DNA of 63,652 nt, counting the filler, from a bacterium (GTDB taxonomy: Bacteria; UBP15; UBA6099; JAJRTR01), in assembly GCA_024278215.1 (NCBI GenBank). It is 5 parts of 5 records of this genome, joined end to end, with 100 filler letters (N's around TTAATTAATTAA, not from the genome) between each part and the next. Parts side by side here need not be neighbours in the genome. Positions count along the whole stretch, not along the records: positions 1 to 11,166 come from JAJRTR010000076.1; 4 more parts are not named here. One strand, given 5' to 3'. The notes beneath the pieces were generated by a model. It was not told the origin of the DNA. It ran no database searches and saw nothing but the letters and a program-made list of their open reading frames with translations. Made by a program: the position numbers and the translations under genes. Below, one piece after another: positions 1-63,652 of the stretch. The stretch's first letter is position 1. Every line of letters starts with the position of its first letter.

Positions 1-192
1 AATGTCATAATTTGTTGATCCCCAGTTGGTATAATAGAAGTATAATGTTGGTTTTTGTAAATGATGTATTTGAATTGGATGCGGAAAGTCGACTGTAGCA
101 CCTGGAACATTAAGCAGGTCACTTGTAGTTTGAAAGGTTTTGAATACTTCAATGTTACTTAATCCGTCAGATAAGATTTCCTGATCTGCCAT
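1..192 (-). CDS. Partial ORF (MADQEILSDGLSNIEVF...), putative virion protein, runs off the window
   Basis: ATG at 192-190 overlaps the upstream stop (TAATG); frame is open to position 1. Confidence 0.6.
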   Translation of the reverse strand, partial: MADQEILSDGLSNIEVFKTFQTTSDLLNVPGATVDFPHPIQIHHLQKPTLYFYYTNWGSTNYDI

Positions 193-653
193 TAGCCTAT
201 AAACCTCCAGGTTATTTTCAATTCTCCGGAAATATTATTTAAAGCAGTTAAATCTCTATTGAGTAGCTGAATCCGGACAACATTCGATGTCGCATGATGA
301 CTGAATTTATGAATTCCCTGGTGCTCGAGGTAGAGTCTTCGAGTTAAAATGCTGGGAGTTGTCGTTAGCTCTTTTTCAAAAACTTTAATTTCCAGTTTCG
401 ACGGATTCGCCGCGGGATGTTCCCATCGGATAAGAAAGTCGAAAATCTTGCTGTGTACGGCGTGCAGGTTGACGTTGCCGGCCGGCGCGACGCTCGGCAT
501 GTCCTTCGGAGTCGGCATATCGCGTGCGACTTCCGTGAAACAATCTTTTATGAGAATATAATTCCCAGGCGTGATGACAAAAGTATCGTCATAGATCGTG
601 TATATGCGCTCTGTGGCTTTCGTGTACTGATTCGGAAGGTTATAGAATGGCAT
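192..653 (-). CDS. Hypothetical beta-rich protein, putative minor virion/vertex protein
   Basis: 153 aa; TAATG coupling at both ends; alternating hydrophobic strands (FDFLIRWEH, VRIQLLN, GELKITWRF). Confidence 0.55.
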   Translation of the reverse strand: MPFYNLPNQYTKATERIYTIYDDTFVITPGNYILIKDCFTEVARDMPTPKDMPSVAPAGNVNLHAVHSKIFDFLIRWEHPAANPSKLEIKVFEKELTTTPSILTRRLYLEHQGIHKFSHHATSNVVRIQLLNRDLTALNNISGELKITWRFIG

Positions 654-1246
654 TATTTCTGCATCCTTTCGTCCATCGGGAACATATCGAAAACGAGCCA
701 GCCGGAGGCCGATGCGACGATCTTACCGGAGTCCCAGCCGTCCGCCAGGCGGCGGATATACATTCCGAATTTCTGGTTTTCGTTAATGACAAGCCGGATT
801 TTCAGTTTGCATCCACAAGGCGGATTCTGCGGCACCTCGATAGCGGTTTGATCTCCAAATTGACGCCCGTCGACCATGAAGACCGCAACACAAATGCCTG
901 GCATGAACATATTCGACCAGACAATCTTCGCGTCGTCGATTATAAGCTTGCGCCCCTTCGGGACTGTATATTCGAGTACAGTTACATAGCCGCCTGTGTT
1001 CGTGTCGAATTCATAGAGATTGCAGGTGGAAGTATTCGCCGTAAAAGTCAAAGGTAGCGCAGACTCCGGCTGAAAAGCGACGTCCGGAAGTCGCTTAACG
1101 GTGACTCCGCCCTGGATCTGCCGCGCTATGGGAGTCCCGAGCGTGTCGCGTTCCAGAACATTTTGTTCGGCAGGCATCGCAAGGCCGCGCCGGCCGCCGC
1201 CGATCTGGCTCGGCACATATCCCTTTTGTCCAGGGTAACCCCTCAT
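653..1246 (-). CDS. Putative jelly-roll minor capsid/penton-like protein
   Basis: Gly/Arg-rich N-terminal arm followed by a beta-sandwich-like pattern (VLEYTVPKGRKLII...LVINENQKFGMYI...SASGWL). Confidence 0.5.
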   Translation of the reverse strand: MRGYPGQKGYVPSQIGGGRRGLAMPAEQNVLERDTLGTPIARQIQGGVTVKRLPDVAFQPESALPLTFTANTSTCNLYEFDTNTGGYVTVLEYTVPKGRKLIIDDAKIVWSNMFMPGICVAVFMVDGRQFGDQTAIEVPQNPPCGCKLKIRLVINENQKFGMYIRRLADGWDSGKIVASASGWLVFDMFPMDERMQK

Positions 1247-1248
1247 TT

Positions 1249-2061
1249 TCAGACTCCTATCAGGTTCGCGCCGATAAGCGCAAGTTCGCCGGCGTTAAAT
1301 GCGACTGCCGGGTCGTTATATGCGGTGATCGTGATATTGCCATTCGCCCGGAACGGCCGTGTTATCGGCAGCACTCCGGGAAGCTTCCCCGTGCCGCATA
1401 TCGTGCGAGTATCGACCGGCGTATTAAAAAGCGTTTTGCCGGAACTGCTGTCCTCGATCTGTATCTTCCACGGCCACACACGATCATGATTCATATTCAG
1501 GTAGTAGAGCTCGAACGGCTTATCGTTTAGTATCTCGATGGTGTCGGTGATGATCTGCCCGGGAAGAGAAAACGCAATGTCGACATTGTAGGCCGTAAAC
1601 TCCGCCCTCACGTCGTTACGCGCCAGGCTGTTACGTGTATACTCGCCGAGACTCGCCGGTGGCTGCGCCGCCGCGCCGCTCCGGAGCGTCGCGCCCACCA
1701 GATAGATACTTCCGGCGTTCGCCGCAATGAGTCCGTTTCGCGCGTCGATGCGTATAGTCCTGTTACCCGCGAATATGCGGGAGACGGGAAGTATCATAGG
1801 ATACTGGCCGTCGCCCAGCAAATTCACGGATGAACAGAAGTCGCGGAAGACATATTCGTTCGAGGAAGTATCCATAATGTTGAAAACGAATTCGTTCGGG
1901 TGCGAGGATACCAGGTAGTACAACTCGAAGTCTCCACCGCTGAGCAGCACTTTCGAGGCGCTGAGCGATTCGCTTGCCGCCGTAAAATCAAGCGGAAATT
2001 CGTACACATAATAATCTGCCGGGACTGTAACCCTCGGCTGAAGTCTATTCGTAGGTAACAT
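1249..2061 (-). CDS. Putative capsid protein with two tandem homologous beta-rich (jelly-roll-like) domains
   Basis: Internal duplication: FELYYL twice; LGDGQYPMILPVSRIF / CGTGKLPGVLPITRPF; NAGSIYLVGATL / NAGELALIGANL; GAGGAG RBS. Confidence 0.6.
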   Translation of the reverse strand: MLPTNRLQPRVTVPADYYVYEFPLDFTAASESLSASKVLLSGGDFELYYLVSSHPNEFVFNIMDTSSNEYVFRDFCSSVNLLGDGQYPMILPVSRIFAGNRTIRIDARNGLIAANAGSIYLVGATLRSGAAAQPPASLGEYTRNSLARNDVRAEFTAYNVDIAFSLPGQIITDTIEILNDKPFELYYLNMNHDRVWPWKIQIEDSSSGKTLFNTPVDTRTICGTGKLPGVLPITRPFRANGNITITAYNDPAVAFNAGELALIGANLIGV

Positions 2062-2106
2062 AATGAATACTCCTCTTTATTTGTCGTTATTGCTCGTTAT
2101 TACTCG

Positions 2107-2721
2107 TTACTGGACAGGCCGTTGCAGGAATCCGCCGAGCACGCACATAACCTGCTGCGTGGCTGCCAGATTCACGGGTGCGTTTGTGAACCTGATCGAC
2201 ACGTTGAATGCTTGATTCGGCTGAAGTACGATCGGTTTTGTGAGCTTGAATATACCCGAGGGATTCCGGCTACCATTCTGACCATAGATTTTCTCGAACG
2301 CGGCCGCGCTCGCATCCGCCGCGGCAAAGAACTGTGCGCCGAAACCGCTCGAAAGCAGCTTCACGGGTATTTCCAGATAGGTCTTGTCGCCAATGGTCAG
2401 CACAAGCCAGGTCTCATAGCGGAGCGCCGCGAGTATCTCGTCGGGGTCGTCTGCGAATTTCCCGAATTCGTCGTTGATGCCGACCTGTATTGAATGAATG
2501 CTGAAGCTGTTGCCGGCCGGGAGATTCCCGCCCTGGTCCATGTTCGTATGGCCCTTAGTTTTCTTCGTGCCGCTTATCGGGAGCGGCTGTCCGAATTTCT
2601 GCGTGAAAAAATCCATCTCGACCGTCGTCGCGTCCATCTCGGACGTATCGTATAGCGGCTGCTGGATTATCTGTCCGACGCCTGTCAGACCTGTAGCCTG
2701 GGCGAAGTTTTTAGTTTCCAT
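2107..2721 (-). CDS. Putative major capsid protein, single jelly-roll type
   Basis: 204 aa; QPLYDT..FF..TNM..GGNLPAGNSFSIHSI..PIVLQPNQAFNVSI..LGGFLQRPVQ beta pattern; AAGGAG RBS; position in the operon. Confidence 0.6.
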   Translation of the reverse strand: METKNFAQATGLTGVGQIIQQPLYDTSEMDATTVEMDFFTQKFGQPLPISGTKKTKGHTNMDQGGNLPAGNSFSIHSIQVGINDEFGKFADDPDEILAALRYETWLVLTIGDKTYLEIPVKLLSSGFGAQFFAAADASAAAFEKIYGQNGSRNPSGIFKLTKPIVLQPNQAFNVSIRFTNAPVNLAATQQVMCVLGGFLQRPVQ

Positions 2722-2763
2722 TTTTCAATCTCTCCTTTTTCGTTTTTTTCTTGATTCTTATGT

Positions 2764-3375
2764 TTATAGATAGCTGTTGTTTGCGAGATAGGATGCAGCG
2801 GGAAGTGATACATACTCGCCGAGTCCCGCGCCGGCGCCGCTCATCTCTGGCAGCATCCGGATATACTCGCCGACTTCGCCGTCGAGATACAGATCGTCCG
2901 CCAGGAACGTATCCGCATACTTCTTGCCAGTCGCCGTGTCAAATAGAGTTATGCCGCCCGAAAGCAAGCCACCGACCACAAGACCGTCGCACAACTGCTG
3001 ATTCTTCTTCTTGCGCCCCAGGAAATTTTCTCCCAGGATGCCGGCCGCTATGCCGGCAATCATCTGCACGCCGCCACGCACATAGCCCGACTGCGATTTC
3101 AGAAACGTATTCACCAGGGCGCGCGCTCCCATGAAGCCGGCCATAACGGCGAGGACCTCCGGCATCAGATATGCCAGGCGTTTCGTCATCGAGGACGGTC
3201 TCGGGTTTCTCCGGACCTTCCGCTTCGTCGCCTTCTTTTTGTATATCTTTTTTGCCGGGTTCCGCTTCGTCTTTTTCTTGGCTGTTTTCTTCTTTTTAGC
3301 CATGCTTGACCCCTTTCTTTTGGTTTTCTTCCTCCCTGCGGTTTTTCTCGGATTCATGATTAGTACACTGTGCAT
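2764..3375 (-). CDS. Lys-rich N-terminus (MNP/KRNP/RRNP) plus hydrophobic helices; putative DNA-binding internal membrane protein
   Basis: Highly basic first ~65 aa, about three Gly/Ala-rich hydrophobic segments, acidic GEY-containing tail. Confidence 0.6.
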   Translation of the reverse strand: MHSVLIMNPRKTAGRKKTKRKGSSMAKKKKTAKKKTKRNPAKKIYKKKATKRKVRRNPRPSSMTKRLAYLMPEVLAVMAGFMGARALVNTFLKSQSGYVRGGVQMIAGIAAGILGENFLGRKKKNQQLCDGLVVGGLLSGGITLFDTATGKKYADTFLADDLYLDGEVGEYIRMLPEMSGAGAGLGEYVSLPAASYLANNSYL

Positions 3376-3377
3376 CT

Positions 3378-3812
3378 TTATCCCTCGATTCCTCGCTCGG
3401 TGATCGTATAATCGCCGCCGATGATGTATAGTCTATTTCCTCGACTGTCGCTGCACAGCAGCGGTTTTGCCTTGTGAAAAACATGCCTGTAAGTCTCTTT
3501 CCCGCGGCGGCCCTTAGCCGCCTTATACTCGACAGCGTGCAGCTCGCCCAGGGACACCAGCACCTTCGGGACACCAGGCACTCGCGCCTTGATAACTTCC
3601 TTCGCGTCGCGCCCCCAGGAGAAGTCTTTGTAAAACGAGTCCGCCCGCCTGAGTTCACGCTCGATGGTCACCCGGGTCGATGTGTTTTTCCGGCTTGGGT
3701 TCTTCTTCTTCGCTTTTTTCGCCGTCGATTTGAGCGCCGGTTTCCGCTTCACGGCATTCTTTCTTGCGACAACTTTTCTTTTTTTCTTCTTTGCGACTTT
3801 TTTCTTCGCCAT
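3378..3812 (-). CDS. Lys-rich putative virion core protein
   Basis: MAKKKVAKKKKRK..KKNP arm, then a globular C-domain (YRHVF..KPLL..LYIIGGDYTITERGIEG); GAGGT RBS. Confidence 0.65.
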   Translation of the reverse strand: MAKKKVAKKKKRKVVARKNAVKRKPALKSTAKKAKKKNPSRKNTSTRVTIERELRRADSFYKDFSWGRDAKEVIKARVPGVPKVLVSLGELHAVEYKAAKGRRGKETYRHVFHKAKPLLCSDSRGNRLYIIGGDYTITERGIEG

Positions 3813-3819
3813 ATATAAT
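3791..3819 (+). promoter_or_regulatory. Sigma70 promoter driving the antisense cassette
   Basis: TTGCGA (3791-3796), 17-nt spacer, TATAAT (3814-3819). Confidence 0.65.
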
Positions 3820-3856
3820 TACCTCAAATTTCAATATTCAGAAAGGACATAAAACT

Positions 3857-4189
3857 ATGAATCAAACACCGCCTTTAGTTCTCGAAATGCAAAATATGAA
3901 GAAATCATTGAAAAGTATTCGTAACTGGATGATCGTTTTATGTTTTTTAGGTATGACATCCATAACACTCTTTTCTGCTGGAAATGCCTATTACATGAAA
4001 TATAAGTTTTCACAGCAACGAAAAGTGATAGAATTACAATCGGAGCAAATAAAGCAAATACAATATCAACAGCTTGCCTATATGAGAAGAAATGAAGAGT
4101 TGAGAAGGCAGATTGCAGAATCACAAAAACAACAAGATACGGCGAAAACAATCGCTGACATAGCAAAGATAATTTTAACATTATTTTGA
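3857..4189 (+). CDS. Small TM plus coiled-coil protein (moron gene 1)
   Basis: AAGGA RBS; TM segment (WMIVLCFLGMTSITLF); Gln-rich helix; AT-rich. Confidence 0.6.
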   Translation: MNQTPPLVLEMQNMKKSLKSIRNWMIVLCFLGMTSITLFSAGNAYYMKYKFSQQRKVIELQSEQIKQIQYQQLAYMRRNEELRRQIAESQKQQDTAKTIADIAKIILTLF

Positions 4190-4200
4190 GGAGCGATACC

Positions 4201-4374
4201 ATGAAAAAAGGACTCTTGACTCCTGAAGAACTGCACCAGAAGATCAGAGACACAAACAGGGTTGTGAATATAATGTTTTGGATTAATTTCATAATGTTTT
4301 TAAGTCTTTCTGTTTCCATATTTATTCTTTATAATTCAATAATTGATACGATCATGAGACTTTACGCTCAATAA
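4201..4374 (+). CDS. Small single-TM protein (moron gene 2)
   Basis: GAGGAG RBS; hydrophobic IMFWINFIMFLSLSVSIFILY. Confidence 0.6.
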   Translation: MKKGLLTPEELHQKIRDTNRVVNIMFWINFIMFLSLSVSIFILYNSIIDTIMRLYAQ

Positions 4375-4948
4375 GAACCATAGCGCTTAAAGCTGTAACT
4401 CCTCCAACAATCCAAGGTAGATTTTTTGTTATAAATACTTTGGAATTTGTTACAGATAGTAATTCTTCCGTTTTTCTTTTTGCCAGATATGCCTTTGCAA
4501 GATATGTCGTTGGAATTGCGATTATGGCCGCTATGGCAAGTCCTATAACTATCGGAGCAACCCCCAAATTAAGATCGTCAATTGTTTCGTCAGGCACGCC
4601 CGCCACCTTGAAATATGGCCATAGCAGTATTCGCAATCGGTTGTAAGCCTTTTCCGACTCGTGGAGCCTGGCGGCGAACTGCGCCTTCTCCGGGTCATCG
4701 TCCCGCATATAGGTAAGGTTGCGGCGAATCTGAAGGATGTCTCGCTTCATGCTATCGAGCATGTTCAGCATGTTATATGTTCGCACCTGAACCATCTCCC
4801 GGCCATGTCCCTGCTCCACCTGGTGGATGATCTCCACGAGATTATCTTTAACATCCTCGACCGTGCCGGTCGCTCGATGCCACCAGTCTTTTATCGTGTC
4901 CCAGGTTGAGGGTATTGTGTTTGACGCAACGAGAGTCATTTCTTCCAC
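4352..4948 (-). CDS. Putative virion membrane protein
   Basis: Helical N-domain and two hydrophobic segments (LGVAPIVIGLAIAAIIA; LPWIVGGVTALSAMVL). Confidence 0.6.
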   Translation of the reverse strand: MEEMTLVASNTIPSTWDTIKDWWHRATGTVEDVKDNLVEIIHQVEQGHGREMVQVRTYNMLNMLDSMKRDILQIRRNLTYMRDDDPEKAQFAARLHESEKAYNRLRILLWPYFKVAGVPDETIDDLNLGVAPIVIGLAIAAIIAIPTTYLAKAYLAKRKTEELLSVTNSKVFITKNLPWIVGGVTALSAMVLIERKVS

Positions 4949-5445
4949 CTGTCCACAAGAGTGAATGCGAGCACAGAGCCGGCCGCCGCCGCGCCATAAG
5001 CGATATACTTTTTCGGCACCCGCACATTCAGCAGCGGGATTGTCACGTTATCCTCATCCCCTGGCAAAGTAAAAGTTCCCGTCGCGCCGCCTGAAGGATG
5101 CACCGGCGCCGGCGCCGACGGTTTCGGATTGTACACCGGCACACTCGCTCCAGCTTCTTTTTTGCGGAGCCGATCCTGGTACCCGAGCAGCTTGCCGCTC
5201 AGCCCGTTTTTCTGCGCCTGCGTCAGCGCATACCAGTATCTCGACTTGATCGCGTTGTAATACTGCTCAAGATAGTAGTTGTCTGTCCGAGTCGGATTGT
5301 TTACCGATCTATAAAAAACAATATTGAATTTATCAATAAGCCTCTGTATCGCATCCGCCTGCGCTTCAGCCGTCGGCGGCCCGTAATAATTCGTCGCCGA
5401 CCTGCCCACTGTCCGATCTTGTATATACGAAGCTCCGAAGTTCAT
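4936..5445 (-). CDS. C-terminally anchored putative virion membrane protein
   Basis: Pro/Thr/Gly linker, C-terminal TM, basic RWKK end; AAGGTG RBS. Confidence 0.6.
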   Translation of the reverse strand: MNFGASYIQDRTVGRSATNYYGPPTAEAQADAIQRLIDKFNIVFYRSVNNPTRTDNYYLEQYYNAIKSRYWYALTQAQKNGLSGKLLGYQDRLRKKEAGASVPVYNPKPSAPAPVHPSGGATGTFTLPGDEDNVTIPLLNVRVPKKYIAYGAAAAGSVLAFTLVDRWKK

Positions 5446-5460
5446 TATTTCACCTTCCCA

Positions 5461-6213
5461 CTATATTTTTTTGTTGACAACCAGATACAACAGATATACC
5501 CCGACCGCCACAGCCATGTATGGGTAGAACTGTCTAAACACCTTAGGCTGAGTCGCATCATATTCGATGACTGTAGGCTCCGATCGCTGGAGCGGCGGCT
5601 GTGAAGGCCCGACTGGGATAGGATGCTCCGAATGTACAGTTTTAGAAACGTAAGGATCAGTAGGAGAAGGAGGACCTTCAGGATATTGAGAATTAGCAAC
5701 TCTGATGCGCCAGACCTGCCAGGCTGCCTGTATTCTGGATATTTCGGCGGCCGAAAGATGTTTCTTGTTTCTCATCAGAAACGCATGTACCGTTGCTATC
5801 GACTTTAAGGTATTGTCTGATATTGCTGCCTTTTGAACATTCGACAGGAAAGAAACATATATCGGAAGAACTGTATATTTTCTCACAGCATCATTTTTCA
5901 TAGTGTCATCCTCTGTTGAAGTCTTTATTCCTGAAGCGGCCGGTGGAAGCTGCGCCGCTGCATAACGCGCCTTATATGTCCTCCAGGCTTTAAAAAAGCG
6001 AGTCTGAGCTGGAGTTAGTGGCATCTTGTAGATCGTTTTATAGTGCCCACTATGTTTCTTCTTCTCGAAAAAGTCATACATCATCTGATAAGTTTTTGCG
6101 TCGAGCGGTCCGCTATCAGCTATTTTTATAAAGTTCTCTACCTCCGGACATATTTTCGCCTCTCTCGCCCAGTAAGCGGCATCAGCAACGATCTTTTTGT
6201 GTTTTTGCCCCAT
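5461..6213 (-). CDS. C-terminally anchored putative virion membrane protein
   Basis: Pro-rich linker, C-terminal TM (YPYMAVAVGVYLLYLVV), NKKI end. Confidence 0.6.
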   Translation of the reverse strand: MGQKHKKIVADAAYWAREAKICPEVENFIKIADSGPLDAKTYQMMYDFFEKKKHSGHYKTIYKMPLTPAQTRFFKAWRTYKARYAAAQLPPAASGIKTSTEDDTMKNDAVRKYTVLPIYVSFLSNVQKAAISDNTLKSIATVHAFLMRNKKHLSAAEISRIQAAWQVWRIRVANSQYPEGPPSPTDPYVSKTVHSEHPIPVGPSQPPLQRSEPTVIEYDATQPKVFRQFYPYMAVAVGVYLLYLVVNKKI

Positions 6214-6214
6214 A

Positions 6215-7132
6215 TCACTTACCGTTCATCCACAGGTATACCAGCAGCCCTCCGACGCCGACATAGATCACATAATCCTTCGGGATTTCGTTTCCCAGAA
6301 TATTTATAGTTTCTTTAGGCTTCGTCTCCGGCGCGGCCGCGCCCGCCGCGCGCCCGTCGCCAGGCACAGTAACATTCACCGTCGTAGTCGTTGAGGATGT
6401 CGCCGGCGTGCCCGTCGTGCCCGTTCCAGTCGTTTCGGTCGTTTCGGTCGTTCCCGTTGTTCCCGTTGTTCCCGTGCCCGTCGTTCCCGTGCCCTCATAT
6501 AAATTTATTACATGCTCGTATAGCTCCTGACTGATTTCTTTTCTCGCGAGCATATCATTGAGATACATCTTCCAGTCCGCACTACCGGCCTCATGAAGTT
6601 TTTTGATGAATGCCAGTTTTAATGTTTTATTAGTTATTGACGCCCATTTTTCGTCATTTGTCATCTGTGTAGTTCCTGTACTTGTCGTTGTAGTGCCGTC
6701 TCCACCATATGACTGTATTATCTGATCATATTTTTCGTCGCTTATTTGATTTGTGTTTTTTAAAATATCAAGTAATGACCGCCAATCTTTATTAGCGTGA
6801 TGATATTTCATTATTAATAATAATTTTTTAGATAAAGGTGGCTCCGGCTGATTCATATAAAAAACATCACTGTCATGACTCCATTTAGCGAAATTAGATT
6901 CAATACGTGAAATTTGTTCCGGAGTTGCAAGAGATTTTAAATTTTTATATTTTTTATACTGCTCGGGGAGATTTTGCCGCTTTTTCTGTTGATCGTAGTA
7001 ACTTTCAGTTTCCCAGTTTGTATAATTTGCAGCAGCATTAAGCTGTGCATCAATAATGCGGAGAAGTTTTTTGTCAGACTCTACGTCCCCGAAGTCGAGT
7101 ACAGCATCTCTGACATTGTCTAAAAAATTCAT
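6215..7132 (-). CDS. C-terminally anchored protein with a duplicated helical domain and Thr/Gly linker
   Basis: KLLLIMKYH..DW..IS..Y / KLAFIKKLH..DW..IS..Y repeat; TGTT low-complexity tract; C-terminal TM. Confidence 0.65.
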   Translation of the reverse strand: MNFLDNVRDAVLDFGDVESDKKLLRIIDAQLNAAANYTNWETESYYDQQKKRQNLPEQYKKYKNLKSLATPEQISRIESNFAKWSHDSDVFYMNQPEPPLSKKLLLIMKYHHANKDWRSLLDILKNTNQISDEKYDQIIQSYGGDGTTTTSTGTTQMTNDEKWASITNKTLKLAFIKKLHEAGSADWKMYLNDMLARKEISQELYEHVINLYEGTGTTGTGTTGTTGTTETTETTGTGTTGTPATSSTTTTVNVTVPGDGRAAGAAAPETKPKETINILGNEIPKDYVIYVGVGGLLVYLWMNGK

Positions 7133-7133
7133 G

Positions 7134-7736
7134 TCATTTCCTCATCAGAAGAATCAGCGCGAGACCGCCGGCCACCGCCCAGGGCAGATACTGTTCCAGG
7201 TCGCGCTTTGAAATATAATCGCCCTGCGGCTGTCGCGGCCACTCGATATTACCCGGGTCGATCTCCACCGGCTGCCCCTGCGTATAATCGCCCCACACCG
7301 TCCTATCGACAAGCTGCCGCATCGTCGCATCAATCATATCCTGCGTCGGAATAACACCCGTCGCCTGAAGCGACGTCCGCACCAGCCGTTGCAAGTCAGT
7401 CCATTTTTTGCCTTTTATCAATTTTGTCGCCGTCCCTCCGATTTTTGAGGCTATACCCGTAATTGATGATTGAACACCGTCACCCAGAGCACCCACAGCG
7501 CCGAGTCCGATCAGATACGGAAGCCCCTTCAGCGGTTTGTGTAGTATTTTGTGGAAGCCTTTTTTTAGTTTTCGTGCTATTTTTTTGAAAAAACCCGACA
7601 TATTCCCATCATCCAAATAATCGGAATAAGCCCAGGCTTTCATATCAACGACTTGACCGTCCGGAAGCTGAATATCATAAAGACCACTACTCGCCAGAAT
7701 CTCAAGATCATCTTCAGTAAGATTTTTTTTAATCAT
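7134..7736 (-). CDS. Membrane protein with a cationic amphipathic helix
   Basis: MSGFFKKIARKLKKGFHKILHK segment; C-terminal TM (LPWAVAGGLALILL); start placed at ATG 7736, overlapping the upstream stop. Confidence 0.6.
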   Translation of the reverse strand: MIKKNLTEDDLEILASSGLYDIQLPDGQVVDMKAWAYSDYLDDGNMSGFFKKIARKLKKGFHKILHKPLKGLPYLIGLGAVGALGDGVQSSITGIASKIGGTATKLIKGKKWTDLQRLVRTSLQATGVIPTQDMIDATMRQLVDRTVWGDYTQGQPVEIDPGNIEWPRQPQGDYISKRDLEQYLPWAVAGGLALILLMRK

Positions 7737-8223
7737 AAAGGAAAAACCGCCGTTCGATATATTTTTCAGGACCTTCGCCAAAATCGACATCTCTAATAGG
7801 GTCCATATCGTAAAAGTCGCGTCCTATAAGAGCCTGAGAATATATGTGATTCCAGACACCTCGCCGTTTTTGGGCTATAACAACGAACCTTGTTTTAATT
7901 CCGACCGATTCAAGTAATGCATTTAGCAATATCACTTGATCATCACAATCGCCGCTTCTAAACTGAATTGTCTGAATCGGAGTTTGCAGAGTCTCAACCC
8001 CTGCAATATCTTTACGGTATTTGATAGTATCACGGACCCAGTTGAATATAGTTTGAGTTTCAGCCATCGCGTCACGTTCGGGAGCCGTCATAATAATTGA
8101 AAGAGCTATCTGTCGTATTTTTGGATTAATCTTAAAATCTTTGACCATCTCCGCCATAGCATTAATAGTGAAAAGAAATTTCTCCATATAATTAGAAAAA
8201 TTATACTTAATCGCTTCGATCAT
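7729..8223 (-). CDS. Transglutaminase-like (Cys-His-Asp) protein, putative protease or cross-linker
   Basis: TLQTP..T....GDCDD...L..LL.SVG...RF......HIY......DMDP motif. Confidence 0.85.
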   Translation of the reverse strand: MIEAIKYNFSNYMEKFLFTINAMAEMVKDFKINPKIRQIALSIIMTAPERDAMAETQTIFNWVRDTIKYRKDIAGVETLQTPIQTIQFRSGDCDDQVILLNALLESVGIKTRFVVIAQKRRGVWNHIYSQALIGRDFYDMDPIRDVDFGEGPEKYIERRFFLYD

Positions 8224-8311
8224 TTATTTTTGTCTCCGTGGCGAGGACGGCGGACTTTTGGATTTCCGCCGCCCCCTGATTCAGGTAAAACACCACAGGG
8301 AAAAAGTCATT

Positions 8312-8342
8312 TAAAAAGCCCGCGGGACTCACGCCCCGCGGT
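8312..8342 (-). terminator. Intrinsic terminator-like hairpin upstream of the structural operon
   Basis: Minus strand: CCGCGGG stem, loop, CCCGCGG, followed by GCTTTTT. Confidence 0.5.
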
Positions 8343-8354
8343 TGAAACGGGTTG

Positions 8355-8966
8355 CTATCGGTTGCAATTTTCAACTCCATTATTCGCATTTATTTCTTTC
8401 AATATCTTTTCCTCCTCGATCAATTCGAGGAGCGTCTGACGACTCGAAAAGATAAGGTCTTTCGTTTTAATCGAAAGTTCGATGTCGAGATAGTGAATCT
8501 CTCCACATCGCGAACATACCACCCTTGCCGCGCCGCCTGTCAGCGAGACCGTCCCCGTAAGCTCGATGCGATTTCCGCAGCAGATACAATTCACAACGAG
8601 ATTCTCGATCTCAACAGTCAGCATTTTTCCGTTTTGCCCCTTTACTCTTTTTTCCTGTGACACATTCGAATATTTTTTCAGAAACAATTTACTGTCTTCC
8701 CGAACGATCAAAGGGAAAACGCATTCCTTATCAAACGGATTCTTGTTTCGACGCGGCCGCCCCGATCTATCTCTATGCGGCTGAGCATGATGACACGAGA
8801 AAGAAGAACAACTCCCGTAAATAGTCTCGTGACCATAAGGACAAACACGATCGTGATTGCAAGGTTGACGTACCAAGCAATCTTTAACGTGCCCGTCGTC
8901 CCCTAATTCAGATTTTTTAGGTTTTCTCTCCTTCGCAGCAAAAATAAATTCCTTAGCAATAGCCAT
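8355..8966 (-). CDS. Cys/His-rich zinc-ribbon protein, putative regulator
   Basis: CICC...CSRC pair plus an N-terminal Cys/His cluster; GGGGG RBS before ATG 8966. Confidence 0.55.
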   Translation of the reverse strand: MAIAKEFIFAAKERKPKKSELGDDGHVKDCLVRQPCNHDRVCPYGHETIYGSCSSFSCHHAQPHRDRSGRPRRNKNPFDKECVFPLIVREDSKLFLKKYSNVSQEKRVKGQNGKMLTVEIENLVVNCICCGNRIELTGTVSLTGGAARVVCSRCGEIHYLDIELSIKTKDLIFSSRQTLLELIEEEKILKEINANNGVENCNR

Positions 8967-9178
8967 AAGCAACCCCCGAATAAGATTGATAATTGAGAAG
9001 GAATTATAATTTAGTATTGTGGAAATTTGGGCAACGGACCAACAAACATATCCCTAATCAGCAACATTAATTAGTCGTGATACAGGAACATATATTATGC
9101 TACGTTGTATAGGTTTTGTTAAGTTTGACGTATTATCTTTACACTTCTTGTGATTCATGGAAGTTTTGTATTCAAGTC

Positions 9179-10990
9179 TTATCGTATATACTCGATACCC
9201 AGCGCACGTAGTCGTTTTCTCGCGAGGTCGGCGCCGTGACTGTAGAGATCGGTTTTGATGGCGTCTTTATACCATTTTATACCGCTGTCGCGGTCATGCA
9301 ATCTATTTTTATAGATGTCACCGATGTGGACGTAGCTCATAGTGTTGTCGGGTTTTATGGCGATGGATTTTTTGTAATAGATTATGGCATTTTCGTAGTC
9401 GCCGATTTCTTCGTAAACTTTCGCGACGAGGTCCTGCTGTTCGAAGTCGTCGGGCTGGAGGTCGGCGGTTATCTTAAAATGTTCGAGTGCATTGGCTTTC
9501 TTGCCGAGTTGATAGTAGATGTCGCCGATTTTATATTGCAGCGCTATGTCGTTTTTATTCGATGGGATCAGCTCGTTTGCTTCCTTATAGAGCCTGAGCG
9601 CGGTTTTTAGTTTACCCGTTGCATAGTTCTGGTTACCGATAAGAATAAGAGAAACTGAAAGTTTTTCTTTATATTTCGAGTTTCCCGGCTTGAGTTTCAG
9701 GTATTTTCGATACTCTTCGGCAGCTTTCCAGTAGTTTTTACCTTTAAAATACATTTCGCCGAGGTCGCGGTGGGTTTCAGGTATTCCAGGCTGTTCTTTG
9801 GTGATTTTCTGATATAGCGGCATTGCTTTTTTTACTCTGCCGGTCTGCCAGTAGATGCGTGCGAGTCCGACTTCGCATGTGGAGTGCGGAGCGGGCAGCG
9901 CTACACATGCTTCGAGTTTTTTCTCAGCCTGCCCTACCCTGTTCACGCGCAGCAACATTGCAGCCTGGAAGTTGTACCACGCTGCGGGCGAAACGCGCGG
10001 GAATAAAAAGAGGAATCCCGGCACAACGAGCAGCAAAGCGGCGATTGCGGCATATACAGGCGTGAGCCTGAACCCCTGCCGGTCCGCCACGGGCGCATAA
10101 GCCATGCTCGACCACAGGATAATTACTCCACTGAGGAAGGGGAACAGCATACCCGCGCCCAGAACTTTTATCAGGGAACGCAGCGCTGACATTTTCTGCT
10201 TACTAACGGGTGGCGCGGTGTTTTTGCTCGCTGCCGGCTCCGGGGGTGTGATCCTGAAAATGTTTATTTCCGGCATAAGCGCAGTTCGTTCCTGCACATA
10301 AGTCTCATATCCGGGGCCGAGTTCGATCATTGCGTTTACAAAGCGAAACCCCATAAGCAACGCCCCGATGCTTATCACAACGGAAAAGAAAGCAAGCAGT
10401 TGCAGCAGAAAAACTCCGATGCCGCGTTGCGAAAGCGCGAAAAAGAAGCTGAACGCAAACACTGCGCTCAGAACGATTCCGGTGGACAACTGCGGCAACA
10501 AGTCGAGTTTGTCAGCGAAAATAAAAATGAAAGGAATAGAGAAAACTTCTACACTTCTGCCGCTCTCGAAGCTGAACCAGGGCAGTACGAGCCCCGGAAC
10601 AAGCAGCACGACACCGGCAAACAGCCGGAAACCGGGAGTTCTAAGCAATGTGGTTACACGATTTCGACCGGCACGCTTCGGCTTTTTGAGTTTTTCATCA
10701 TTCGAGAATTTCGGAGTTTCCGCCTGCTGTGATTTATCCTGATCGGAAGCATCATGAGGCGCGCTCCCGGCTATTTTCGTTATATCCGTTGCTTTATCCG
10801 CAATCTTTTTTTGCGACGTTTTATTGACTGTCGGCTGACGCGCCTGTCGTTTCTGAGCAGGCTTACCGCCCTGCCCTGCTGTCGAATCTCCGGCGGACTT
10901 CTGCTTGTCCTTATTAAGAGCGCTTCCGCAGTTCAAACATATATCGACACCGTCAGGAACATCATTGCCGCAATTGTAACAGTAAGCCAT
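9179..10990 (-). CDS. Zinc-ribbon / multi-TM / TPR-repeat membrane protein
   Basis: CYNC..CLNC, about five TM segments, multiple TPRs (LGEMYFKGKNYWKAAEEYRKYLKLKP). Confidence 0.85.
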   Translation of the reverse strand: MAYCYNCGNDVPDGVDICLNCGSALNKDKQKSAGDSTAGQGGKPAQKRQARQPTVNKTSQKKIADKATDITKIAGSAPHDASDQDKSQQAETPKFSNDEKLKKPKRAGRNRVTTLLRTPGFRLFAGVVLLVPGLVLPWFSFESGRSVEVFSIPFIFIFADKLDLLPQLSTGIVLSAVFAFSFFFALSQRGIGVFLLQLLAFFSVVISIGALLMGFRFVNAMIELGPGYETYVQERTALMPEINIFRITPPEPAASKNTAPPVSKQKMSALRSLIKVLGAGMLFPFLSGVIILWSSMAYAPVADRQGFRLTPVYAAIAALLLVVPGFLFLFPRVSPAAWYNFQAAMLLRVNRVGQAEKKLEACVALPAPHSTCEVGLARIYWQTGRVKKAMPLYQKITKEQPGIPETHRDLGEMYFKGKNYWKAAEEYRKYLKLKPGNSKYKEKLSVSLILIGNQNYATGKLKTALRLYKEANELIPSNKNDIALQYKIGDIYYQLGKKANALEHFKITADLQPDDFEQQDLVAKVYEEIGDYENAIIYYKKSIAIKPDNTMSYVHIGDIYKNRLHDRDSGIKWYKDAIKTDLYSHGADLARKRLRALGIEYIR

Positions 10991-11026
10991 CCGTCTCACC
11001 GTTTTTCCAGATTGGTTTCATAAGAA

Positions 11027-11166
11027 GAGCCAATTGCAAAATTCTGATTCTGCTGCGGTCGGCTGCTATTGTCCATAGCTGCGTTGTCGGCATAAAATCG
11101 TCCTCGACGTACTCTACAAGTACGCCTGCGAGGATTTTGCACCTCCGCCTTGCTCTGAACAATTTC
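11027..11166. mobile_element. MITE family A copy, truncated by the contig end
   Basis: Starts GAGCCAATTGCAAAATT; near-identical reverse complement of 13147-13324. Confidence 0.85.
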
Positions 11167-11266
11167 NNNNNNNNNNNNNNNNNNNNNNNNNNNNNNNNNN
11201 NNNNNNNNNNTTAATTAATTAANNNNNNNNNNNNNNNNNNNNNNNNNNNNNNNNNNNNNNNNNNNN
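11167..11266. other. Artificial contig spacer
   Basis: N-run, TTAATTAATTAA, N-run (100 nt). Confidence 0.98.
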
Positions 11267-12240
11267 AAAACCGGTGACGTAATGACGGGCGACCTCGAAG
11301 TGGATTCCGACATAATTGCATCGGGCAATATCACAGCGGCGACGGGAACGATTACAGCGGCGAGTTTCTCCGGCGACGGCAGCGCACTCACGGGTATCAG
11401 TTCGACAGACAATACGAAAGTGCTGAAAACCGGTGACGTAATGACGGGCGATCTGAATGTCGGCGCGAATGTGCTTGTAGCAGGTGACATAACGGCGGCG
11501 ACGGGAACGATGACAGCGGCGAGTTTCTCCGGCGACGGTTCAGCTTTAACAGGGATAGTTGTATCAGGTTCTGTTGCGAAAACCGGCGACGCGATGACAG
11601 GCGATCTGAATGTCGGCGCGAATGTGCTTGTAGCAGGTGACATAACGGCGGCGACGGGAACGATTTCGGCGGCGAGTTTCTCCGGCGACGGCAGCGCGCT
11701 CACGGGGATCAGTTCGACAGACAATACGAAAGTACTGAAAACCGGTGACGTAATGACGGGCGACCTCGAAGTGAATTCCGACATAATTGCATCGGGCAAT
11801 ATCACGGCGGCGACGGGAACGATCTCGGCGAATGCTTTCTCCGGCGACGGCAGCGCACTCACGGGCATCAGTTCGACAGACAATACGAAAGTACTGAAAA
11901 CCGGCGATGTAATGACGGGCGACCTCGAAGTGAATTCCGACATAATTGCATCAGGCAATATTACAGCGGCGACAGGAACGATTACGGCGAATGCTTTCTC
12001 CGGCGACGGCAGCGCACTCACGGGCATCAGTTCGACAGACAATACGAAAGTGCTGAAAACCGGAGACGTAATGACGGGCGACCTCGAAGTGAATTCCGAC
12101 ATAATTGCATCGGGCAATATCACGGCGGCGACAGGAACGATTACGGCGTCGAGTTTCTCCGGCGACGGCAGCGCGTTAACAGGGATAACCGCAACAGACA
12201 ACACAAAGGTGGCGATAGCAGGCGACACAATGACAGGGTC
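11267..12240 (+). repeat. About six intragenic tandem repeats of 153-159 bp
   Basis: AAAACCGG(T/C/A)GA recurs at about 11267, 11426, 11579, 11738, 11897 and 12056. Confidence 0.9.
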
Positions 12241-13147
12241 GCTGACGATAGGCTCACAGGGGCCGCAGACAGGTTATGACGTGACCTTTTACGGAACATT
12301 GGACAGCGGCAAAAGCATGATGTTCTGGGATGCCTCCAGAGACGCGTTCAGAGCAGGCTTTGACAGCACCACTGTATGGGACGACGCGGATGTAGGCAAC
12401 TATTCATTCGCCACGGGGCACACAACAAAAGCGAACGGGGCGGAATCCTTTGCCACAGGCTACCTTACGACTGCAAGCGGCATTGCGTCCGCCGCTTTCG
12501 GGAGAGAAACGAATGTCGCATCGGCCTTCACGTTCGCTGCGGGAAGAAGTGTGACAATTCAGGCTTCCAGCGATCATTCCGCAGGTTTCGGTTATAATAA
12601 TGATATTAGTGGATTGTCCTCATTTGTTGCAGGAGAGTACAGCAACATAAATGGTGATTATTCAATAGCGCTCGGCAGATATATAACTGCAAACAACACC
12701 GGCACTTTCGTCATAGGAAGAGGAATCGACGCTTTTAACAAGCTGGCAAACCCGGTAACAAATTCATTGATGATAGGATTCAACAGCGATGAAGCCACCC
12801 TGTATGTAGGTCCGGCAAGCGGCGCGGTCGGCTCGTACGGGAATGTGGGGATCGGCACGAGCAGCCCGTCTTCCAGGCTCGAAGTCAATGGTAGTTTCGA
12901 ACTGTCGGACCCGGAAGTCGCAGGCCAGAGCACTATAGCAAGCGGCAGCGCATGCAAGACCGTTTCGAGCTCGATAATAACAGCTTCCAGCGCTGTTATC
13001 GTCACCCCGTACACGACCTCGACGACGAGCGCGGAAGCGACATTGAAAGTGAAAACGATAACGGCGAGCGCAAGCTTTGAGGTCTGCACAGTGGACGAAA
13101 GTGTTGTATCCACAAACATAGGTTTCTCTTATGTAGTTATAAATTAG
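11267..13147 (+). CDS. Repeat-rich adhesin/fibre-like surface protein, 5' truncated
   Basis: 53-aa KTGDVMTGDL...GDGSALTGI repeats; YadA-head-like SFATG/SAAFG repeats; GNVGIGTSSP motif. Confidence 0.75.
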   Translation, partial: KTGDVMTGDLEVDSDIIASGNITAATGTITAASFSGDGSALTGISSTDNTKVLKTGDVMTGDLNVGANVLVAGDITAATGTMTAASFSGDGSALTGIVVSGSVAKTGDAMTGDLNVGANVLVAGDITAATGTISAASFSGDGSALTGISSTDNTKVLKTGDVMTGDLEVNSDIIASGNITAATGTISANAFSGDGSALTGISSTDNTKVLKTGDVMTGDLEVNSDIIASGNITAATGTITANAFSGDGSALTGISSTDNTKVLKTGDVMTGDLEVNSDIIASGNITAATGTITASSFSGDGSALTGITATDNTKVAIAGDTMTGSLTIGSQGPQTGYDVTFYGTLDSGKSMMFWDASRDAFRAGFDSTTVWDDADVGNYSFATGHTTKANGAESFATGYLTTASGIASAAFGRETNVASAFTFAAGRSVTIQASSDHSAGFGYNNDISGLSSFVAGEYSNINGDYSIALGRYITANNTGTFVIGRGIDAFNKLANPVTNSLMIGFNSDEATLYVGPASGAVGSYGNVGIGTSSPSSRLEVNGSFELSDPEVAGQSTIASGSACKTVSSSIITASSAVIVTPYTTSTTSAEATLKVKTITASASFEVCTVDESVVSTNIGFSYVVIN

Positions 13148-13324
13148 AGCCAATTGCAAAATTATGTTCGTAGCGAGGTCGAGCGAAATTGTTCAGAGCA
13201 AGGCGGAAGTGTAAAATCCTCGCAGGCGTACTTGTAGAGTACGTCGAGGACGATTTTGCGCCGACAACGCAGCTATGGTCAATAGCAGCCGACCGCAGCA
13301 GAATCATAATTTTGCAATTGGCTC
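13147..13324. mobile_element. MITE family A, complete 178-bp copy
   Basis: 20-bp perfect TIR GAGCCAATTGCAAAATTATG; ATTA on both flanks (4-bp TSD). Confidence 0.9.
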
Positions 13325-13343
13325 ATTAGTGGTGATACATCAA

Positions 13344-14180
13344 ATGGTTCGAGAGTTCATCAATAATACAAAGGCGTTGTTTCACCCCGGCAAAGCAGTC
13401 CGCGCGGTAAGCCGCCTGGCCGGTGTCGCTTCGGTCACGGCAATTCTGGCCACACTTCTGTATTCATTTTCGCAATGCGGTTCTGCGTGTGCCGGGACGA
13501 TGAAAACCGGCGGTGTTTATACAATCGACGCGGATGTAGCCGGTGTAGCGGCAGGTGAATCCGCAGGCGGCGGCAGCTATTCTCTTGACTCGAGCGTGGC
13601 GCAGGCGGCCGGTTATGATTACTCGGCGGGCGGCAGTTATATCCTGAACGGGGGGTTCCTTTCAGTACTTGACGATACGATACCTGTGGACATCCCGCAG
13701 GCGATCACGATAAACACAGGCTGGAATCTCGCGGGCATATCGAAAACAGGTGTCACTTTCGACCCCGCCGCGGTTTTTTCTTCAGGCACATACGAGATAG
13801 CAACATACGATGGTAAATACGAGTTCTACGCTTCCGGCACCCCGATAAATATGTCGATATGCGACACCTACTGGATATATGCGGAAGCCGACCTTGGCGA
13901 GATCACGGATTCCGGCACGGAGATAACCGATAACTCGTACCAGATTTCGCTCGGCGCGGGCTGGGTATCCTTTTCAATTCCGTTTAATGATACGCTGTTG
14001 TGGGATGATTCCGCAGCGGCGCTCGATTGCGGCGGTTCGGCAGCACTGCCGGCTGTCTACAGCTACGACAACGATACCGGCTATTCGAAAATTTCACCGA
14101 ACGCAGGAGCGAGTCTTATGCCCTGGACCGGTTACTGGCTGAAACTCGACCAGGCCTGCACACTGACCCTCAGCAGATAA
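13344..14180 (+). CDS. Secreted hypothetical protein
   Basis: Signal-like hydrophobic segment; duplicated GWNL/GWVS..YW motifs; the track start at 13275 lies inside the MITE. Confidence 0.65.
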   Translation: MVREFINNTKALFHPGKAVRAVSRLAGVASVTAILATLLYSFSQCGSACAGTMKTGGVYTIDADVAGVAAGESAGGGSYSLDSSVAQAAGYDYSAGGSYILNGGFLSVLDDTIPVDIPQAITINTGWNLAGISKTGVTFDPAAVFSSGTYEIATYDGKYEFYASGTPINMSICDTYWIYAEADLGEITDSGTEITDNSYQISLGAGWVSFSIPFNDTLLWDDSAAALDCGGSAALPAVYSYDNDTGYSKISPNAGASLMPWTGYWLKLDQACTLTLSR

Positions 14181-14211
14181 TACACCTTATTTTTGTTGTG
14201 AGAAAACCGGG

Positions 14212-15018
14212 CTACTTATCCAATTCAAGGATGTCGAATTTTTTTTCAACGACGAATTCGCCGTCGCGATAGACATCCACGGACCATGTGCCGGGCACTC
14301 CGGCCGGAGGATTACCGGCAATGTCTATATAGGCATAAGTGACGCGAAGTTTTCTGTACCTGTTTTTGTTTGTCCAGTAATCGAACTCACGGTAAAGGTC
14401 ACCGTCCGGAGCACGCCATTCATAATGTACTTTGTGATCGCCGTTGAGAGACCGCCACCGGAGCCATATATAGGCCGACTTGTCGTCGACACTAAAGGTA
14501 GTCCTTTCGTCATAAGTCGAGTAATCCTTGTTGATGCCCGCACACATCGCCACCCTGTCGAGTTCTCCGTGCCGCGGAATCAGGAAGTATGCAACAGGAA
14601 GCAGTGAGCACACAATAACAGCCGCCAAGGGCAGTTTGACATACTTCCACAACGACTCGGTTCCACCCAACGCGGAATCCATCATAGCGCGGTTTATATT
14701 GTACAGAAGCCATGCTGTTGCCGCAGATATTATCCCGCCGTAAAATGTCGACTCGAGCAGGAAATCCACCTGCCCGCCGGCTGTTTTCATCGGTAAGTAA
14801 TAGAACGAACCGAACATGCCTGCCGCGATGACAAAATTCAGGCCGGGAATCAGATTCACACTTAACTTGCTCTTTTTCGCCCATCTGTCAGGGTATCCGT
14901 TCAGCCCGAAATGAACCGGGATTCGAGCCGGGAGTTTGTCATAGATACCCGAGTTGTAGTTATTCATAGACAGCGAAAATAGCAAAGGAATCAAGTATGG
15001 AAGGAATGCATATTGCAT
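14212..15018 (-). CDS. DUF1648-like membrane protein with a C-terminal beta domain
   Basis: LPARIPVHFGLNGYPDRW motif and TM helices. Confidence 0.75.
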   Translation of the reverse strand: MQYAFLPYLIPLLFSLSMNNYNSGIYDKLPARIPVHFGLNGYPDRWAKKSKLSVNLIPGLNFVIAAGMFGSFYYLPMKTAGGQVDFLLESTFYGGIISAATAWLLYNINRAMMDSALGGTESLWKYVKLPLAAVIVCSLLPVAYFLIPRHGELDRVAMCAGINKDYSTYDERTTFSVDDKSAYIWLRWRSLNGDHKVHYEWRAPDGDLYREFDYWTNKNRYRKLRVTYAYIDIAGNPPAGVPGTWSVDVYRDGEFVVEKKFDILELDK

Positions 15019-15241
15019 GAATATATTTTACTTAAAAAAGCATATTGCAGCCATCGTATTGCAGAAATACTATCCGGAGTTGATAAGCGTTATCTCATTT
15101 CATGAAACTTCAGCCCGGTACAAACCGGTTGCGGATTCGTGAAAACCTGATTCTTTCAACAACAACTATTCGTTGGTTTTTCACAATCACTTGCCACCCG
15201 ACTTTCTGTAGCGGTCAGGTGTACTTAAAACGGCATCATAC

Positions 15242-15446
15242 TTAACCCGGATTTCTCACAAAGAAATCCGGAAAACCGTGAGAACCTCCATTCTACTGCG
15301 TTGCGGCGGCGATTCGGGATTGGTCACATACCTGCATTTTGCGCAAGAGGCCGACTGGCCGGCGGCTCCCTCACCACTCACTTGCCACGCCTTGTATTAT
15401 GCGCATTCTTCCGGTTTTCACCCGCATTTGTGAAATATGCGGTTAA
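15242..15446. mobile_element. MITE-like family B element
   Basis: Imperfect TIRs TTAACCCGGATTTCTCACAAA / TTTGTGAAATATGCGGTTAA; right end recurs at 45859-45923 and 50781-50802. Confidence 0.6.
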
Positions 15447-15533
15447 CCCGGAATTTGCCTGCCCAACCCGCCTGTGATAAACTAATCAGAATCATTTAAT
15501 ATCTCGTGTCCTGATCGAAAGGGGTCCCCGCCT

Positions 15534-18068
15534 GTGCTTATTAAAATTCTTAAAGTTTTTCTTATTGCAATAGTGATAATAGCCGGATTGGGTTATGCCG
15601 CGCTTCAGTACTTCATGAATATGGGCATGCCCCAATATTCCGGCGAGATCAAAGTCGAAGGCAACGCGCTGAAGTCCGAGGTGCGTATCTACAGGGACGA
15701 CTACGGTGTGCCACATATTGTCGGCAAGACGGATGCGGATGTTTATTTCGCGCTCGGCTATGTTCATGCGCAGGAACGCCTGTTTCAAATGACATTGTTC
15801 CGCCTCTACTCGCAGGGCAGGTTGACGGAATTCGCGGGCGACCCGCCGACTGGTGGCGGGGCAGGCTTCTCGTCGATCCTCGCGCAGGACAAGTTCTATC
15901 GAGTGATCGGCCTGAAAGCGTACGGAGAAAAACAGGCGGAGGCTGTGTCTGCGGAGACAAGAGCACTGGCCGACGCCTACACCGCCGGAGTGAACACATA
16001 CATAAGCACGGCGGACAGGCTGCCGCCGGAGTTCGCGCTTGTGGGAAGGCCCGAGCCATGGAAATCCTCCGATTCGCTGATTCTCGGGCGGCTCATCGCC
16101 TGGAATCTTTCGAACAACTGGAAGATAGAGCTTGCGCGGCTTCTCGCAATAAAGGAACTGGGGCTCGCGCGCGGCTGGGAGCTGTTCCCGAGATACCCGG
16201 ACCAGGGCCCGTATATAATCGACCCGGCAGTGAAGAGATATGATCCGCGGGGAAAAGTCATCGAGAAGACGCCGCTGCCCCTGCCGCCTGATTTCCTCTA
16301 CGGTCCGCTCGCCACGGCGTTGCTGAACATAGACACAAACGCATACCGTGTTCTGCCGTGGCTGGCGCCGCCGTCGTCCTCGGCGGGTTTCGGCAGCAAC
16401 AGCTGGGTTGTCGACGGCTCGCGCACAAAAAGCGGCGCGCCGATCCTGTGCAACGACCCGCATCTCGCACACTTTTTGCCTTCCATCTTTTTCGAAGCGC
16501 ATCTCGTCAGCGAAGAAGGGCTCGACGTCATCGGCGTGACATTCCCCGGTATGCCGTTCGTCACACTCGGCCACAACAGGAACATCGCCTGGGGCGCCAC
16601 CACCACACGCGCCGACACACAGGACCTGTTTGTCGAGAAAGTTAATCCCGACAACCCCGATGAATACATGCTCGACGGTGAATGGAAGCGGTTCGCGAAA
16701 CGCGAGGAAGTGTTCAGGATAAAAAAGGCCGGAAGCGGGTATACTGAAGAGAAAATGACGGTTAGAGTGACAGCGCACGGGCCTGTGATAAACGATGTCG
16801 TCCCTGAGATCGGCGAAAAAGCGCCTCCGATTTCACTCAACTGGACAGGCCGCATAGTCGGCGACGACGCGGCGGGTTTCTTCGCTATCGCACACGCGGC
16901 CAACACCACTGAAGCCAAGGCCGCATTCGCGAAAATCGGCACCCCTGTACAGAACTGGATATTCGCCGACACGGCGGGCAATATCGGCTACTTCGCCAAC
17001 GGCTGGTTCCCGATACGGTCGCGCGGCGACGGCACTCTCCCCGTGCCCGGCTGGACCGGAGAATACGAGTGGCAGGGCTTCGTGCCTGTCGACGAACTCC
17101 CGCAACTCGACAATCCCGCCAACGGGCTCATCATCACGGCGAACAACGCCGTCCTGCCTGAAAAGGATTATCCTTATGTCGTTTCCAGCAACTATTCGAT
17201 TTACAGGGCGACACGCATACACGAGATGGTGGAGCAGCAGACCGGCCTGACTGCCGACCTGATGAAGACATTCCAGCAGGACCGCTACGCGAAGCAGGCG
17301 GAACGAATCGCACCGCTTTTCGTGGCCGCTTTCAACAAAGTCGGCGACAAAGATAACGCACTTGCGGTGAAAGCCGCGAAGATTCTCGCCGACTGGGATT
17401 ACAACACCGGCTCCGACAGCATCGCGCCGACGATTTTTTATAACACTTACCGCGAGATGCTACTGCTGAGCTTCAGCGACGAGATGCCGGAATACCTGAT
17501 AAAACTGGCGTTGAAGGCGGGGGCGATGGACGCGCCCTGGGACAAAGCGTTCGAGGCGGGCAACTTCAGTTTCTTCGACAATAAAGACACCCCGGAAGTC
17601 GAAGGGCGCGACGAGGCATTCGCCCTCGCGCTCGAAAAAGCGGTCGCGAAGATTGCCGAAAAGCACGGCGACGACACATCAGAATGGACGTGGGGTAAAT
17701 ATCATAAGCTGCTGTTTGTGCATCCGCTGGCGGCGGTGAAGCCCCTGGACAGGGTGTTCCCGAACAAAGTTATCGCATCCAGCGGCGGGCGCGGCACGGT
17801 TTTCGAATCATTTTTCCCGTGGACAAGCGACAACTTCACGGCGGGCATCGGCCCCTGCTTCAGGCAGGTAATCGACATGAGCGACATCGGGGGCGCGGAA
17901 ATGATAATCGACACCGGCGAGTCCGGCCACCCACGCTCGAAACATTTGTTCGACCAGAACAAGATGTGGTACAACGGCGAATACATCCCCATGCGTTTCG
18001 ACATCGGGGCGCTCGAAAAGAAAAACGCCGGGGTGCTGACACTCTCCCCCTCGGGCGCAGGCGGATAG
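15534..18068 (+). CDS. Penicillin acylase family Ntn-hydrolase
   Basis: RDDYGVPHI, GYVHAQERLFQM, GSNSW nucleophile motif, NDPHL, GESGHP. Confidence 0.95.
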   Translation: MLIKILKVFLIAIVIIAGLGYAALQYFMNMGMPQYSGEIKVEGNALKSEVRIYRDDYGVPHIVGKTDADVYFALGYVHAQERLFQMTLFRLYSQGRLTEFAGDPPTGGGAGFSSILAQDKFYRVIGLKAYGEKQAEAVSAETRALADAYTAGVNTYISTADRLPPEFALVGRPEPWKSSDSLILGRLIAWNLSNNWKIELARLLAIKELGLARGWELFPRYPDQGPYIIDPAVKRYDPRGKVIEKTPLPLPPDFLYGPLATALLNIDTNAYRVLPWLAPPSSSAGFGSNSWVVDGSRTKSGAPILCNDPHLAHFLPSIFFEAHLVSEEGLDVIGVTFPGMPFVTLGHNRNIAWGATTTRADTQDLFVEKVNPDNPDEYMLDGEWKRFAKREEVFRIKKAGSGYTEEKMTVRVTAHGPVINDVVPEIGEKAPPISLNWTGRIVGDDAAGFFAIAHAANTTEAKAAFAKIGTPVQNWIFADTAGNIGYFANGWFPIRSRGDGTLPVPGWTGEYEWQGFVPVDELPQLDNPANGLIITANNAVLPEKDYPYVVSSNYSIYRATRIHEMVEQQTGLTADLMKTFQQDRYAKQAERIAPLFVAAFNKVGDKDNALAVKAAKILADWDYNTGSDSIAPTIFYNTYREMLLLSFSDEMPEYLIKLALKAGAMDAPWDKAFEAGNFSFFDNKDTPEVEGRDEAFALALEKAVAKIAEKHGDDTSEWTWGKYHKLLFVHPLAAVKPLDRVFPNKVIASSGGRGTVFESFFPWTSDNFTAGIGPCFRQVIDMSDIGGAEMIIDTGESGHPRSKHLFDQNKMWYNGEYIPMRFDIGALEKKNAGVLTLSPSGAGG

Positions 18069-18194
18069 TAGAACCTTTCAACATGTGCCGTGCTGAAAAA
18101 AAGCTTTTCCTATTACCCCTGGTAATCAGGAAACGTTTTACCCGCGTTGGTAAAATATCCGGGTTTACAGCCGGGTTACGGTACACGACAGCTA

Positions 18195-21100
18195 TTATTC
18201 AGAACCCGTCAATGAATTATTGATTTCGGCCTCCCTGCGATCCAGTTCCTTTTCTTTGACCATGGAATAGACTACAGGTATCAGAACCAGAGTGAGGATC
18301 AGCGCGGTGAAGAGCCCGCCGACCATGGGCGCGGCAATACGCTTCATGACCTGCGAGCCGCTGCCCTGCGCAAACATTATGGGCAGCAGACCGATAAGGG
18401 TTGTGGATACGGTCATGAGCATGGGCCGGACTCTCATCACGGAGCCCTGGATGGTGGCGTCTTTTATGTCCTCATGTGTGTGCAGCGAATCGCTTTTCTC
18501 GCGGTCCTCGAAGGAATGTTTGAGAAACATGAGCATTACGATGCCTGTCTCGGCCGCGAGTCCGGCCAGTGCGATGAAGCCTACATAAACGGCCACACTT
18601 GTATTGTAGCCGAGTACGAAGAGCAGCCAGTAGCCGCCCACCAGCGAGAATGGAAGCGAAAGCAGAACGATAAATGTTTCCTTGAAGTTGCCGAAATGGA
18701 AGTAAAGGAGCATGAAAATAGCCAGGAGCGCCGCCGGGACGACGATTTTCAGGATCGCGGCCGCCTTCTGCATGTACTCATACTGTCCGCTCCATACGAT
18801 GCTGTAGCCGGGCGGCAGCTTGATTTTTTCGTTTATGACTTTCTGCGCGTTTTTAACATAGGTGCCGACGTCGATGCCCCGTAGGTCGACATATATCCAG
18901 GCCGTCCGTCTCGAGTTCTCGCTTTTAATGCCCGGCGGGCCTTTCTTGATGGACACCTTGACGAGCTCGCCCAGCGGCACACGCGCTCCCGACGCTGATA
19001 TAACCAGCACCCGTTTCAGGGCGGGGATATTGTCGCGAAGTTCTCTCTGGTAACGCACATTCACGGGATACCGTTCGAGTCCTTCAACGGTTTGGGTCAC
19101 ATTCATTCCGCCGATCGCGCTCATGATTACATCCTGCACATCGCCTGTTGTCAGTCCGTAGCGGGCAATGGCTTCGCGGTCTATTTTCAAGTCGAGATAG
19201 TTGCCGCCTGTCGTCTTTTCGGGATATGCGCTGAGGGTACCGGGTATTCTGGCGACTTCGGACGAAATCCGTTGCGCCAGATCGGCGAGCACCGCGAGGT
19301 CGTCGCCCATGACCTTGATGCCGACAGGTGTTTTTATGCCGGTCGAGAGCATGTCGATCCTTGTTTTGATCGGCATCGTCCAGGCGTTTGTGAGACCTGG
19401 GAATTGTACGGCGTCGTCGAGTTCTTCGATCAGTTTTTCCATCGTCATGCCTTTGCGCCAGTCTTTTTTATCCTTCAGCGTTATAGTCGTTTCGATCATG
19501 GAAAGAGGCGCGGGATCAGTCGGCGTGTCGGCCCTGCCGATCTTGCCGAAGACTGTTTTCACTTCCGGGAACTCCTTGATGATTCTGTCGGTCTGCTGCA
19601 ACAGTTCCTTTGCCTTTGTGATCGAAATACCCGGGTCGGTCGTAGGCATATAGAGCAGGTCGCCTTCGTTCAGGGGCGGCATAAACTCCGAGCCGATAAA
19701 TTTGTATGGGATGAACGTCAGCACGAGTATGACGACGGCAACAAGCAGGGTGGCGACCCTGTGCCTGAGAACGAAACGGATAACGGGCCTGTATACTCTT
19801 ATGCAAGCCTGGCTCACGGGATGCGTCGCTTCGCTTCGGATATGACCCCGGACGAAATAGAACATAAGCACCGGAATGATGGTTATGGCGATCACCGAGG
19901 AGGAGGCCATCGCGAATGTTTTTGTAAAAGCAAGTGGTTTGAAGAGGCGTCCGCTCTGCTCCTGCAGCGCGAAGACGGGCAGGAATGAGATGGTGATGAT
20001 AAGCAGCGAATAGAACAGCGCGGGGCCCACTTCCGTCGCCGCTTCGAGTATTATATCGAAGTGCGGTTTAGAATTGCCGTATAACTCCATCTTTTTGTGG
20101 GCGTTTTCCACAAGCACAACTGAGGCGTCCACCATCACCCCTATAGCAATCGCGATTCCGCCAAGGCTCATGATGTTGGCGTTTATCCCCATTATGTGCA
20201 TCAGTATCAGAGTGATCATAACGCCTGCCGGAAGCGTGAACACGGCAACGAAAGCGCTGGGGAAATGGAAGAGGAAAATGATGCACACGATGGCGACGAC
20301 GATTATTTCCTCGACCAGCTTTTCCTTCAGCGTGTCCACTGCCCGCTCGATCAGGGTCGACCGGTCGTAGACTGTCTTGATCGTCACGCCCGCGGGCAAT
20401 CCCGATTTAAGACTTTCAAGTTTTTTCTTCACAGCTTCTATAGTTTTCAGAGCGTTTTCGCCCTGTCGGATCAGGACGATTCCGCCGACAGCCTCACCGC
20501 GACCGTTGAGTTCCGCGACGCCGCGCCTCAGCTCCGGCCCGATCTGCACACGCGCGACATTCTCCAATAGAATCGGAGTGCCGTTTTTGTCGGCGCCGAG
20601 AGAGATTTTCTTTATATCCTCGATCCCCTGTAGGTAGCCGAGGCCGCGCACCATGAATTCCGTTTCGCCCATCTCCATCAATTTGCCGCCCACGTCGTTG
20701 TTGCTGCGCTTTATAGCCATCTTTATTTTTTGAATCGGTATGCCGTAAGCGTCCAGCTTATTCGGGTCGAGCACGACCTGATACTGCTTGATATAGCCGC
20801 CGACGCTCGCCACTTCGGAAACACCCGGCACACTCGTGAGTTCATACTTGAGATACCAGTCCTGGATCGAGCGCAGTTGTGCGAGATCGTGTTTTCCTGT
20901 AGTGTCTTCGAGGACATACTCATATATCCAGCCGACACCCGTGGCGTCCGGCCCGAGTGTGGGCGTCACACCGGAAGGAAGCCTTGCCGCCACCGCGCTG
21001 AGTTGTTCGAGCACCCGGCTTCGCGCCCAGTAGAGGTCCGTGCCGTCCTCGAAAATGATGTAGACGAATGAGTAACCGAAAAATGAATAGCCACGCACTA

Positions 21101-21341
21101 CCTTCGAGTACGGAACAGCCATCATCGCCGTGGTCAGCGGATAAGTGACCTGATCCTCGACGATCTGCGGTCCCTGCCCGGCATATTCGGTATACACGAT
21201 GACCTGCACGTCGCTGAGATCGGGGATCGCATCGACGGCGATGTTTTTTATCACATATCCGCCGGCGACGAACAGGAACAATATGAGGATGATTACAAGA
21301 ATCCTGTTTTTCAGAGAATATTCAATAACTTTATCAATCAT
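18195..21341 (-). CDS. cusA: CusA/CzcA family heavy-metal RND permease (Cu/Ag type)
   Basis: DAIPDLSDVQVI, GPDATGVGW, MPIKTRIDML, MKRIAAPMVGG. Confidence 0.95.
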   Translation of the reverse strand: MIDKVIEYSLKNRILVIILILFLFVAGGYVIKNIAVDAIPDLSDVQVIVYTEYAGQGPQIVEDQVTYPLTTAMMAVPYSKVVRGYSFFGYSFVYIIFEDGTDLYWARSRVLEQLSAVAARLPSGVTPTLGPDATGVGWIYEYVLEDTTGKHDLAQLRSIQDWYLKYELTSVPGVSEVASVGGYIKQYQVVLDPNKLDAYGIPIQKIKMAIKRSNNDVGGKLMEMGETEFMVRGLGYLQGIEDIKKISLGADKNGTPILLENVARVQIGPELRRGVAELNGRGEAVGGIVLIRQGENALKTIEAVKKKLESLKSGLPAGVTIKTVYDRSTLIERAVDTLKEKLVEEIIVVAIVCIIFLFHFPSAFVAVFTLPAGVMITLILMHIMGINANIMSLGGIAIAIGVMVDASVVLVENAHKKMELYGNSKPHFDIILEAATEVGPALFYSLLIITISFLPVFALQEQSGRLFKPLAFTKTFAMASSSVIAITIIPVLMFYFVRGHIRSEATHPVSQACIRVYRPVIRFVLRHRVATLLVAVVILVLTFIPYKFIGSEFMPPLNEGDLLYMPTTDPGISITKAKELLQQTDRIIKEFPEVKTVFGKIGRADTPTDPAPLSMIETTITLKDKKDWRKGMTMEKLIEELDDAVQFPGLTNAWTMPIKTRIDMLSTGIKTPVGIKVMGDDLAVLADLAQRISSEVARIPGTLSAYPEKTTGGNYLDLKIDREAIARYGLTTGDVQDVIMSAIGGMNVTQTVEGLERYPVNVRYQRELRDNIPALKRVLVISASGARVPLGELVKVSIKKGPPGIKSENSRRTAWIYVDLRGIDVGTYVKNAQKVINEKIKLPPGYSIVWSGQYEYMQKAAAILKIVVPAALLAIFMLLYFHFGNFKETFIVLLSLPFSLVGGYWLLFVLGYNTSVAVYVGFIALAGLAAETGIVMLMFLKHSFEDREKSDSLHTHEDIKDATIQGSVMRVRPMLMTVSTTLIGLLPIMFAQGSGSQVMKRIAAPMVGGLFTALILTLVLIPVVYSMVKEKELDRREAEINNSLTGSE

Positions 21342-21412
21342 CTGTACCCCTGCTTTCTGCGTCAGGACTTTTCAAGTGCCTGGGATGGAAACTGAAACTC
21401 CCGAGTTCCGAA

Positions 21413-22879
21413 CTACCGGTTGCTGTCCTGCTCGCTGACCGGTTTCTCATTCTCCTGTTTATGTTCGGAGCGGCTTGCCCTGTTTTCGAATGATTCCTTT
21501 TCGTCCGATGTCATCATTTTCGCGATAGCTTCGCGCAGCTTGCTTTCGGAGTCGAGCAGGAACTGGCCGGATGTAACAACGATCTCGCCCTGCGCGAGGC
21601 CGGAGAGAATCCGTGTGTTGCCGCTGTCGTCCTCGACGCCTGTTATCACCTCGCGCGGCTGGAACTTACCCGCTTTCTTCGCCACGAATACTACGGTTCG
21701 TTCGCCTGAATGGATAATCGATTCCGTCGGTACAAACAGAGCGTCGCCGGATACTTCAGACGCTATCCTGACAGTAGCGTACATCTGTGGTTTCAGCACG
21801 AGAGCGGGATTCGGCATAACTATTCTCACTTTTATATCCCGCGTCTTACTGTCCATGTACGGATATACATAATCGACCACGCCCTCGTACTCCTTGCCCG
21901 GCAGATAGGAAAGCTCGATCGTCACCTTCAGTCCCTTCTTCACCAGCGGCGCTTCGTTTTCATAAATGTTGGCGTAAACCCACACGGTCGTCAGGTCGGC
22001 GATACGGAACAGGTCCGCGCCCTTCTTAAAGAACTTACCTTCGATAGCGTTCAGGTGTGTGAGGTAACCGCTTAGCGGAGCGGAGAAAGTCAGTGTTTTT
22101 CTGACTTTGCGGGTCTTCTCAAGTGTGCGTATTTCCGAATCCGGAATATCCCAGAACTTCAGCCTCTTTCGCGCGGCGTTGCTTATGCGTTTCGAGCCGC
22201 TGTCGAGGCTCAGGAGGTATTCTTCCTGCGCCGAGACGAGCGCCGGCGAATAGATGTCGTAGAGCGGCTGTCCCTTTTCGACATAAGCGCCGGTTTCCTG
22301 GACATGCACTTTTTCGATCCAGCCGGAGATTTTGGTGTTTATGACCGAAAGGCGGGTTTCGTCATAATCCACGTGTCCCACAGTTCTGATAACCCGCGAG
22401 AACGGGCCCTTCTCCACCTTTGCCGTGCGAACGCCCATGTTCTGGACGACGGACGGGTCTATCGTCACTGTGCTGCCGCCTGCGACATCGTTTTCATACA
22501 CAGGCACAAGGTCCATACCCATGGGCGACTTCCCCGGTTCGTCACGGACATAACCGGGGTCCATCGGAGCGACCCAGTAGAGTATCTTGCCCTTGCCTTC
22601 AGGCGCGCGCTCCGGCGTGCTTTTCGACGCGCCGGCGCTTTCGCCGCCGCTTTCACGCACAGGAGTCAGGTTCATTCCGCAGATAGGGCATGTGCCCGGA
22701 TTGTCTTCCCTGACCTGCGGGTGCATCCCGCAGGTCCAGTACAGTATCCTGTCCGCGGCTTCTTTCATCGGACTGTCCGGGCTTATACGGCTGAGGATAT
22801 GCGGCAGGTGAACAAACTGCCCTGCCACAAAGCCGCCGAATACGAGTACGATAACGAATATAAATGTTTTAACCTTCAT
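21413..22879 (-). CDS. cusB: CusB-type RND periplasmic adaptor
   Basis: WTCGMHP..CPICGM, PMDP..PGKSPMGMDL, SGQFLLDSES. Confidence 0.92.
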   Translation of the reverse strand: MKVKTFIFVIVLVFGGFVAGQFVHLPHILSRISPDSPMKEAADRILYWTCGMHPQVREDNPGTCPICGMNLTPVRESGGESAGASKSTPERAPEGKGKILYWVAPMDPGYVRDEPGKSPMGMDLVPVYENDVAGGSTVTIDPSVVQNMGVRTAKVEKGPFSRVIRTVGHVDYDETRLSVINTKISGWIEKVHVQETGAYVEKGQPLYDIYSPALVSAQEEYLLSLDSGSKRISNAARKRLKFWDIPDSEIRTLEKTRKVRKTLTFSAPLSGYLTHLNAIEGKFFKKGADLFRIADLTTVWVYANIYENEAPLVKKGLKVTIELSYLPGKEYEGVVDYVYPYMDSKTRDIKVRIVMPNPALVLKPQMYATVRIASEVSGDALFVPTESIIHSGERTVVFVAKKAGKFQPREVITGVEDDSGNTRILSGLAQGEIVVTSGQFLLDSESKLREAIAKMMTSDEKESFENRASRSEHKQENEKPVSEQDSNR

Positions 22880-24447
22880 TGGGAGTCAGCCCCTTTCTCT
22901 ACGGCTATTTTTCCGCCGACTGTCTTTTCCAGCAAAGCGAGATTGGTTCGCGCCTTGCGCCTTGCGCCTTCGAAAGCAAGTTCCTGGTCGAGCAACACCC
23001 TGTGCGCGTCCAGCAGGTCGATGAAACTTCCATCGCCGGAAGTGTAATCGCCGAGTGTCGCCTTATAAGCGTTGTGCGCTTTCCTGATTATTGATTTTTT
23101 ATAAGTCGCCGCCGTATTCCTCGATGCGCTGTAATTCGCGAAAAACTTTTCAACCATCGAGTTCGTTCGATTCCTCATATCCTCGAGCTTTTGCGCGAGG
23201 GAGTTCCTTTTATCTTTCACTTCACGCAGGTAAGCGTTCTCGTCCGCGTAGTCCGGCATCGCGCCCGGCCCCATCGAGCGTGTCATGAAGGCCGCCGCTT
23301 TGCCCTGGGTGCCGAGCGAGAGGACTTCCCTGTTCTGGAAGTATGAAAAACCAAGCGAGTAATCGGGGAACAGTTTCCTGCCGCCCATCTCGATCATGAT
23401 GTCCATACGCTCGATCATCAACTGCATCGAACGCAACTCCTGTGACCGCGACTGCGCCAGTGCCTGCAGAGCGCGAAGCCCCGGCACATCAGCCGGGCCC
23501 GTTTCGGCAAAGCTGCCCGGTTTCAGCTCGCCGGGCAGGCCGATCACTTCCCGCAGAGCGGTTATCGCGGCATTTCTCTTCCACTCGAATGTGTCTTCCA
23601 TGGTCGCGAGTTTGTCGATCCGCATCGATATCTTCACCACGTTGCTGTATTCCGCCATTCCTGTTTCATAGAGCCTCAAGGCCACTTTATCTATGTCTTT
23701 CGCCAGCGACAGGTCCCGGCGTGTTATCTCCAGCGCGGCATCGAGATAGAGGACATTCGCATACTTGACCTTAACTTCGGCGAGAACGTCGCGAACCACC
23801 TTCTCGAAAGCTACTCGCGCGATTTCCACATCTTTGTCTACAGCGTCACCCTTCAGCGACACCATTCCGGGGAACGGATAGTTCATCTGCACCATGCGCC
23901 GGTTTTTCTTCGAACTCGTTTTCGTGTTTATGGATTCCGTGAACCCGAGATACTGCAACAGAACCTGGTCGAGGAACACAACCTGGTCGTACCTGTTGGC
24001 CGCCGCCCTGAGATTGTCTTCCGCCGCTTGAACCGCGGGACTGAAAACAATGGCCGAGGCAAGCAGCCTGTTCAGTGTAACAGTTCCCGGCAGCGCTCCC
24101 GGTGTACCGCCGTTTTCTATTTCCTTATTTATGCGTTCGAGTTCGGCCTGAATCTCCGGCGTCGTCGATTCTTTCAACAAAGCGGCAACGGAAAGCGGCG
24201 TTTTCTTTTTCGACACATCCGCTATAGCCTGCATCGCTTCATCAAAAGCCTTCACAGCATTTTCCTTATCCGGTGCAAACGAAGCCGGTCGCCCGGTCGC
24301 CTTCGCGCCGCTGAGACTCTGCCCGACGAAAGCGGGCCTGTATGTACCGGCCTCGCGCCGCATGTCGCCATACTGCGAAGCCGCCGCGGGCAGACTGAAC
24401 GCCGCGATAAGTATGATCGGCAGTATGTGTGCGATTATTCTTTTCAT
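22876..24447 (-). CDS. TolC family outer-membrane efflux protein
   Basis: Signal peptide, OEP helical repeats (SFIDLLDAHR), operon context. Confidence 0.85.
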   Translation of the reverse strand: MKRIIAHILPIILIAAFSLPAAASQYGDMRREAGTYRPAFVGQSLSGAKATGRPASFAPDKENAVKAFDEAMQAIADVSKKKTPLSVAALLKESTTPEIQAELERINKEIENGGTPGALPGTVTLNRLLASAIVFSPAVQAAEDNLRAAANRYDQVVFLDQVLLQYLGFTESINTKTSSKKNRRMVQMNYPFPGMVSLKGDAVDKDVEIARVAFEKVVRDVLAEVKVKYANVLYLDAALEITRRDLSLAKDIDKVALRLYETGMAEYSNVVKISMRIDKLATMEDTFEWKRNAAITALREVIGLPGELKPGSFAETGPADVPGLRALQALAQSRSQELRSMQLMIERMDIMIEMGGRKLFPDYSLGFSYFQNREVLSLGTQGKAAAFMTRSMGPGAMPDYADENAYLREVKDKRNSLAQKLEDMRNRTNSMVEKFFANYSASRNTAATYKKSIIRKAHNAYKATLGDYTSGDGSFIDLLDAHRVLLDQELAFEGARRKARTNLALLEKTVGGKIAVEKGADSQ

Positions 24448-24448
24448 T

Positions 24449-25831
24449 TCATTTGCCTCCCATCACCGGAAGTGAAGTGCCCAGAACCTGCTCCAGCTTC
24501 GCGATGTTCTGAACAAGGTCTGTGCGGGCTCTGGCCCGTGCCAGCTCGAAATTCAGCCACACAGCCTGAACCTCGAGCATCTCACTGAAAGACGCCTGGC
24601 CGGAGTTGTACCACGTTTCCGAAAGTTCCAGCGATTTTCGCGCCTGCGGCACAAGCGTCTTTTCGTAAAGTTCGATGAGCCGCCCGCTCGTTCTTATCTT
24701 GAAAAACAGGTTTTTTATCATCGAGTTTGTCATATTTATTCTTTCCTGTTTTGTGTCCGCGGCGGCATTCAATCTGAATCGGGCTTCCTTCACCGCCGCC
24801 CTGTTCCTAGTGCGCCACACGGGCAGCGACATGCCGACCGAAACACCCCATGCGTCGCGCCCTCCGTCCCGCAGCGAAGGGTTGATCGAGTCTCCAATCG
24901 TGTTGTACATAAGCCCGACCGTATAGTTCGAACTGCCGGTCTTTTTTGCGAGAGCAATCCCTATTTCGCCCAGCTCCTTTTGTATCTCCGCCAGCAGAAT
25001 CTCCTGCCTGTTGGCTTTTGCCGTTGTGTAGAGAGACTCGATGTCGAGTTCCGGGAGAGGCGCTTTCGCGAGTTCCGAAACAGAGACTTCTGTCTCGGGC
25101 GCGCGGTTCAGGAGCGAGTTTATTTTCGTTATTTCAGTCTCCTGAAGTTCTTCGAGCAGCAGCAGATCATAGCTGACCTGTGCAATCTGCGACTGCGAGC
25201 GCAGGACATCCTGAAGCGGGCTGCCACCTGCCGCATAGTCGCGCTCGGCAACCGCGAGCAGCCGTTCGACCAGTTTCTTGTTTTCCTGTGTCAGTTGTAT
25301 CGCCTTACGGAGATACTGGAGTTCCGCGTAACTGGTCCTCAAATCGGTGATAACATCGCGAACGGCGATCTCGTATTTCAACTGAGCGGCATCCGCCATC
25401 TTCGCCGCCCTGTCGCCCTTCAATCGCAGTTTTCCACGTGCCGGAAACATCTGGCTAAGTTTGAATTGGCCCCGGTTGGCACCGAGTCTCGTTTCTATCG
25501 GAGAAGGGAAGTAGGCATATCCCAGCATGGGATCGGGCAGAGATTTCGCCTGCGGAAACTTCTCGACCGCCGCCTGCCACTCCGCCCTCGCGGCGGATAT
25601 CCCCGCATTATTTTCGTAGGCGGCTTCGATCAGCGAATACAGGGAGGATTGATCGCCGGGAGTTTCATCTCCCGCCGGTCGGGCAGTTGTCTCGACCGTT
25701 TGCGGCGCAAGGCGGACACTGACGGCGTTGCCGCCGCCAATGTCCGCGACTGCCGCCGAAGCCGCCGTCAACAGCACAAGCAGTGCCGCTGCCGGAATCA
25801 CTGCATTATTCCTATTAAAAAACCTCATCAT
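24449..25831 (-). CDS. TolC family outer-membrane efflux protein
   Basis: LPDPML, SQMFPARGKL, GMSLPVW. Confidence 0.9.
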   Translation of the reverse strand: MMRFFNRNNAVIPAAALLVLLTAASAAVADIGGGNAVSVRLAPQTVETTARPAGDETPGDQSSLYSLIEAAYENNAGISAARAEWQAAVEKFPQAKSLPDPMLGYAYFPSPIETRLGANRGQFKLSQMFPARGKLRLKGDRAAKMADAAQLKYEIAVRDVITDLRTSYAELQYLRKAIQLTQENKKLVERLLAVAERDYAAGGSPLQDVLRSQSQIAQVSYDLLLLEELQETEITKINSLLNRAPETEVSVSELAKAPLPELDIESLYTTAKANRQEILLAEIQKELGEIGIALAKKTGSSNYTVGLMYNTIGDSINPSLRDGGRDAWGVSVGMSLPVWRTRNRAAVKEARFRLNAAADTKQERINMTNSMIKNLFFKIRTSGRLIELYEKTLVPQARKSLELSETWYNSGQASFSEMLEVQAVWLNFELARARARTDLVQNIAKLEQVLGTSLPVMGGK

Positions 25832-25923
25832 TATCCCTCCTGTGCAGGCTTGATCTTGATTTCTTACTGAACCGGCGCGTTGTATAAGTACGCGCTGGTT
25901 CAGTTTGTTGCAAGAAATCCGGG

Positions 25924-26601
25924 TCAGTGGGTATTTGTCATGTTGTCCATGCGTTCCGAGTGTTCATTCTTCCCTTTTTCAGAACCTTTAAACGGGCATC
26001 CGCATTTGCCCGACTGCTTTTCGCATGTGCAGTTGCCTTCGCACTCCGCGCACTCTTTCGCCCAGTCGATGCTCTGCCCGCACATAAGCATATTTCCCTT
26101 ACCGTAATACGGGTTGCGGGTCTTCTTGTCTGTCTGAAGCCAGTACCCCTTCGCCATCGGGCAGTAGAACACTCGATATTCCGCCGCCGCTTTTTCGGGC
26201 AGGTGATTCTTCACCAGTTCGATGACATTATCACTCAAAGCATAGAACCCGTCCCGGGCTTCCTTCAGCTTTATGCCCTTTTTCGCGAAAGTCTTTGCCG
26301 ATATCCTAACATTTCCGAGAGTTTTTATCAGCTTTTCATTTTTCTTCTTATCTTTTTCTGCAAGCTCGATCGTCGCGTCGACACTCTTCATAATCTCCCC
26401 CGCGCTTTTTTCCACATGCTCGACCGTGCTGTTTGCCAGATCGGCATGGACCTGAATGTATCCACTTACAATCTCCTGGAGATGGTCTTCAATCGTGGGG
26501 GCCTTTTTTTCTTTTCCAAGCGCACCTGTCGAGGAAACAAACACAATCAACACAGATGCAACAACAGTCGATAATACTTTAAGGTAATTCAATGTTTTCA
26601 T
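25924..26601 (-). CDS. DUF3347-like metal-binding protein
   Basis: YCPMAKGYWLQ..RNPYYG..MLMCG plus a Cys-rich tail. Confidence 0.85.
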   Translation of the reverse strand: MKTLNYLKVLSTVVASVLIVFVSSTGALGKEKKAPTIEDHLQEIVSGYIQVHADLANSTVEHVEKSAGEIMKSVDATIELAEKDKKKNEKLIKTLGNVRISAKTFAKKGIKLKEARDGFYALSDNVIELVKNHLPEKAAAEYRVFYCPMAKGYWLQTDKKTRNPYYGKGNMLMCGQSIDWAKECAECEGNCTCEKQSGKCGCPFKGSEKGKNEHSERMDNMTNTH

Positions 26602-26740
26602 GTTCTACACTCCTTTGGTTTTCTTCGAATTCTTTCCATTCGAGGTCTAATTTATGTTCAAACTGTTTGTAGAGATAAACAGCCAGGAACACAAGCAATA
26701 CAACACATGCTGCGATAAATGTTATTTGTATTCTCATCAT
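26579..26740 (-). CDS. 53-aa single-TM protein heading the efflux operon (absent from the ORF track)
   Basis: GGGAGG RBS; MMRIQITFIAACVVLLVFLAVYLYKQFEHKL...; overlaps the next start. Confidence 0.6.
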   Translation of the reverse strand: MMRIQITFIAACVVLLVFLAVYLYKQFEHKLDLEWKEFEENQRSVEHENIELP

Positions 26741-26781
26741 CCCGGATGCCTCCCTTCAAACCAGTGTCGGCGTCATATAAG

Positions 26782-26796
26782 ACAAACTACATGCCA
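26782..26796 (-). promoter_or_regulatory. Sigma54-like -24/-12 promoter for the efflux operon
   Basis: TGGCATGTAGTTTGT; adjacent NtrC-type activator. Confidence 0.5.
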
Positions 26797-27141
26797 AACG
26801 AAACAAAGAAGTCGACTAATTGTGTCAATAAACAAAAACGCCTGTTAAAATCTTCTTTTTTATCGGAATTATTATTTCAAAACTTCATAATATCGCAAAG
26901 CCCCAACACAGGCACATTTCTTTTTGTGCGTTTTGAATCATCCTGCTGCTTGAAATGCAACACCTTTGCGTTCAGAATATGTTCAACAGTGTACGAACAG
27001 GGGCATGACGTCACAAGAATCTCGCAATATGAAAATATGCGTGAAATACCGCGTGGAAAGCACAGGGTACGGCAAACCCGTCACAAATTTATTACAGCAT
27101 ATTATTGATACGACAACAGATTGTTTTCATGCGTGAATTGT

Positions 27142-27156
27142 TGGCACAAAGATTGT
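27142..27156 (+). promoter_or_regulatory. Sigma54-like -24/-12 promoter for the two-component system
   Basis: TGGCACAAAGATTGT. Confidence 0.45.
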
Positions 27157-27219
27157 TTCAGTAATTATAATCGCGGATTTACTGCCCATACTATGCAAAT
27201 ACTGAACCGGGTGATCTGA

Positions 27220-28299
27220 ATGAACAAAAAGAAAGACCGGAATGTTATTATTGGAATAGCGCTTTTAATTCTCATTGTAACAACCCTGCATTTTTCGACC
27301 CCGATACACAGCGTTTTCTATCACGATATTTACGACAGGCTCTATTATATCCCGGTAATCATCAGTGCGTTCTTCTTTGGGATCAGGGGCGGAGGAACCG
27401 TTGCGGCATTATCCGGCGTGATATTTTTTTCGCACCTTTTCTTTCAATGGCGAGTGCATGAACACATGGACCTCACAGGGCGTTACCTCGAGATCATGAT
27501 GTACATGGTTGTCGGCATTCTGATCGGCCTGCTTACCGACCTCGAGCGAAAACAGCGCAGAAAAACAGAGGTCGCTTATGAGCAGTTGAAGGATTCTTTT
27601 GAAAAAGCGAAGGAATCCGCGCGACTCGCCGCGCTCGGCACACTGGCAGCAGGTATCGCCCATGAGATAAGGAATCCGCTGGGCGGCATAAAGGGCGCGA
27701 TGGAGATTATTTCCGATGAATTCGCACCGTCCCATCCCAAATATCGTTTCGTCGAAATCATCAATAAAGAAATATTGAGAATGGAACGCATAGTGGGCGA
27801 TTTTCTTGGGTTTTCCAGGCCGCAGAAACCTGTTCTCGCGCCCGACCGGATAAACAGCGTCGTCCGCTCCGTGCTCGATCTTTGCAACAAAAACCTCAGT
27901 AAAAACCATATCACACTGAAAACCGAATTCGGCGAGGCAGTGCCTTCCACCTGCATCGACACGAACCAGGTCAAGCAGGTTCTCCTTAACCTCATCCTCA
28001 ACAGCATCGACTCGATGCCGGAAGGCGGAGCCCTCGAAATCAGTACTCATCAGGTCGAAGACGGCATCGAGATAAGGGTGCTCGATTCGGGGAAGGGGAT
28101 CGACCCGGATGAAGTCGATAAACTGTTCGAGCCTTTTTATACAAAAAAACAGAATGGGACCGGACTGGGGCTTCCGATCAGCAGGCAGATCGTCGAGCAG
28201 CACGGAGGCAGTTTGACAATCAGCAACAGAAGTGATTCGCCCGGAACCGTGGCCGTCGTGCGGATTCCACTCAATGTTTCATGTGAAGGAGGTGTATGA
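27220..28299 (+). CDS. Sensor histidine kinase (ZraS/NtrB-like)
   Basis: AHEIRNPL H-box, N-box, GTGLGL; His-rich TM sensor region. Confidence 0.95.
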   Translation: MNKKKDRNVIIGIALLILIVTTLHFSTPIHSVFYHDIYDRLYYIPVIISAFFFGIRGGGTVAALSGVIFFSHLFFQWRVHEHMDLTGRYLEIMMYMVVGILIGLLTDLERKQRRKTEVAYEQLKDSFEKAKESARLAALGTLAAGIAHEIRNPLGGIKGAMEIISDEFAPSHPKYRFVEIINKEILRMERIVGDFLGFSRPQKPVLAPDRINSVVRSVLDLCNKNLSKNHITLKTEFGEAVPSTCIDTNQVKQVLLNLILNSIDSMPEGGALEISTHQVEDGIEIRVLDSGKGIDPDEVDKLFEPFYTKKQNGTGLGLPISRQIVEQHGGSLTISNRSDSPGTVAVVRIPLNVSCEGGV

Positions 28300-28300
28300 T

Positions 28301-29665
28301 ATGGCCCCGACAATACTTTTTGTCGATGACGATGAAAGCCTGCGCGAGGTTACAAAGTATCACCTCGAGCAGGAAGGTTATAAGGTCTTAACCGCGGAAA
28401 ACGGACTTGCGGGCTTCGAGCTTTTCACAAAACTCAATCCCGATGTCGTGGTGTCGGACATCTCGATGCCGGAAATGGACGGTATCCAGCTCCTGAATAA
28501 GCTGAAAAGCGTAGCGGAAGACACCATGTTTATCATCGTAACAGCGCACGGCTCGGTCGAGTCCGCCGTGGAAGCGATGCAGATAGGCGCGAGTGATTAT
28601 ATCGAAAAACCGTTCTCTTCCGATGCCCTGAAATTGAGCATAAAGAAGGCGCTGCGCGTCGCGAAACTCGAACGTGAAAACAGGTATCTGAGACAGGTGG
28701 CCCAGGAGAAATTTCAATTTGAAAATATTGTGGGCACATCGAGCAGCATGCAACGTGTGTATGAAGTCGCCTCTCGCGTTGCCGACAAAAACACGTCGGT
28801 GATCATACTTGGAGAAAGCGGAACCGGGAAAGAACTTCTGGCTAAGGCGATTCACTTCAACAGCCGCAGAAAATCCGAGCCTTTCATTCCGATCAACATG
28901 GGCGCTATCCCCGAGCACCTCGTAGACTCCGAACTGTTCGGTCATGAAAAAGGATCGTTCACAGGGGCGTCGGCACGCCATACAGGCGCTTTCGAGCGAG
29001 CGCACAAAGGAACGATATTCCTTGATGAAATAGCAGAAATGCGGCTGGAACACCAGGTGCGGCTTCTGCGTGTTCTACAGGAAAAGGAAATAGTGCGTGT
29101 GGGTGGTGAAAAAGCTGTTCCGGTCGACGTGCGGGTGATCGCCGCGACAAACAATAATATAGAACAATTAGTGAAGGAAGGCACCTTCAGGGAAGACCTC
29201 TATTACCGGCTGTCGGTAGTTCCTATCAGGCTGCCGGCGTTGCGGGCGCGGGTCGACGACATCCCGTTGCTTCTCTCGCACTTCCTGAATAAGTATTGTG
29301 AAGACGCGGGCATAGCAAAACTCAAGGTGTCCGGCGACGCACTGAAAATATTGACTAAATACAGTTGGCCGGGGAACGTGCGTGAGCTGGAAAACACAGT
29401 CGAACGCTGTGTCGCAATGTCTTCTTCAGGAGAAATAACAGTGGACGATCTGCCTGAAAGGATAAGGGAAAAAGCGGCCTCGGGCGGAGCACTCGCTTTC
29501 AGTTTTGAACTGCCCGAAGAAGGCATCGTACTCGAAGATGTCGAGAAATCGCTTATCCAGGCGGCGCTTAAGAAAAACGATTACAACCAGTCCGCAACCG
29601 CCCGCTACCTCGGCGTCACCAGGAACACACTTCTCTATCGGATGGACAAATTCGGGTTGAAATAA
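28301..29665 (+). CDS. Sigma54-dependent response regulator (NtrC/ZraR-like)
   Basis: REC domain, GESGTGKE, GSFTGA, Fis HTH; AGGAGG RBS before ATG 28301. Confidence 0.95.
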   Translation: MAPTILFVDDDESLREVTKYHLEQEGYKVLTAENGLAGFELFTKLNPDVVVSDISMPEMDGIQLLNKLKSVAEDTMFIIVTAHGSVESAVEAMQIGASDYIEKPFSSDALKLSIKKALRVAKLERENRYLRQVAQEKFQFENIVGTSSSMQRVYEVASRVADKNTSVIILGESGTGKELLAKAIHFNSRRKSEPFIPINMGAIPEHLVDSELFGHEKGSFTGASARHTGAFERAHKGTIFLDEIAEMRLEHQVRLLRVLQEKEIVRVGGEKAVPVDVRVIAATNNNIEQLVKEGTFREDLYYRLSVVPIRLPALRARVDDIPLLLSHFLNKYCEDAGIAKLKVSGDALKILTKYSWPGNVRELENTVERCVAMSSSGEITVDDLPERIREKAASGGALAFSFELPEEGIVLEDVEKSLIQAALKKNDYNQSATARYLGVTRNTLLYRMDKFGLK

Positions 29666-29747
29666 GGGGGCCTGTAATTTGCAAATGCACCGTAGTGTCG
29701 TGTCAACGATGAAAAGATGTAATGTTGACGCGATTTAATATCGCGTA

Positions 29748-30923
29748 TTACTGATCGACTGCCTGTTCCGATGTTTCCTCTTTCGCCGCTTCTTCCGTTT
29801 CTCCTGTTTCCGTTTCCTCTTTCGCCGCTTCTTCTTTCGCTTTTTTCTCTTCCGCAAGTCGCTTCTTATATGCTTCCATAGCCTTTTTATCGGCTTCCTC
29901 CCGCGCTTTCTTTCGGGCATTATCCTTTTCCATAAACGATTGTTCTTTCTCGTAATACTTTTTCATAGCATCCATATCTCTGCCCCTGCAGAATCCCGGA
30001 AGAATTTTTTCCTTATATATTGTCTCGCAATAATTTTTATCCTTCTCGTATCCTGTTGCGACACGCGGCAAAGATTCTGTGAATGACTGTGCGTACTCAC
30101 GTCTGGTGATAGGCATATCCCGAAGTATTTTGAAAGCCAGAAGATATTCCATGGCTCTTTCGCTGGAATCGGATTCGAAGAAGCCGCTCTTCCCGGCGGT
30201 TTCCGCGTCCATCTTCGTAAATAACATACAGATGTCCCGGACATCCCCCTTTTTAATGGAAGTACACATCGTGGAATCGCTTTTATCCAATGCGTCCAGC
30301 AGAGTATTGAAAGCGCCTTCGCAGTTATCGCCCAGACCTAAACGATCGGCAAACCTCGAACATGCACCGGCTATAAGGCTCTTGCCAAGAAGGCTCCTGT
30401 CTCCTCGCATTATGGCAAATAAATAAGCATTGTTCAGGCAATTTTCCTCTGTTTTTTGTATCAATTCCTCTGTCTTTTGCCTGTCTTCCCGGGAAAGCGT
30501 GGCCTCGACATCGACAGTATCTGTCGCCTGTGCGAAGAACGGTTCATACTCGACACTGTCAACTTTGCACATGGGTTCATCCGTATACTCGATTTGCCTG
30601 CACAACATATAATCTCTCAGTCCGTTAATTAACGTTAGATCGTTTTCCTTCGAAAAACTGTTCAGAGCGAGATAGAATTCGTCGATATCGATAGGGCCCG
30701 CTTTTGCGATACAGGCAGCCTTTGCGGCATCCCAGTCGACATAAGAGAATGTCAGGGGGGCTGTCGCGGATTCCTCTTCGCCCTCTGCGACCGCCGTACC
30801 GGTGCCGTCAACTGCCCGGCCAGCCGTCGCGGCACTATCTTTTGTCTGGGAAACGACCTGCGATCCCGCCATCAATGTAAAAACCAAGGCGGTTATAATC
30901 AATAAGATGCTTTCTCTTTTCAT
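29748..30923 (-). CDS. Secreted Cys-spaced helical protein with a charged tail
   Basis: Signal peptide, about 10 spaced Cys, Glu/Lys/Ala-rich tail. Confidence 0.7.
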   Translation of the reverse strand: MKRESILLIITALVFTLMAGSQVVSQTKDSAATAGRAVDGTGTAVAEGEEESATAPLTFSYVDWDAAKAACIAKAGPIDIDEFYLALNSFSKENDLTLINGLRDYMLCRQIEYTDEPMCKVDSVEYEPFFAQATDTVDVEATLSREDRQKTEELIQKTEENCLNNAYLFAIMRGDRSLLGKSLIAGACSRFADRLGLGDNCEGAFNTLLDALDKSDSTMCTSIKKGDVRDICMLFTKMDAETAGKSGFFESDSSERAMEYLLAFKILRDMPITRREYAQSFTESLPRVATGYEKDKNYCETIYKEKILPGFCRGRDMDAMKKYYEKEQSFMEKDNARKKAREEADKKAMEAYKKRLAEEKKAKEEAAKEETETGETEEAAKEETSEQAVDQ

Positions 30924-30985
30924 ATCGACTCACCTCATCATTTTAGAATCAGTTATTGTTAATAATGTCAGAACTGCAAGTATAA

Positions 30986-31438
30986 TTATTTATTCTTTTC
31001 TTCCCACGGGACAGCAATGTTCAGAATGTCGTCAAGGTAAGATTCATCGCTGTGGGCGGAGCTCTCTTCAATAATCTTCGCTATGGACTCGGGCAGAGCT
31101 TCCTCGGGTTCTTCTTCCTTGAATATCTTCGGGTTTGATAGTGCGTTGTACACTATTTCTTCGCAGGTCTTGATATTGTTTTTCAGGATAGTTATCTGGA
31201 TTTGTTTTTCGTAGAGAAGATTTCTGAACTCACGGGCGGCGGTTTTTTGTTTCTCCTCGTCCGGATCATCATTTCCGGCGTATGCGCTGGAGGTCACCAG
31301 CACATCGTAAAACTTACCGTCTTTGCTTTTCTGCAACAGAAACGACTCTTTGTCCGTCGCGAGTTCACAGCATGTTGCCAGTACGGCTTCCTTCTTAAAC
31401 TTTGATTTCGAGACTGAAATTTTCATGTGTGGTTTCAT
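30986..31438 (-). CDS. HxsD-like protein (His-Xaa-Ser system accessory family)
   Basis: F..EAVLA.C....; AREFRNLL..QIQ..I...IV.NAL; DDILNIAVPWEEK tail, resembling HxsD family from recall. Confidence 0.65.
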   Translation of the reverse strand: MKPHMKISVSKSKFKKEAVLATCCELATDKESFLLQKSKDGKFYDVLVTSSAYAGNDDPDEEKQKTAAREFRNLLYEKQIQITILKNNIKTCEEIVYNALSNPKIFKEEEPEEALPESIAKIIEESSAHSDESYLDDILNIAVPWEEKNK

Positions 31439-31540
31439 AACCCTTTTCCCTGTGGACGACATGCCGGAACCGCTCTTGCTTTGTGAAAAACGCCTATACC
31501 AAAAGTCTATAGTCGTGTCTGACATGTGTCAACATGTTAT

Positions 31541-31624
31541 CGTAGTTCACTCTAAGGGAGATCGGCGTTATGAGGGCAATTCGCCGTTGAGATGCCCGGC
31601 GCGACTAAAGTGATGTGAACTACG
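31541..31624. repeat. Short element bounded by 10-bp perfect inverted repeats (degenerate MITE or hairpin)
   Basis: CGTAGTTCAC ... GTGAACTACG. Confidence 0.5.
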
Positions 31625-31793
31625 GCGCGTTCAGTCGATATAATTCGAGGCGGTGTCCCGGATCGACAAAAGAATATCCCGCGAACCCGTGCGGAGGGTA
31701 AAAAACTTCATGTATACGGAAAAAGGCACAAGTTCAGCTATAATAAAATCAGGAATACGGGTCAGCCGGGTTATTTTCGGGAATCACAATTAT

Positions 31794-33293
31794 ATGAGAA
31801 TCGCGTTCGTATTTAATCCGTTCAGTTACAAGCTGCACGAGGAGAACATCAGGGTCGTTCAGAAGTACTTCGGGCTCTTCCCTCCGTTGAGTATGGCATG
31901 GGTAGCGGCGATAGCGGAGCGTGCGGGGCATGAGGTGATCCTTGTGGACGCGCGCACCCTCGGCCTCTCAAGGGAAGAAACGCTCGAGGTGCTCAAAGAG
32001 TTCGAGCCAGACCTCCTCGGCTTCATGATGACTACATACATGTTTCAGGAAACGCTTGGCTGGGCGCGGTATTTGAAAAACGAGCTGAAGGTTCCTGTCG
32101 TAATAGGCGGCTACAATCTCAGGGTATATCCGCGCGAGTCGCTTATGAACGACGTTGCCGACTTCGGTTGTTACAAGCAGGCGCTCAAGATGTTTCCGGC
32201 CTTCCTCGATCAACTCGGCGGCGACCGTGATTATGAAGGCGTTCCGGGCCTGATTTATAAAAAAGGCAACGATATTGTTGTCAACGCTCCGCATCCCGAC
32301 GAGGAGAACTTCGACGAGTTTCCGAACCCGGCGCGGCATCTGCTACCCAATGAGATGTATGCCGAGTTTCCGACCGAGCGCAAGAATTTCACCGTTATGG
32401 TAACCAGCCTCGGATGTCCCCGGAAGTGTGTATTCTGCGAAGCGGGCGGCACCAGGTACGCACCAAGAAGTTCCGCCACTGTGATCGCCGAAATAGAGGA
32501 ATGCAACTCGCGGTACGGTATCAGGGAAATCGACTTTTTCGATTACGAATTCACGATAGTCAGGAAGCGCACCGAGGCAATTTGCGACGGAATAATCGAC
32601 CGGAAAATAGATGTAATCTGGGCGTGCAGGTCCAGAATCGATTCGGTCGACGGCGCGCTCCTCGAGAAAATGCACAATGCCGGATGCAGAAGAATATATT
32701 TCGGCATTGAAACCGGAAACCAGCAGGCTCTGGACGAGATGCACAAAGGAATAACGGTATCGCAAATAAGAAATACCATTGATATTACTATGCAACTGGG
32801 GATAAAAACCCTTGGATTTTTCCTTGTCGGCGTGCCGGGAGAAACCCGGAAATCGCAAAAAGAAACAGTGCGTTTCGCAGCCGGACTGAACCTGCATTAC
32901 GCGCAATTCTCGAAACTCACAGCCAAGCCGCAAACACCCATGTGGCGCGAGCTTGTCGAGAATACCGGCGAGGATTACTGGAAAGAATATATACTTGGCC
33001 GCACAGAAGAAAAACAACTGCCGCGCCCCTGGACGTCACTTTCAAACGACGAGATCGATCACCTGACAAAATGGGCTTATATACATTATTACACGAGGCC
33101 GGGATTCCTGCTCCGGGCCATCCTGTCCGTCGCTTCCTTCCCGGAGTTCAAACGCAAATTATTTGCGCTGCTCGATATGGTTTTCAGTCAGGAAAAAGTG
33201 TCTGAGGCATGGAAGAAAAAGAACCGAAAATTCAGGATATACAACGATAACAGGCGACGCCGCCTGAAGACAGGCCGGGAGATGGACAAATGA
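31794..33293 (+). CDS. B12-binding-domain radical SAM protein
   Basis: PPLSMAWVAA, TSLGCPRKCVFC, FGIETG; start placed at MRIAFVFNP. Confidence 0.92.
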   Translation: MRIAFVFNPFSYKLHEENIRVVQKYFGLFPPLSMAWVAAIAERAGHEVILVDARTLGLSREETLEVLKEFEPDLLGFMMTTYMFQETLGWARYLKNELKVPVVIGGYNLRVYPRESLMNDVADFGCYKQALKMFPAFLDQLGGDRDYEGVPGLIYKKGNDIVVNAPHPDEENFDEFPNPARHLLPNEMYAEFPTERKNFTVMVTSLGCPRKCVFCEAGGTRYAPRSSATVIAEIEECNSRYGIREIDFFDYEFTIVRKRTEAICDGIIDRKIDVIWACRSRIDSVDGALLEKMHNAGCRRIYFGIETGNQQALDEMHKGITVSQIRNTIDITMQLGIKTLGFFLVGVPGETRKSQKETVRFAAGLNLHYAQFSKLTAKPQTPMWRELVENTGEDYWKEYILGRTEEKQLPRPWTSLSNDEIDHLTKWAYIHYYTRPGFLLRAILSVASFPEFKRKLFALLDMVFSQEKVSEAWKKKNRKFRIYNDNRRRRLKTGREMDK

Positions 33294-34816
33294 AAATCCT
33301 TTTTGTTCATCTGGGCAGGGAGCATCTGGGACTCGAGTATCTTTCCGCAATGTTGAAACAGGCGGGCCACAGCACAGCGCTTGCCTGTGACATCGGTTTG
33401 TTCGGGATCAACGATAACATAATAATCAACAAACGCCTTGAACGTCTTTTCGACCGCTCGAATTCCGTGCTCAGGAAGGTCGCGGAGTATGAACCGGATA
33501 TCGTGTGCCTCTCGGCCTATACCACGACCCTGCAATGGTGCTTCAGAATCGCGGAAGCGGTGAAGGAAATGAAGCACGACACCAGGACGCTGCTCGGCGG
33601 CACTCATGTCACGTTGTCGCCGGAGAGTGCGCTCGGTTCGGCGGCTATTGATTACGCGGTTCGAGGCGAAGCCGAATTGATTATCGTGGAACTTGCAAAC
33701 CGCCTGGCGGCGGGAGAGTCCGTTGAAGACATGCCCGGAGTCGTCTGCAGGAGCGCGGACGGGATAAAAATAAACGCGCTTCCGCCGCATCCACGCGACC
33801 TGGATTCACTGCCTCTGCCGGACAAGCAACTGTTCGAGCGCGTAATCAACATCAGAGACGACTACATGACCCTGACGACCCGGGGCTGTATTTTCAACTG
33901 TACGTATTGCTGCGAACATTCGGTCAGGCGACTGTATCCGCCGGGCGAATATCGGCGCGTGCGCAGCGTTGGTTCACTTGTCGGGGAACTGGAAACGATG
34001 TACTCCAGATACGAGTTCAGGGAAGTATATTTCGCGTGTCCGCTGTTTCCGCCGGACAAGAAATGGGTAGCGGAATTCGCTGCCGAATATCGCGCGAAAA
34101 TCGACAAACCGTTCTACTGCTTCAGCCATGTGAACCTTTTCGATCTCGAATATGCGCAACTGATGAAGGAAGCCGGATGCAGAAATATTGAGTTCGGCGT
34201 TCAGACGATGAACGAGGATATCCGGAGGAACAGGCTGGGCAGGCCAGAGACCAATGAAAAGATTGTCGAGACACTTTCGATCTGCGAGAGGGTCGGACTC
34301 CGCTTCGATGTTGACGCTATATTCCAGTTGCCAGGCGAGCGGGAGGAAGACTTCCGGGTCGCCATAGATACGTTCTCTTCTTTTAAAATGCTGCACCGGA
34401 TCAAGGTCTTCAATCTGGCTTTGTTTCCGGGCACCGACTTGCTGGAACATTCGCTGACGGAAGGGCGGATAGACGAGAACGACCGCATGGAAATCATGGC
34501 GGGCGGCGGTGGCGACTTCTTCCACAGCAGGCAGCTCGAAAGCGGCGTGCCGCTGCGTAAACAAAGAGCTTATGAGAATATCCTTCGCATATTGCCGTTG
34601 TTCCCGGGGCTGTTTTCGGGGCGGCCGGCCGGCGGTTTCATGTTGCGCCTGATGTCGCTGCTGCCGCACCCCGCTGTCCGGTTTCTCGAATTTATCAACC
34701 TGGCGCGCCTGAGGGATTTAAGACTGTCTTTTTACATTCGACTTTATGCACGCAATTTGTTTGCCCGCACACCGGGACGTCTCCGCCGCGATTCCGGCAC
34801 ACGACCGGGCAAATAA
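33290..34816 (+). CDS. B12-binding-domain radical SAM protein
   Basis: HLGLEYLSA, GGTHVT, VRGEAE, RGCIFNCTYC. Confidence 0.92.
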   Translation: MKILFVHLGREHLGLEYLSAMLKQAGHSTALACDIGLFGINDNIIINKRLERLFDRSNSVLRKVAEYEPDIVCLSAYTTTLQWCFRIAEAVKEMKHDTRTLLGGTHVTLSPESALGSAAIDYAVRGEAELIIVELANRLAAGESVEDMPGVVCRSADGIKINALPPHPRDLDSLPLPDKQLFERVINIRDDYMTLTTRGCIFNCTYCCEHSVRRLYPPGEYRRVRSVGSLVGELETMYSRYEFREVYFACPLFPPDKKWVAEFAAEYRAKIDKPFYCFSHVNLFDLEYAQLMKEAGCRNIEFGVQTMNEDIRRNRLGRPETNEKIVETLSICERVGLRFDVDAIFQLPGEREEDFRVAIDTFSSFKMLHRIKVFNLALFPGTDLLEHSLTEGRIDENDRMEIMAGGGGDFFHSRQLESGVPLRKQRAYENILRILPLFPGLFSGRPAGGFMLRLMSLLPHPAVRFLEFINLARLRDLRLSFYIRLYARNLFARTPGRLRRDSGTRPGK

Positions 34817-34825
34817 ATTGCGGCG

Positions 34826-35824
34826 ATGGAAAGTTTGCCGATGAGTGTCTATTCGCAAATGATTCGAATCAGGTTCATGGGCGTTTTCCGGCCCCTGTTT
34901 ATCAGTTGGATGATTACAGACCGCTGTAACCTGAAATGCAGCGCATGCAGCCGCAACAGCGGTCGCACCGGTGATTCTCCGAAGCAGGTAGCAGACAGAA
35001 TAGTAGAGATTGCCGCGCGGGAGAGTGTTTTCAAGATCAATCTCACAGGTGGCGAACCGCTCATTCATCCCGGGATCGGCAGTATTATCGAACGGTTGCA
35101 CAATAGCAACATCAAAGTCACAATGAACACCAATGGTGTTTATGCCGCCGACAGGATCGCTCTGCTCAAACCAGTGAACGGTGTAAATGTGAGCCTGGAC
35201 GGGCGGCCGGAAACGCACGACGCATACCGCGGCAGTGGTGCGTATGGAGCGGCAGTCGCCGCAGTCGAAACACTTCGCGGGGCTGGCGTTCCGGTGAAAG
35301 TTACATGTTCGATAAGCTCGGCCGCCGGACTTGAAGACATACGGTCCGTACTCGAAACCGCCGGCCGGTTGGACGTTCCTGTTGTGTTCCAGCCCGGCCA
35401 GCTTTTCATTCTGGGCAGCAGGTTGCCGAATCCTGCCGCTCCCGCCCCTTCGGACTTCGGCGATCTCCTCGAGTATGTAATCAGTTTCAAACGCAAACAT
35501 CCCGCCGCGATACTCAATTCACTACAGGGATTGAGTCATCTCGCGAAATTGCCCGCCGATGCGCGGCTATTCTGTGGAGCGGGGAGATTCTTCTGCAGGA
35601 TCGACCCCGCGGGCAATGTCTTTGCCTGCAGCAACAGCCTGGGGCCGGAATCGCCCGCCGGCAACATTCTCTCTTCTTCGCTGTCCGACTTATTCGCAGG
35701 CTACCGGCACCCGCCCTGCACTCAATGCTGGTGCGCGGACAGGGTTGAAGCCAATCTTATTTTCGGGCTTAACCCGGGTGCCGTAACTAATTACATGCTG
35801 CACAGGGCTCGTTTCAATCTCTGA
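34826..35824 (+). CDS. Radical SAM/SPASM-twitch protein
   Basis: CNLKCSAC, TGGEP, CGAG..IDP.G.V.AC, CTQC. Confidence 0.9.
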   Translation: MESLPMSVYSQMIRIRFMGVFRPLFISWMITDRCNLKCSACSRNSGRTGDSPKQVADRIVEIAARESVFKINLTGGEPLIHPGIGSIIERLHNSNIKVTMNTNGVYAADRIALLKPVNGVNVSLDGRPETHDAYRGSGAYGAAVAAVETLRGAGVPVKVTCSISSAAGLEDIRSVLETAGRLDVPVVFQPGQLFILGSRLPNPAAPAPSDFGDLLEYVISFKRKHPAAILNSLQGLSHLAKLPADARLFCGAGRFFCRIDPAGNVFACSNSLGPESPAGNILSSSLSDLFAGYRHPPCTQCWCADRVEANLIFGLNPGAVTNYMLHRARFNL

Positions 35825-35857
35825 TGAGCATAGAAAGGCCCGTGACAACTGCTGACC

Positions 35858-36859
35858 ATGACGCATCCGGATAAAGACAATGCAGCCCGTGAATACCCGG
35901 CGGCGCGGGCGTTTTTTCCAAAAGCGTTCATTGCGATATTACCGGTTGCGCTTACGGTTCTCACGATACTTGTAGTTCTCAGGCATGTAGACCCGAAGAC
36001 GGCATACGAGCATCTTCTTTTGATACATCCGGGCACACTTGCCGCGGTTTTTCTCGCCTCGATAATTTCAAAAGTATTTCTCGCATCCCAGAAATGGCGG
36101 ATATGTCTTGCATCCGCAGGCTACAAAATCGGTCTCCGGCAGTCTATCCTTATTCAGCTCGGCTATCTCCCCGCTGCCTTGATTCTACCGTCGAAAACCG
36201 GCGAACTCGCCAGGATCATGTACCTCGAGCGTTGTCACAATATTCCTTCCGAAGTATCGCTGTCCGCGCTTGTCTATGATAATTTGATCAATATCATAGT
36301 GTTAATTTCCCTGCTCGCCGTTTCCTGGTCATACTTGCCGCGGGAGGGCGTCGCTTCATATCGTATTCTACTGCTGCTGCCTGTTCTGCTATTGTTTTCA
36401 GGCCGTTTCCGGCGTGTTCTTTTTCGGGCGGCGAACCACCTGCCCGGCACTGTCGGAAAACGATTCCAAAATGGACTGGATTTTTTCGGCAACATAGGCT
36501 CTAAAACTTTTCTCCTTCTCATCGCGATCGGCTTTGCATACAGGCTCGTCGCACCAGTTTTCACCGCCTTGTTGCTGATGAGAGACCTCGGCATCACAGC
36601 GCCCGCGGCGGCCGTTTGCGCGTCGACCACCCTGATCGATATCGCTGTTTCGTTTCCTATCGGAATCGGAGGCGTAGGGGCGCGGGAAGCTTTGTATATT
36701 ATACTGTTCAAGGCCTATGGTCATCCGGCGGTTTTATTAGCCGCCGGGGTCGCCGCGTCGTTTGTCGAAAAGATATTCCCGGCCCTGCTCGGGTTGCCGT
36801 TTGTATATAAGCTGGTGTTGAATTATTTCGTTCACGCCGGGGACGATGGAAGCAGGTGA
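35858..36859 (+). CDS. LPG-synthase-TM (flippase-like) membrane protein
   Basis: LPSKTGELAR, PIGIGGVGARE, multiple TM helices. Confidence 0.85.
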   Translation: MTHPDKDNAAREYPAARAFFPKAFIAILPVALTVLTILVVLRHVDPKTAYEHLLLIHPGTLAAVFLASIISKVFLASQKWRICLASAGYKIGLRQSILIQLGYLPAALILPSKTGELARIMYLERCHNIPSEVSLSALVYDNLINIIVLISLLAVSWSYLPREGVASYRILLLLPVLLLFSGRFRRVLFRAANHLPGTVGKRFQNGLDFFGNIGSKTFLLLIAIGFAYRLVAPVFTALLLMRDLGITAPAAAVCASTTLIDIAVSFPIGIGGVGAREALYIILFKAYGHPAVLLAAGVAASFVEKIFPALLGLPFVYKLVLNYFVHAGDDGSR

Positions 36860-36945
36860 ATGCCCCGGTAAACCGCTGATAATATTCCGGGGTGCACGCA
36901 TCGGCTATGATGGAAAATGCTGTGACATGGAGTTAAACTTTTCTT

Positions 36946-39198
36946 ATGAATCATGAGGCAACAGGGAGAGTGCTGATAATCAATCCGCCGGCGATTGTCG
37001 CTTCGGATTTCATCGACTATCCCTATTTTGCGAATATCGGTGCCCTCCAGCACGCTTCCGTTATTGCCGCCGAAGGGTTCGACGTGACCGTCGCCGATTC
37101 ATTCTCACATACGTCGAGTGACACCGTCGCGCTGGACGACGGTTCTTTCCTTGTCGGATGCGGGCCGGAGGCGATGTCCGAGTTGTGGCGCAACGCGACT
37201 TTCGATGCTGTGATTGTATGTGTCGGCGTTTTTCACAGACCGTTTGAGCGCAACGATTTTCTCGCCGGTTTTTTCAGGGATTTAAGAAAAACATTCGTGA
37301 ACACTCCGATAGCCGCGGCTGACGCGTATTTCGGCGGGATGCACTATGTGGATTATTCGGGAGATGATTTTATCGCCGATTATCCCGAGATAAATGTTTT
37401 AATCAGGTATGAAACCGAGGCGGCGGCGCTGCACTGGCTGAAAAATATCGGTTCGAGTGACGGGCGGGGCCGTGTGATTATCGGCGAATATCCGCGCAAC
37501 CTCGACGACCTGCCGTTTCCCGCATGGGACCTGATTAATGTGGAAAACTACATGCGTTTCCTTACCTGTTTTCTTAAGTCCACCGGGCGCCGGACCGATT
37601 TTTCGGATATAATGCCGGTCCTGCCCGTTGTGACGTCCAGGGGCTGTCGCTACAATTGTTCGTTTTGCTCCGGGACCGATATAGCGCAGACCGGCAGCTA
37701 CAGAAATGTCTCGAACGCGCGTCTGCGCCGTCATATAGCGGCCCTGAAAAAAGAGTACGGTATAAAAGGGATCGCGGTTCTTGACGGACTGGCGAACGAT
37801 ACTCCGGACGACTTCCACGAAAAGCTCGACATATTCAAGTCCGCAGATTTAAAGGTGTCTTTCCTGAACGGTCTTCGCGCCGACCGCCTGGAAAAATCAC
37901 ATATTGAAATGCTTTCGCAGGTTTCTCCGTCACTGACAGTTAGTGCGGAAAGCGCATCGGAAAAGGTGAGAAACGGCATATTGAACAAAAGGCTGGAGCT
38001 GTCCTCTATAGACAGGGTGGCGGCGTGGTGCGAAGAATTCAGTTTGCCGTTAAGCATTCATTACATGGTCGGAGTGCCGGGAGAAACCACGGCGGACGTG
38101 AATGCCACACTCGATCATGCGCACTCGACGGCAGCCGGGCACGGCGCGAATCCCCTGATTCAGTTTTGTGTGCCGCTGCCGGGTTCCGTCATCCATAAAA
38201 AACTCGCTTCGGACAGCGGAATCATATCGGCTGCCGGGACAAATTACTTCGGGCTTTTCAGCGGCGGCAGGGCGGATGAACCCGCGGATGCGCACTCCGC
38301 CCGCCTGAAGCGAATGCTTCGTTATTTCAAGATGAGAATGCGGGAGTCGACCCCGGAGAAACTGATAATCAATCTGACATACTTCTGCAACAACAAGTGC
38401 GAAATGTGCGCGGTGGGGGGCAGGCCGAGGCGCAACATGAGTTTTGAAAGATGCTCGGAACTTCTGACGGATTACAGGCGGCGCGGCGTAAAACTTCTGG
38501 ACCTCGACGGCGGGGAACCGACACTACATCCCGACCTTCTGGATATAATCGGAGCCGCCCGCGACATGGGATACGACAGCATAAATGTGACGACAAACGG
38601 AAGGAAACTTGCCTCACGGGATTTAGCGGCGCGCCTATTGCTGAGCGGAATCACGGACCTGCACATTTCTTTATATGGGCCGGACGCCGCGACTCACGAG
38701 CGCATAACCGGGGTGAAAGGCAGTTTCGAAGAAACGCGAAAAGGCATCCGCAACATTCTCCGGCTGAAGCCGGGGCATGTTTCGTTCGCAGCCAATACGG
38801 TATTGACAAACAGCAACTACAGGATGGTTTCCGGGCTGGCGGAATGGCTGGTGGATACAGGCGTCGCGGCACTGGACGTACAGTTCCCGACACCGTTCGG
38901 TTCCGCCGTGAAAGAGCATCTCCCGCCGGTTGGGGAAGCTGTCGCGGAATTTGAAAAAGCAGCGGGCAGGTTCGGTGATGTCATGAGGTTCAACCTGATA
39001 AATCTTCAGCCGTGCATGATGCCGCGGGGTTGGCCCGGTGCAGGGGCGGACGCGGAGAAATACAGCAGACACATGGCGTTCGTGGACGCGCCGCCGCAGA
39101 GCCTGGCGGTTTATCTCGCATCGAAGCGCAGGCGCGGCCCGGAATGCCTGAACTGCGAATATTATATAATCTGCGAAGGTTTCTATATCTTCGATTGA
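36946..39198 (+). CDS. Fused double radical SAM protein (B12-type N-half plus HxsC/MoaA-like C-half)
   Basis: Two CxxxCxxC motifs (CRYNCSFC, CNNKCEMC), GGEPT, C-terminal CLNC....CEG. Confidence 0.9.
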   Translation: MNHEATGRVLIINPPAIVASDFIDYPYFANIGALQHASVIAAEGFDVTVADSFSHTSSDTVALDDGSFLVGCGPEAMSELWRNATFDAVIVCVGVFHRPFERNDFLAGFFRDLRKTFVNTPIAAADAYFGGMHYVDYSGDDFIADYPEINVLIRYETEAAALHWLKNIGSSDGRGRVIIGEYPRNLDDLPFPAWDLINVENYMRFLTCFLKSTGRRTDFSDIMPVLPVVTSRGCRYNCSFCSGTDIAQTGSYRNVSNARLRRHIAALKKEYGIKGIAVLDGLANDTPDDFHEKLDIFKSADLKVSFLNGLRADRLEKSHIEMLSQVSPSLTVSAESASEKVRNGILNKRLELSSIDRVAAWCEEFSLPLSIHYMVGVPGETTADVNATLDHAHSTAAGHGANPLIQFCVPLPGSVIHKKLASDSGIISAAGTNYFGLFSGGRADEPADAHSARLKRMLRYFKMRMRESTPEKLIINLTYFCNNKCEMCAVGGRPRRNMSFERCSELLTDYRRRGVKLLDLDGGEPTLHPDLLDIIGAARDMGYDSINVTTNGRKLASRDLAARLLLSGITDLHISLYGPDAATHERITGVKGSFEETRKGIRNILRLKPGHVSFAANTVLTNSNYRMVSGLAEWLVDTGVAALDVQFPTPFGSAVKEHLPPVGEAVAEFEKAAGRFGDVMRFNLINLQPCMMPRGWPGAGADAEKYSRHMAFVDAPPQSLAVYLASKRRRGPECLNCEYYIICEGFYIFD

Positions 39199-39255
39199 GT
39201 GCGACAGACGCAGTGCGGGAAGTTCGTCCGTTAGAAATGCGGCAGATGCCGTCCG

Positions 39256-40173
39256 GTGGATTCGCCCGGTACTGAAGGAGTGGTCTCCCTGATAAAAAAG
39301 ATAGAAATAGTCACTTGGTACAAATGCAATTGCCGGTGTTCCTTTTGTACTTCTCCATCCATGAGCGGAGACGGCATGACGACACGAAAGATCGCCTCGC
39401 TGCTGTCCGGGTACAGGGAAAAAGGCGTTGCGAAGGTGGATTTCGGAGGCGGAGAACCAACCGCGAGACATGACCTTCCGGTTCTTGCAAAGGCGGCCGC
39501 CGAACTCGGCTATAAACATATCGGTGTAAAGTCCAACGGGATGCGGTTCTGCTATCCTGATTATGCGGAGCAGTGCATGGGGGCCGGGTTCAACGACTTT
39601 TCCATTTCTTTGTGGGGATATCCGGCGGATATGCACGATCGTATGGCAGGCAGGACAGGCGCGTTCGACATGACGGAGATGGGTTTGAATAACCTTGTCG
39701 ATTTCGGCGCGGATGTGTGTGTGGACCTCCTGGTCACAGTGCAATCGCTGCCGGCGCTGGGCGATGCTCTCAAGCATCTGAGCGGTGAAGTCGGAGTGAG
39801 GAAGTTCCGGTTGTGGGTGTTTTCGATATTCGGCGCGGGGGGCCTGTGCACAGACATGATGCCGCACCTGGCACAGGTCGGCGAAAGCGCGGCTGCCGCC
39901 TACAGCGCGGTCCGGCAGGATGTCGACTGGGTGAGAACCTCTCATGTGCCGCCATGTCTGCTGGGAGGAGCCCGTGAGATGTACTTCAACGTGAGTGAAC
40001 AGGGGCTGCTGGTGATTACGCCGGGACATAGTTTCATGGGTGAAGATTCTCCGTTCGAGAAAGGAGTCCACGTTGCGGCGTGCCGCACGTGCCGCCTGAT
40101 GGACAAGTGCGCCGGCCCCCGCGACGAGTACGTGAGAATCCGAGGCGACGGCGAATTGAAAACCGTGGAATAA
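39256..40173 (+). CDS. Radical SAM protein (HxsC-like)
   Basis: CNCRCSFC, GGEPT, VPPC, CRTC....C.G....Y....G..EL. Confidence 0.85.
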   Translation: MDSPGTEGVVSLIKKIEIVTWYKCNCRCSFCTSPSMSGDGMTTRKIASLLSGYREKGVAKVDFGGGEPTARHDLPVLAKAAAELGYKHIGVKSNGMRFCYPDYAEQCMGAGFNDFSISLWGYPADMHDRMAGRTGAFDMTEMGLNNLVDFGADVCVDLLVTVQSLPALGDALKHLSGEVGVRKFRLWVFSIFGAGGLCTDMMPHLAQVGESAAAAYSAVRQDVDWVRTSHVPPCLLGGAREMYFNVSEQGLLVITPGHSFMGEDSPFEKGVHVAACRTCRLMDKCAGPRDEYVRIRGDGELKTVE

Positions 40174-40176
40174 CTC

Positions 40177-40268
40177 CAATACCGTTTACTTTAACAACAA
40201 TGATACGCAAAAAAGCCTGTATTTATCGCGAATATTGATACCCATACCCTCTTAAGTAAACGGTATTG
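40177..40268. mobile_element. 92-bp MITE-like element (family C)
   Basis: 15-bp perfect TIR CAATACCGTTTACTT / AAGTAAACGGTATTG. Confidence 0.7.
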
Positions 40269-40274
40269 CGCTTA

Positions 40275-40303
40275 GGCGGGGTCCGGTGACCCCGCCCTTG
40301 TCT
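40275..40303. repeat. REP-like palindrome
   Basis: GGCGGGGT-CCGGTG-ACCCCGCCCTTGTCT; related copies at 43545-43570 and 46393-46428. Confidence 0.65.
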
Positions 40304-40580
40304 GCACTTTTATTGTTTTTACACAGGCCCCCATCTTACATCTTTTCTTTGTTGACATGCACTACCTTTTATATAAACGCACAAGTTTTGATGTTGCTAA
40401 TATCCGATAAGCACATTTCCACACGCAACGCCCTGTAGCTGCTCAGCTACAACGGCTCATCCCATATCTACAGGAATATCATTTTTTATCCACAACTTAA
40501 TCATAGCCACAACGATACTGAATATTTCAAACAAAAATAGAATTTGTAAATATATAACTCGCTTCAGAAGAGGGAATGAT

Positions 40581-43028
40581 TTGACAGTGCATTCAGGTGA
40601 AGAATACGAGATGGAACTGGAAGTCATAGCCGGCGTGATAGCCGAACTTGACGAGGATAATATCCACGTTCTGGATGCGGTGAACAATCTCCTGAACAAT
40701 CTTCTCGCGAACAATACGTCAAAAAGCATCGACGTAAATATCCATAAATGTTTGAACATTATATCGGACATCCAGTCCGGCGGCATCGACTTCGTTAACG
40801 GCTACAGGGAACTTTGCAACACCTTCGAGAAGGTGCGTAATGGAAACGACGACAGCACGGATACGGCTCGTGCGGAGAAGGCGAGGCGGCCTCAGGCAAG
40901 CTTGTCTCCGGAAGACCGCGAAGACATGCAACTGCAACTGGACGTAATCGACGGACTGCTCGAAGATCACAGCGAAGTCGGCGAGCATGTATTTGAGGTA
41001 ATGCGGAATCTCCTGAAAAAGGTATCGAGCATATCATCATTAGGTTCCGAAACAACAGACATGCTGGAAACGACCGATGATGTGCTGCGAAAACTCGTGC
41101 ATGGGGATTTTGAGAGAGAGCAGGGTTTTTCGATATTGGACGAGACTCTGGAGAAACTCCGGTGTGTCTGCAACGAGAACCCGGCAGCGGCGGACGAGAC
41201 CGGTGGTTCGGGTTCCGCAGTAGGCTCCGCTTTGGGGGTGGTCGACGCGGAGCCGGTTCCCGGAAGTGGAGAGCCCGCGCAAATAGAAAGCACATTGCAA
41301 CTGAGCGATGGGGAAATCGCGGAATTCATAGCAGAGATATACGACTATATAGATTTCGCGGAAGCCGCCCTCCTGACTCTGGAAAAGAATACGGCCGACA
41401 AGGAGAGCCTCAATGAAGTTTTCAGGTGTTTCCATAACATAAAAGGAATCACCGGTTTTATGAATATCGCGGACATGAACGAGCTGGCCCATCATGCCGA
41501 ATCCCTGATGGATAAGGCGCGTGACGGTCGGTTGGAATTCGCGGGAGCAATATCGGAAGTCGTTTTCGAAGCGCTCGATTTCATAAAAGAAATGACTGCC
41601 CGGATCGAAATATCCAACTCGGGAACACCGTACATCACGCCCGACGGACTTGAAAAGCTGATCGCCTCGCTGGAGAATCCCGATTCGTGTGCCGGCCCGG
41701 AAGCGCCTGTGAGAGCACCGCAGCGAGCGTATCGGAATGGGGATCGCGTTCGAGCGGGCGCGACGGACATACCCGCGGAAACTGAATCGGCACCGCAGCC
41801 GTGCTCAGCAGTGAATACGCCCGCGCGCGCCGCGACGAAAACCGGAAACATAAGGGTTTCCACCGAGCGACTGGACAACCTCGTGGATTCGGTGGGTGAG
41901 CTGGTCATAGCCAACTCTGTTGTTTTTCAGGGTATCAGCGGGCTGAACGGGCAGATAACAAAGAGGCTTAAGAGGAAACTTATCGAGAATGCAAACCACC
42001 TTGGCAAGGTGACACGTGAGTTGCAGGAACTCGCCATGAGTATGCGAATGGTGCCGCTCGCGGCGACGTTCAATAAAATGGCGCGTGTGGCGAGAGACAC
42101 GTTTTTGAAATCCGGCGTATCCGGCGAATTCTCATATTCCGGCGAAGATACCGAAATAGACCGGAACGTGGTGGAAGAACTCGCCAGTCCGCTGATGCAC
42201 ATGATTCGCAACTCGATAGACCACGGCATCGAAGCGGTCGAGGACCGGCGCGCGGCGGGCAAGCCCGAAAAGGGACGGGTCCATCTCTCGGCGGCGCATG
42301 AAAGCGGCAATGTCGTCATCAGGATCGAAGACGACGGCCGGGGCCTGGACAGGGAAGCGATCCTGTCGAAAGCGGAATCGCTCGGCATCGTCATGCCGGG
42401 TATCGACATCTCCGATGAAGAAATCTATGAATTGATTTTCCACCCCGGTTTTTCGACAGCGGAGAAGGTCACGGATGTGTCGGGCCGTGGGGTCGGGATG
42501 GACGTTGTGCGACGGAATATCGAAAAGCTCAGGGGTGTCACGGAAATCGACTCGCGGCCCGGCGAGGGCTGCACTTTCACCATCAGGCTGCCGCTGACTC
42601 TCGCCATTATCGACGGCATGATGGTCACCGTCGGCCAGGAGCATTTCGTCGTCCCGACAATAGCGATACAGGAATCCATCCGCCCCACTCGCGAGCAGCT
42701 TTCCTCCGTGCTCGGCAAGGGCGAAATGGTGAATGTGCGCGGCGTACTCGTGCCGTTGTTCAGGCTCCACGACATGTTTTGTATAGAAGGCGCGAAGCAA
42801 GACCCCTGCGACGCGCTGGTGCTCCTGCTCGGCGGCGGCACCGGCTGTGCCCTGCTCGTGGACGAACTTCTCGGGCAGCAACAGGTGGTTATCAAGAAGC
42901 TGGGAAAGGTCTTCGACAATGTCGAAGGTATCGCCGGGGGCGCGATTATGGGAGACGGAAATGTCGCCCTGATAATCGACCCGGTGGGTATAAGCAAGAC
43001 GGCACAGGCACAAGGCGCGGCGTCATAG
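40581..43028 (+). CDS. cheA: Chemotaxis histidine kinase CheA
   Basis: Hpt FRCFHNIKG, HMIRNSIDHGIE, SGRGVGMDVV, CheW domain. Confidence 0.95.
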   Translation: MTVHSGEEYEMELEVIAGVIAELDEDNIHVLDAVNNLLNNLLANNTSKSIDVNIHKCLNIISDIQSGGIDFVNGYRELCNTFEKVRNGNDDSTDTARAEKARRPQASLSPEDREDMQLQLDVIDGLLEDHSEVGEHVFEVMRNLLKKVSSISSLGSETTDMLETTDDVLRKLVHGDFEREQGFSILDETLEKLRCVCNENPAAADETGGSGSAVGSALGVVDAEPVPGSGEPAQIESTLQLSDGEIAEFIAEIYDYIDFAEAALLTLEKNTADKESLNEVFRCFHNIKGITGFMNIADMNELAHHAESLMDKARDGRLEFAGAISEVVFEALDFIKEMTARIEISNSGTPYITPDGLEKLIASLENPDSCAGPEAPVRAPQRAYRNGDRVRAGATDIPAETESAPQPCSAVNTPARAATKTGNIRVSTERLDNLVDSVGELVIANSVVFQGISGLNGQITKRLKRKLIENANHLGKVTRELQELAMSMRMVPLAATFNKMARVARDTFLKSGVSGEFSYSGEDTEIDRNVVEELASPLMHMIRNSIDHGIEAVEDRRAAGKPEKGRVHLSAAHESGNVVIRIEDDGRGLDREAILSKAESLGIVMPGIDISDEEIYELIFHPGFSTAEKVTDVSGRGVGMDVVRRNIEKLRGVTEIDSRPGEGCTFTIRLPLTLAIIDGMMVTVGQEHFVVPTIAIQESIRPTREQLSSVLGKGEMVNVRGVLVPLFRLHDMFCIEGAKQDPCDALVLLLGGGTGCALLVDELLGQQQVVIKKLGKVFDNVEGIAGGAIMGDGNVALIIDPVGISKTAQAQGAAS

Positions 43029-43072
43029 TATGGGCTCCCGGGCTGTGTTAAGAAAATATTGTTCTGTGTAAG

Positions 43073-43224
43073 GAGCCAGTTGCAAAATTATGTTCGTAGC
43101 GAGGTCGAGCGAAATTGTTCAGAGCAAGGCGGAGGTGCAAAATCCTCGCAGGCGTACTTGTAGAGTACGTCGAGGACGATTTTATGCCGACAACGCAGCT
43201 ATGGACAATAGCAGCCGACCGCAG
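43073..43224. mobile_element. MITE family A copy, truncated by the contig end
   Basis: Near-identical to 13147-13324. Confidence 0.85.
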
Positions 43225-43324
43225 NNNNNNNNNNNNNNNNNNNNNNNNNNNNNNNNNNNNNNNNNNNNTTAATTAATTAANNNNNNNNNNNNNNNNNNNN
43301 NNNNNNNNNNNNNNNNNNNNNNNN
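43225..43324. other. Artificial contig spacer
   Basis: N-TTAATTAATTAA-N. Confidence 0.98.
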
Positions 43325-43440
43325 AGACCGTGCGTGTGCCGTGCTCAAACCGTAGACCGTGCGTGTGCCGTGCTCAAACCATAGACCGTGCGTGTGCCGT
43401 GCTCAAACCGTAGACCGTGCGTGTGCCGTGCTCAAACCGC
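43325..43440. repeat. Four 29-bp tandem repeats (REP-like)
   Basis: AGACCGTGCGTGTGCCGTGCTCAAACCGT x4 with no spacers; related inverted single copy at about 63482-63515. Confidence 0.9.
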
Positions 43441-43632
43441 ATTTGTTTGGGCACGAAAATGCGGCCTGTTTGGTTCCAGCTTTGCCGGGTTAGGTTTTCA
43501 AGGTGCAGCTTCGCCTGGCTAAAGTGTTACGAAAGCTATGGATCGGCGGGGTACGGTGACCATGCCCTGCACCTTCTTACAACTTAACTCGTGTGTTTTT
43601 AAAAAACGGGATACTTCGCTTCGCTCAGCCTG

Positions 43633-44682
43633 TTACGCACCGATGTGTGAAAACGGAATTACGTAGTAGAATCTGCTGAACTCCCTGAGAATGTTTTCCG
43701 CGCCTGCGCGTCGCAGTGGTTCGCAGTCGCCGGTGATGTATGTGAAATAGGAATAGCCGGCCTCCCGCGCGCCCCAGGCTTTCTTGAAACGGTACACACC
43801 GCATTCCCTGTCGGCGGAAGCGCCCCAGTTGAAATATTCGCAGCCCGCCGCGACGGCGTCTCTCAAGGCGGTGTCGAGCAGCAGACTGTTGCCCTGGTAC
43901 TTCGCGTGCCTGCGCTCGAACACAGTCTCATGGCTCATCACACCACGCCGCGACAGGAAAACAAGCAGCCCTGAAACCATCTCGCCACCCGCGAACGCAA
44001 AATAAAATCGCGCCTTGCCCTTTTCGCACATGTTCCTCGCCACCGAATCGAAAAACGCGCGCGGTTTCGTGTCGAGGCCGAGAGCACCCATATTCGCGCA
44101 GTAAATGTCATAAAACAGTTTCATGTTGCCTTCTGACAACTCGCGCGAAACCTCGACACCCTGCTTCCGCGCTTTTCGTATGTGATTTTTTACGCTGGGT
44201 TTATATGCGAGCGGAGCGGTCAGGTCCGTCAACTGAGTGAAGCGGTCATAGATGTAATCGGGCGCGGCGGTGTTTATGTACCGGCTGCGCAACCCGGGCC
44301 TGAGCGGCGACATGACGAATGTTGCTGTCAGGCAACGACTCGAACGCGCGTAATCGAGCGCGGCGCGCTGAAGCTTTTCAAAAACCGCCTCGGGGTTCTC
44401 CGCGTCTTTGTGGAGACACACACCGCCATAGCTGCCGCTCAGAGGCAGTGAGTTCAGCACCGCGCCGAGCGTGGTTGTCCTCACGAACGCGGGTAGCACA
44501 CCGGCAGGCGCGCCGGCGTCGTAACACACGAAATACACCGGCGGGTCGCCCAGCGTTTCCGCCAGCGCGTCACGCCACTCGATCGAATGCAGAACGGTGC
44601 TTTCGCGCGATGCGCCGATCACGCTGCGGTAGTCTTCTTCCGTTGCGCTTCCGGGACTTATTATTTTTGTTTCGAGATTCAT
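43633..44682 (-). CDS. GNAT/FemAB-like acyltransferase
   Basis: SLPLSGSYGG, IRKARKQGV, FNWG..GVYRFKKAWGA. Confidence 0.85.
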   Translation of the reverse strand: MNLETKIISPGSATEEDYRSVIGASRESTVLHSIEWRDALAETLGDPPVYFVCYDAGAPAGVLPAFVRTTTLGAVLNSLPLSGSYGGVCLHKDAENPEAVFEKLQRAALDYARSSRCLTATFVMSPLRPGLRSRYINTAAPDYIYDRFTQLTDLTAPLAYKPSVKNHIRKARKQGVEVSRELSEGNMKLFYDIYCANMGALGLDTKPRAFFDSVARNMCEKGKARFYFAFAGGEMVSGLLVFLSRRGVMSHETVFERRHAKYQGNSLLLDTALRDAVAAGCEYFNWGASADRECGVYRFKKAWGAREAGYSYFTYITGDCEPLRRAGAENILREFSRFYYVIPFSHIGA

Positions 44683-44727
44683 CGTCGGGGCCGGGAGTGC
44701 TTCGCGCCGAAAATCCGGCGCCGCCGC

Positions 44728-45714
44728 TTATAAGAGATGCTCTCTGTACCAGTCGATAGTGCCCATCAGCACTTTGCCCACATCGTGTAAGGGCTTGAAA
44801 TCGAGTAGCTTCTCCGCCTTCGATATGTCGGGCACACGCTGTTCGATGTCTGTGAAATTCACATCGCGGCAACTTATTTTCGACTTGCTCCGTGTCTGCG
44901 ATTTTATCATTTTAGCGAGCCGGTACACCGAAAGCACATTGACCGGATTGCCGATGTTGAAAGACTCGCCGACGGATTTTCTCTTTGTTAGCATCGCCTC
45001 GAGCGCGTCCGCCAGGTCGTCGATATAGCACCATGCCCTGATCTGCGCGCCATCGTTATGCACCGTTATCGTTTTGTCCTGCAACGCCTGCAGAATAAAG
45101 GTTTTCATCACATGGTCGCCCACGCGCCGCGGGCCGAATATGTTGAACGGCCTCACTATCACCGTCGGCATTGCGTTTTCCCTGTAGAAGCTCTGAACAA
45201 GGTGCTCTCCGGCAACTTTGCTTATGGAATAGCTCCAGCGAGCGTCTTTTACGGGACCTAGCACAACGGGCGTGTCTTCACGCACCTGGTAGGCGTTGAC
45301 ACCGAAAACTTCGCTCGTCGAGAAATAAAGAAAACGCTCGAGTTTCGGCAGTTCCGCCGCAACTCGCAGAACACACGATGTGCCGGTGAAGTTCGTGTCG
45401 ATGGTCTTCATCGAATTGTTGAGAACCTTCTGCACACCGACAACCGCCGCGGCATGTACAACATGTGTCACGTCATCGTCCACAACATCCGCGATGCGCT
45501 CCATGTCCATGACATCACCCTTGTATATCGTCACATTGGGATGATCGCGCAGACCGGTATATTTCAGGGAATTTCGCTTATATGAAACATCATACAGAAC
45601 TACCCTGTTGTCGTCGGCCAGTCTCTCGGCAAGTGAACTGCCGATGAACCCACCGCCGCCTGTTATGAATATCTTTTTGCCTCTGAGAGCTATGACTGCC
45701 GTCTCCTTCTGCAT
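44728..45714 (-). CDS. NAD-dependent epimerase/dehydratase
   Basis: TGGGGFIGS, STSEVFG, YSISK, RPFNIFGP. Confidence 0.95.
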   Translation of the reverse strand: MQKETAVIALRGKKIFITGGGGFIGSSLAERLADDNRVVLYDVSYKRNSLKYTGLRDHPNVTIYKGDVMDMERIADVVDDDVTHVVHAAAVVGVQKVLNNSMKTIDTNFTGTSCVLRVAAELPKLERFLYFSTSEVFGVNAYQVREDTPVVLGPVKDARWSYSISKVAGEHLVQSFYRENAMPTVIVRPFNIFGPRRVGDHVMKTFILQALQDKTITVHNDGAQIRAWCYIDDLADALEAMLTKRKSVGESFNIGNPVNVLSVYRLAKMIKSQTRSKSKISCRDVNFTDIEQRVPDISKAEKLLDFKPLHDVGKVLMGTIDWYREHLL

Positions 45715-45997
45715 TATCGAGTATGTTCTGAAGCAATTGTTTCTATGCGCTGGTACAGCATAAAGTGTAGCTCAAATGCAGACCATAAACAAGTTGCACG
45801 AGACCGAAAAGCGTATAAAACAGGGACGCTTACCGCTGTTTGCTGGTACTTGTTGTCTGCCGCGCCTTGTATCACAGGCGTTCTTCCGGTTTTTAAACCC
45901 GCATTTGTGAAATATGCGGGTTATACACAGGATTTTTCATCGTTCCCAGGGGCCACCCTGGAAACGCTTGAGGCTGAAAGCTTCAGTTTCCACCAGA

Positions 45998-46315
45998 TCA
46001 CCCCGAACTTAACGCCGCCAGGCGGCGCCGCCTTTCGGCGCGCATTCGTGCGGACCATGCTTCGAGAGCGCCGGAAGGCGTGTAGGCAACGATGGATTCG
46101 AGCGCGCAGTCGGGACACATAACCGCCGGCTCGCTTCTCTCGCCTCGCTCTACCGCCCGCATGAGAAAGTACAGTCCTTTCAACGACAGCGGCCTGCCGC
46201 AGCCCGCGCAGTGTGCAAGGCAATGGCCGCAGACAACATTTCCATATATGTCCCTGTTGCCATCGTCGTTTCCGTTTGTTTCGCGGATTTCCAATCCGCA
46301 GTAATCACAATTCAT
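45998..46315 (-). CDS. Small multi-CxxC zinc-finger protein
   Basis: CDYC, CGHC, CAGC, CPDC; AGGAG RBS. Confidence 0.65.
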   Translation of the reverse strand: MNCDYCGLEIRETNGNDDGNRDIYGNVVCGHCLAHCAGCGRPLSLKGLYFLMRAVERGERSEPAVMCPDCALESIVAYTPSGALEAWSARMRAERRRRLAALSSG

Positions 46316-46392
46316 TATATTTTTCTCCTGTTTTATAGTGTCATGTCGCACTTGTAAGTGTGCATGAAAATAATTTAGTGGAAGGAACAGAA

Positions 46393-46428
46393 AGACAAGG
46401 GCGCGGTACGGTGACCGCGCCCTTGTCT
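46393..46428. repeat. REP-like perfect hairpin
   Basis: AGACAAGGGCGCGGT / ACCGCGCCCTTGTCT 15-bp stem. Confidence 0.75.
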
Positions 46429-46655
46429 ACACTCAAACGTCGATACAAAGTTGACACGACACCATGTTGTTTCCCGATTTTACATACGAGCCAATTGCAA
46501 AATTCTGAATTTCTATTGATAACCGCTATAACACAAAGTTTCCCCGACGTTCTGTTCTGTACGGTAAACCACCCGTGCTATGTGAAATGGAGAAATGTTG
46601 AGATGACAACCGGCGACAAAAACAGACCGCGATTACACTTCCATATCGCACAGTA

Positions 46656-46683
46656 ATTATACCAGATATGGTAGTTTTGTCAA
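46656..46683 (-). promoter_or_regulatory. PL-like sigma70 promoter with an embedded palindromic operator
   Basis: TTGACA, 16-nt spacer, TATAAT; contains TACCATATCTGGTA. Confidence 0.75.
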
Positions 46684-46967
46684 GAAGAACAGCTAAAAAG
46701 CCATTTATGGTGGCCATACCGCTTTGGAGCAAAAAAATAAAAAAGTTTTCTCCACTTAACAACAGTATTCAGTAGCTTGCTATAGGCTATCGGCAGAAGC
46801 GACAGAATCGGGACTGCGGGGACATCCGGCAAAAGCGATAAAAACGATTACTACTAAAGGATTATTTCAACACCGGGGCCGTAAATATCTAAAAGTTCTG
46901 TCGTGAGAGAAAAACACGCCTGTTGTGAAGCCAGACAAATAATAATAACGCCGATTGAGGCGTTTTA

Positions 46968-47019
46968 CCGCCGTTCGGGTTTAAATACAGGCGTGTTTTC
47001 CCGAGCGGCGGCTTTTTTT
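46968..47019 (+). terminator. Intrinsic terminator with a competing upstream pairing
   Basis: CCGCCGTTCGGG / CCCGAGCGGCGG stem followed by T7. Confidence 0.65.
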
Positions 47020-47084
47020 GTCACACCCTGATGTTAGAATACGGATACTGTACGCAAGTTCAGTCTTTCTGCAGGGGGGAAGAA

Positions 47085-47252
47085 ATGGCAGAATATACTA
47101 TCAATAAACAGATTACGGATTACACGGAAAAAAGAAAAGAAGAAATTATCGAGTGGATACTCGATGGGCGGGACATCTACGGTGACGACATAGAATACGT
47201 CGGCGACTGGGTCTATATGGCAGTCTACCTGCCGCAAAAGCCGGATTGGTGA
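47085..47252 (+). CDS. Small hypothetical protein
   Basis: 55 aa; GGGGG RBS. Confidence 0.5.
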   Translation: MAEYTINKQITDYTEKRKEEIIEWILDGRDIYGDDIEYVGDWVYMAVYLPQKPDW

Positions 47253-47297
47253 ACTATAGAGTCCGGCCCGACTCGGTTCTTAACCTGCCGCCCGGGT

Positions 47298-47684
47298 TCA
47301 TTTGTTGCGTTCCGCAGACCTTTGTTCCTTTATTTTCCGAATCGCTTCAGGGCCGCGGGAGCCGGCGTGCTGTTTTGCCGACTTGACGATGTTTCTTATT
47401 GTCCGCCTGTCCAGCGGCGAAAGCACACCCCTGCGCTCCGCTTCCTCGATCTCCCTGGCGAGCGCCGACTGAACACCCGCAAGCAGGTCAACCTCGAAGT
47501 ATTCCTCAAGCTGATCGATGTGCCCGACCGCCTTCCCTTTGAACCGCTCATAATTGTACTTGCTGGGCGCGAAATAGTTTTCCTGCAAACCCAGCGCCTC
47601 CGTCGTCGGCTTAGTACCGTGCGACGCAAGTAGTTCCCGCACAATACCGAACAACCGCTCCGAGAAACTTTTTTTGTCACTCAC
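47298..47684 (-). CDS. XRE/cI-like repressor
   Basis: FSERL..EALGL..IDQLEEYFEVDL pattern; divergent from a strong promoter. Confidence 0.6.
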   Translation of the reverse strand: MSDKKSFSERLFGIVRELLASHGTKPTTEALGLQENYFAPSKYNYERFKGKAVGHIDQLEEYFEVDLLAGVQSALAREIEEAERRGVLSPLDRRTIRNIVKSAKQHAGSRGPEAIRKIKEQRSAERNK

Positions 47685-47757
47685 TTGACACGACCTACCA
47701 TATCTGGTATTATTGATACCGTAACAGGTAGGCACTCGCTCCCTACCTGATTCGGAA
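47685..47757 (+). promoter_or_regulatory. PR-like promoter with 2-3 TACC-N6-GGTA operators
   Basis: TTGACA, 17-nt spacer, TATTAT; operators at 47696-47709, 47717-47730 and (one mismatch) 47744-47757. Confidence 0.75.
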
Positions 47758-47946
47758 GCGTTATTACCACTTATTTATCTGATTATAACACGTTTATTTT
47801 CGCCGCCGCTGTTTTTTTAAGAAAATCTTCAGGGCGGATGCTTCGAAAGGATGAAGCGGGACGTGCCACCGGCTTTTCGAGACGGAAACCTGTTTTCGCC
47901 CGGCGGCGTATCGAAAAGAACGTGAAACGGGAAAGGAATAAATCTT

Positions 47947-48342
47947 ATGTCAGTTGCAGAGAAAGAAATAGTGATCGCCGGCAGTGAAAACGGCGCGGCC
48001 GGCGCTTATGCGGAGCAGCGGCGCATCGTATACCGGCGCGGTGACAGGCGATGCGCTCATATATGGCACGCCACAGGCGTTGTGGCGGGCGGCCACGCGC
48101 GTTTTCGATGCGGAAAATGCGGCGCGCTGATGAGTGAGCCTGTCTGCCAGGAGCCGCTGCGTTTTACACAATGTGTGGTGCCCGCGGGGCACGCGCTGTG
48201 CGCAGTGTGCGGCAGGGCGTTCGAGGCGGACGCGCTCGAGCGCGCCCCCTATGGCCGCGGGCGGCTGGTCTGCGGCGGCTGCCTGGACCGGCTCCTTGCC
48301 TATAACAACCACGAAGAGCCGTTTTTTTTCAGGCTGATATAA
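47947..48342 (+). CDS. Zinc-finger hypothetical protein
   Basis: CAH, CGKC, CAVC, CGGC; AAGGA RBS. Confidence 0.6.
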   Translation: MSVAEKEIVIAGSENGAAGAYAEQRRIVYRRGDRRCAHIWHATGVVAGGHARFRCGKCGALMSEPVCQEPLRFTQCVVPAGHALCAVCGRAFEADALERAPYGRGRLVCGGCLDRLLAYNNHEEPFFFRLI

Positions 48343-48393
48343 TCGAAATCCGACCGCCACTACAAACAATCACATCACTGAAGAGGAAAAAGT

Positions 48394-49086
48394 ATGAAAA
48401 CAACAAGCGACGATTTTATACGATGCCGCGCTATAAGCAAAAGTACCGGCACGCAGTGCAGGCACGCCGCAATGCGGGGCAGCGATTATTGCCCGACGCA
48501 CCGCGCGAAAATGCGCAAACGCCCTGTGCGGAATAAAACGGCGTCGGCGGCGCAGGATACGTCGCGTGCGGCGTCGGGAAACGCGCCGCGGAACGCGGTC
48601 CAAAACGCGCCGCGGGTCGAGTCCGAAACACCGGTTGCGACTGCATCCGCGAGAGCGGCGGGCGGCATGTATCCGGCACGCGGCGCGAGAGCGATTACGA
48701 CGCGTATCATGGAGATGCGCGACGACCCGGACCTGCTGACGCTGCGCACGGAGGTGGCGACGCTGAAGGCGATGCTCGAGGACGCGCTGGGTCGGCTCGA
48801 CGAGGCGCGCATGAGCGACGACGCGGAATCGGCGGTGCCGGCGGCGGAGAAACGGGTCGAGAGCCTGACGATGAGCATACTGTCGGCCGGCGAGAAGTTC
48901 ACGCGGGTCGAGGAGCGCCGCCGGGGCGTGCTCACGGCGTCCGAGATCGGCGTTATTGTCGACAGAATAAAAGAGAGGGTGATCGATGTTGTCCGAAAAG
49001 CAGACGAAGACGATAGTCCTGAAGAGACCGCTCGACGCATCGCTGAGGCGTTCTCTGCGATCGAAATTGTCGGCAGCGGCGACTGA
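48394..49086 (+). CDS. Putative terminase small subunit
   Basis: N-terminal RC.A.SK.TG.QC....CPTH finger, helical C-terminus; directly upstream of TerL. Confidence 0.65.
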   Translation: MKTTSDDFIRCRAISKSTGTQCRHAAMRGSDYCPTHRAKMRKRPVRNKTASAAQDTSRAASGNAPRNAVQNAPRVESETPVATASARAAGGMYPARGARAITTRIMEMRDDPDLLTLRTEVATLKAMLEDALGRLDEARMSDDAESAVPAAEKRVESLTMSILSAGEKFTRVEERRRGVLTASEIGVIVDRIKERVIDVVRKADEDDSPEETARRIAEAFSAIEIVGSGD

Positions 49087-50764
49087 CATACTGGAACGCG
49101 CCCTGCCGCGCCGAAGTTCGACCATCGGACGCGCCGACTGGGCCTGCCGCTACGCTTCGATAGACGGCCGCCGCTTCAGTTTCGAGCGTCACGAATACCT
49201 GCGCGGCATCTACGAATGCGACCACCCGAATATTGTGCTCGAAAAGGCGGCGCAGATGGGCGGGAGCGTGTTCGGCATCATCGACGCGCTCTGGGCCATC
49301 GACACAGGCAGGGTGAAAAAAGTCATCTACTTTTTCCCGACCGCCGCCGATGTCGAGGACTTCTCGCACGACCGCGTCAGGCCGATGATCCTGGATTGTC
49401 CCCGTTTGTCATCACGTGTGAAAGGGATCGACAACGCCGGCTACAAGCAGTTCCTCGATCCCGTGGACGGCTCGCTCCGGGCGGCGATATATTTCCGCGG
49501 CATGAAGTCGAAGGTTTCGACATCTTCGGTGCCCGCCGACCAGATAATGATCGACGAGCGCGACAAGGTGTCGGTGCGCGACTACGAACTCGCCCTCAAG
49601 CGCATCTCGCATTCCGAAAAAGGCTATCGGCGCGAGGCGTGCACGCCCACGGTGTCGGACTACGGCATCGACGCTGTTTTCCTTCGCTCGGACATGAGAT
49701 GGTGGACGATGAAATGCGCCGCCTGCGGCGAATGGAACCAGCCGGAGAAGACGTTCCGCGACGACGGCGGCCCCGCGCATGTTCTGTATGCCGTGGACGG
49801 CGACGTATTCCTGGGCTGCCGCAGATGCGGCGCGCGCCTGGAACCGGCCGCGGGCGAATGGGTGGCCGACTGGCCGGACCGCTCGGATATCGCGGGCTTC
49901 CACATCTCGCAACTTTACAGCCAGGTGGTGCAGTCGGGCCGCCCGATACAGAAGGTGATACTCGACGACTGGCGCAACACGCGCTATGTGCAGGATTTCT
50001 GGAATTCGCGTGTCGGGTTGCCGTTCGAGGACAACACGACTTCGATCACGCGCGAGATGCTCAACGCTTGCGACGGCGACTACGAGATGAAGCGACGCGG
50101 CACCGCCTGCACGATGGGCGTCGATCAGGGGAATGTGCTGCACGCTGTCGTGTCTTCATACAGCAACAGCGCGCGCCGCGTACTGTTCGCCGGTGTGCTC
50201 GAACGGTTCGACCAACTCGACGAGCTGATGAAAACTTATGACGTGCGGACGTGTGTAATAGACGGACTGCCCAACACGCACAGCGCGCGCGAGTTCGCCG
50301 CGCGTTTTCCCGGTCGCGTCTATCTCTGTTTTTACAGCGCGAGCGCGAAGGGCGAAACGCGGTGGAGCGAGTCCGATTCGACAGTGTCCGTGAACCGCAC
50401 CGAGGCGCTGGACGCGGCGCTCGAAAGTTACGCGCGCCGCGAGGTGCGTCTGCCGCGCGGCGCGGTGATCGAGGAGCAGTTCAAGCAGCAGATGTGCAAC
50501 ATGGCGCGCAAGCCGATCAGGGGCGAACTGGGAGAGATAACCGGTTTTGAATGGGTGCGGCGCGGTGCGGATCATTTTCGCCATGCCGACAGCTACGACT
50601 GCATCGCCGGTACGCGGCGCGGCCGCGACCTGGGTGAGATACTGCTGGGCGTGGCGTCCGAAGAGCCGCGCGCCGGTTTCCACACGCCCGGCTCGGAGTT
50701 GCCGGGTGGCAACAGCCGCGTTGCAGGCGGCAGCGATGAAAAGAGGAGTATGGATGAGTGGTGA
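48986..50764 (+). CDS. Terminase large subunit, GpA family (true start probably later)
   Basis: KAAQMG Walker A-like, IMIDE Walker B, CTPT, CxxC pairs, GFHISQL, MGVDQG, DHFRHA. Confidence 0.9.
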   Translation: MLSEKQTKTIVLKRPLDASLRRSLRSKLSAAATDILERALPRRSSTIGRADWACRYASIDGRRFSFERHEYLRGIYECDHPNIVLEKAAQMGGSVFGIIDALWAIDTGRVKKVIYFFPTAADVEDFSHDRVRPMILDCPRLSSRVKGIDNAGYKQFLDPVDGSLRAAIYFRGMKSKVSTSSVPADQIMIDERDKVSVRDYELALKRISHSEKGYRREACTPTVSDYGIDAVFLRSDMRWWTMKCAACGEWNQPEKTFRDDGGPAHVLYAVDGDVFLGCRRCGARLEPAAGEWVADWPDRSDIAGFHISQLYSQVVQSGRPIQKVILDDWRNTRYVQDFWNSRVGLPFEDNTTSITREMLNACDGDYEMKRRGTACTMGVDQGNVLHAVVSSYSNSARRVLFAGVLERFDQLDELMKTYDVRTCVIDGLPNTHSAREFAARFPGRVYLCFYSASAKGETRWSESDSTVSVNRTEALDAALESYARREVRLPRGAVIEEQFKQQMCNMARKPIRGELGEITGFEWVRRGADHFRHADSYDCIAGTRRGRDLGEILLGVASEEPRAGFHTPGSELPGGNSRVAGGSDEKRSMDEW

Positions 50765-50862
50765 AAAGGGGATGCACGGCCCGCATTGGTGAAATATGCG
50801 GGGCAGCCGGTTTTTGTACGAGTACTGCAAAGAATATGAGAACGTAACATGGGAGGTATTTT

Positions 50863-51186
50863 ATGTATGGAACAAGATTGAAATGTGACAGGCGACCGTG
50901 TTGCGTGATGGGCGACATGATGGTGGAGGAAATTTTGAACACAATGGCGGCGCGGCACGCGAGCCGCGGCGTTATTCAGTACTGTGTGCTGCCCTACGCG
51001 CTGGACGATCTGATGGAGATCATAACCGACATCGAGGCGTCGCCCACCGGCGATTCCAGCCGTAACGGCCTTGTGCTCAGCCTCGTGAAGCGAGTGATCA
51101 CCGACAGGCTGCGAAAAGCCGCGGGGTGCATCGGCAGGGCCATCGAGAACGGGCACAGGCTGGCGGTCGAGGAGTTGAAGTTCTGA
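50863..51186 (+). CDS. Hypothetical protein
   Basis: GGAGGT RBS; 107 aa. Confidence 0.55.
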   Translation: MYGTRLKCDRRPCCVMGDMMVEEILNTMAARHASRGVIQYCVLPYALDDLMEIITDIEASPTGDSSRNGLVLSLVKRVITDRLRKAAGCIGRAIENGHRLAVEELKF

Positions 51187-51267
51187 AGTTGCCGCCGTGC
51201 ACGCTACAACACGCGCGCGACATGTTGCAGGGTCGAACCGAAAAACCAATGTGAAAGGAACGAGGTT

Positions 51268-51567
51268 ATGAACTACCCGCTTTTCGAGCGTTCTGAAGGG
51301 TTCTACCATTCGCTGGCACTGCTGCCCGACTGGGAAAACCGGCTGGTGCGACGGCTGGACATCGAGGAATTCGCCGTGAGCGATCTCGACAGCGCCGAAC
51401 TGACTATCCTGCATTTCAATCAGCTCGGCTACACGATCAGGGAGATAAGCTGGTACTACGGAGTGAAGGACCGACAGGTGCGCCGCCGTCTAAAGAAGAT
51501 ATACCACCGTCTGGCTGTGCGGCAGGCGGATACGAGCGAAGACGAAAAGGAGTGTGATGCACATTGA
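51268..51567 (+). CDS. LuxR/sigma-region-4-like HTH protein
   Basis: L..AE..IL....GYTIREIS...GV....V...LKKIY. Confidence 0.7.
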   Translation: MNYPLFERSEGFYHSLALLPDWENRLVRRLDIEEFAVSDLDSAELTILHFNQLGYTIREISWYYGVKDRQVRRRLKKIYHRLAVRQADTSEDEKECDAH

Positions 51568-51694
51568 AGTGTTACGGCAGGTATGGTACGGGGGCGGACT
51601 GCGCGAACTGCGAGTGGAGCGCGGGCTGCCGAAAGATCGAGGCTTTCGACAAGCGGATTTACAGGTCGAACCGAAAGTATGCGATTCTGAAACT
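51564..51694 (+). CDS. Partial Cys-rich hypothetical protein
   Basis: KCYG..CANC....C; AAGGAG RBS; truncated by the contig end. Confidence 0.45.
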
Positions 51695-51794
51695 NNNNNN
51701 NNNNNNNNNNNNNNNNNNNNNNNNNNNNNNNNNNNNNNTTAATTAATTAANNNNNNNNNNNNNNNNNNNNNNNNNNNNNNNNNNNNNNNNNNNN
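51695..51794. other. Artificial contig spacer
   Basis: N-TTAATTAATTAA-N. Confidence 0.98.
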
Positions 51795-52129
51795 GAGACC
51801 ACTACAAAATTGCTATCTACTTCCACTGCGGCGGTCTCAATCTTTATCCGGAAATAGCTCAATGAAAGGAATTATCATGCGCTCGGACTTGCACCACAAC
51901 ATCTTGTGGCTACCCACTCAAAACCCGGAAGCGCGGTTTCTGTTACCCAATTTTCACATTTATCATGTTCTTTTCTTCCTTTTGTACAGGCACAAGCTGA
52001 GGCGCGTGACGGTGGCTGCACCCTGCACTCTTATCGTTTTTACGCAAACCCGTCTTACATCATTTCTTTGTTAACAGGACACTGGAGCAGTTGCAATGAT
52101 TTCAAACAAGCTATGCGTGAAAATGATTT

Positions 52130-53920
52130 TCAGAACTTCGAAGAGAAATCTATTATCAGGTCGTTATTTTCGACATTCCAGTAGGTGGTAAGCATCGAGC
52201 CGTAAAAATCGTAACGAAGGTTGTAGTTCTTAACACTGAAAACACCTCTTTCGAGATTATAAATCAGGTTCGATTGAAGCGACGCTTTCTTGTTCAGCTC
52301 GTAATTGAAAGCAGTAGAGAGAGAGCCGAATCTGTTTCTGCGCAAATTGTAGGAACTGGACAGCCTGACATTGAATGTTCGGCCCCTTGCCATAGAATAT
52401 GTAGAGGAAAGGCTCTGCGAGGAGCTGGTTTCGCCAATGTCGCGGTTCTGATTGTATCTGTAGGACAGCCCGAAGGATTTCCCGTGGCCGAGATTTTGAT
52501 TGAGCCTGACGGAACTGCCGTAATTGTTATGAATGCTGCCTTCAGTGTAGCCCCCTACCCCGCCGTTTAATGACGTGCTGATCCTCAACTTTTTTGTAAT
52601 CTTGATAGCCGAACGGAACATGCTTAAGCCTACGAACATACTTCCCGCACTATCGTTGGCTCTGTTGTTTTGCCAGCCGAGTGAAGAACTCATGCGATAC
52701 TTGTACTTGTCATTTCTCAGCACGGGGCGCGTTTTCCCCATGAAGCGCACCATTGCGTCCATACTCGACTGGCCCAACCCGTTATAGCTGACGACATGTT
52801 TGTTTTTGAATGCGCGGAAATAGCCCTGTATCTGTGTCGAACCCATCTTTGCGGTCGTGCCCAGCCTGAAAGACTGGCGCCCCTTCCTGCTGATACTCAG
52901 GTTCATATTCTGATTTCTCACACTGCCGCCGTGGCGCATCATCGAGATGGAATATGATCTGCGGCTTCCGAAAAGAGTTCCCATGCCGAGACTGCCTGAA
53001 AGGTTGTTCTTGAACTTGAATTGCTGACTGAGGTTGGCGACATAACTGTGGCCTCCGTCACCGTAATAATTCAGGTCTACAAATCCCTTCTTTCCTTTGG
53101 CGTCACTGTAACGATACCTCGTGCCGAGGCCCCAGTCGTTGTTGCTGCTATATTTGATTTTTTTAAGCTTGATATTGCCCCTTGTCAACTTGTTGGATGT
53201 GTTTGTCCAGTATGGCAGTTGTGTCAGCCGGTTGCCCTTAAACCACAATACAGAATTCCACGCTTCATAAGCGTCGTCCGGTGATATGCGCACTCTTTTT
53301 GCCGTTATAGCATTCGCCATAATATCGGGTTCTTCGTATAGATACTTGGGTTCGCCGATCTGAGGCATCTCCGAGACTTCATAGAGCTCTTCGCCCTGTA
53401 GATATATCTTCCGCACTTCCGACTTTGTCTTTATCAGCACCCCGGCCATCTTTTGCAGGTCGAATAAGAGCACATCGCCCTCATAATTCTGGATATTTCC
53501 GGATTTTTCGCAGGCATCTATTTCTTTGAGTTTGCGGTCTGCTTCTTCCGCCATCGTTTCGCCGTCCGATAGGATTGCGCCGGGCACCTTAACTTCTTTT
53601 GTCCCGCATACGGCTTTCTCTGTTCCAGCGACAGCCGGGGTTGGACTCCTTAGCATTGTCGAAAGCGTCACTGTTCCCTCGGCATGCAGTATGTGGGTCT
53701 TTGTGTCGACCTTTATATTTTTCGCCTGCACCCGGAGCATTCCGAATATGAGTTCTGCCTGGCCCTCGCAGTGGAGAATTTTCTTGTCAATATCAAACAT
53801 TATATAATCTGCTGAAGCTGTATAGGGTTTGTCCAGGGAAAACGAAGGCAGGGCACACAGGCAGGCCAAAACACAAGCCAGCACCACAACTAGAGGTTTG
53901 TTATAATTCTTTTTAACCAA
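52130..53920 (-). CDS. LptD/OstA-like outer-membrane beta-barrel protein
   Basis: Signal peptide, ADYI..EG....A..I OstA-like N-domain, amphipathic strands, terminal Phe. Confidence 0.65.
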   Translation of the reverse strand: MVKKNYNKPLVVVLACVLACLCALPSFSLDKPYTASADYIMFDIDKKILHCEGQAELIFGMLRVQAKNIKVDTKTHILHAEGTVTLSTMLRSPTPAVAGTEKAVCGTKEVKVPGAILSDGETMAEEADRKLKEIDACEKSGNIQNYEGDVLLFDLQKMAGVLIKTKSEVRKIYLQGEELYEVSEMPQIGEPKYLYEEPDIMANAITAKRVRISPDDAYEAWNSVLWFKGNRLTQLPYWTNTSNKLTRGNIKLKKIKYSSNNDWGLGTRYRYSDAKGKKGFVDLNYYGDGGHSYVANLSQQFKFKNNLSGSLGMGTLFGSRRSYSISMMRHGGSVRNQNMNLSISRKGRQSFRLGTTAKMGSTQIQGYFRAFKNKHVVSYNGLGQSSMDAMVRFMGKTRPVLRNDKYKYRMSSSLGWQNNRANDSAGSMFVGLSMFRSAIKITKKLRISTSLNGGVGGYTEGSIHNNYGSSVRLNQNLGHGKSFGLSYRYNQNRDIGETSSSQSLSSTYSMARGRTFNVRLSSSYNLRRNRFGSLSTAFNYELNKKASLQSNLIYNLERGVFSVKNYNLRYDFYGSMLTTYWNVENNDLIIDFSSKF

Positions 53921-54003
53921 AATGTCTTTGCTGTCGTCTATATTGAGGCATTATTATGTTGTTGTTCACGTATGATGCCCCGACTGATATGTTTAACTTC
54001 TCT

Positions 54004-54182
54004 GAGCCAATTGCAAAGTTCTGATTCGGCTGCGGTCGGCTGCAATTGTCCATGGCTGCGTTGTCGGCACAAAATCTTCCTCAACGTACTCGACGAGTAC
54101 GCCTGCGGGGATTCTGCACCTCCGCCTTGCTTCTGAAAAATTTCGTTCGACCTCGCTTCGAACATAAATTTGAAATTGGCTC
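54004..54182. mobile_element. MITE family A, complete diverged copy
   Basis: GAGCCAATT..AATTGGCTC ends; CTCT on both flanks (4-bp TSD). Confidence 0.85.
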
Positions 54183-54777
54183 CTCTATTATAACATAATG
54201 CAGTATATGAAAAACAAGATGTGTTATTAATTTAGTGATTGAACGAAAAAGTGCTTCTTCCGAAATATGCGCAAATTGCCCGCTTTCTCGGGAATGACTC
54301 TTTTCGCGGTCGAAAATATGATAAGATGGCGATGTCATCCAGTTTGTCATTCAGAGCGAACCGAAGTATCTTTTGTTGTTCACCGGATATTCGCTGATGC
54401 TACCCCGACGGTTACGTGTTTTCGGGATAAAGCTTATTATTAAATTGCGAAAAACATCAATAATTGTAATAATAAGCGAATGTATTGCAGGGTTTCAGCC
54501 AATATATTATTTATTGGGTCTAATAAAAATACGATTCAATACCTTGACAAAGACGCGATATCTTTTTATTATCTCTATGGTTTGGATGGATGAAGAGTAT
54601 ACGACAGTCTGGTTATCAGGGGACAGGCGGTTCTTTCTCCTGCAATCCTCCATAATGAACATCGGTAATTATTGCGACCGGTTAAAACGGTTGTTTTTTT
54701 GTGCAGAACAGCACGATGGCGGATGGTTCTATGTCTAACAGAGTGTAAACGGATCATCTGCGTAGGGATGTGAGAAT

Positions 54778-55923
54778 ATGATGGCACGACAGGCAAAGCG
54801 GGCGGGAAAAGCCTTTAAGAGCGGAGATATAATAAAAAGGATAGTCAGCAGGGTAGTGAGAGGATTCATTGTAGAGGCCGAAACGAGAGGGTCGGTCAAA
54901 TACGACGAGATCGTGGATTTTTTGTTTCTCCACGATGAAAACAACGGAATAACAATAGAGGAACTTCTGAGTATTTTCTCTAAAAAGGGTATCACTGTTC
55001 TTGATGACAATGGTGACCCGATAATAACCGAGGATAAAGAAGAGGAAGAAGAGGAAGAAGTCGCATTTGTAGATACGAGTACTCCGATAGACGATTCAAT
55101 ACAGATGTATATGCGGGATGTCGGCAAGGTGCCGTTGCTTACCGCGGAAGAAGAGATAATGCTGGCAAAAAGGATCGAGATGGGTGATGGAACGGCACGC
55201 GCCGAACTCATCGAGGCGAACCTCAGGCTTGTCGTTGCAAATGCAAAGAAGTATATCGGCAGAGTGAATATGTCGTTTCTCGACCTGATTCAGGAAGGCA
55301 ACCTGGGACTTATGAGGGCTGCTGAAAAGTTTGACTTCCGCAAGGGCACTCGTTTCAGCACCTATGCCACGTGGTGGATACGCCAGAGCATAATCCGCGG
55401 AATGGCGGATCAGGGCGCTACCATCAGGAAGCCCATACACATGGCCGACGCCATCAGGCGGCTTGTTCGCACTTCGAGACAATTGCGTCAGGACAACGGC
55501 AGGGAACCCACCGTTGCCGAACTCGCGGTCGAACTCGATATGCCCGAGCCCAAGATAAAGGAAATGCTCCAAGCGGCGAAAACGCCTGTGTCCCTGGATA
55601 CGTCCATCGGCGACAGCGACGACACGCGCCTGCTGGACTTTATCGAAGACAAGGAAGCACCCAGGACTGAGGACAGCGCTGCCTATACAGCGTTGAAAGA
55701 GGACCTGTGCGACATACTCGGCACACTCGGCTACAGGGAACGGAGAATCATCGAACTTAGATTCGGTCTCATCGACGGCCACCCCCGGACCCTGGAAGTT
55801 GTGGGAAATGAATTCGGGGTGACACGCGAGCGTGTCAGGCAGATCGAAGCCAAAGCGCTTGATAAACTCAAGATGGCCTGCGACGGTCGCCGCATTCATC
55901 TCGATTATTTTCTTGACGAATAG
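54778..55923 (+). CDS. RpoD/SigA-family sigma70 factor (possibly a paralog)
   Basis: ANLRLVV, DLIQEGNLGL, FSTYATWWIRQ, VTRERVRQIE. Confidence 0.92.
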   Translation: MMARQAKRAGKAFKSGDIIKRIVSRVVRGFIVEAETRGSVKYDEIVDFLFLHDENNGITIEELLSIFSKKGITVLDDNGDPIITEDKEEEEEEEVAFVDTSTPIDDSIQMYMRDVGKVPLLTAEEEIMLAKRIEMGDGTARAELIEANLRLVVANAKKYIGRVNMSFLDLIQEGNLGLMRAAEKFDFRKGTRFSTYATWWIRQSIIRGMADQGATIRKPIHMADAIRRLVRTSRQLRQDNGREPTVAELAVELDMPEPKIKEMLQAAKTPVSLDTSIGDSDDTRLLDFIEDKEAPRTEDSAAYTALKEDLCDILGTLGYRERRIIELRFGLIDGHPRTLEVVGNEFGVTRERVRQIEAKALDKLKMACDGRRIHLDYFLDE

Positions 55924-55951
55924 TTTTTCAGATTCAGATAACGATATCGAA

Positions 55952-55993
55952 TAATAAAAGGGCGGGAATCTTGATATAATTCCCGCCCTTATT
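55952..55993. terminator. Bidirectional terminator between convergent genes
   Basis: AAGGGCGGGAAT / ATTCCCGCCCTT 12-bp stem. Confidence 0.8.
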
Positions 55994-56014
55994 GTTGTGT
56001 GCAGTAAAATCAGG

Positions 56015-56650
56015 TCAGAATGTGAAACCCGCCGGGAGTTTGCTCTTCGGTGTTCCCAGCGGCACCCAGCTCAGGTCTGTAATTGTGTAAGTCGGATTCT
56101 TCGTCCTGAAAATGGGGACCACTCTCATGCCGATCTCGGGTTCTCCGACCGACAGGTAGCTCATAAGGATTGTGCATACTCCGTCGAATTCTATGTTGAT
56201 GAACTTTATCGGCTTTTTGAGCGTGTTGAATGCGCCCGTTCGCTCCGTGATCATGAATGTATGCACTCTGGCGGTTTTCTTGACCAATCCCGTGAGAGTG
56301 ACTTTCTTCATCTTGCTGAGGCAGTCGGGGCAATGGATGCGGTAAGGAAGATATATCGAGCCTTTGAACTCGCAGTCTGGATTAACACACTTTGTGCCGA
56401 GAAGCACGCCTTTAGCGAGCGCATCGAAAAAGGGAGCTTCGCCTCCATAAGAGTGCATGTATGTCATATCCCTGGGATTGGTAACACCACAGAGTTTTCC
56501 TTTTTCGTCGAATATCGGAGTATTCGGTATTGCGACATGAAAACTTCCGCTTGGAACATATTTGTCTTTTACGACTTTGACCGTTCCTCTTTTGACAACC
56601 TTACCCGCAGTGTTTTTCTTCTTTGTGGTTTTCTTTTTTGCAACAGCCAT
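56015..56650 (-). CDS. DUF35 Zn-ribbon/OB-fold protein
   Basis: LLGTKC....C..P.R..CPDC, IGMRV..F; paired with a thiolase. Confidence 0.88.
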   Translation of the reverse strand: MAVAKKKTTKKKNTAGKVVKRGTVKVVKDKYVPSGSFHVAIPNTPIFDEKGKLCGVTNPRDMTYMHSYGGEAPFFDALAKGVLLGTKCVNPDCEFKGSIYLPYRIHCPDCLSKMKKVTLTGLVKKTARVHTFMITERTGAFNTLKKPIKFINIEFDGVCTILMSYLSVGEPEIGMRVVPIFRTKNPTYTITDLSWVPLGTPKSKLPAGFTF

Positions 56651-58119
56651 TATTTCTTACCTCCCTTCCGTTTTGAAGAGGCTTTCTTTTTCTTCTTGCC
56701 GGATTTCTTCAGCAGGTGGTCGGGATCGACAAGTATCGTTGCAGTGACATGTGAGCCGACACCGGCATGGCTGATAGCCAGGGTGCGTTTGCAGTTCCTG
56801 ACAGTAAGGTCCTGCCAGTCTTTAGGTTTCTTTTTGCCGTAAGCTTTCCAGCGTTTCGGGTCGCCGTGAATCTCGGCGTGTTTGTTCCATATATGCAGAG
56901 CGCATTCGCTGATCTGCATGAGTCCGGTAGCGCCGACAGCGTGCATGCAGCCGATGAGACCGCCCGAGAGATTTGCGGGCAGCCTGCCGGGTTTGCCTGT
57001 ATTGGGGTTGGTGTGGTAGCAGTCGCCCGACTCGACATAGTCACGGCCTTCGCCGTAGGGCCTGATGCCGATGTCTTCGTAGGTCTGGATGTCGCTGATT
57101 GTGAAAGCGTCGTGGAGCTCGACCATGTCGAGGTCTTCGCACGGGTCGGTGACGCCTGCCATGCCGTATGCGTAATATGCCGCCATGCGCGCCGCGAGGA
57201 ATCCTGTGAAGCCTGGGTACCGGTCTCCGCCGGGGAATCTCTCGCCGAGGTCTTTGTACTGGGACGGTGTCTCGTTGGGCAGGAGCGGTATGTCCATATC
57301 GCGCCTGTCCGCGGGCCGCAGCGTGTGCGAGCCGGCACCGACATAAATGCGCAGGGGTTTGTCCGTCATTTTGCGGGCGGTCTTTTCGTCTGCAACTATG
57401 CAGCATGATGCGCCTACGCTCATGAGGCAGCAGTCGAGCGCGCGGAGCGGATACGCGACAACGGGCGACTTCAGAACATCTTCCACCGTGATCTTCATCG
57501 GAGCCTGCGCGAACGGGTTGTAGCAGGCATAGCCGTGGTTCTTGACGGCGATCTCAGCCATTGTGCGCCTGAAAGAATCTTCGGATTTACCGAACACCTG
57601 CCAGTATTTCTGGGCCATGACAGCGTAATATCCTGTATAGATGTGGCCGAGAGGTGTCTCCCAGTCCTTGTCGGCGGCACATGAGATCAGGTGATTGCCT
57701 TCATCCGTGGGAACCTCATCCATTCGCTCCCAGCCCAGCGCGAGCGCACAGTCCGAGTAGCCGGACGCGACGGCTTTCACTGCTTCCCACATAGTCGAGC
57801 CGCCTGTGGCACCGCCTGTTTTCACGCCTATGTTCCCCAGCGGGTCGAGGCCAAGCCTGTCGTGTATGACAGATTCGCCGAGAAGCTGATCGCCGAAATG
57901 GTCTGCAAAATGACCGTAGTAACATGTGTGAATGTACCTTTTCAATTCCGCCGGCGACATGTCGATCAACTCGGCTGCCATCTGCATTGCATCCACACAC
58001 AATTCTTCCGTTCTCTTGTGCGGGAACGCGCGGCGAAATTCAGACTCGCCGACCGTGACGAGGTAGACCGGTCTGCTCATTTCCGGAATCTTGAGCTGTT
58101 CCTTACTGAACTTGATCAT
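56650..58119 (-). CDS. SCP-x-type thiolase-fold protein lacking the usual nucleophile Cys
   Basis: TGGATGG, VKNH....NP.AQ, ELHDAF, SGGLIG..HAVGATG. Confidence 0.88.
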   Translation of the reverse strand: MIKFSKEQLKIPEMSRPVYLVTVGESEFRRAFPHKRTEELCVDAMQMAAELIDMSPAELKRYIHTCYYGHFADHFGDQLLGESVIHDRLGLDPLGNIGVKTGGATGGSTMWEAVKAVASGYSDCALALGWERMDEVPTDEGNHLISCAADKDWETPLGHIYTGYYAVMAQKYWQVFGKSEDSFRRTMAEIAVKNHGYACYNPFAQAPMKITVEDVLKSPVVAYPLRALDCCLMSVGASCCIVADEKTARKMTDKPLRIYVGAGSHTLRPADRRDMDIPLLPNETPSQYKDLGERFPGGDRYPGFTGFLAARMAAYYAYGMAGVTDPCEDLDMVELHDAFTISDIQTYEDIGIRPYGEGRDYVESGDCYHTNPNTGKPGRLPANLSGGLIGCMHAVGATGLMQISECALHIWNKHAEIHGDPKRWKAYGKKKPKDWQDLTVRNCKRTLAISHAGVGSHVTATILVDPDHLLKKSGKKKKKASSKRKGGKK

Positions 58120-58147
58120 TCGGTAACTCCCTTCGATAGTTGATAAT

Positions 58148-58180
58148 AAAAAGCGGAGGTTGCAACATACGCCTCCGCCT
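58148..58180 (-). terminator. Terminator in the 5' leader of the thiolase operon
   Basis: GCGGAGG/CCTCCGC stem followed by T5, about 30 nt upstream of the thiolase ATG. Confidence 0.6.
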
Positions 58181-58182
58181 GT

Positions 58183-58260
58183 TTATGCGTAATCCGGAAA
58201 ATAATAACACTTCTGCAATTCGTATAAACTGTGTTTGTGAGGCTGTAAAACTACTTTCAT
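58183..58260 (-). CDS. 25-aa putative leader peptide MKVVLQPHKHSLYELQKCYYFPDYA
   Basis: GGAG RBS; lies between the promoter and the terminator. Confidence 0.5.
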   Translation of the reverse strand: MKVVLQPHKHSLYELQKCYYFPDYA

Positions 58261-58287
58261 TTTCTCCATATTATTTTAACGGTGTGT

Positions 58288-58316
58288 AGTATATCACAGC
58301 TTCAAAACACGGGCAA
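58288..58316 (-). promoter_or_regulatory. Sigma70 promoter
   Basis: TTGCCC, 17-nt spacer, TATACT with extended TG. Confidence 0.65.
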
Positions 58317-58400
58317 GTAAAATGTTGTTTGTGTTTCCTCGTTAATTCTGTAAAATAAAACTATCGTAAATACAGACTGATACGAAGTGGAAAACCGAAT

Positions 58401-60716
58401 ATGCGAAGGGTGATTGCAGTAATTACGGTCATTGCAGCGGCGGCTGCGTCGGGTTATGTCGCCCTGTGGATTCCTGTTGCCGCCGCGCCCGTTCTGTTGC
58501 TGCTTTTCTCCATTATTTCAGGGCCTCGGAAAGTGTCTGCGGAAAGTCTTACAGAGATAAAAACTATTCCATATAAAGATAACGCATCCGCCGGGCTCCG
58601 GCTCAACGGCAACTGGAATGTGTCGATACCCGGCAGCGGCAAGTATGAAATACCGCTACCATGCGACCTTGCGACAGTGAGGGGAATAGCTTCAGTCCGC
58701 AAACCACTCACCTTCAGCAGGAATGTTACAATCGAATCAATTGATGAAAAGCAGCGCGTTTTTTTATATGGATCCGGCGCGGGCGGCGAAGTCACGGTTT
58801 ATATAGACGGAACACAGACTGGCGAAATCGCGCCGGGCTTTCTCCCTTTCAGGATAGACATAACTGATGCTGTCGATGCAGGCGTTGAATTTCTTCTCAG
58901 TATAGATGTCGCAACTCCGAAAGAACATGACGCTCCCGGCAAACTCGATGGAATCGGGCCTCAATATGCTGTCGGAATTTTCAGGGAATTATTCATCGAA
59001 ACAGTTTATGCTGTCTCTCCTTGCAACGTATGGTTCGACAGGAAAACGGCGGGCTGCGAGCCGACCCTGTGTGTGGCGGTCGAAGGCGAAACCGATTATC
59101 CGACTGCTGTGTCGGTCGCAATCAAGGATAAGAAAACAGGCAAAAACATTTTCAACGGAACGGAGATTGTACCGGGCATAGGGGGACGTTCCGTGATCAC
59201 GTTCTTCTTAATTGATGCCGCGATCAAAGAATGGGATTCCAACGATCCGCAATTATACGATGTGAATGTTGCCCTGGTATGTGAGGACATCCGTGCTTCT
59301 ACGGAATTTATTACAGGCTGCAAAACTTTCAGTTGTTCTTCGGGGAAGATGCAGATAAACGGAGAATCCCGAACACTTCGAGGTGTCTCACGCTACGAAC
59401 ATTTTCCACCATACGGAGCGGCTGTACCGTCATGGGGAGCGGCAAAGGATGTCAGGTCGATTCTCGAACCCGGTTTCAATACAGTTTATTGCCCGGACTA
59501 TCCGCCGCACCCAGCGTTCTGGAAAGCTTGCGACGAAGCAGGACTTCATGTAATAGCTGAATTTCCATACAGGCAGCTCGAGCGAACAGTGGGAAAAGAA
59601 AAAGCGCGCGCGATATTCAGACTCGAAACCGACAGGGCTGTCGCACATCCGTGTTTCCTGTTCTGGACGGTCGACGCACCTGCCGCACAGAAGCCGCTCC
59701 TTGATGATAACCACAGCGATAGAGTCTGCCGTCTTCATAAGGGACGGGCACACTCCGGTCATGCTGGAATGAACGCCGTAAAACTGAATGTGGACATGTA
59801 CACCCGCGGACACTTCAGGAAACAACTCGGCGAATTCGTTGATTCAGGAGCCGACCTCCTGATAATGGATTATATAGATACGGCGGCAGGCAGCGAGAGC
59901 CACGGAAACAGGGAATTGAGAAAAGCGAGCCATGATCTTGAAACCTTGAAGGCGGCGGACACGCAAGGGCTGAAGGCGCTTGTGCTCGGGCAGTTCTTCA
60001 CCTGGGGGCTACGCTCGGGCGTATACTCGATAAACAGGAAAAAGAAAGCTTCAGCCGATTCGATAAAGAAATATTTTGAAAGCGGCATAGCGGCGGAAGT
60101 GACTACAGGCCGACACACTGTCTATCTCCCCAACAGGATCCCGATAGTTGTACTGTCCGCGTTGCTCGCCTGTCTTATCATCGTGCCTCAGGCAGGTAGT
60201 TTTTTTGCCAGGGGGCCGCATATAATGACCCTTTTTCTGCCCTGGTGGTACGCCGCGGCGGTCCAGTCTGTGGCCTGGCTGATTATGGCCCTGTGTATGA
60301 CACTTTACTTTGAATGGCGGCGCAGATTGATCCCGGGCGCGGCCTGCATACTCGGCTACCCCCTTTTTCTAAGGCTCTACACAACGCATACATCCAGATC
60401 GGCGATAGCGCTCGCGATGTCGGTATGGCTCATAGTCATAGCGGCGGTTGTGGCCAATGCGGTTGCGGGCGGCAACCTTCTTCAGGATGCGCTCGTGCCT
60501 GTCATGCTCGCCTCGGTTTTCGATTGTCTTGCCGCTGTCTATTTGTTTGTTCCCGTCAGTCCGTATATATTGCTGGGCAGTTCATTTCTGCTTCAGTTTG
60601 CGTTTCTCTCATGGTTTTTCGGGCCGCTCGGCGCACTTGCGGCTGCATTTATCAAGAACGCCCCGTTCGCCGCACTATTCGCATGGCTGGATGCAAAAAA
60701 TATTTTTTCTTCATGA
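58401..60716 (+). CDS. GH2-like membrane protein, probably catalytically degenerate
   Basis: LNGNW, GFLPFRIDIT, GIFRE, PQLY, INGE..LRGVSR, GFNTV; C-terminal TM helices. Confidence 0.75.
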   Translation: MRRVIAVITVIAAAAASGYVALWIPVAAAPVLLLLFSIISGPRKVSAESLTEIKTIPYKDNASAGLRLNGNWNVSIPGSGKYEIPLPCDLATVRGIASVRKPLTFSRNVTIESIDEKQRVFLYGSGAGGEVTVYIDGTQTGEIAPGFLPFRIDITDAVDAGVEFLLSIDVATPKEHDAPGKLDGIGPQYAVGIFRELFIETVYAVSPCNVWFDRKTAGCEPTLCVAVEGETDYPTAVSVAIKDKKTGKNIFNGTEIVPGIGGRSVITFFLIDAAIKEWDSNDPQLYDVNVALVCEDIRASTEFITGCKTFSCSSGKMQINGESRTLRGVSRYEHFPPYGAAVPSWGAAKDVRSILEPGFNTVYCPDYPPHPAFWKACDEAGLHVIAEFPYRQLERTVGKEKARAIFRLETDRAVAHPCFLFWTVDAPAAQKPLLDDNHSDRVCRLHKGRAHSGHAGMNAVKLNVDMYTRGHFRKQLGEFVDSGADLLIMDYIDTAAGSESHGNRELRKASHDLETLKAADTQGLKALVLGQFFTWGLRSGVYSINRKKKASADSIKKYFESGIAAEVTTGRHTVYLPNRIPIVVLSALLACLIIVPQAGSFFARGPHIMTLFLPWWYAAAVQSVAWLIMALCMTLYFEWRRRLIPGAACILGYPLFLRLYTTHTSRSAIALAMSVWLIVIAAVVANAVAGGNLLQDALVPVMLASVFDCLAAVYLFVPVSPYILLGSSFLLQFAFLSWFFGPLGALAAAFIKNAPFAALFAWLDAKNIFSS

Positions 60717-60719
60717 TCC

Positions 60720-60819
60720 NNNNNNNNNNNNNNNNNNNNNNNNNNNNNNNNNNNNNNNNNNNNTTAATTAATTAANNNNNNNNNNNNNNNNNNNNNNNNN
60801 NNNNNNNNNNNNNNNNNNN
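60720..60819. other. Artificial contig spacer
   Basis: N-TTAATTAATTAA-N. Confidence 0.98.
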
Positions 60820-60821
60820 AA

Positions 60822-63470
60822 GTTCCCGAAAAGAAAACCGCGGACGCATATCTGAGCGAACTGACTTTCAAGGGCCTTGAAGACAGATACCCGGAGATCA
60901 CGGAAGCCATACGAAAAAGAGCCGAATATGAACTTGGTGTGATAGAAAAAATGGGATATCCCGCATATTTTCTGATTGTATGGGACCTCATAAGGTTCGC
61001 GCGCAGCCGGGATATACCGGTCGGTCCGGGGCGTGGATCCGTAGCGGGAAGTCTTGTCGCCTATGCGCTGCATATTACGGAAATATGCCCGCTGAAATAT
61101 GATCTTCTTTTCGAGCGTTTCCTGAATCCCGACCGTGTGAGTATGCCCGACATTGACATGGACTTCTGCTACGTGCGGCGCGACGAGGTCATCGAATACG
61201 CGCGCCAGAAGTACGGCGAAGATAAAGTGGCTATGATCATTACGTTCGGTCGTCTCAAGGCCCGCAACGCTATCCGCGATGTCGGTCGCGTCATGGGCAT
61301 AGAGCTTGCTACTGTGGATAAAGTCGCCAAACTTGTTCCCACTGTAATTCCCGATAAAAAGGTTACAATCGCAAACGCTATTGAATATTCCGAAGACCTT
61401 AAATATATGTACGACAATGACCGTGAGATAAGAAAACTTCTCGAGATATCACAGAAAATCGAGGGCCTCGCCCGCAATGTCGGCACACATGCCGCAGGCG
61501 TTGTGATCGCTAAAAATCAACTCGACAGCTACCTGCCTGTCTACGTGTCGCCAAGCGACGGAACCCTGATAACACAGGCGCCGGGCGAAGATATCGAAGA
61601 CCTCGGACTGCTCAAAATGGACTTCCTCGGACTGCGCACTCTCACTGTCATGAACGATGCGGTCAGGCACATAAGAAACCGCACCGGCAGAGAACTTGTT
61701 CTTAACGAGTTGCCGCTCGACGACAAAAAAACGCTCGATCTCTTCTGTAGCGGCGAGACAGACGGCATATTCCAGTTCGAAAGCAACACCGCGAAAGGGC
61801 TCATGATGCGTATTCATCCGAGCTGCCTCGAAGATCTCATCGCGATAAACGCTCTCAACAGGCCTGGCCCGCTCGGCGGCGGCATGGTCGATACTTTTAT
61901 CGAAAATCGCAAGAAAAAAAGCAAAGATATTGACTACTACCATCCGTCGCTCGAACCCGTTCTCAAGGAAACTTTCGGCATCATGCTCTACCAGGAACAG
62001 GTGATGCGCATCGCCAACATTATCGCAGGTTTCACTCTGGCGCAATCCGACATCCTGCGCCGCGCTATGGGCAAAAAGAAGAAAGCGGAAATGGACAAAC
62101 TTAAAGATTTGTTTGTCGAGCAGGCGACAAAAAAAACCGGCGACAGGAAACTCGCGGAAAATCTTTTCGGCCAGATACTCATGTTTTCCGGCTACGGCTT
62201 CAATAAAAGTCACAGCGCCGCCTACGCTCTACTCGCATACCAGACTGGCTACCTCAAGGCAAACTATCCGCTCGAGTTCTATGCCGCCATGCTCACCAGC
62301 GTACAGGGTTCATCCGAGAAAGTCGCGAAATATATCGACGACTGCAAACGCCTCGCCATTACCGTCGCACCGCCGGACATCAATTCCGGCGAGACCATTT
62401 TCACGCCAAGTGAGGATAAGATACTCTTCGGGCTGGGCGCGATAAAAAATGTTGGAAACCACGCTATCGAGGCCATAACCGGTGAGCGCGACAAGAACGG
62501 AAAGTTCAGAAGTTTATATGACATGTGCGCCCGCATCGACCTCGGCGCGGTGAATACGAAAACAATCGAGGCGCTGATACGTTCCGGTGCGTGCGACAGT
62601 CTCGAAGGCAACAGGCGCGAGAAGATCATGGCGCTCGACGAGGCTCTCAAATATGGACGCGCCGCGCAGCAGGACAGGCTTTCCGGCCAGACACAACTCT
62701 TCGGCTTCACCGGCGAAGATGCCGCACAGTCAGAGCCGCCACTAAAAAAATACGAAGAGTACGACACGAAACAGATTCTCGAAGATGAGAAAAATCTGCT
62801 CGGACTCTATCTTTCACATCACCCGCTCGATCCCTACAGAAACTGGATAAAAGAGCAGAAAGTCAACTGCACCGCGCTCGACCTCATGCAGATGGACCCG
62901 GATTCGCCGCGCAAACGCGCAAGAGTCGCCGGCATTGTGGACAGGGTGCGCGACTATACGACCCGCGCGGGCGATGTCATGTCTATCGTCGATATCGAGG
63001 ATTTTACAGGCAAACTCACGCTTACTTTTTTTCCCGAAGAACGCAAAGCCTTCAGGAACTATTTGAACGAGGGAAATGTTATCGCTGTTCGCGGCACAAT
63101 AAGCGTCCGCACCATAGAGACAAGCGAAGGAACAGCCAACTCGGAAGTGCGTGTGATATGCCGCGACCTTAACGCATACCGGAGCGCTGTGCAGGCGGCA
63201 GAAAAATCGAAACCCGTCAAACGCAGGATACATTTCCGTTTTGTCGCGGACGGCGACATGGGGAAATCCCGCGAACAACTCCACGAACTGCGCCGGTTCC
63301 TTTCGAGCAGTCCCGGTATATCACCCGTCATCGTCCACATCGACGACAACGGCAACGGCAGGCAATACCTGCTCCGCAGTATGCGCGTACTCTATAGCCC
63401 CGAACTACTGCGCCTCGGGCGCAGCCTCTTCGGACCGGATAATGTCTGGGTCGAAACCGACAGGACGTAA
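60822..63470 (+). CDS. dnaE: DNA polymerase III alpha subunit, 5' truncated
   Basis: GPGRGS, FERFLNPDRVSMPDIDMDF, KMDFLGL, YGFNKSH. Confidence 0.97.
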   Translation, partial: VPEKKTADAYLSELTFKGLEDRYPEITEAIRKRAEYELGVIEKMGYPAYFLIVWDLIRFARSRDIPVGPGRGSVAGSLVAYALHITEICPLKYDLLFERFLNPDRVSMPDIDMDFCYVRRDEVIEYARQKYGEDKVAMIITFGRLKARNAIRDVGRVMGIELATVDKVAKLVPTVIPDKKVTIANAIEYSEDLKYMYDNDREIRKLLEISQKIEGLARNVGTHAAGVVIAKNQLDSYLPVYVSPSDGTLITQAPGEDIEDLGLLKMDFLGLRTLTVMNDAVRHIRNRTGRELVLNELPLDDKKTLDLFCSGETDGIFQFESNTAKGLMMRIHPSCLEDLIAINALNRPGPLGGGMVDTFIENRKKKSKDIDYYHPSLEPVLKETFGIMLYQEQVMRIANIIAGFTLAQSDILRRAMGKKKKAEMDKLKDLFVEQATKKTGDRKLAENLFGQILMFSGYGFNKSHSAAYALLAYQTGYLKANYPLEFYAAMLTSVQGSSEKVAKYIDDCKRLAITVAPPDINSGETIFTPSEDKILFGLGAIKNVGNHAIEAITGERDKNGKFRSLYDMCARIDLGAVNTKTIEALIRSGACDSLEGNRREKIMALDEALKYGRAAQQDRLSGQTQLFGFTGEDAAQSEPPLKKYEEYDTKQILEDEKNLLGLYLSHHPLDPYRNWIKEQKVNCTALDLMQMDPDSPRKRARVAGIVDRVRDYTTRAGDVMSIVDIEDFTGKLTLTFFPEERKAFRNYLNEGNVIAVRGTISVRTIETSEGTANSEVRVICRDLNAYRSAVQAAEKSKPVKRRIHFRFVADGDMGKSREQLHELRRFLSSSPGISPVIVHIDDNGNGRQYLLRSMRVLYSPELLRLGRSLFGPDNVWVETDRT

Positions 63471-63652
63471 TGATGTTGTTTGTGCCCAAACAAAAACGGT
63501 TCGAGCACGGCACACAGTGTTTCATCATTTCCACAGTCATCGCACTCACACCCGTTCACACCGGTTTTTCATCGTTCTCAAGGTCTACCGGAACTGGAAG
63601 CTCCAGCTTCTTATCGTTCCAGGGCTCCGACCCGGAACGCAGGGACTGAACG

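What the first reader, a model, noticed from the sequence alone, without database searches (positions are those of the whole stretch)
1..9000. Candidate provirus of an uncharacterised tailless, internal-membrane virus
Seen: at least 12 tightly coupled genes in the order Zn-ribbon, transglutaminase-like enzyme, five membrane-anchored proteins, two Lys-rich proteins, then 4-5 beta-rich proteins, contiguous with a host TPR gene. No tail, portal or HK97-like genes are visible. Established: tailless lipid-containing viruses (Tectiviridae, Corticoviridae, and the two-single-jelly-roll viruses such as P23-77 and SH1) use jelly-roll capsid proteins and small membrane-anchored proteins. Inference: this is the morphogenesis module of such a virus, and the combination with a Cys-His-Asp enzyme and basic core proteins does not match any isolate I can name. 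Packaging ATPase, replication and integrase genes are not in view and may lie to the left.
Basis: partly seen in the sequence, partly recalled or inferred. Interest (0 to 1): 0.88.

Follow-up and report, generated by a model that had tools for sequence, protein, structure and literature searches.

The report
Jelly-roll capsid module of unknown bacterial virus
A 9-kb gene cluster in a bacterial chromosome fragment encodes capsid-like jelly-roll proteins, small membrane proteins, DNA-coating basic proteins and a protease-like enzyme, looks like the particle-building half of an undescribed tailless membrane-containing virus, and is matched by a spacer in the host's own CRISPR array.

Summary
Window 1-9000 carries 14 same-strand ORFs on an 11.2-kb contig (C46) that starts at window base 1, so nothing lies 'to the left'.

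Only the transglutaminase-core protein matches a library family. Folding supports the jelly-roll prediction:
- The 204-aa protein is a single jelly roll. Its one strong structural match is the capsid protein of the archaeal virus SPV1 (Z 9.1), followed by HHIV-2, HCIV-1, SH1 and P23-77.
- The 270-aa protein is a double jelly roll (STIV capsid protein Z 10.3; cellular DUF2961 Z 11.7). Its two halves are still alike in sequence, and it is predicted to form a head-to-tail trimer.

The contig is chromosomal: it holds a lineage-typical TPR gene and a 141-bp repeat with about 400 hits in this genome. Both capsid families are missing from the 12 other genomes of the phylum. The same gene order recurs in an unrelated MAG.

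One spacer of the host's Cas12b array matches the cluster at 33 contiguous bases, with four mismatches at one end.

No packaging ATPase, integrase or replication gene is in view.

Best reading: a virion module of a new SPV1/helvetiavirus-like bacterial virus, integrated or a remnant (about 0.6).

The parts
8355..8972 (-). 205-aa ORF (TTG start) with a CxxC...CxxC zinc-ribbon-like motif. It may be a separate transcription unit, and its membership in the element is uncertain.
   Evidence: Pfam Zn_ribbon_Nudix E 0.009, below cut-off. A terminator-like hairpin follows it at 8341-8320. No counterpart was seen in related loci.
7729..8223 (-). 164-aa transglutaminase-core (papain-like Cys-His-Asp) enzyme. 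Candidate maturation or lytic protease.
   Evidence: PF01841 E 3.3e-11. Homologs at the same relative place in 7 metagenome loci, phmmer E 1e-13 to 2e-18. Catalytic triad invariant in 8 of 8 sequences.
4352..7790 (-). Five proteins (218, 305, 250, 169 and 198 aa), each with a C-terminal hydrophobic anchor followed by basic residues. Candidate virion membrane proteins.
   Evidence: Related loci carry tail-anchored proteins with basic tails at the same place. No family in Pfam, PHROGs, NCBIfam or PADLOC.
7706..7738 (-). Protospacer: a 33-nt exact match to a spacer of the host's type V-B (Cas12b) CRISPR array on contig C76. The next four bases on the repeat-proximal side differ, and a T-rich flank lies beyond them.
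   Evidence: blastn E 2e-8. Array of 23 repeats and the spacer context. Cas12b and Cas4/Cas1 next to the array.
3813..4351 (.). AT-rich gap with competing ORFs: plus-strand 3764-4189 and 4186-4374 (small proteins with a membrane-spanning stretch) against minus-strand 3855-4319. The coding strand is unresolved.
3378..3812 (-). 144-aa protein with a Lys/Arg-rich N-terminal half and a conserved globular C-terminal part that ends ...TERGIEG. Candidate DNA-condensing core protein.
   Evidence: 26 K+R in the first 60 residues. Homolog in L003: 36% identity over 88 aa, E 1e-11. The same C-terminal motif occurs in L023 and L025.
2764..3375 (-). 203-aa protein with a Lys/Arg-rich N-terminus followed by glycine-rich hydrophobic segments. 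Candidate link between the DNA core and the membrane.
   Evidence: 28 K+R in the first 60 residues and a hydrophobic stretch at 74-88. Proteins of the same build occupy the same position in L003, L023 and L025 (judged by eye and position, not by score).
2107..2721 (-). 204-aa single jelly-roll protein. Candidate major capsid protein of the vertical-SJR type.
   Evidence: AF2 pLDDT 78.5, pTM 0.75. SPV1 6oj0_A Z 9.1, 143 aligned, rmsd 3.5, the only chain with Z of 8 or more. The only Foldseek hit at E of 0.001 or less is SPV1, with SH1 next. 58 homologs found.
1249..2061 (-). 270-aa double jelly-roll protein made of two sequence-related halves. Candidate trimeric pseudo-hexameric capsomer, or alternatively a vertex protein.
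   Evidence: Internal repeat score 148 against shuffles at 27 +/- 4.6. AF2 pLDDT 85.8, pTM 0.83. VIA Z 11.7 and 11.3 to DUF2961, 10.9 to PHM, 10.3 to STIV MCP. Trimer ipSAE 0.87 against a best control of 0.00. Weak sequence link to the second domain of STIV A223.
192..1246 (-). Two further ORFs (197 aa at 653-1246 and 153 aa at 192-653) with strong ribosome-binding sites. Candidate minor or vertex proteins. Neither was folded.
   Evidence: No family hit. No profile similarity to the 270-aa family. In the ESM Atlas, the nearest clusters for the 197-aa protein are viral hypothetical proteins at score 0.92 (a lead only).
1..192 (-). N-terminal 64 aa of a further gene, cut off by the contig end.
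9179..10999 (-). Host gene, not part of the element: a 606-aa protein with a zinc ribbon, membrane segments and TPR repeats.
   Evidence: TPR families. Homologs in 11 of the 12 other genomes of the phylum.
11026..11166 (.). Copy of a dispersed repeat of about 141 bp that ends the contig. It ties C46 to this genome.
   Evidence: 399 blastn hits across G000, many of them at contig ends.

Best explanation
Window 1 to about 8300 (possibly to 9000) is the virion-building module of an undescribed tailless bacterial virus. It lies in the chromosome of this bacterium as a provirus or a provirus remnant.

Proposed working. Every step below is inferred unless marked as shown.
- The 204-aa single jelly-roll protein builds the capsid lattice in the way the SPV1 and helvetiavirus capsid proteins do. 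The fold is shown by prediction; the role is inferred.
- The 270-aa double jelly-roll protein forms head-to-tail trimers. These serve either as pseudo-hexameric capsomers or as vertex parts. The fold and the trimer are predicted; the role is open.
- The five tail-anchored proteins sit in a lipid vesicle under the shell.
- The two Lys/Arg-rich proteins coat and condense the DNA. The one with hydrophobic segments ties the core to the membrane. This stands in for a packaging motor, as in SPV1, which lacks a packaging ATPase.
- The Cys-His-Asp transglutaminase-fold enzyme acts as a maturation or lysis/entry protease.

The host population has met this element as an invader. Its Cas12b array carries a spacer against it. 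The resident copy differs from that spacer at exactly the four repeat-proximal bases, which fits escape from self-targeting.
For: Fold of the 204-aa protein. SPV1 capsid protein scores Z 9.1 (143 aligned, rmsd 3.5). It stands 1.7 above the next rows, which are HHIV-2 7.4, HCIV-1 7.0, SH1 7.0, PHM 7.0 and P23-77 VP17 6.7. SPV1 is the only Foldseek hit with E of 0.001 or less.

Fold of the 270-aa protein. Both domains superpose at once on double jelly-roll proteins: STIV MCP Z 10.3 (219 aligned, rmsd 4.0), PRD1 P3 8.6, FLiP 8.4, phiCjT23 8.3 and PM2 P2 8.3.

Trimer. ipSAE is 0.87, the best of 3 controls is 0.00, the three runs agree in at least 79% of contacts and partner pLDDT is at least 86. 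In calibration the mark was reached by 20 of 30 proteins solved as pairs of one chain and by 1 of 23 solved as single chains. The interface joins the C-domain of one copy to the N-domain of the next. Trimers of this fold are already solved, so the pass may reflect that likeness.

Weak sequence link of the 270-aa family to the STIV A223 vertex protein: E 0.035 to 0.056 over 37 residues for the A1 profile, and Pfam PF21881 E 4e-4 in homolog P0008.

Conserved module. The order basic protein, basic membrane protein, single jelly roll, double jelly roll recurs on a MAG contig labelled Alphaproteobacteria (L003). Seven metagenome loci share the order transglutaminase, tail-anchored proteins, basic protein, basic membrane protein, then two tandem single jelly-roll genes.

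Sporadic distribution. Neither capsid family is found in any of the 12 other genomes of the phylum. The 270-aa family is found in none of the 28 other genomes of the order of G013.

Contig sizes. For the 21 cluster members of the 270-aa family whose contigs were listed, no contig exceeds 17.8 kb.

CRISPR. A 33-nt exact match (E 2e-8) links window 7706-7738 to 1 of the 27 spacers read from the array next to Cas12b and Cas4/Cas1.

Chromosomal setting. The contig also holds a host TPR gene and the genome's dispersed repeat.

Precedent. SPV1 and FLiP lack packaging ATPases (PMC8812541, passages read).
Against: No integrase, att site, tRNA, replication gene or packaging ATPase lies on the contig. 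None was seen by Pfam in the 7 related modules. The contig ends inside the cluster, so completeness cannot be judged.

Composition is not foreign. The tetranucleotide distance is exceeded by 12.6% of 406 host windows, and the capsid genes have host-like GC3.

No clean empty site could be found. The gene order around the TPR gene in three relatives is not kept in this genome.

The best structural matches to the 270-aa protein are cellular enzymes (DUF2961 Z 11.7 and 11.3, PHM 10.9), so the fold alone does not make it viral.

Nothing matched in three scans of viral contigs with members of the 270-aa family and one with the 204-aa family. The phage collection gave nothing in three tblastn searches. 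PHROGs gave nothing for the 14 window ORFs or for 44 relatives.

Self-derived spacers do occur, so one spacer hit is supportive rather than decisive.

The 185-aa relatives of the 204-aa protein lie at a fixed position in contigs of 236-859 kb, with conserved flanks.
Confidence: 0.6

Rival explanations
1. Domesticated or cell-owned particle system. The cluster is virus-derived, but it now makes non-infectious capsid-like particles or coated vesicles for the cell (like a gene transfer agent or a nanocompartment), with no replication or integration genes of its own.
For: No replication, integration or packaging genes are seen here or in the 7 related modules. Composition is host-like. The relatives' module sits at a fixed place with conserved flanks in very large contigs. 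The Borg paper reports single jelly-roll capsid-like genes, most like those of HCIV-1, inside huge non-viral-looking elements (PMC12660748, passages read).
Against: Distribution is sporadic: 1 of 13 and 1 of 29 genomes. A domesticated system would be expected to be kept within a lineage. A CRISPR spacer against the cluster, and divergence between that spacer and the resident copy, point to an invader with variants. Contigs carrying the 270-aa family do not exceed 17.8 kb.
Confidence: 0.17
2. Not viral at all. This is a cell-envelope or secretion operon in which jelly-roll proteins bind or process carbohydrates, as DUF2961, PNGase F and carbohydrate-binding modules do. A transglutaminase would cross-link or cleave surface proteins, and the rest are membrane proteins.
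For: The top structural matches of the 270-aa protein are glycoside hydrolases of the DUF2961 family and PHM. Jelly rolls are common in cellular carbohydrate-binding proteins (PMC8812541). Middling Z values (7-9) for the 204-aa protein can arise from a common fold alone (notes).
Against: No hit to Pfam DUF2961 or to any enzyme family for the 270-aa protein. Both jelly-roll proteins begin without a long hydrophobic stretch; no signal-peptide predictor was run. The highly basic N-termini of two neighbouring proteins fit nucleic-acid binding rather than envelope work. The 204-aa protein's ranked list is led by capsid proteins of membrane-containing viruses. There is a CRISPR spacer hit. Distribution is sporadic.
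Confidence: 0.1
3. The viral reading is right but the element is not integrated. C46 would be a chimeric or mis-binned contig that joins a free viral genome to host DNA at a repeat.
For: This is a MAG of 207 contigs, and the contig is short (11.2 kb) and ends in a repeat. A spacer against a resident element would normally be harmful. Relatives' contigs are of similar size.
Against: The junction between the cluster and the TPR gene (8973-9178) is unique sequence. It is not the dispersed repeat, which lies on the far side of the TPR gene. The four mismatches at one end of the spacer offer a way to tolerate the spacer. No read data could be examined.
Confidence: 0.1

Closest known systems
[quoted passage not shown]
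   Same: The 204-aa protein's best and only strong structural match is the SPV1 capsid chain (Z 9.1; Foldseek E 4.7e-4). SPV1 has an internal membrane and lacks a packaging ATPase (PMC8812541), and no ATPase is seen here. That SPV1 DNA is packed with a basic protein is recalled, not checked here.
   Different: SPV1 infects an archaeon. There is no sequence similarity (8-13% identity in the structural alignments; the A5 profile finds no capsid protein among PDB sequences). The bacterial element adds a double jelly-roll protein and a transglutaminase-fold enzyme.
Helvetiavirae (SH1, HHIV-2, HCIV-1, P23-77): tailless membrane-containing viruses with two vertical single jelly-roll capsid proteins
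   Same: Capsid proteins of these viruses rank next in the structural lists (Z 6.7-7.4). Seven related loci carry two tandem paralogs of the capsid-like gene, as helvetiaviruses do.
   Different: The window has one such gene plus a fused two-domain protein of a different sequence family (hhalign shows no relation). The FtsK/HerA-type ATPase that accompanies helvetiavirus capsid genes was not found.
Double jelly-roll capsid proteins of Bamfordvirae (STIV B345, PRD1 P3, PM2 P2, FLiP, phiCjT23) and the cellular DUF2961 family
   Same: The 270-aa protein superposes over both domains (Z 8.3-11.7). It is predicted to form the head-to-tail trimer typical of this fold. Its size equals that of PM2 P2 (target length 269).
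   Different: Its two halves keep clear sequence similarity, whereas known viral double jelly-roll proteins show none (PMC8812541). Its family contains 61 single-domain and 52 two-domain members. It has no Pfam DUF2961 match.
STIV A223 penton base, second domain (Pfam PF21881)
   Same: A 37-residue motif covering the last strands aligns: A1 profile E 0.035-0.056, and homolog P0008 E 4e-4.
   Different: The scores are below Pfam's cut-off (21.1 against 27 bits). In the model the two domains lie side by side, as in capsomers, and the predicted oligomer is a trimer, not a pentamer.

Membership tests
Vertical single jelly-roll capsid proteins (SPV1 / Helvetiavirae type) | Eight-stranded jelly-roll fold that matches solved capsid proteins of these viruses better than other jelly rolls | tested here: met
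   SPV1 Z 9.1 (143 aligned, rmsd 3.5) is the only chain with Z of 8 or more. HHIV-2, HCIV-1, SH1 and P23-77 follow at 6.7-7.4, tied with PHM at 7.0.
Vertical single jelly-roll capsid proteins (SPV1 / Helvetiavirae type) | Barrel axis perpendicular to the shell, with hexameric capsomers | not testable with these tools
Cryo-EM or a hexamer prediction is needed.
Helvetiavirae | Two adjacent single jelly-roll capsid genes | tested here: not met
   The window has one gene of the 204-aa family. The neighbouring gene belongs to another sequence family. Seven related loci do have two tandem paralogs.
Helvetiavirae / Bamfordvirae | FtsK/HerA-type genome-packaging ATPase beside the capsid genes | tested here: inconclusive
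   None among the 14 window ORFs. None by Pfam in the modules of L023, L025 and L027. No Walker A motif in the ORFs of about 1000 aa. However, the contig is cut at base 1.
Double jelly-roll capsid proteins (Bamfordvirae) | Two jelly rolls side by side in one chain | tested here: met
   pTM 0.83. 219 residues align to STIV MCP at rmsd 4.0, Z 10.3. The model also aligns to PRD1, PM2, FLiP and phiCjT23.
Double jelly-roll capsid proteins (Bamfordvirae) | Homotrimer with pseudo-hexagonal outline | tested here: met
   By prediction only: ipSAE 0.87 against a best control of 0.00, with a C-domain to N-domain ring interface. Solved trimers of this fold exist, so the pass may reflect likeness.
DUF2961 / GH172 cellular double jelly-roll enzymes | Match to Pfam PF11175 and a length of about 370 aa | tested here: not met
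   No Pfam family reaches its cut-off for the 270-aa protein or for 26 relatives. The structural match is high (Z 11.7).
Transglutaminase-like superfamily (PF01841) | Score over the gathering cut-off, and a Cys-His-Asp triad | tested here: met
   43.9 bits against a cut-off of 23. The triad columns are invariant in 8 of 8 sequences.
STIV A223 penton protein, second domain (PF21881) | Score over the gathering cut-off | tested here: inconclusive
   P0008 scores 21.1 bits against a cut-off of 27. The A1 profile against the A223 chains gives E 0.035-0.056.
Provirus (integrated temperate virus) | Integrase or att sites, plus replication genes, within host DNA | tested here: inconclusive
   Host DNA adjoins one side. 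No integrase or tRNA was found. The other side is missing from the assembly.

The most novel reading that the evidence does not exclude
This is a member of a new high-rank lineage of bacterial membrane-containing viruses. The lineage has no packaging motor and condenses its DNA with basic proteins, as archaeal SPV1 does. Within it, double jelly-roll proteins have arisen several times from single jelly-roll genes by tandem duplication, recently enough to be read in the sequence. That would be a living example of the single-to-double jelly-roll step that is otherwise only inferred. Its more distant relatives, with the same transglutaminase, membrane-protein, basic-protein and capsid-gene order, would then supply jelly-roll capsids for genomes of 0.24-0.86 Mb that carry tRNA arrays. 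Those would be giant bacterial viruses or virus-like elements that do not use the HK97 fold.
Probability: 0.2. Interest if true: 0.9.

Novelty: new variant of a known kind. Interest (0 to 1): 0.72.

Why it matters
Tailless membrane-containing viruses with vertical jelly-roll capsid proteins are known from few isolates. Among the solved single jelly-roll capsids that ranked, only P23-77 is labelled a bacteriophage; its Thermus host is recalled, not checked. A bacterial relative of the SPV1/helvetiavirus type would widen that range. This one has no sequence similarity to any known member and carries a spacer-based link to a host from a phylum with only 13 species genomes in the collection searched.

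The 270-aa family also bears on an open argument: whether double jelly-roll capsid proteins arose by fusion of viral single jelly-roll genes or from cellular enzymes (PMC8812541). In this family, single-domain and two-domain forms coexist. The two halves are still alike in sequence. In a domain tree the halves pair up within at least three separate clades. This shows that duplication and fusion into a trimer-forming double jelly roll can happen readily.

The conserved transglutaminase-fold enzyme is an unreported companion of such capsid modules in the papers searched.

Tried and rejected
Searches that found nothing:
- Viral contigs with the 270-aa protein, P0015, P0116 and alignment A6.
- The phage collection by tblastn with the 270-aa protein, P0121 and the 204-aa protein.
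- Genome contigs with P0006.
- PHROGs, NCBIfam and PADLOC for the cluster proteins, and PHROGs for 44 relatives of the 270-aa protein.

- Sequencing runs: none was listed for window 1-9200, so no test of excision, circles or expression could be made.
- The search of earlier findings was not open.
- The large metagenome records could not be searched whole.

Attempts on the contig's left end and the insertion site:
- Linking the left end of C46 to another contig by shared k-mers gave no overlap.
- I looked for an 'empty site'. In three relatives the TPR gene is followed directly by a gene of 820-1006 aa. Its orthologue in this genome is split over C161 and C7. There it is preceded by a helicase gene and a gene for a 604-aa protein, both present in 13 of 13 genomes and placed elsewhere in the relatives. 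The sister genus is scrambled. So gene order is not kept and no insertion site can be read.
- No other contig of G000 holds homologs of the relatives' module genes.

Other negative or discarded results:
- Profile comparisons of the 197-aa and 153-aa proteins with the 270-aa family, and of the 204-aa family with the 270-aa family, showed no relation.
- The conserved flank protein of about 625 aa, which matched a PHROG at E 1e-240, is DnaK and says nothing about virus or cell.
- No direct terminal repeats on the whole contigs L020, L023, L031, L034, L035 and L036.
- Literature searches for this gene combination found no paper. Supplementary files were not consulted and may hold relevant lists.

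Full report
**What is there.** The window is several contigs of one metagenome-assembled bacterial genome joined by runs of N. The genome is G000: 4.55 Mb, 207 contigs, 95% complete, with 14 sigma-70 genes. The finding lies on contig C46, which is window 1-11166. No other contig overlaps that end.

One search shows 14 minus-strand ORFs from 8972 down to 1. Most have good ribosome-binding sites. In order they are:
- a 205-aa ORF with zinc-ribbon-like cysteines;
- a 164-aa transglutaminase-core protein;
- five proteins with a C-terminal hydrophobic anchor and a basic tail;
- two proteins whose first 60 residues hold 26 and 28 Lys+Arg;
- proteins of 204, 270, 197 and 153 aa;
- a truncated 64-aa start.

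Two breaks interrupt the 'tight coupling'. One is an AT-rich gap of 540 bp (3813-4351) with competing ORFs on both strands. The other is a strong terminator-like hairpin between the zinc-ribbon ORF and the transglutaminase gene.

**Family searches.** Only the transglutaminase core reaches a curated cut-off (PF01841, E 3.3e-11). Its Cys, His and Asp are invariant in 8 of 8 aligned homologs. PHROGs, NCBIfam and PADLOC give nothing for the other proteins.

**The 270-aa protein.**
- Its two halves align with score 148 against 27 +/- 4.6 for shuffles.
- An exhaustive HMMER search found 108 relatives at E of 0.001 or less. Of 113 family members examined, 61 have one domain (97-209 aa) and 52 have two (233-342 aa).
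- With a 17-sequence alignment, AlphaFold2 gives pLDDT 85.8 and pTM 0.83.
- VIA-align against 48,161 chains ranks first the known double jelly-roll proteins: DUF2961 enzymes (Z 11.7, 11.3, 10.8), PHM (10.9), STIV capsid protein (10.3; 219 aligned, rmsd 4.0), PRD1 P3 (8.6), PNGase F (8.5), FLiP (8.4), phiCjT23 and PM2 P2 (8.3). Single-domain matches to HHIV-2 (9.1) and SPV1 (8.6) are mixed in. This is the same set that Krupovic et al. define as the double jelly-roll fold, viral and cellular (PMC8812541, passages read).
- Three copies are predicted to form a ring in which the C-domain of one chain meets the N-domain of the next. ipSAE is 0.87 and the best of three controls is 0.00. The runs agree in at least 79% of contacts, and partner pLDDT is at least 86. 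In calibration 20 of 30 proteins solved as pairs of one chain and 1 of 23 solved as single chains reached the mark. Such trimers are already solved for this fold, so the pass may partly reflect likeness.
- A weak sequence link points elsewhere. The family profile hits the second domain of the STIV vertex protein A223 (E 0.035-0.056, 37 residues), and one homolog hits its Pfam model below cut-off. Capsomer and vertex part are therefore both open.

**The 204-aa protein.** A single-sequence search found one homolog. A four-sequence profile found 58, mostly about 185 aa. With 25 sequences the model has pLDDT 78.5 and pTM 0.75. It is a single jelly roll.
- SPV1's capsid chain is the only PDB chain with Z of 8 or more: 8.5 in the wide search and 9.1 in the second look, with 143 aligned at rmsd 3.5.
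- Next come HHIV-2 (7.4), HCIV-1, SH1 and PHM (7.0), and P23-77 VP17 (6.7).
- Foldseek's only hit at E of 0.001 or less is SPV1, and SH1 is next.
- The ESM Atlas places the protein among clusters labelled mostly viral (score 0.98). Its nearest Pfam-bearing clusters are PM2 P2 and PRD1 P3 at 0.77, which is a lead only.

**Is it chromosomal, and is it sporadic?**
- The right end of C46 is a copy of a repeat of about 141 bp that has 399 blastn hits across G000, many at contig ends.
- The TPR gene next to the cluster has homologs in 11 of the 12 other genomes of the phylum. So the cluster adjoins host DNA through unique sequence.
- Profiles of both capsid-like families find nothing in the 12 other genomes of the phylum, whose completeness ranges from 67 to 97%. 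G000 has a single copy.
- The one named genome that carries the 270-aa family is a 1.3-Mb MAG labelled Alphaproteobacteria. It has the same order of genes (basic protein, basic membrane protein, single jelly roll, double jelly roll) on a 4.8-kb contig. None of the 28 other genomes of its order has the family.
- For the 21 cluster members of this family whose contigs were listed, no contig exceeds 17.8 kb.
- Composition is not foreign. Mean GC3 is 0.55 against the host's 0.61 +/- 0.06, and 12.6% of 406 host windows are at least as distant in tetranucleotides.
- I could not find an empty site, because gene order around the TPR gene is not kept between families of the phylum.

**A CRISPR spacer.** A blastn of window 1-9200 against the rest of the genome gave one long hit: 33 exact bases joining window 7706-7738 to contig C76 (E 2e-8).
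- The hit lies in a spacer of an array of 23 repeats that runs to the end of C76 and continues on C112. 27 spacers were read, and 1 of them matches.
- Next to the array are Cas12b (947 bits against a cut-off of 150) and a Cas4/Cas1 fusion (590 against 560), beside the housekeeping Der GTPase.
- The four spacer bases nearest the preceding repeat differ from the resident copy, and all four differences are transitions. The target is flanked on that side by a run of T.
- From recalled knowledge, Cas12b uses a T-rich PAM on that side and is most sensitive to mismatches next to it. The direction of array transcription was not tested. If both points hold, the resident copy is an escape variant or a relative of the copy that gave the spacer. 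Either way the host lineage has treated this DNA as an invader, and more than one variant has existed.

**A wider family.** A scan of JGI metagenome contigs with the 185-aa relatives gave 25 loci.
- Seven of them (L019, L020, L021, L023, L024, L025, L027) share a module of about 10 kb. It runs: an ORF of 840-1030 aa; a coiled-coil protein of about 105 aa; a transglutaminase-core protein with a C-terminal anchor (E 1e-13 to 2e-18 to the window's); tail-anchored proteins with basic tails; a basic protein ending in the same ...RGI(V/I)G motif as the window's 144-aa protein; a basic protein with two hydrophobic segments; and then two tandem single jelly-roll paralogs.
- One short contig (L039) pairs a 204-family gene with a single-domain member of the 270-aa family.
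- Several of these loci lie on contigs of 236, 243 and 859 kb, and the flanks are syntenic among them.
- The flanks hold DnaK, collagen-like proteins, homing endonucleases, a sigma factor, topoisomerase IA, thymidylate synthase, a beta clamp and GroES. One record has 19 tRNA genes within 20 kb.
- Whether these are large viruses, virus-like elements or small cells could not be decided, because the records could not be searched whole.
- Borgs offer a published parallel. They are huge elements with single jelly-roll capsid-like genes most like those of HCIV-1 (PMC12660748, passages read).

**Domain history.** In a FastTree of 165 domains from the 270-aa family, N- and C-domains do not form two global groups. 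They are sisters within at least three separate clades:
- 16 N against 17 C plus 5 single-domain plus 2 N, support 0.956, which includes the window protein;
- 6 N against 6 C, support 0.99;
- a clade of 16 N plus 16 C, support 0.9, sister to 40 single-domain proteins.

This fits repeated duplication and fusion. The caveats are short domains, a midpoint root, and possible gene conversion. One 1054-aa hit (P0081) was left out of the set.

**Verdict.** The label 'provirus' remains unproven, because every gene for integration, replication and packaging is missing from view.

My odds are:
- 0.6 for a virion module of a new SPV1/helvetiavirus-like bacterial virus lying in the chromosome;
- 0.17 for a domesticated particle system;
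- 0.1 for a non-viral envelope operon;
- 0.1 that the viral reading is right but the contig is not truly integrated.

In the papers searched I found no description of this gene combination. Supplements were closed.

Noticed in passing
window 11026-11166 (end of contig C46): A dispersed repeat of about 141 bp with 399 blastn hits across the genome, many exactly at contig ends. It appears to be a main cause of the fragmented assembly. Its nature (MITE-like, REP-like) was not studied.
   Followed up: partly
G000 contig C76 47505-49097 and C112 24-413 (outside the window): A type V-B CRISPR locus with Cas12b (1432 aa), a Cas4/Cas1 fusion and an array of at least 27 spacers split over two contigs. 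One spacer matches the cluster. The other 26 matched nothing I held.
   Followed up: partly
L021 and L032 (MDTD01135090.1, 243 kb); L025 and L030 (Ga0315336_1000031, 859 kb); L019 (236 kb); L033 (440 kb): Very large contigs carry the related module (transglutaminase, membrane proteins, basic proteins, two single jelly-roll genes) at a fixed place. They also hold DnaK, collagen-like proteins, homing endonucleases, a sigma factor and, in L032, 19 tRNA genes within 20 kb. Two of the records hold a second, more distant copy of the capsid-like gene, fused into longer ORFs of 230-408 aa. They could be huge viruses or virus-like elements with jelly-roll capsids.
   Followed up: partly
proteins P0001-P0117 (family of the 1249-2061 product): The family has 61 single-domain and 52 two-domain members. 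In a domain tree the two halves are sisters within at least three clades, which suggests repeated tandem duplication into double jelly rolls.
   Followed up: yes
window 3764-4374, plus strand: Two small plus-strand ORFs (141 and 62 aa), each with a hydrophobic segment and one with a coiled-coil-like tail, lie antisense to a 154-aa minus-strand ORF in the AT-rich gap of the cluster. They could be lysis or immunity genes, or noise.
   Followed up: no
window 11282-13147 (contig C47, a different contig): A 621-aa ORF with about nine copies of a unit of roughly 38 residues (...TGDVMTGDLEV...GNITAATGTI...FSGDGSALTGI...). A long antisense ORF is also open through the same repeats. It looks like a fibre or adhesin and is unrelated to the finding.
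   Followed up: no
L017 3972-4358: A fragment with a Cas12f1-like/TnpB TNB domain (E 2e-20) sits just after the capsid-like gene pair on a 17-kb metagenome contig. That contig then carries thymidylate synthase, GMP reductase, a beta clamp, GroES and a nucleotidase.
   Followed up: no
G000 contigs C161 and C7: A TPR lipoprotein gene of about 900 aa, which follows the zinc-ribbon TPR gene in three relatives, is split over two contigs in this genome. Here it is preceded by a DEAD-box helicase gene, so local gene order has been rearranged between families of the phylum.
   Followed up: yes

Follow-up and report, generated by a model that had tools for sequence, protein, structure and literature searches.

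A conserved transglutaminase-fold enzyme ahead of a membrane-protein block in a putative phage virion module: a candidate LapG-like protease

Sequence comparison confirmed p164 as an intact transglutaminase-fold Cys-His-Asp/Glu protein that is conserved across a virus lineage and lies within its virion module. The best explanation, to which I assign a probability of about 40%, is that p164 is a LapG-like, transglutaminase-fold cysteine protease acting at the surface of the viral membrane. The neighbouring tail-anchored proteins may keep it there, or else its own tail, as in gp34 of SSIP-1 (Salisaeta icosahedral phage 1). In assembly or entry, p164 would serve to trim precursors of the membrane or core. 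Its protease activity, membrane location and substrates are what I infer here, the tie to the membrane being one of gene neighbourhood only.

The window is the whole stretch of DNA that was analysed (63,652 nucleotides, filler included), and its positions 1-8972 are part of a bacterial MAG, contig C46, with position 1 at the contig start. C46 is a phage contig binned with this MAG, and window 1 to ~8972 is tentatively read as the virion (structural) module of an uncultivated small, tailless, membrane-containing dsDNA phage. The module would run from a zinc-ribbon protein through p164, five tail-anchored membrane proteins, p144 and p203, p204, and p270 to unknowns:

8355..8972, minus strand: p205, zinc-ribbon protein upstream of p164 (weak Pfam zinc-ribbon match, E 0.009)
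7729..8223, minus strand: p164, transglutaminase-fold Cys-His-Asp enzyme, 164 aa, PF01841
7945-7947, 7846-7848 and 7801-7803, minus strand: p164 triad codons C93, H126 and D141
7134..7790, minus strand: p218, tail-anchored membrane protein, C-terminal hydrophobic segment 201-216, then RK
6215..7132, minus strand: p305, tail-anchored, with Thr/Gly-rich linker and C-terminal hydrophobic segment 288-302
5461..6213, minus strand: p250, tail-anchored membrane protein, hydrophobic segment 231-247, then NKKI
4936..5445, minus strand: p169, membrane protein, C-terminal hydrophobic stretch
4352..4948, minus strand: p198, membrane protein, two hydrophobic segments, 125-151 and 179-194
3764..4374, plus strand: AT-rich island, two small ORFs on the opposite strand, of 141 and 62 aa, both containing a hydrophobic segment
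3378..3812, minus strand: p144, basic protein, N-terminal arm rich in Lys and bearing KKNP, conserved ~100-aa C-terminal domain
2764..3375, minus strand: p203, N-terminal arm basic and bearing KRNP and RRNP, hydrophobic middle, C-terminal tail with VGEY168 and LGEY185
2107..2721, minus strand: p204, predicted single jelly-roll, capsid-protein candidate (AlphaFold2 pLDDT 73, pTM 0.71)
1249..2061, minus strand: p270, predicted tandem double jelly-roll (pLDDT 86, pTM 0.83), linker 130-150
653-1246, minus strand: p197, role unassigned
192-653, minus strand: p153, role unassigned
1-192, minus strand: truncated ORF, cut by the contig end

The gene p205 probably marks the upstream limit of virus-assignable DNA; in the related locus L023, a CxxC...CPxC ORF sits at the equivalent place, a likeness judged by eye. 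L023 also carries a p197 homologue directly after its jelly-roll gene (33% identical, E 2e-15). The AT-rich island, with a GC content of 0.317 over 3813-4351 versus 0.54 in the flanking genes, is a moron-like insert outside the conserved module. Among the membrane proteins, p218 likely starts at M19 (position 7736), giving 200 aa, and this form is in the database as P0223; its homologue P0224 is 59% identical, and L023 3656-4168 is related. The fetched loci held no homologue of p305 or p250, while p169, whose C-terminus YIAYGAAAAGSVLAFTLVDRWKK falls under the hydropathy threshold used, matched L023 6809-7663 weakly (E 5e-4). Since p204, p144 and p270 had no tblastn match in 50,697 deposited phage genome records, the lineage appears to be unrepresented among deposited phage genomes.

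p164 matched Pfam PF01841 (Transglut_core) with E 3.3e-11 and 43.9 bits against a cut-off of 23, and PF04473 as a second family, while no non-transglutaminase Pfam family, including NlpC/P60, CHAP and amidase, matched at E up to 0.1. Its motifs GDCDD, WNHIY and YDMDP start at residues 91, 124 and 138 and follow the Cys -> His -> Asp/Glu order of the transglutaminase-like superfamily. From 113 homologues of similar size, 55 were aligned: C93 and H126 were kept in 55/55, residue 141 was either D (26 sequences) or E (29), and D92, D94 and D95 around the Cys were invariant, so that the triad, originally called intact from the window, also holds throughout the alignment. Searching the PDB with the p164-family profile returned 3isr (E 2.8e-5) and, second best, LapG 4u65 (E 1.1e-4), with GDCDD aligned onto its GDCED; the score of p164 against the LapG family model PF06035 was 13.6 bits, below the cut-off of 27. 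A homologue in SSIP-1, gp34 (304 aa, annotated as a structural protein), is 33% identical over residues 19-153 (E 4e-17) and ends in a hydrophobic tail followed by SSK. Hydropathy found no such segment in p164 itself, and 7 of the 85 enzymes of related loci have one of their own.

The relatives comprised 20 viral loci, 80 loci kept of 315 metagenome relatives and 11 MAG loci. Clustering of 1421 ORFs (on the plus strand, >=50 aa, the longest that did not overlap, a crude call, grouped by likewise crude single linkage and 4-mer dereplication) placed the enzyme in a single cluster shared by 85 loci, whose contigs mostly do not exceed ~20 kb. In these loci it heads a block of tail-anchored membrane proteins: 96/134 of the two genes after the enzyme were tail-anchored, compared with 2/134 of the two genes before it and 257/1407 overall. 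This fixed position suggests a virus-internal partner, and a conserved, virion-linked cysteine enzyme heading a membrane-protein block is a concrete, testable candidate for a maturation protease.

The original prediction went further and named the sites: p164 would be an adenovirus-like maturation protease cutting after Gly at NMSG-F, LDFG-D, MNFG-A, LNLG-V, LDG-E, EVG-E, EMSG-A, GLG-E and SLG-E. Every string was found in its window protein:

7581-7604, minus strand: NMSGFFKK, p218 residues 63-70
7085-7099, minus strand: LDFGD, p305 residues 12-16
5431-5445, minus strand: MNFGA, p169 residues 1-5, the very N-terminus
4553-4573, minus strand: LNLGVAP, p198 residues 126-132, opening the first hydrophobic segment
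p203 residues 164-171, minus strand: LDGEVGEY
p203 residues 177-188, minus strand: EMSGAGAGLGEY
1639-1653, minus strand: SLGEY, p270 residues 137-141

This reading is nevertheless very unlikely. As a class, the sites do not rise above chance: the hydrophobic-polar-hydrophobic-Gly pattern, a regex written after the fact, was seen 3 times versus 1.0 expected (P 0.087 in 2000 residue shuffles, which ignore local composition). A generalised hydrophobic-small-x-aromatic motif was enriched in relatives in the p203 family only (11 times); the ratios for the capsid candidates were 0.5, 0 and 1.2, and that for the tail-anchored proteins was 1.2. SLGEY does lie at a domain boundary as claimed, in a modelled linker with pLDDT <50 between two jelly rolls; it is, however, deleted in the closest p270 homologue (51% identical), an alignment of 16 family members shows the linker to vary, and by sequence the capsid-linker site is dispensable. 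The NMSG-FF site appears loosely kept, as P0224 (GVGS-WW) and L023 (NMSG-WL) retain small residues before an aromatic pair, but the Gly itself is lost in the former. MNFG comprises the first four residues of p169, and the hosts of LDFG, MNFG and LNLG are orphans with no homologue retrievable from the fetched loci. The two GEY copies of p203 belong to a family-wide C-terminal repeat.

The adenain-type consensus, [MIL]xGxG / [MIL]xGGx, occurred 11 times in the window against 4.9 expected (P 0.007), including MSGAG in the p203 tail, and this favours the Gly-site reading; most matches, however, fall in hydrophobic segments or, like IIGGD of p144, in conserved folded cores. p164 also lies outside the adenain fold family, with transglutaminase-type Pfam matches only.

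Better substrate candidates, from sequence conservation, are the p203 repeat [MLIV][GSN][AEGP]Y and an N-terminal T[AP]AL[LF] in freshwater relatives, both of them family-wide elements. The former occurred 30 times versus 1.8 expected in 16 dereplicated p203-family members, 15 of which carry at least one copy. T[AP]AL[LF] was present in 22/46 dereplicated downstream neighbours of the enzyme and in 1/1344 other ORFs; in the freshwater relatives it lies at the N-terminus of the gene adjoining the enzyme, with the exception of L067 (residue 82). It is absent from p218, the enzyme's neighbour in this window, and this best candidate site of the relatives is therefore not transferable to the window. 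Such conserved repeats could, alternatively, serve for docking or DNA binding rather than cleavage.

The basic proteins give the Gly-site reading some further backing by analogy. p144 has 43 K+R in 144 residues and 25 homologous ORFs in related loci (alignment A10), and p203 has 40 K+R, with an architecture and position that match cluster 8 of the relatives. A basic-basic-Asn-Pro motif occurred 3 times in p144 and p203 against 0.03 expected (0/5000 shuffles reached 3), and the relatives encode three families of very basic proteins, whose arms are rich in Arg and not in Lys. The relatives' conserved genes include no Walker-A protein, and no packaging ATPase was recognisable among them, nor in L006, L042 and a part of L001 when scanned with Pfam and PHROG; this absence refers to the relatives, the window's own genome being cut at position 1. 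Basic proteins and the apparent lack of an ATPase fit a condensed nucleoprotein core, loosely like that of adenovirus.

Two further readings of p164 have to be weighed, since the same triad is common to true transglutaminases, peptide N-glycanase and amidases, so that p164 may have protease or cross-linking chemistry. As a true transglutaminase, p164 would form Gln-Lys isopeptide cross-links that make the particle more stable or tie membrane proteins to the shell. Its fold family and triad are those of transglutaminases, gp34, its homologue in SSIP-1, carries a virion-protein annotation, and the Lys-rich p144 and p203 lie nearby, but the Lys donors are not conserved, because the basic arms of relatives are Arg-rich. 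Moreover, bacterial PF01841 members are generally predicted to be proteases, and the closest characterised relative of p164 by sequence is a protease, LapG. Cross-linking is quite unlikely.

An enzyme carried in the virion for entry or directed at the host would have no role in maturation; it might cleave cell-wall peptides as an amidase or endopeptidase, or act on a host protein as a deamidase or protease. This reading is unlikely, although a homologue is annotated as virion-associated, and the enzyme is membrane-anchored in SSIP-1 and some larger phage contigs, as would suit envelope delivery. Papain-like folds also include cell-wall amidases, and membrane-containing phages carry wall-degrading enzymes in the particle. 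Against it, the relatives already encode separate lysis enzymes (lysozyme, SLT or endolysin-like proteins), and p164 is therefore unneeded as an endolysin; nor did it match the NlpC/P60, CHAP or amidase families, and its fixed place before the membrane-protein block points to a partner inside the virus.

The predicted capsid proteins bear on the lineage. The model of p204 found its best solved match in the SPV1 capsid chain 6oj0_T (Z 8.3, rmsd 3.8, 145 aligned), ahead of HHIV-2, HCIV-1 and P23-77 VP17 (Z 6.3-6.9); 6oj0_T was the sole match at Z >=8, barely clear of the tool's usual background of 7-8, and the next rows reached 7.0. With a Foldseek E of 2.3e-3 and 22 homologous ORFs in related loci, p204 is modelled as a capsid-type single jelly-roll and is a candidate capsid protein. 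The p270 model consists of two consecutive 8-strand sandwiches in one chain, with disordered residues 130-150 between them. Over 204-229 residues it aligned with DUF2961-type proteins (Z 11.8 and 11.1), PHM (10.9), STIV MCP (10.4) and PRD1 P3 (9.1), these two over 217-229 residues, FLiP (8.6) and PM2 P2 (8.1). Its halves align to each other with a score of 148 versus 26.6 +/- 4.0 for shuffles, while most relatives hold a single-copy jelly-roll of ~156 aa; on this model, p270 is a freshly duplicated double jelly-roll. How double jelly-roll capsid proteins originated is disputed, as outlined in PMC8812541: viral single jelly-rolls may have been duplicated or fused, or the source may have been cellular proteins. 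p270 bears on this dispute, independently of the enzyme p164, as its halves can still be aligned with each other and the gene remains single-copy in sister viruses.

Taken further, and doubtful as a whole, the lineage might be the bacterial equivalent of jelly-roll viruses that have a membrane but no packaging ATPase, a type so far known from SPV1 and FLiP-like viruses, with DNA condensed by three basic-basic-Asn-Pro protein families, a membrane-tethered LapG-like protease maturing membrane and core proteins, and a single jelly-roll just duplicated in tandem. If true, an adenovirus-style maturation step would have been invented independently with a different protease fold, and p270 would be a live example of a long-proposed step in the origin of double jelly-roll capsids. 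Maturation proteases are not known from prokaryotic jelly-roll or membrane-containing viruses, and among the papers listed by a literature search on these viruses none named transglutaminase.

LapG and the BTLCP family (PF06035; PDB 4u65, 4fgo) share with p164 the transglutaminase fold, the C-H-D triad and, as aligned, an acidic frame around the Cys, and LapG has its target protein at a membrane surface, as is proposed for p164. LapG is described as a cysteine protease with a C-H-D triad, cleaving LapA between Ala108 and Ala109, its C135A mutant being inactive (PMC3032545), and as binding calcium near the triad (PMC4359373). p164, in contrast, scores below the PF06035 cut-off, is much smaller, has neither signal peptide nor LapD-type partner, and stands in a viral context. 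The likeness to adenain lies in the idea of a virion cysteine protease, with core and membrane-lytic precursors trimmed beside basic DNA-condensing proteins, whereas the fold family differs and the proposed sites are mostly not conserved.

SSIP-1 is described as a phage that has a membrane and no tail (PMC6356626), and it offers a cultivable starting point. Its gene order agrees here with that of the freshwater relatives: tail-anchored small proteins follow gp34, and a coiled-coil, Q/P-rich protein of ~400 aa precedes it. Unlike p164, gp34 has its own C-terminal anchor, and the 43.8 kb genome encodes a Walker-A protein, gp40; besides gp34, BLAST and phmmer showed no similar protein. Among Portogloboviridae and Helvetiavirae, the SPV1 capsid chain is nearest to the p204 model, with no sequence similarity and with a bacterial host here. 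PMC8812541 describes SPV1 as lacking a packaging ATPase, like the relatives examined here, and the FLiP-like DJR viruses likewise. The double jelly-roll proteins nearest to the predicted p270 model are the STIV, PRD1, PM2 and FLiP capsid proteins and the cellular DUF2961, PHM and PNGase F; p270 differs from them in being very small (270 aa) and in having halves that are still recognisably alike in sequence.

The enzyme under study, p164 (window proteins are named by length in amino acids), scored 43.9 bits with the transglutaminase core model PF01841, whose cut-off is 23; PF04473 was also matched. From 113 homologues of similar size, 55 were taken into an alignment in which C93 and H126 are invariant (55/55), as are D92, D94 and D95 flanking the cysteine, with residue 141 being either Asp (26 sequences) or Glu (29). 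One homologue, P0004 (57% identical), is encoded on a 13.7-kb contig. The intact Cys-His-Asp enzyme of the original prediction is thus borne out by the PF01841 match together with the retention of the triad across the aligned homologues. According to the Atlas entry of a homologue, the family is mostly viral. Among solved structures, its profile reached 3isr (E 2.8e-5) and LapG 4u65 (E 1.1e-4); the viral GDCDD aligned on GDCED of LapG, although p164 scored under the cut-off of the LapG Pfam model. LapG is described in PMC3032545 as a proven cysteine protease of the transglutaminase fold that cleaves LapA between two alanines, and in PMC4359373 as having calcium near its triad.

All long ORFs from 8972 to 1 lie on the minus strand, and the module to which p164 belongs reads in the following order:

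Module features in gene order, with the plus-strand island last
p205, minus strand: first gene of the module, weak zinc-ribbon match
7729-8223, minus strand: p164, after p205
p218, p305, p250, p169 and p198, minus strand: in that order after p164
p144, p203, p204, p270 (1249-2061), p197 and p153, minus strand: in that order after p198
Partial ORF, minus strand: last, running off the contig end
3813-4351, plus strand: AT-rich island (GC 0.32; region 3764-4374) with two small membrane-protein ORFs

The AT-rich island, which breaks into the minus-strand operon, looks like a moron-type insert. The module is a compositional mosaic, with a GC of 0.38 and GC3 of 0.35 in the p164 gene and a GC3 of 0.66-0.69 in the p270 and p204 genes. 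No NCBIfam model matched any of the 17 proteins searched. The window is a chain of contigs from a metagenome-assembled genome (MAG) with runs of N between them, and its positions 1-11166, in which no tRNA genes were found, represent contig C46 completely. The MAG is 95% complete, and its genome is bacterial, with ribosomal protein L28 present and archaeal L19e not detected. None of its other contigs carries relatives of the virus genes, and the small viral enzyme was found in 0 of 40 related genomes. Beyond the module, at 9179-10999 on the minus strand, lies a 606-aa protein that carries a zinc ribbon at its N-terminus, TPR repeats at its C-terminus and several hydrophobic segments, and that may be viral or host. 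The next contig opens (11215-13147) with a protein of 621 aa made of very regular ~50-aa repeats and a mirror ORF on the opposite strand; the fibre-like ORF of L023, the closest retrievable related locus, proved unrelated to window 11282-13147 (E 0.3).

Relatives of p164 were found on 20 viral contigs and 11 MAG contigs, and a metagenome scan run with a five-sequence alignment added further loci, of which the best 80 of 315 stretches were kept; scans of viral contigs with the single proteins p270 and p164 gave no match. Many of the relatives' longer contigs are 15-20 kb. Gene content was compared on plus-strand ORFs, taking the longest non-overlapping ones from 50 aa upwards and leaving out anything shorter or on the minus strand, and the 1421 ORFs were grouped into 509 clusters by BLAST single linkage, both clustering and dereplication being rough. 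In the shared order, a protein-primed family B polymerase, or in its place a P2 GpA-type rolling-circle initiator, is followed by a ~390-aa coiled-coil, P/Q-rich protein and then the enzyme; after it come tail-anchored membrane proteins, basic proteins (clusters 9, 7 and 8), the p204 family, a ~156-aa protein related to each half of p270, a ~150-aa protein and an endolysin-like protein. Across these loci, one conserved structural module is paired with either of the two replication types. In L023 the enzyme is followed in turn by membrane proteins, p144, p203, p204, a single-copy p270-like gene and p197.

Profile comparison of clusters 10 with 11 and 4 with 10 revealed no similarity, and PHROG scans of the enzyme's neighbours in larger phage contigs assigned no function. 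A Walker A motif was present in no conserved protein of the relatives, leaving no Walker-A packaging ATPase in the conserved gene set; SPV1 and FLiP-like viruses are described in PMC8812541 as having no packaging ATPases. Searches of 50,697 deposited phage genomes with p204, p144 and p270 gave 0 matches, and the sole match in that collection was the enzyme domain of gp34 from SSIP-1 (Salisaeta icosahedral phage 1), a cultivable, tailless, membrane-containing phage. No deposited representative of the lineage was found among the phage genomes searched.

The duplicated jelly-roll of p270 is the most striking feature of the region. Its predicted structure (pLDDT 86, pTM 0.83) consists of two 8-strand sandwiches, and an exhaustive structural comparison, with which Foldseek agreed in kind, returned the known double jelly-roll proteins, with DUF2961-type enzymes (Z 11.8, 11.1 and 10.6) and PHM (10.9) alongside the STIV major capsid protein (10.4, 217 residues aligned) and PRD1 P3 (9.1, 229 aligned), followed by PNGase F (8.7), FLiP (8.6) and PM2 P2 (8.1). 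The two halves (residues 9-125 and 147-267) aligned to each other with a score of 148 against 26.6 +/- 4.0 for shuffled sequences, and in p270 a jelly-roll of ~125 aa has been duplicated in tandem. A HMMER search of 1.8 billion representatives found 12 relatives of 245-273 aa with E no higher than 1e-30, alongside many of 120-200 aa that have a single copy; in most related viruses the gene has this single-copy form, and p270 looks like a recent transition from a single to a double jelly-roll. PDB sequences gave no match to a profile of the single-copy domain. A likeness to the STIV A223 penton base, seen as weak matches of the p270 profile (E 0.1-0.2), was not reproduced. The second capsid candidate, p204, is predicted to be a single jelly-roll (pLDDT 73), and its best match, the SPV1 capsid chain (Z 8.3, rmsd 3.8, 145 aligned), barely exceeds the background quoted for the tool; HHIV-2, HCIV-1 and P23-77 VP17 came next.

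The original prediction had cast p164 as a maturation protease acting at recurrent hydrophobic-glycine sites. All of the short strings it named are present in window proteins, but as a class they do not stand out: 3 matches were found against 1.0 expected from shuffles that ignore local composition (P 0.09, with the regular expression fitted afterwards). The adenain-type consensus was enriched 2.3 times in the window (11 against 4.9 expected, P 0.007), mostly with matches inside hydrophobic segments or conserved folded cores. SLGEY lies in the p270 linker (residues 130-150), which is disordered in the model (pLDDT <50) and variable among 16 aligned members, where only a Tyr and an Arg recur; P0002, a homologue 51% identical to p270, lacks 17 residues there. 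The counterpart of NMSG-FFKK in p218 is GVGS-WWKE in a 59% identical homologue and NMSG-WLK in L023, so that what is kept is small residues and then an aromatic pair, opening a basic amphipathic stretch, a pattern that could be simply structural. LDFG-D, MNFG-A and LNLG-V are hosted by proteins without a homologue among the loci compared; MNFG represents residues 1-4 of p169, and LNLG the start of a hydrophobic segment.

Proteins of the p203 family (cluster 8) are tripartite: an arm rich in Arg or Lys leads to a hydrophobic middle and then to a tail in which [MLIV][GSN][AEGP]Y occurs two or three times, VGEY168 and LGEY185 of p203 being examples. Sixteen dereplicated members, one of them with none, held 30 matches against 1.8 expected; the generalised motif was enriched 11 times in this family and not in the capsid candidates or tail-anchored proteins. 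From these homologue comparisons, conservation therefore differs by site: the motif is lost in the capsid linker, partly lost in p218 and kept in the p203 tail. Support is largely lacking for the model of specific glycine sites.

I found that two motifs absent from the original list were stronger. Basic-basic-Asn-Pro occurs 3 times in p144 and p203 (window 3202-3267, 3343-3357 and 3696-3707) against 0.03 expected, a count reached by 0 of 5000 shuffles; the mean number per protein is 2.7 for cluster 8, 1.2 for cluster 9 and 0.5 for cluster 7, with almost none elsewhere. In the freshwater relatives, T[AP]AL[LF] opens the product of the enzyme's immediate downstream neighbour in 22 of 46 dereplicated cases, against 1 of 1344 other ORFs; the fuller N-terminal form is M-x-T-[AP]-A-L-[LF]-x-x-P, often with PM[HNS]LG[EAD]GF next. 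In L067 the motif stands at residue 82, preceded by an extension, and in L100, judged by eye, it is likewise internal; p218 of the window has no copy. Each of the two motifs may serve in recognition or cleavage or as a docking peptide, and basic-basic-Asn-Pro may alternatively be a DNA-binding unit.

Both p164 and its setting in a virus, linked to the virion, are real and conserved. Of the proteins encoded by the two genes after the enzyme, 96 of 134 end in a hydrophobic segment no more than 12 residues from the C-terminus, compared with 2 of 134 for the two preceding genes and 257 of 1407 for all ORFs; 7 of 85 enzymes carry a hydrophobic segment of their own. The relatives have lysis enzymes apart from it: lysozyme, SLT or endolysin-like proteins. 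Because of the tail-anchored neighbours, the annotation of SSIP-1 gp34 as a structural protein and its hydrophobic tail, the LapG match and these separate lysis enzymes, p164 would be a protease at the viral membrane. The enzyme may instead serve in cross-linking, which the original prediction had held as its alternative for the capsid, or in entry, and a sortase-like action on the motif-helix-basic tails was also considered. A putative protease role, drawn by analogy with LapG, is the best-supported of these readings.

Apart from gp34, SSIP-1 proteins showed no BLAST or phmmer similarity to the window or its relatives. By hhalign, the p270 family compared with gp47 gave a probability of 0.7%, and the p204 family with gp46 one of 7%; the best BFVD match of p270 was I1ZBI0 (256 aa, TM 0.61/0.64), which equals gp47 in length. 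Comparison of p218 with the C-terminal half of gp34 gave E 0.68 at best, no support for a gene split or fusion. By eye, gp45 and gp46 of SSIP-1 look like paralogues. Hydrophobic tails end gp34, ORF36, ORF39, gp41 and ORF42. The arrangement around the enzyme is alike: ORF33, upstream of gp34, is a coiled-coil, Q/P-rich protein like that of the relatives (cluster 2), and gp34, with its own tail at the end, is followed by further tail-anchored proteins.
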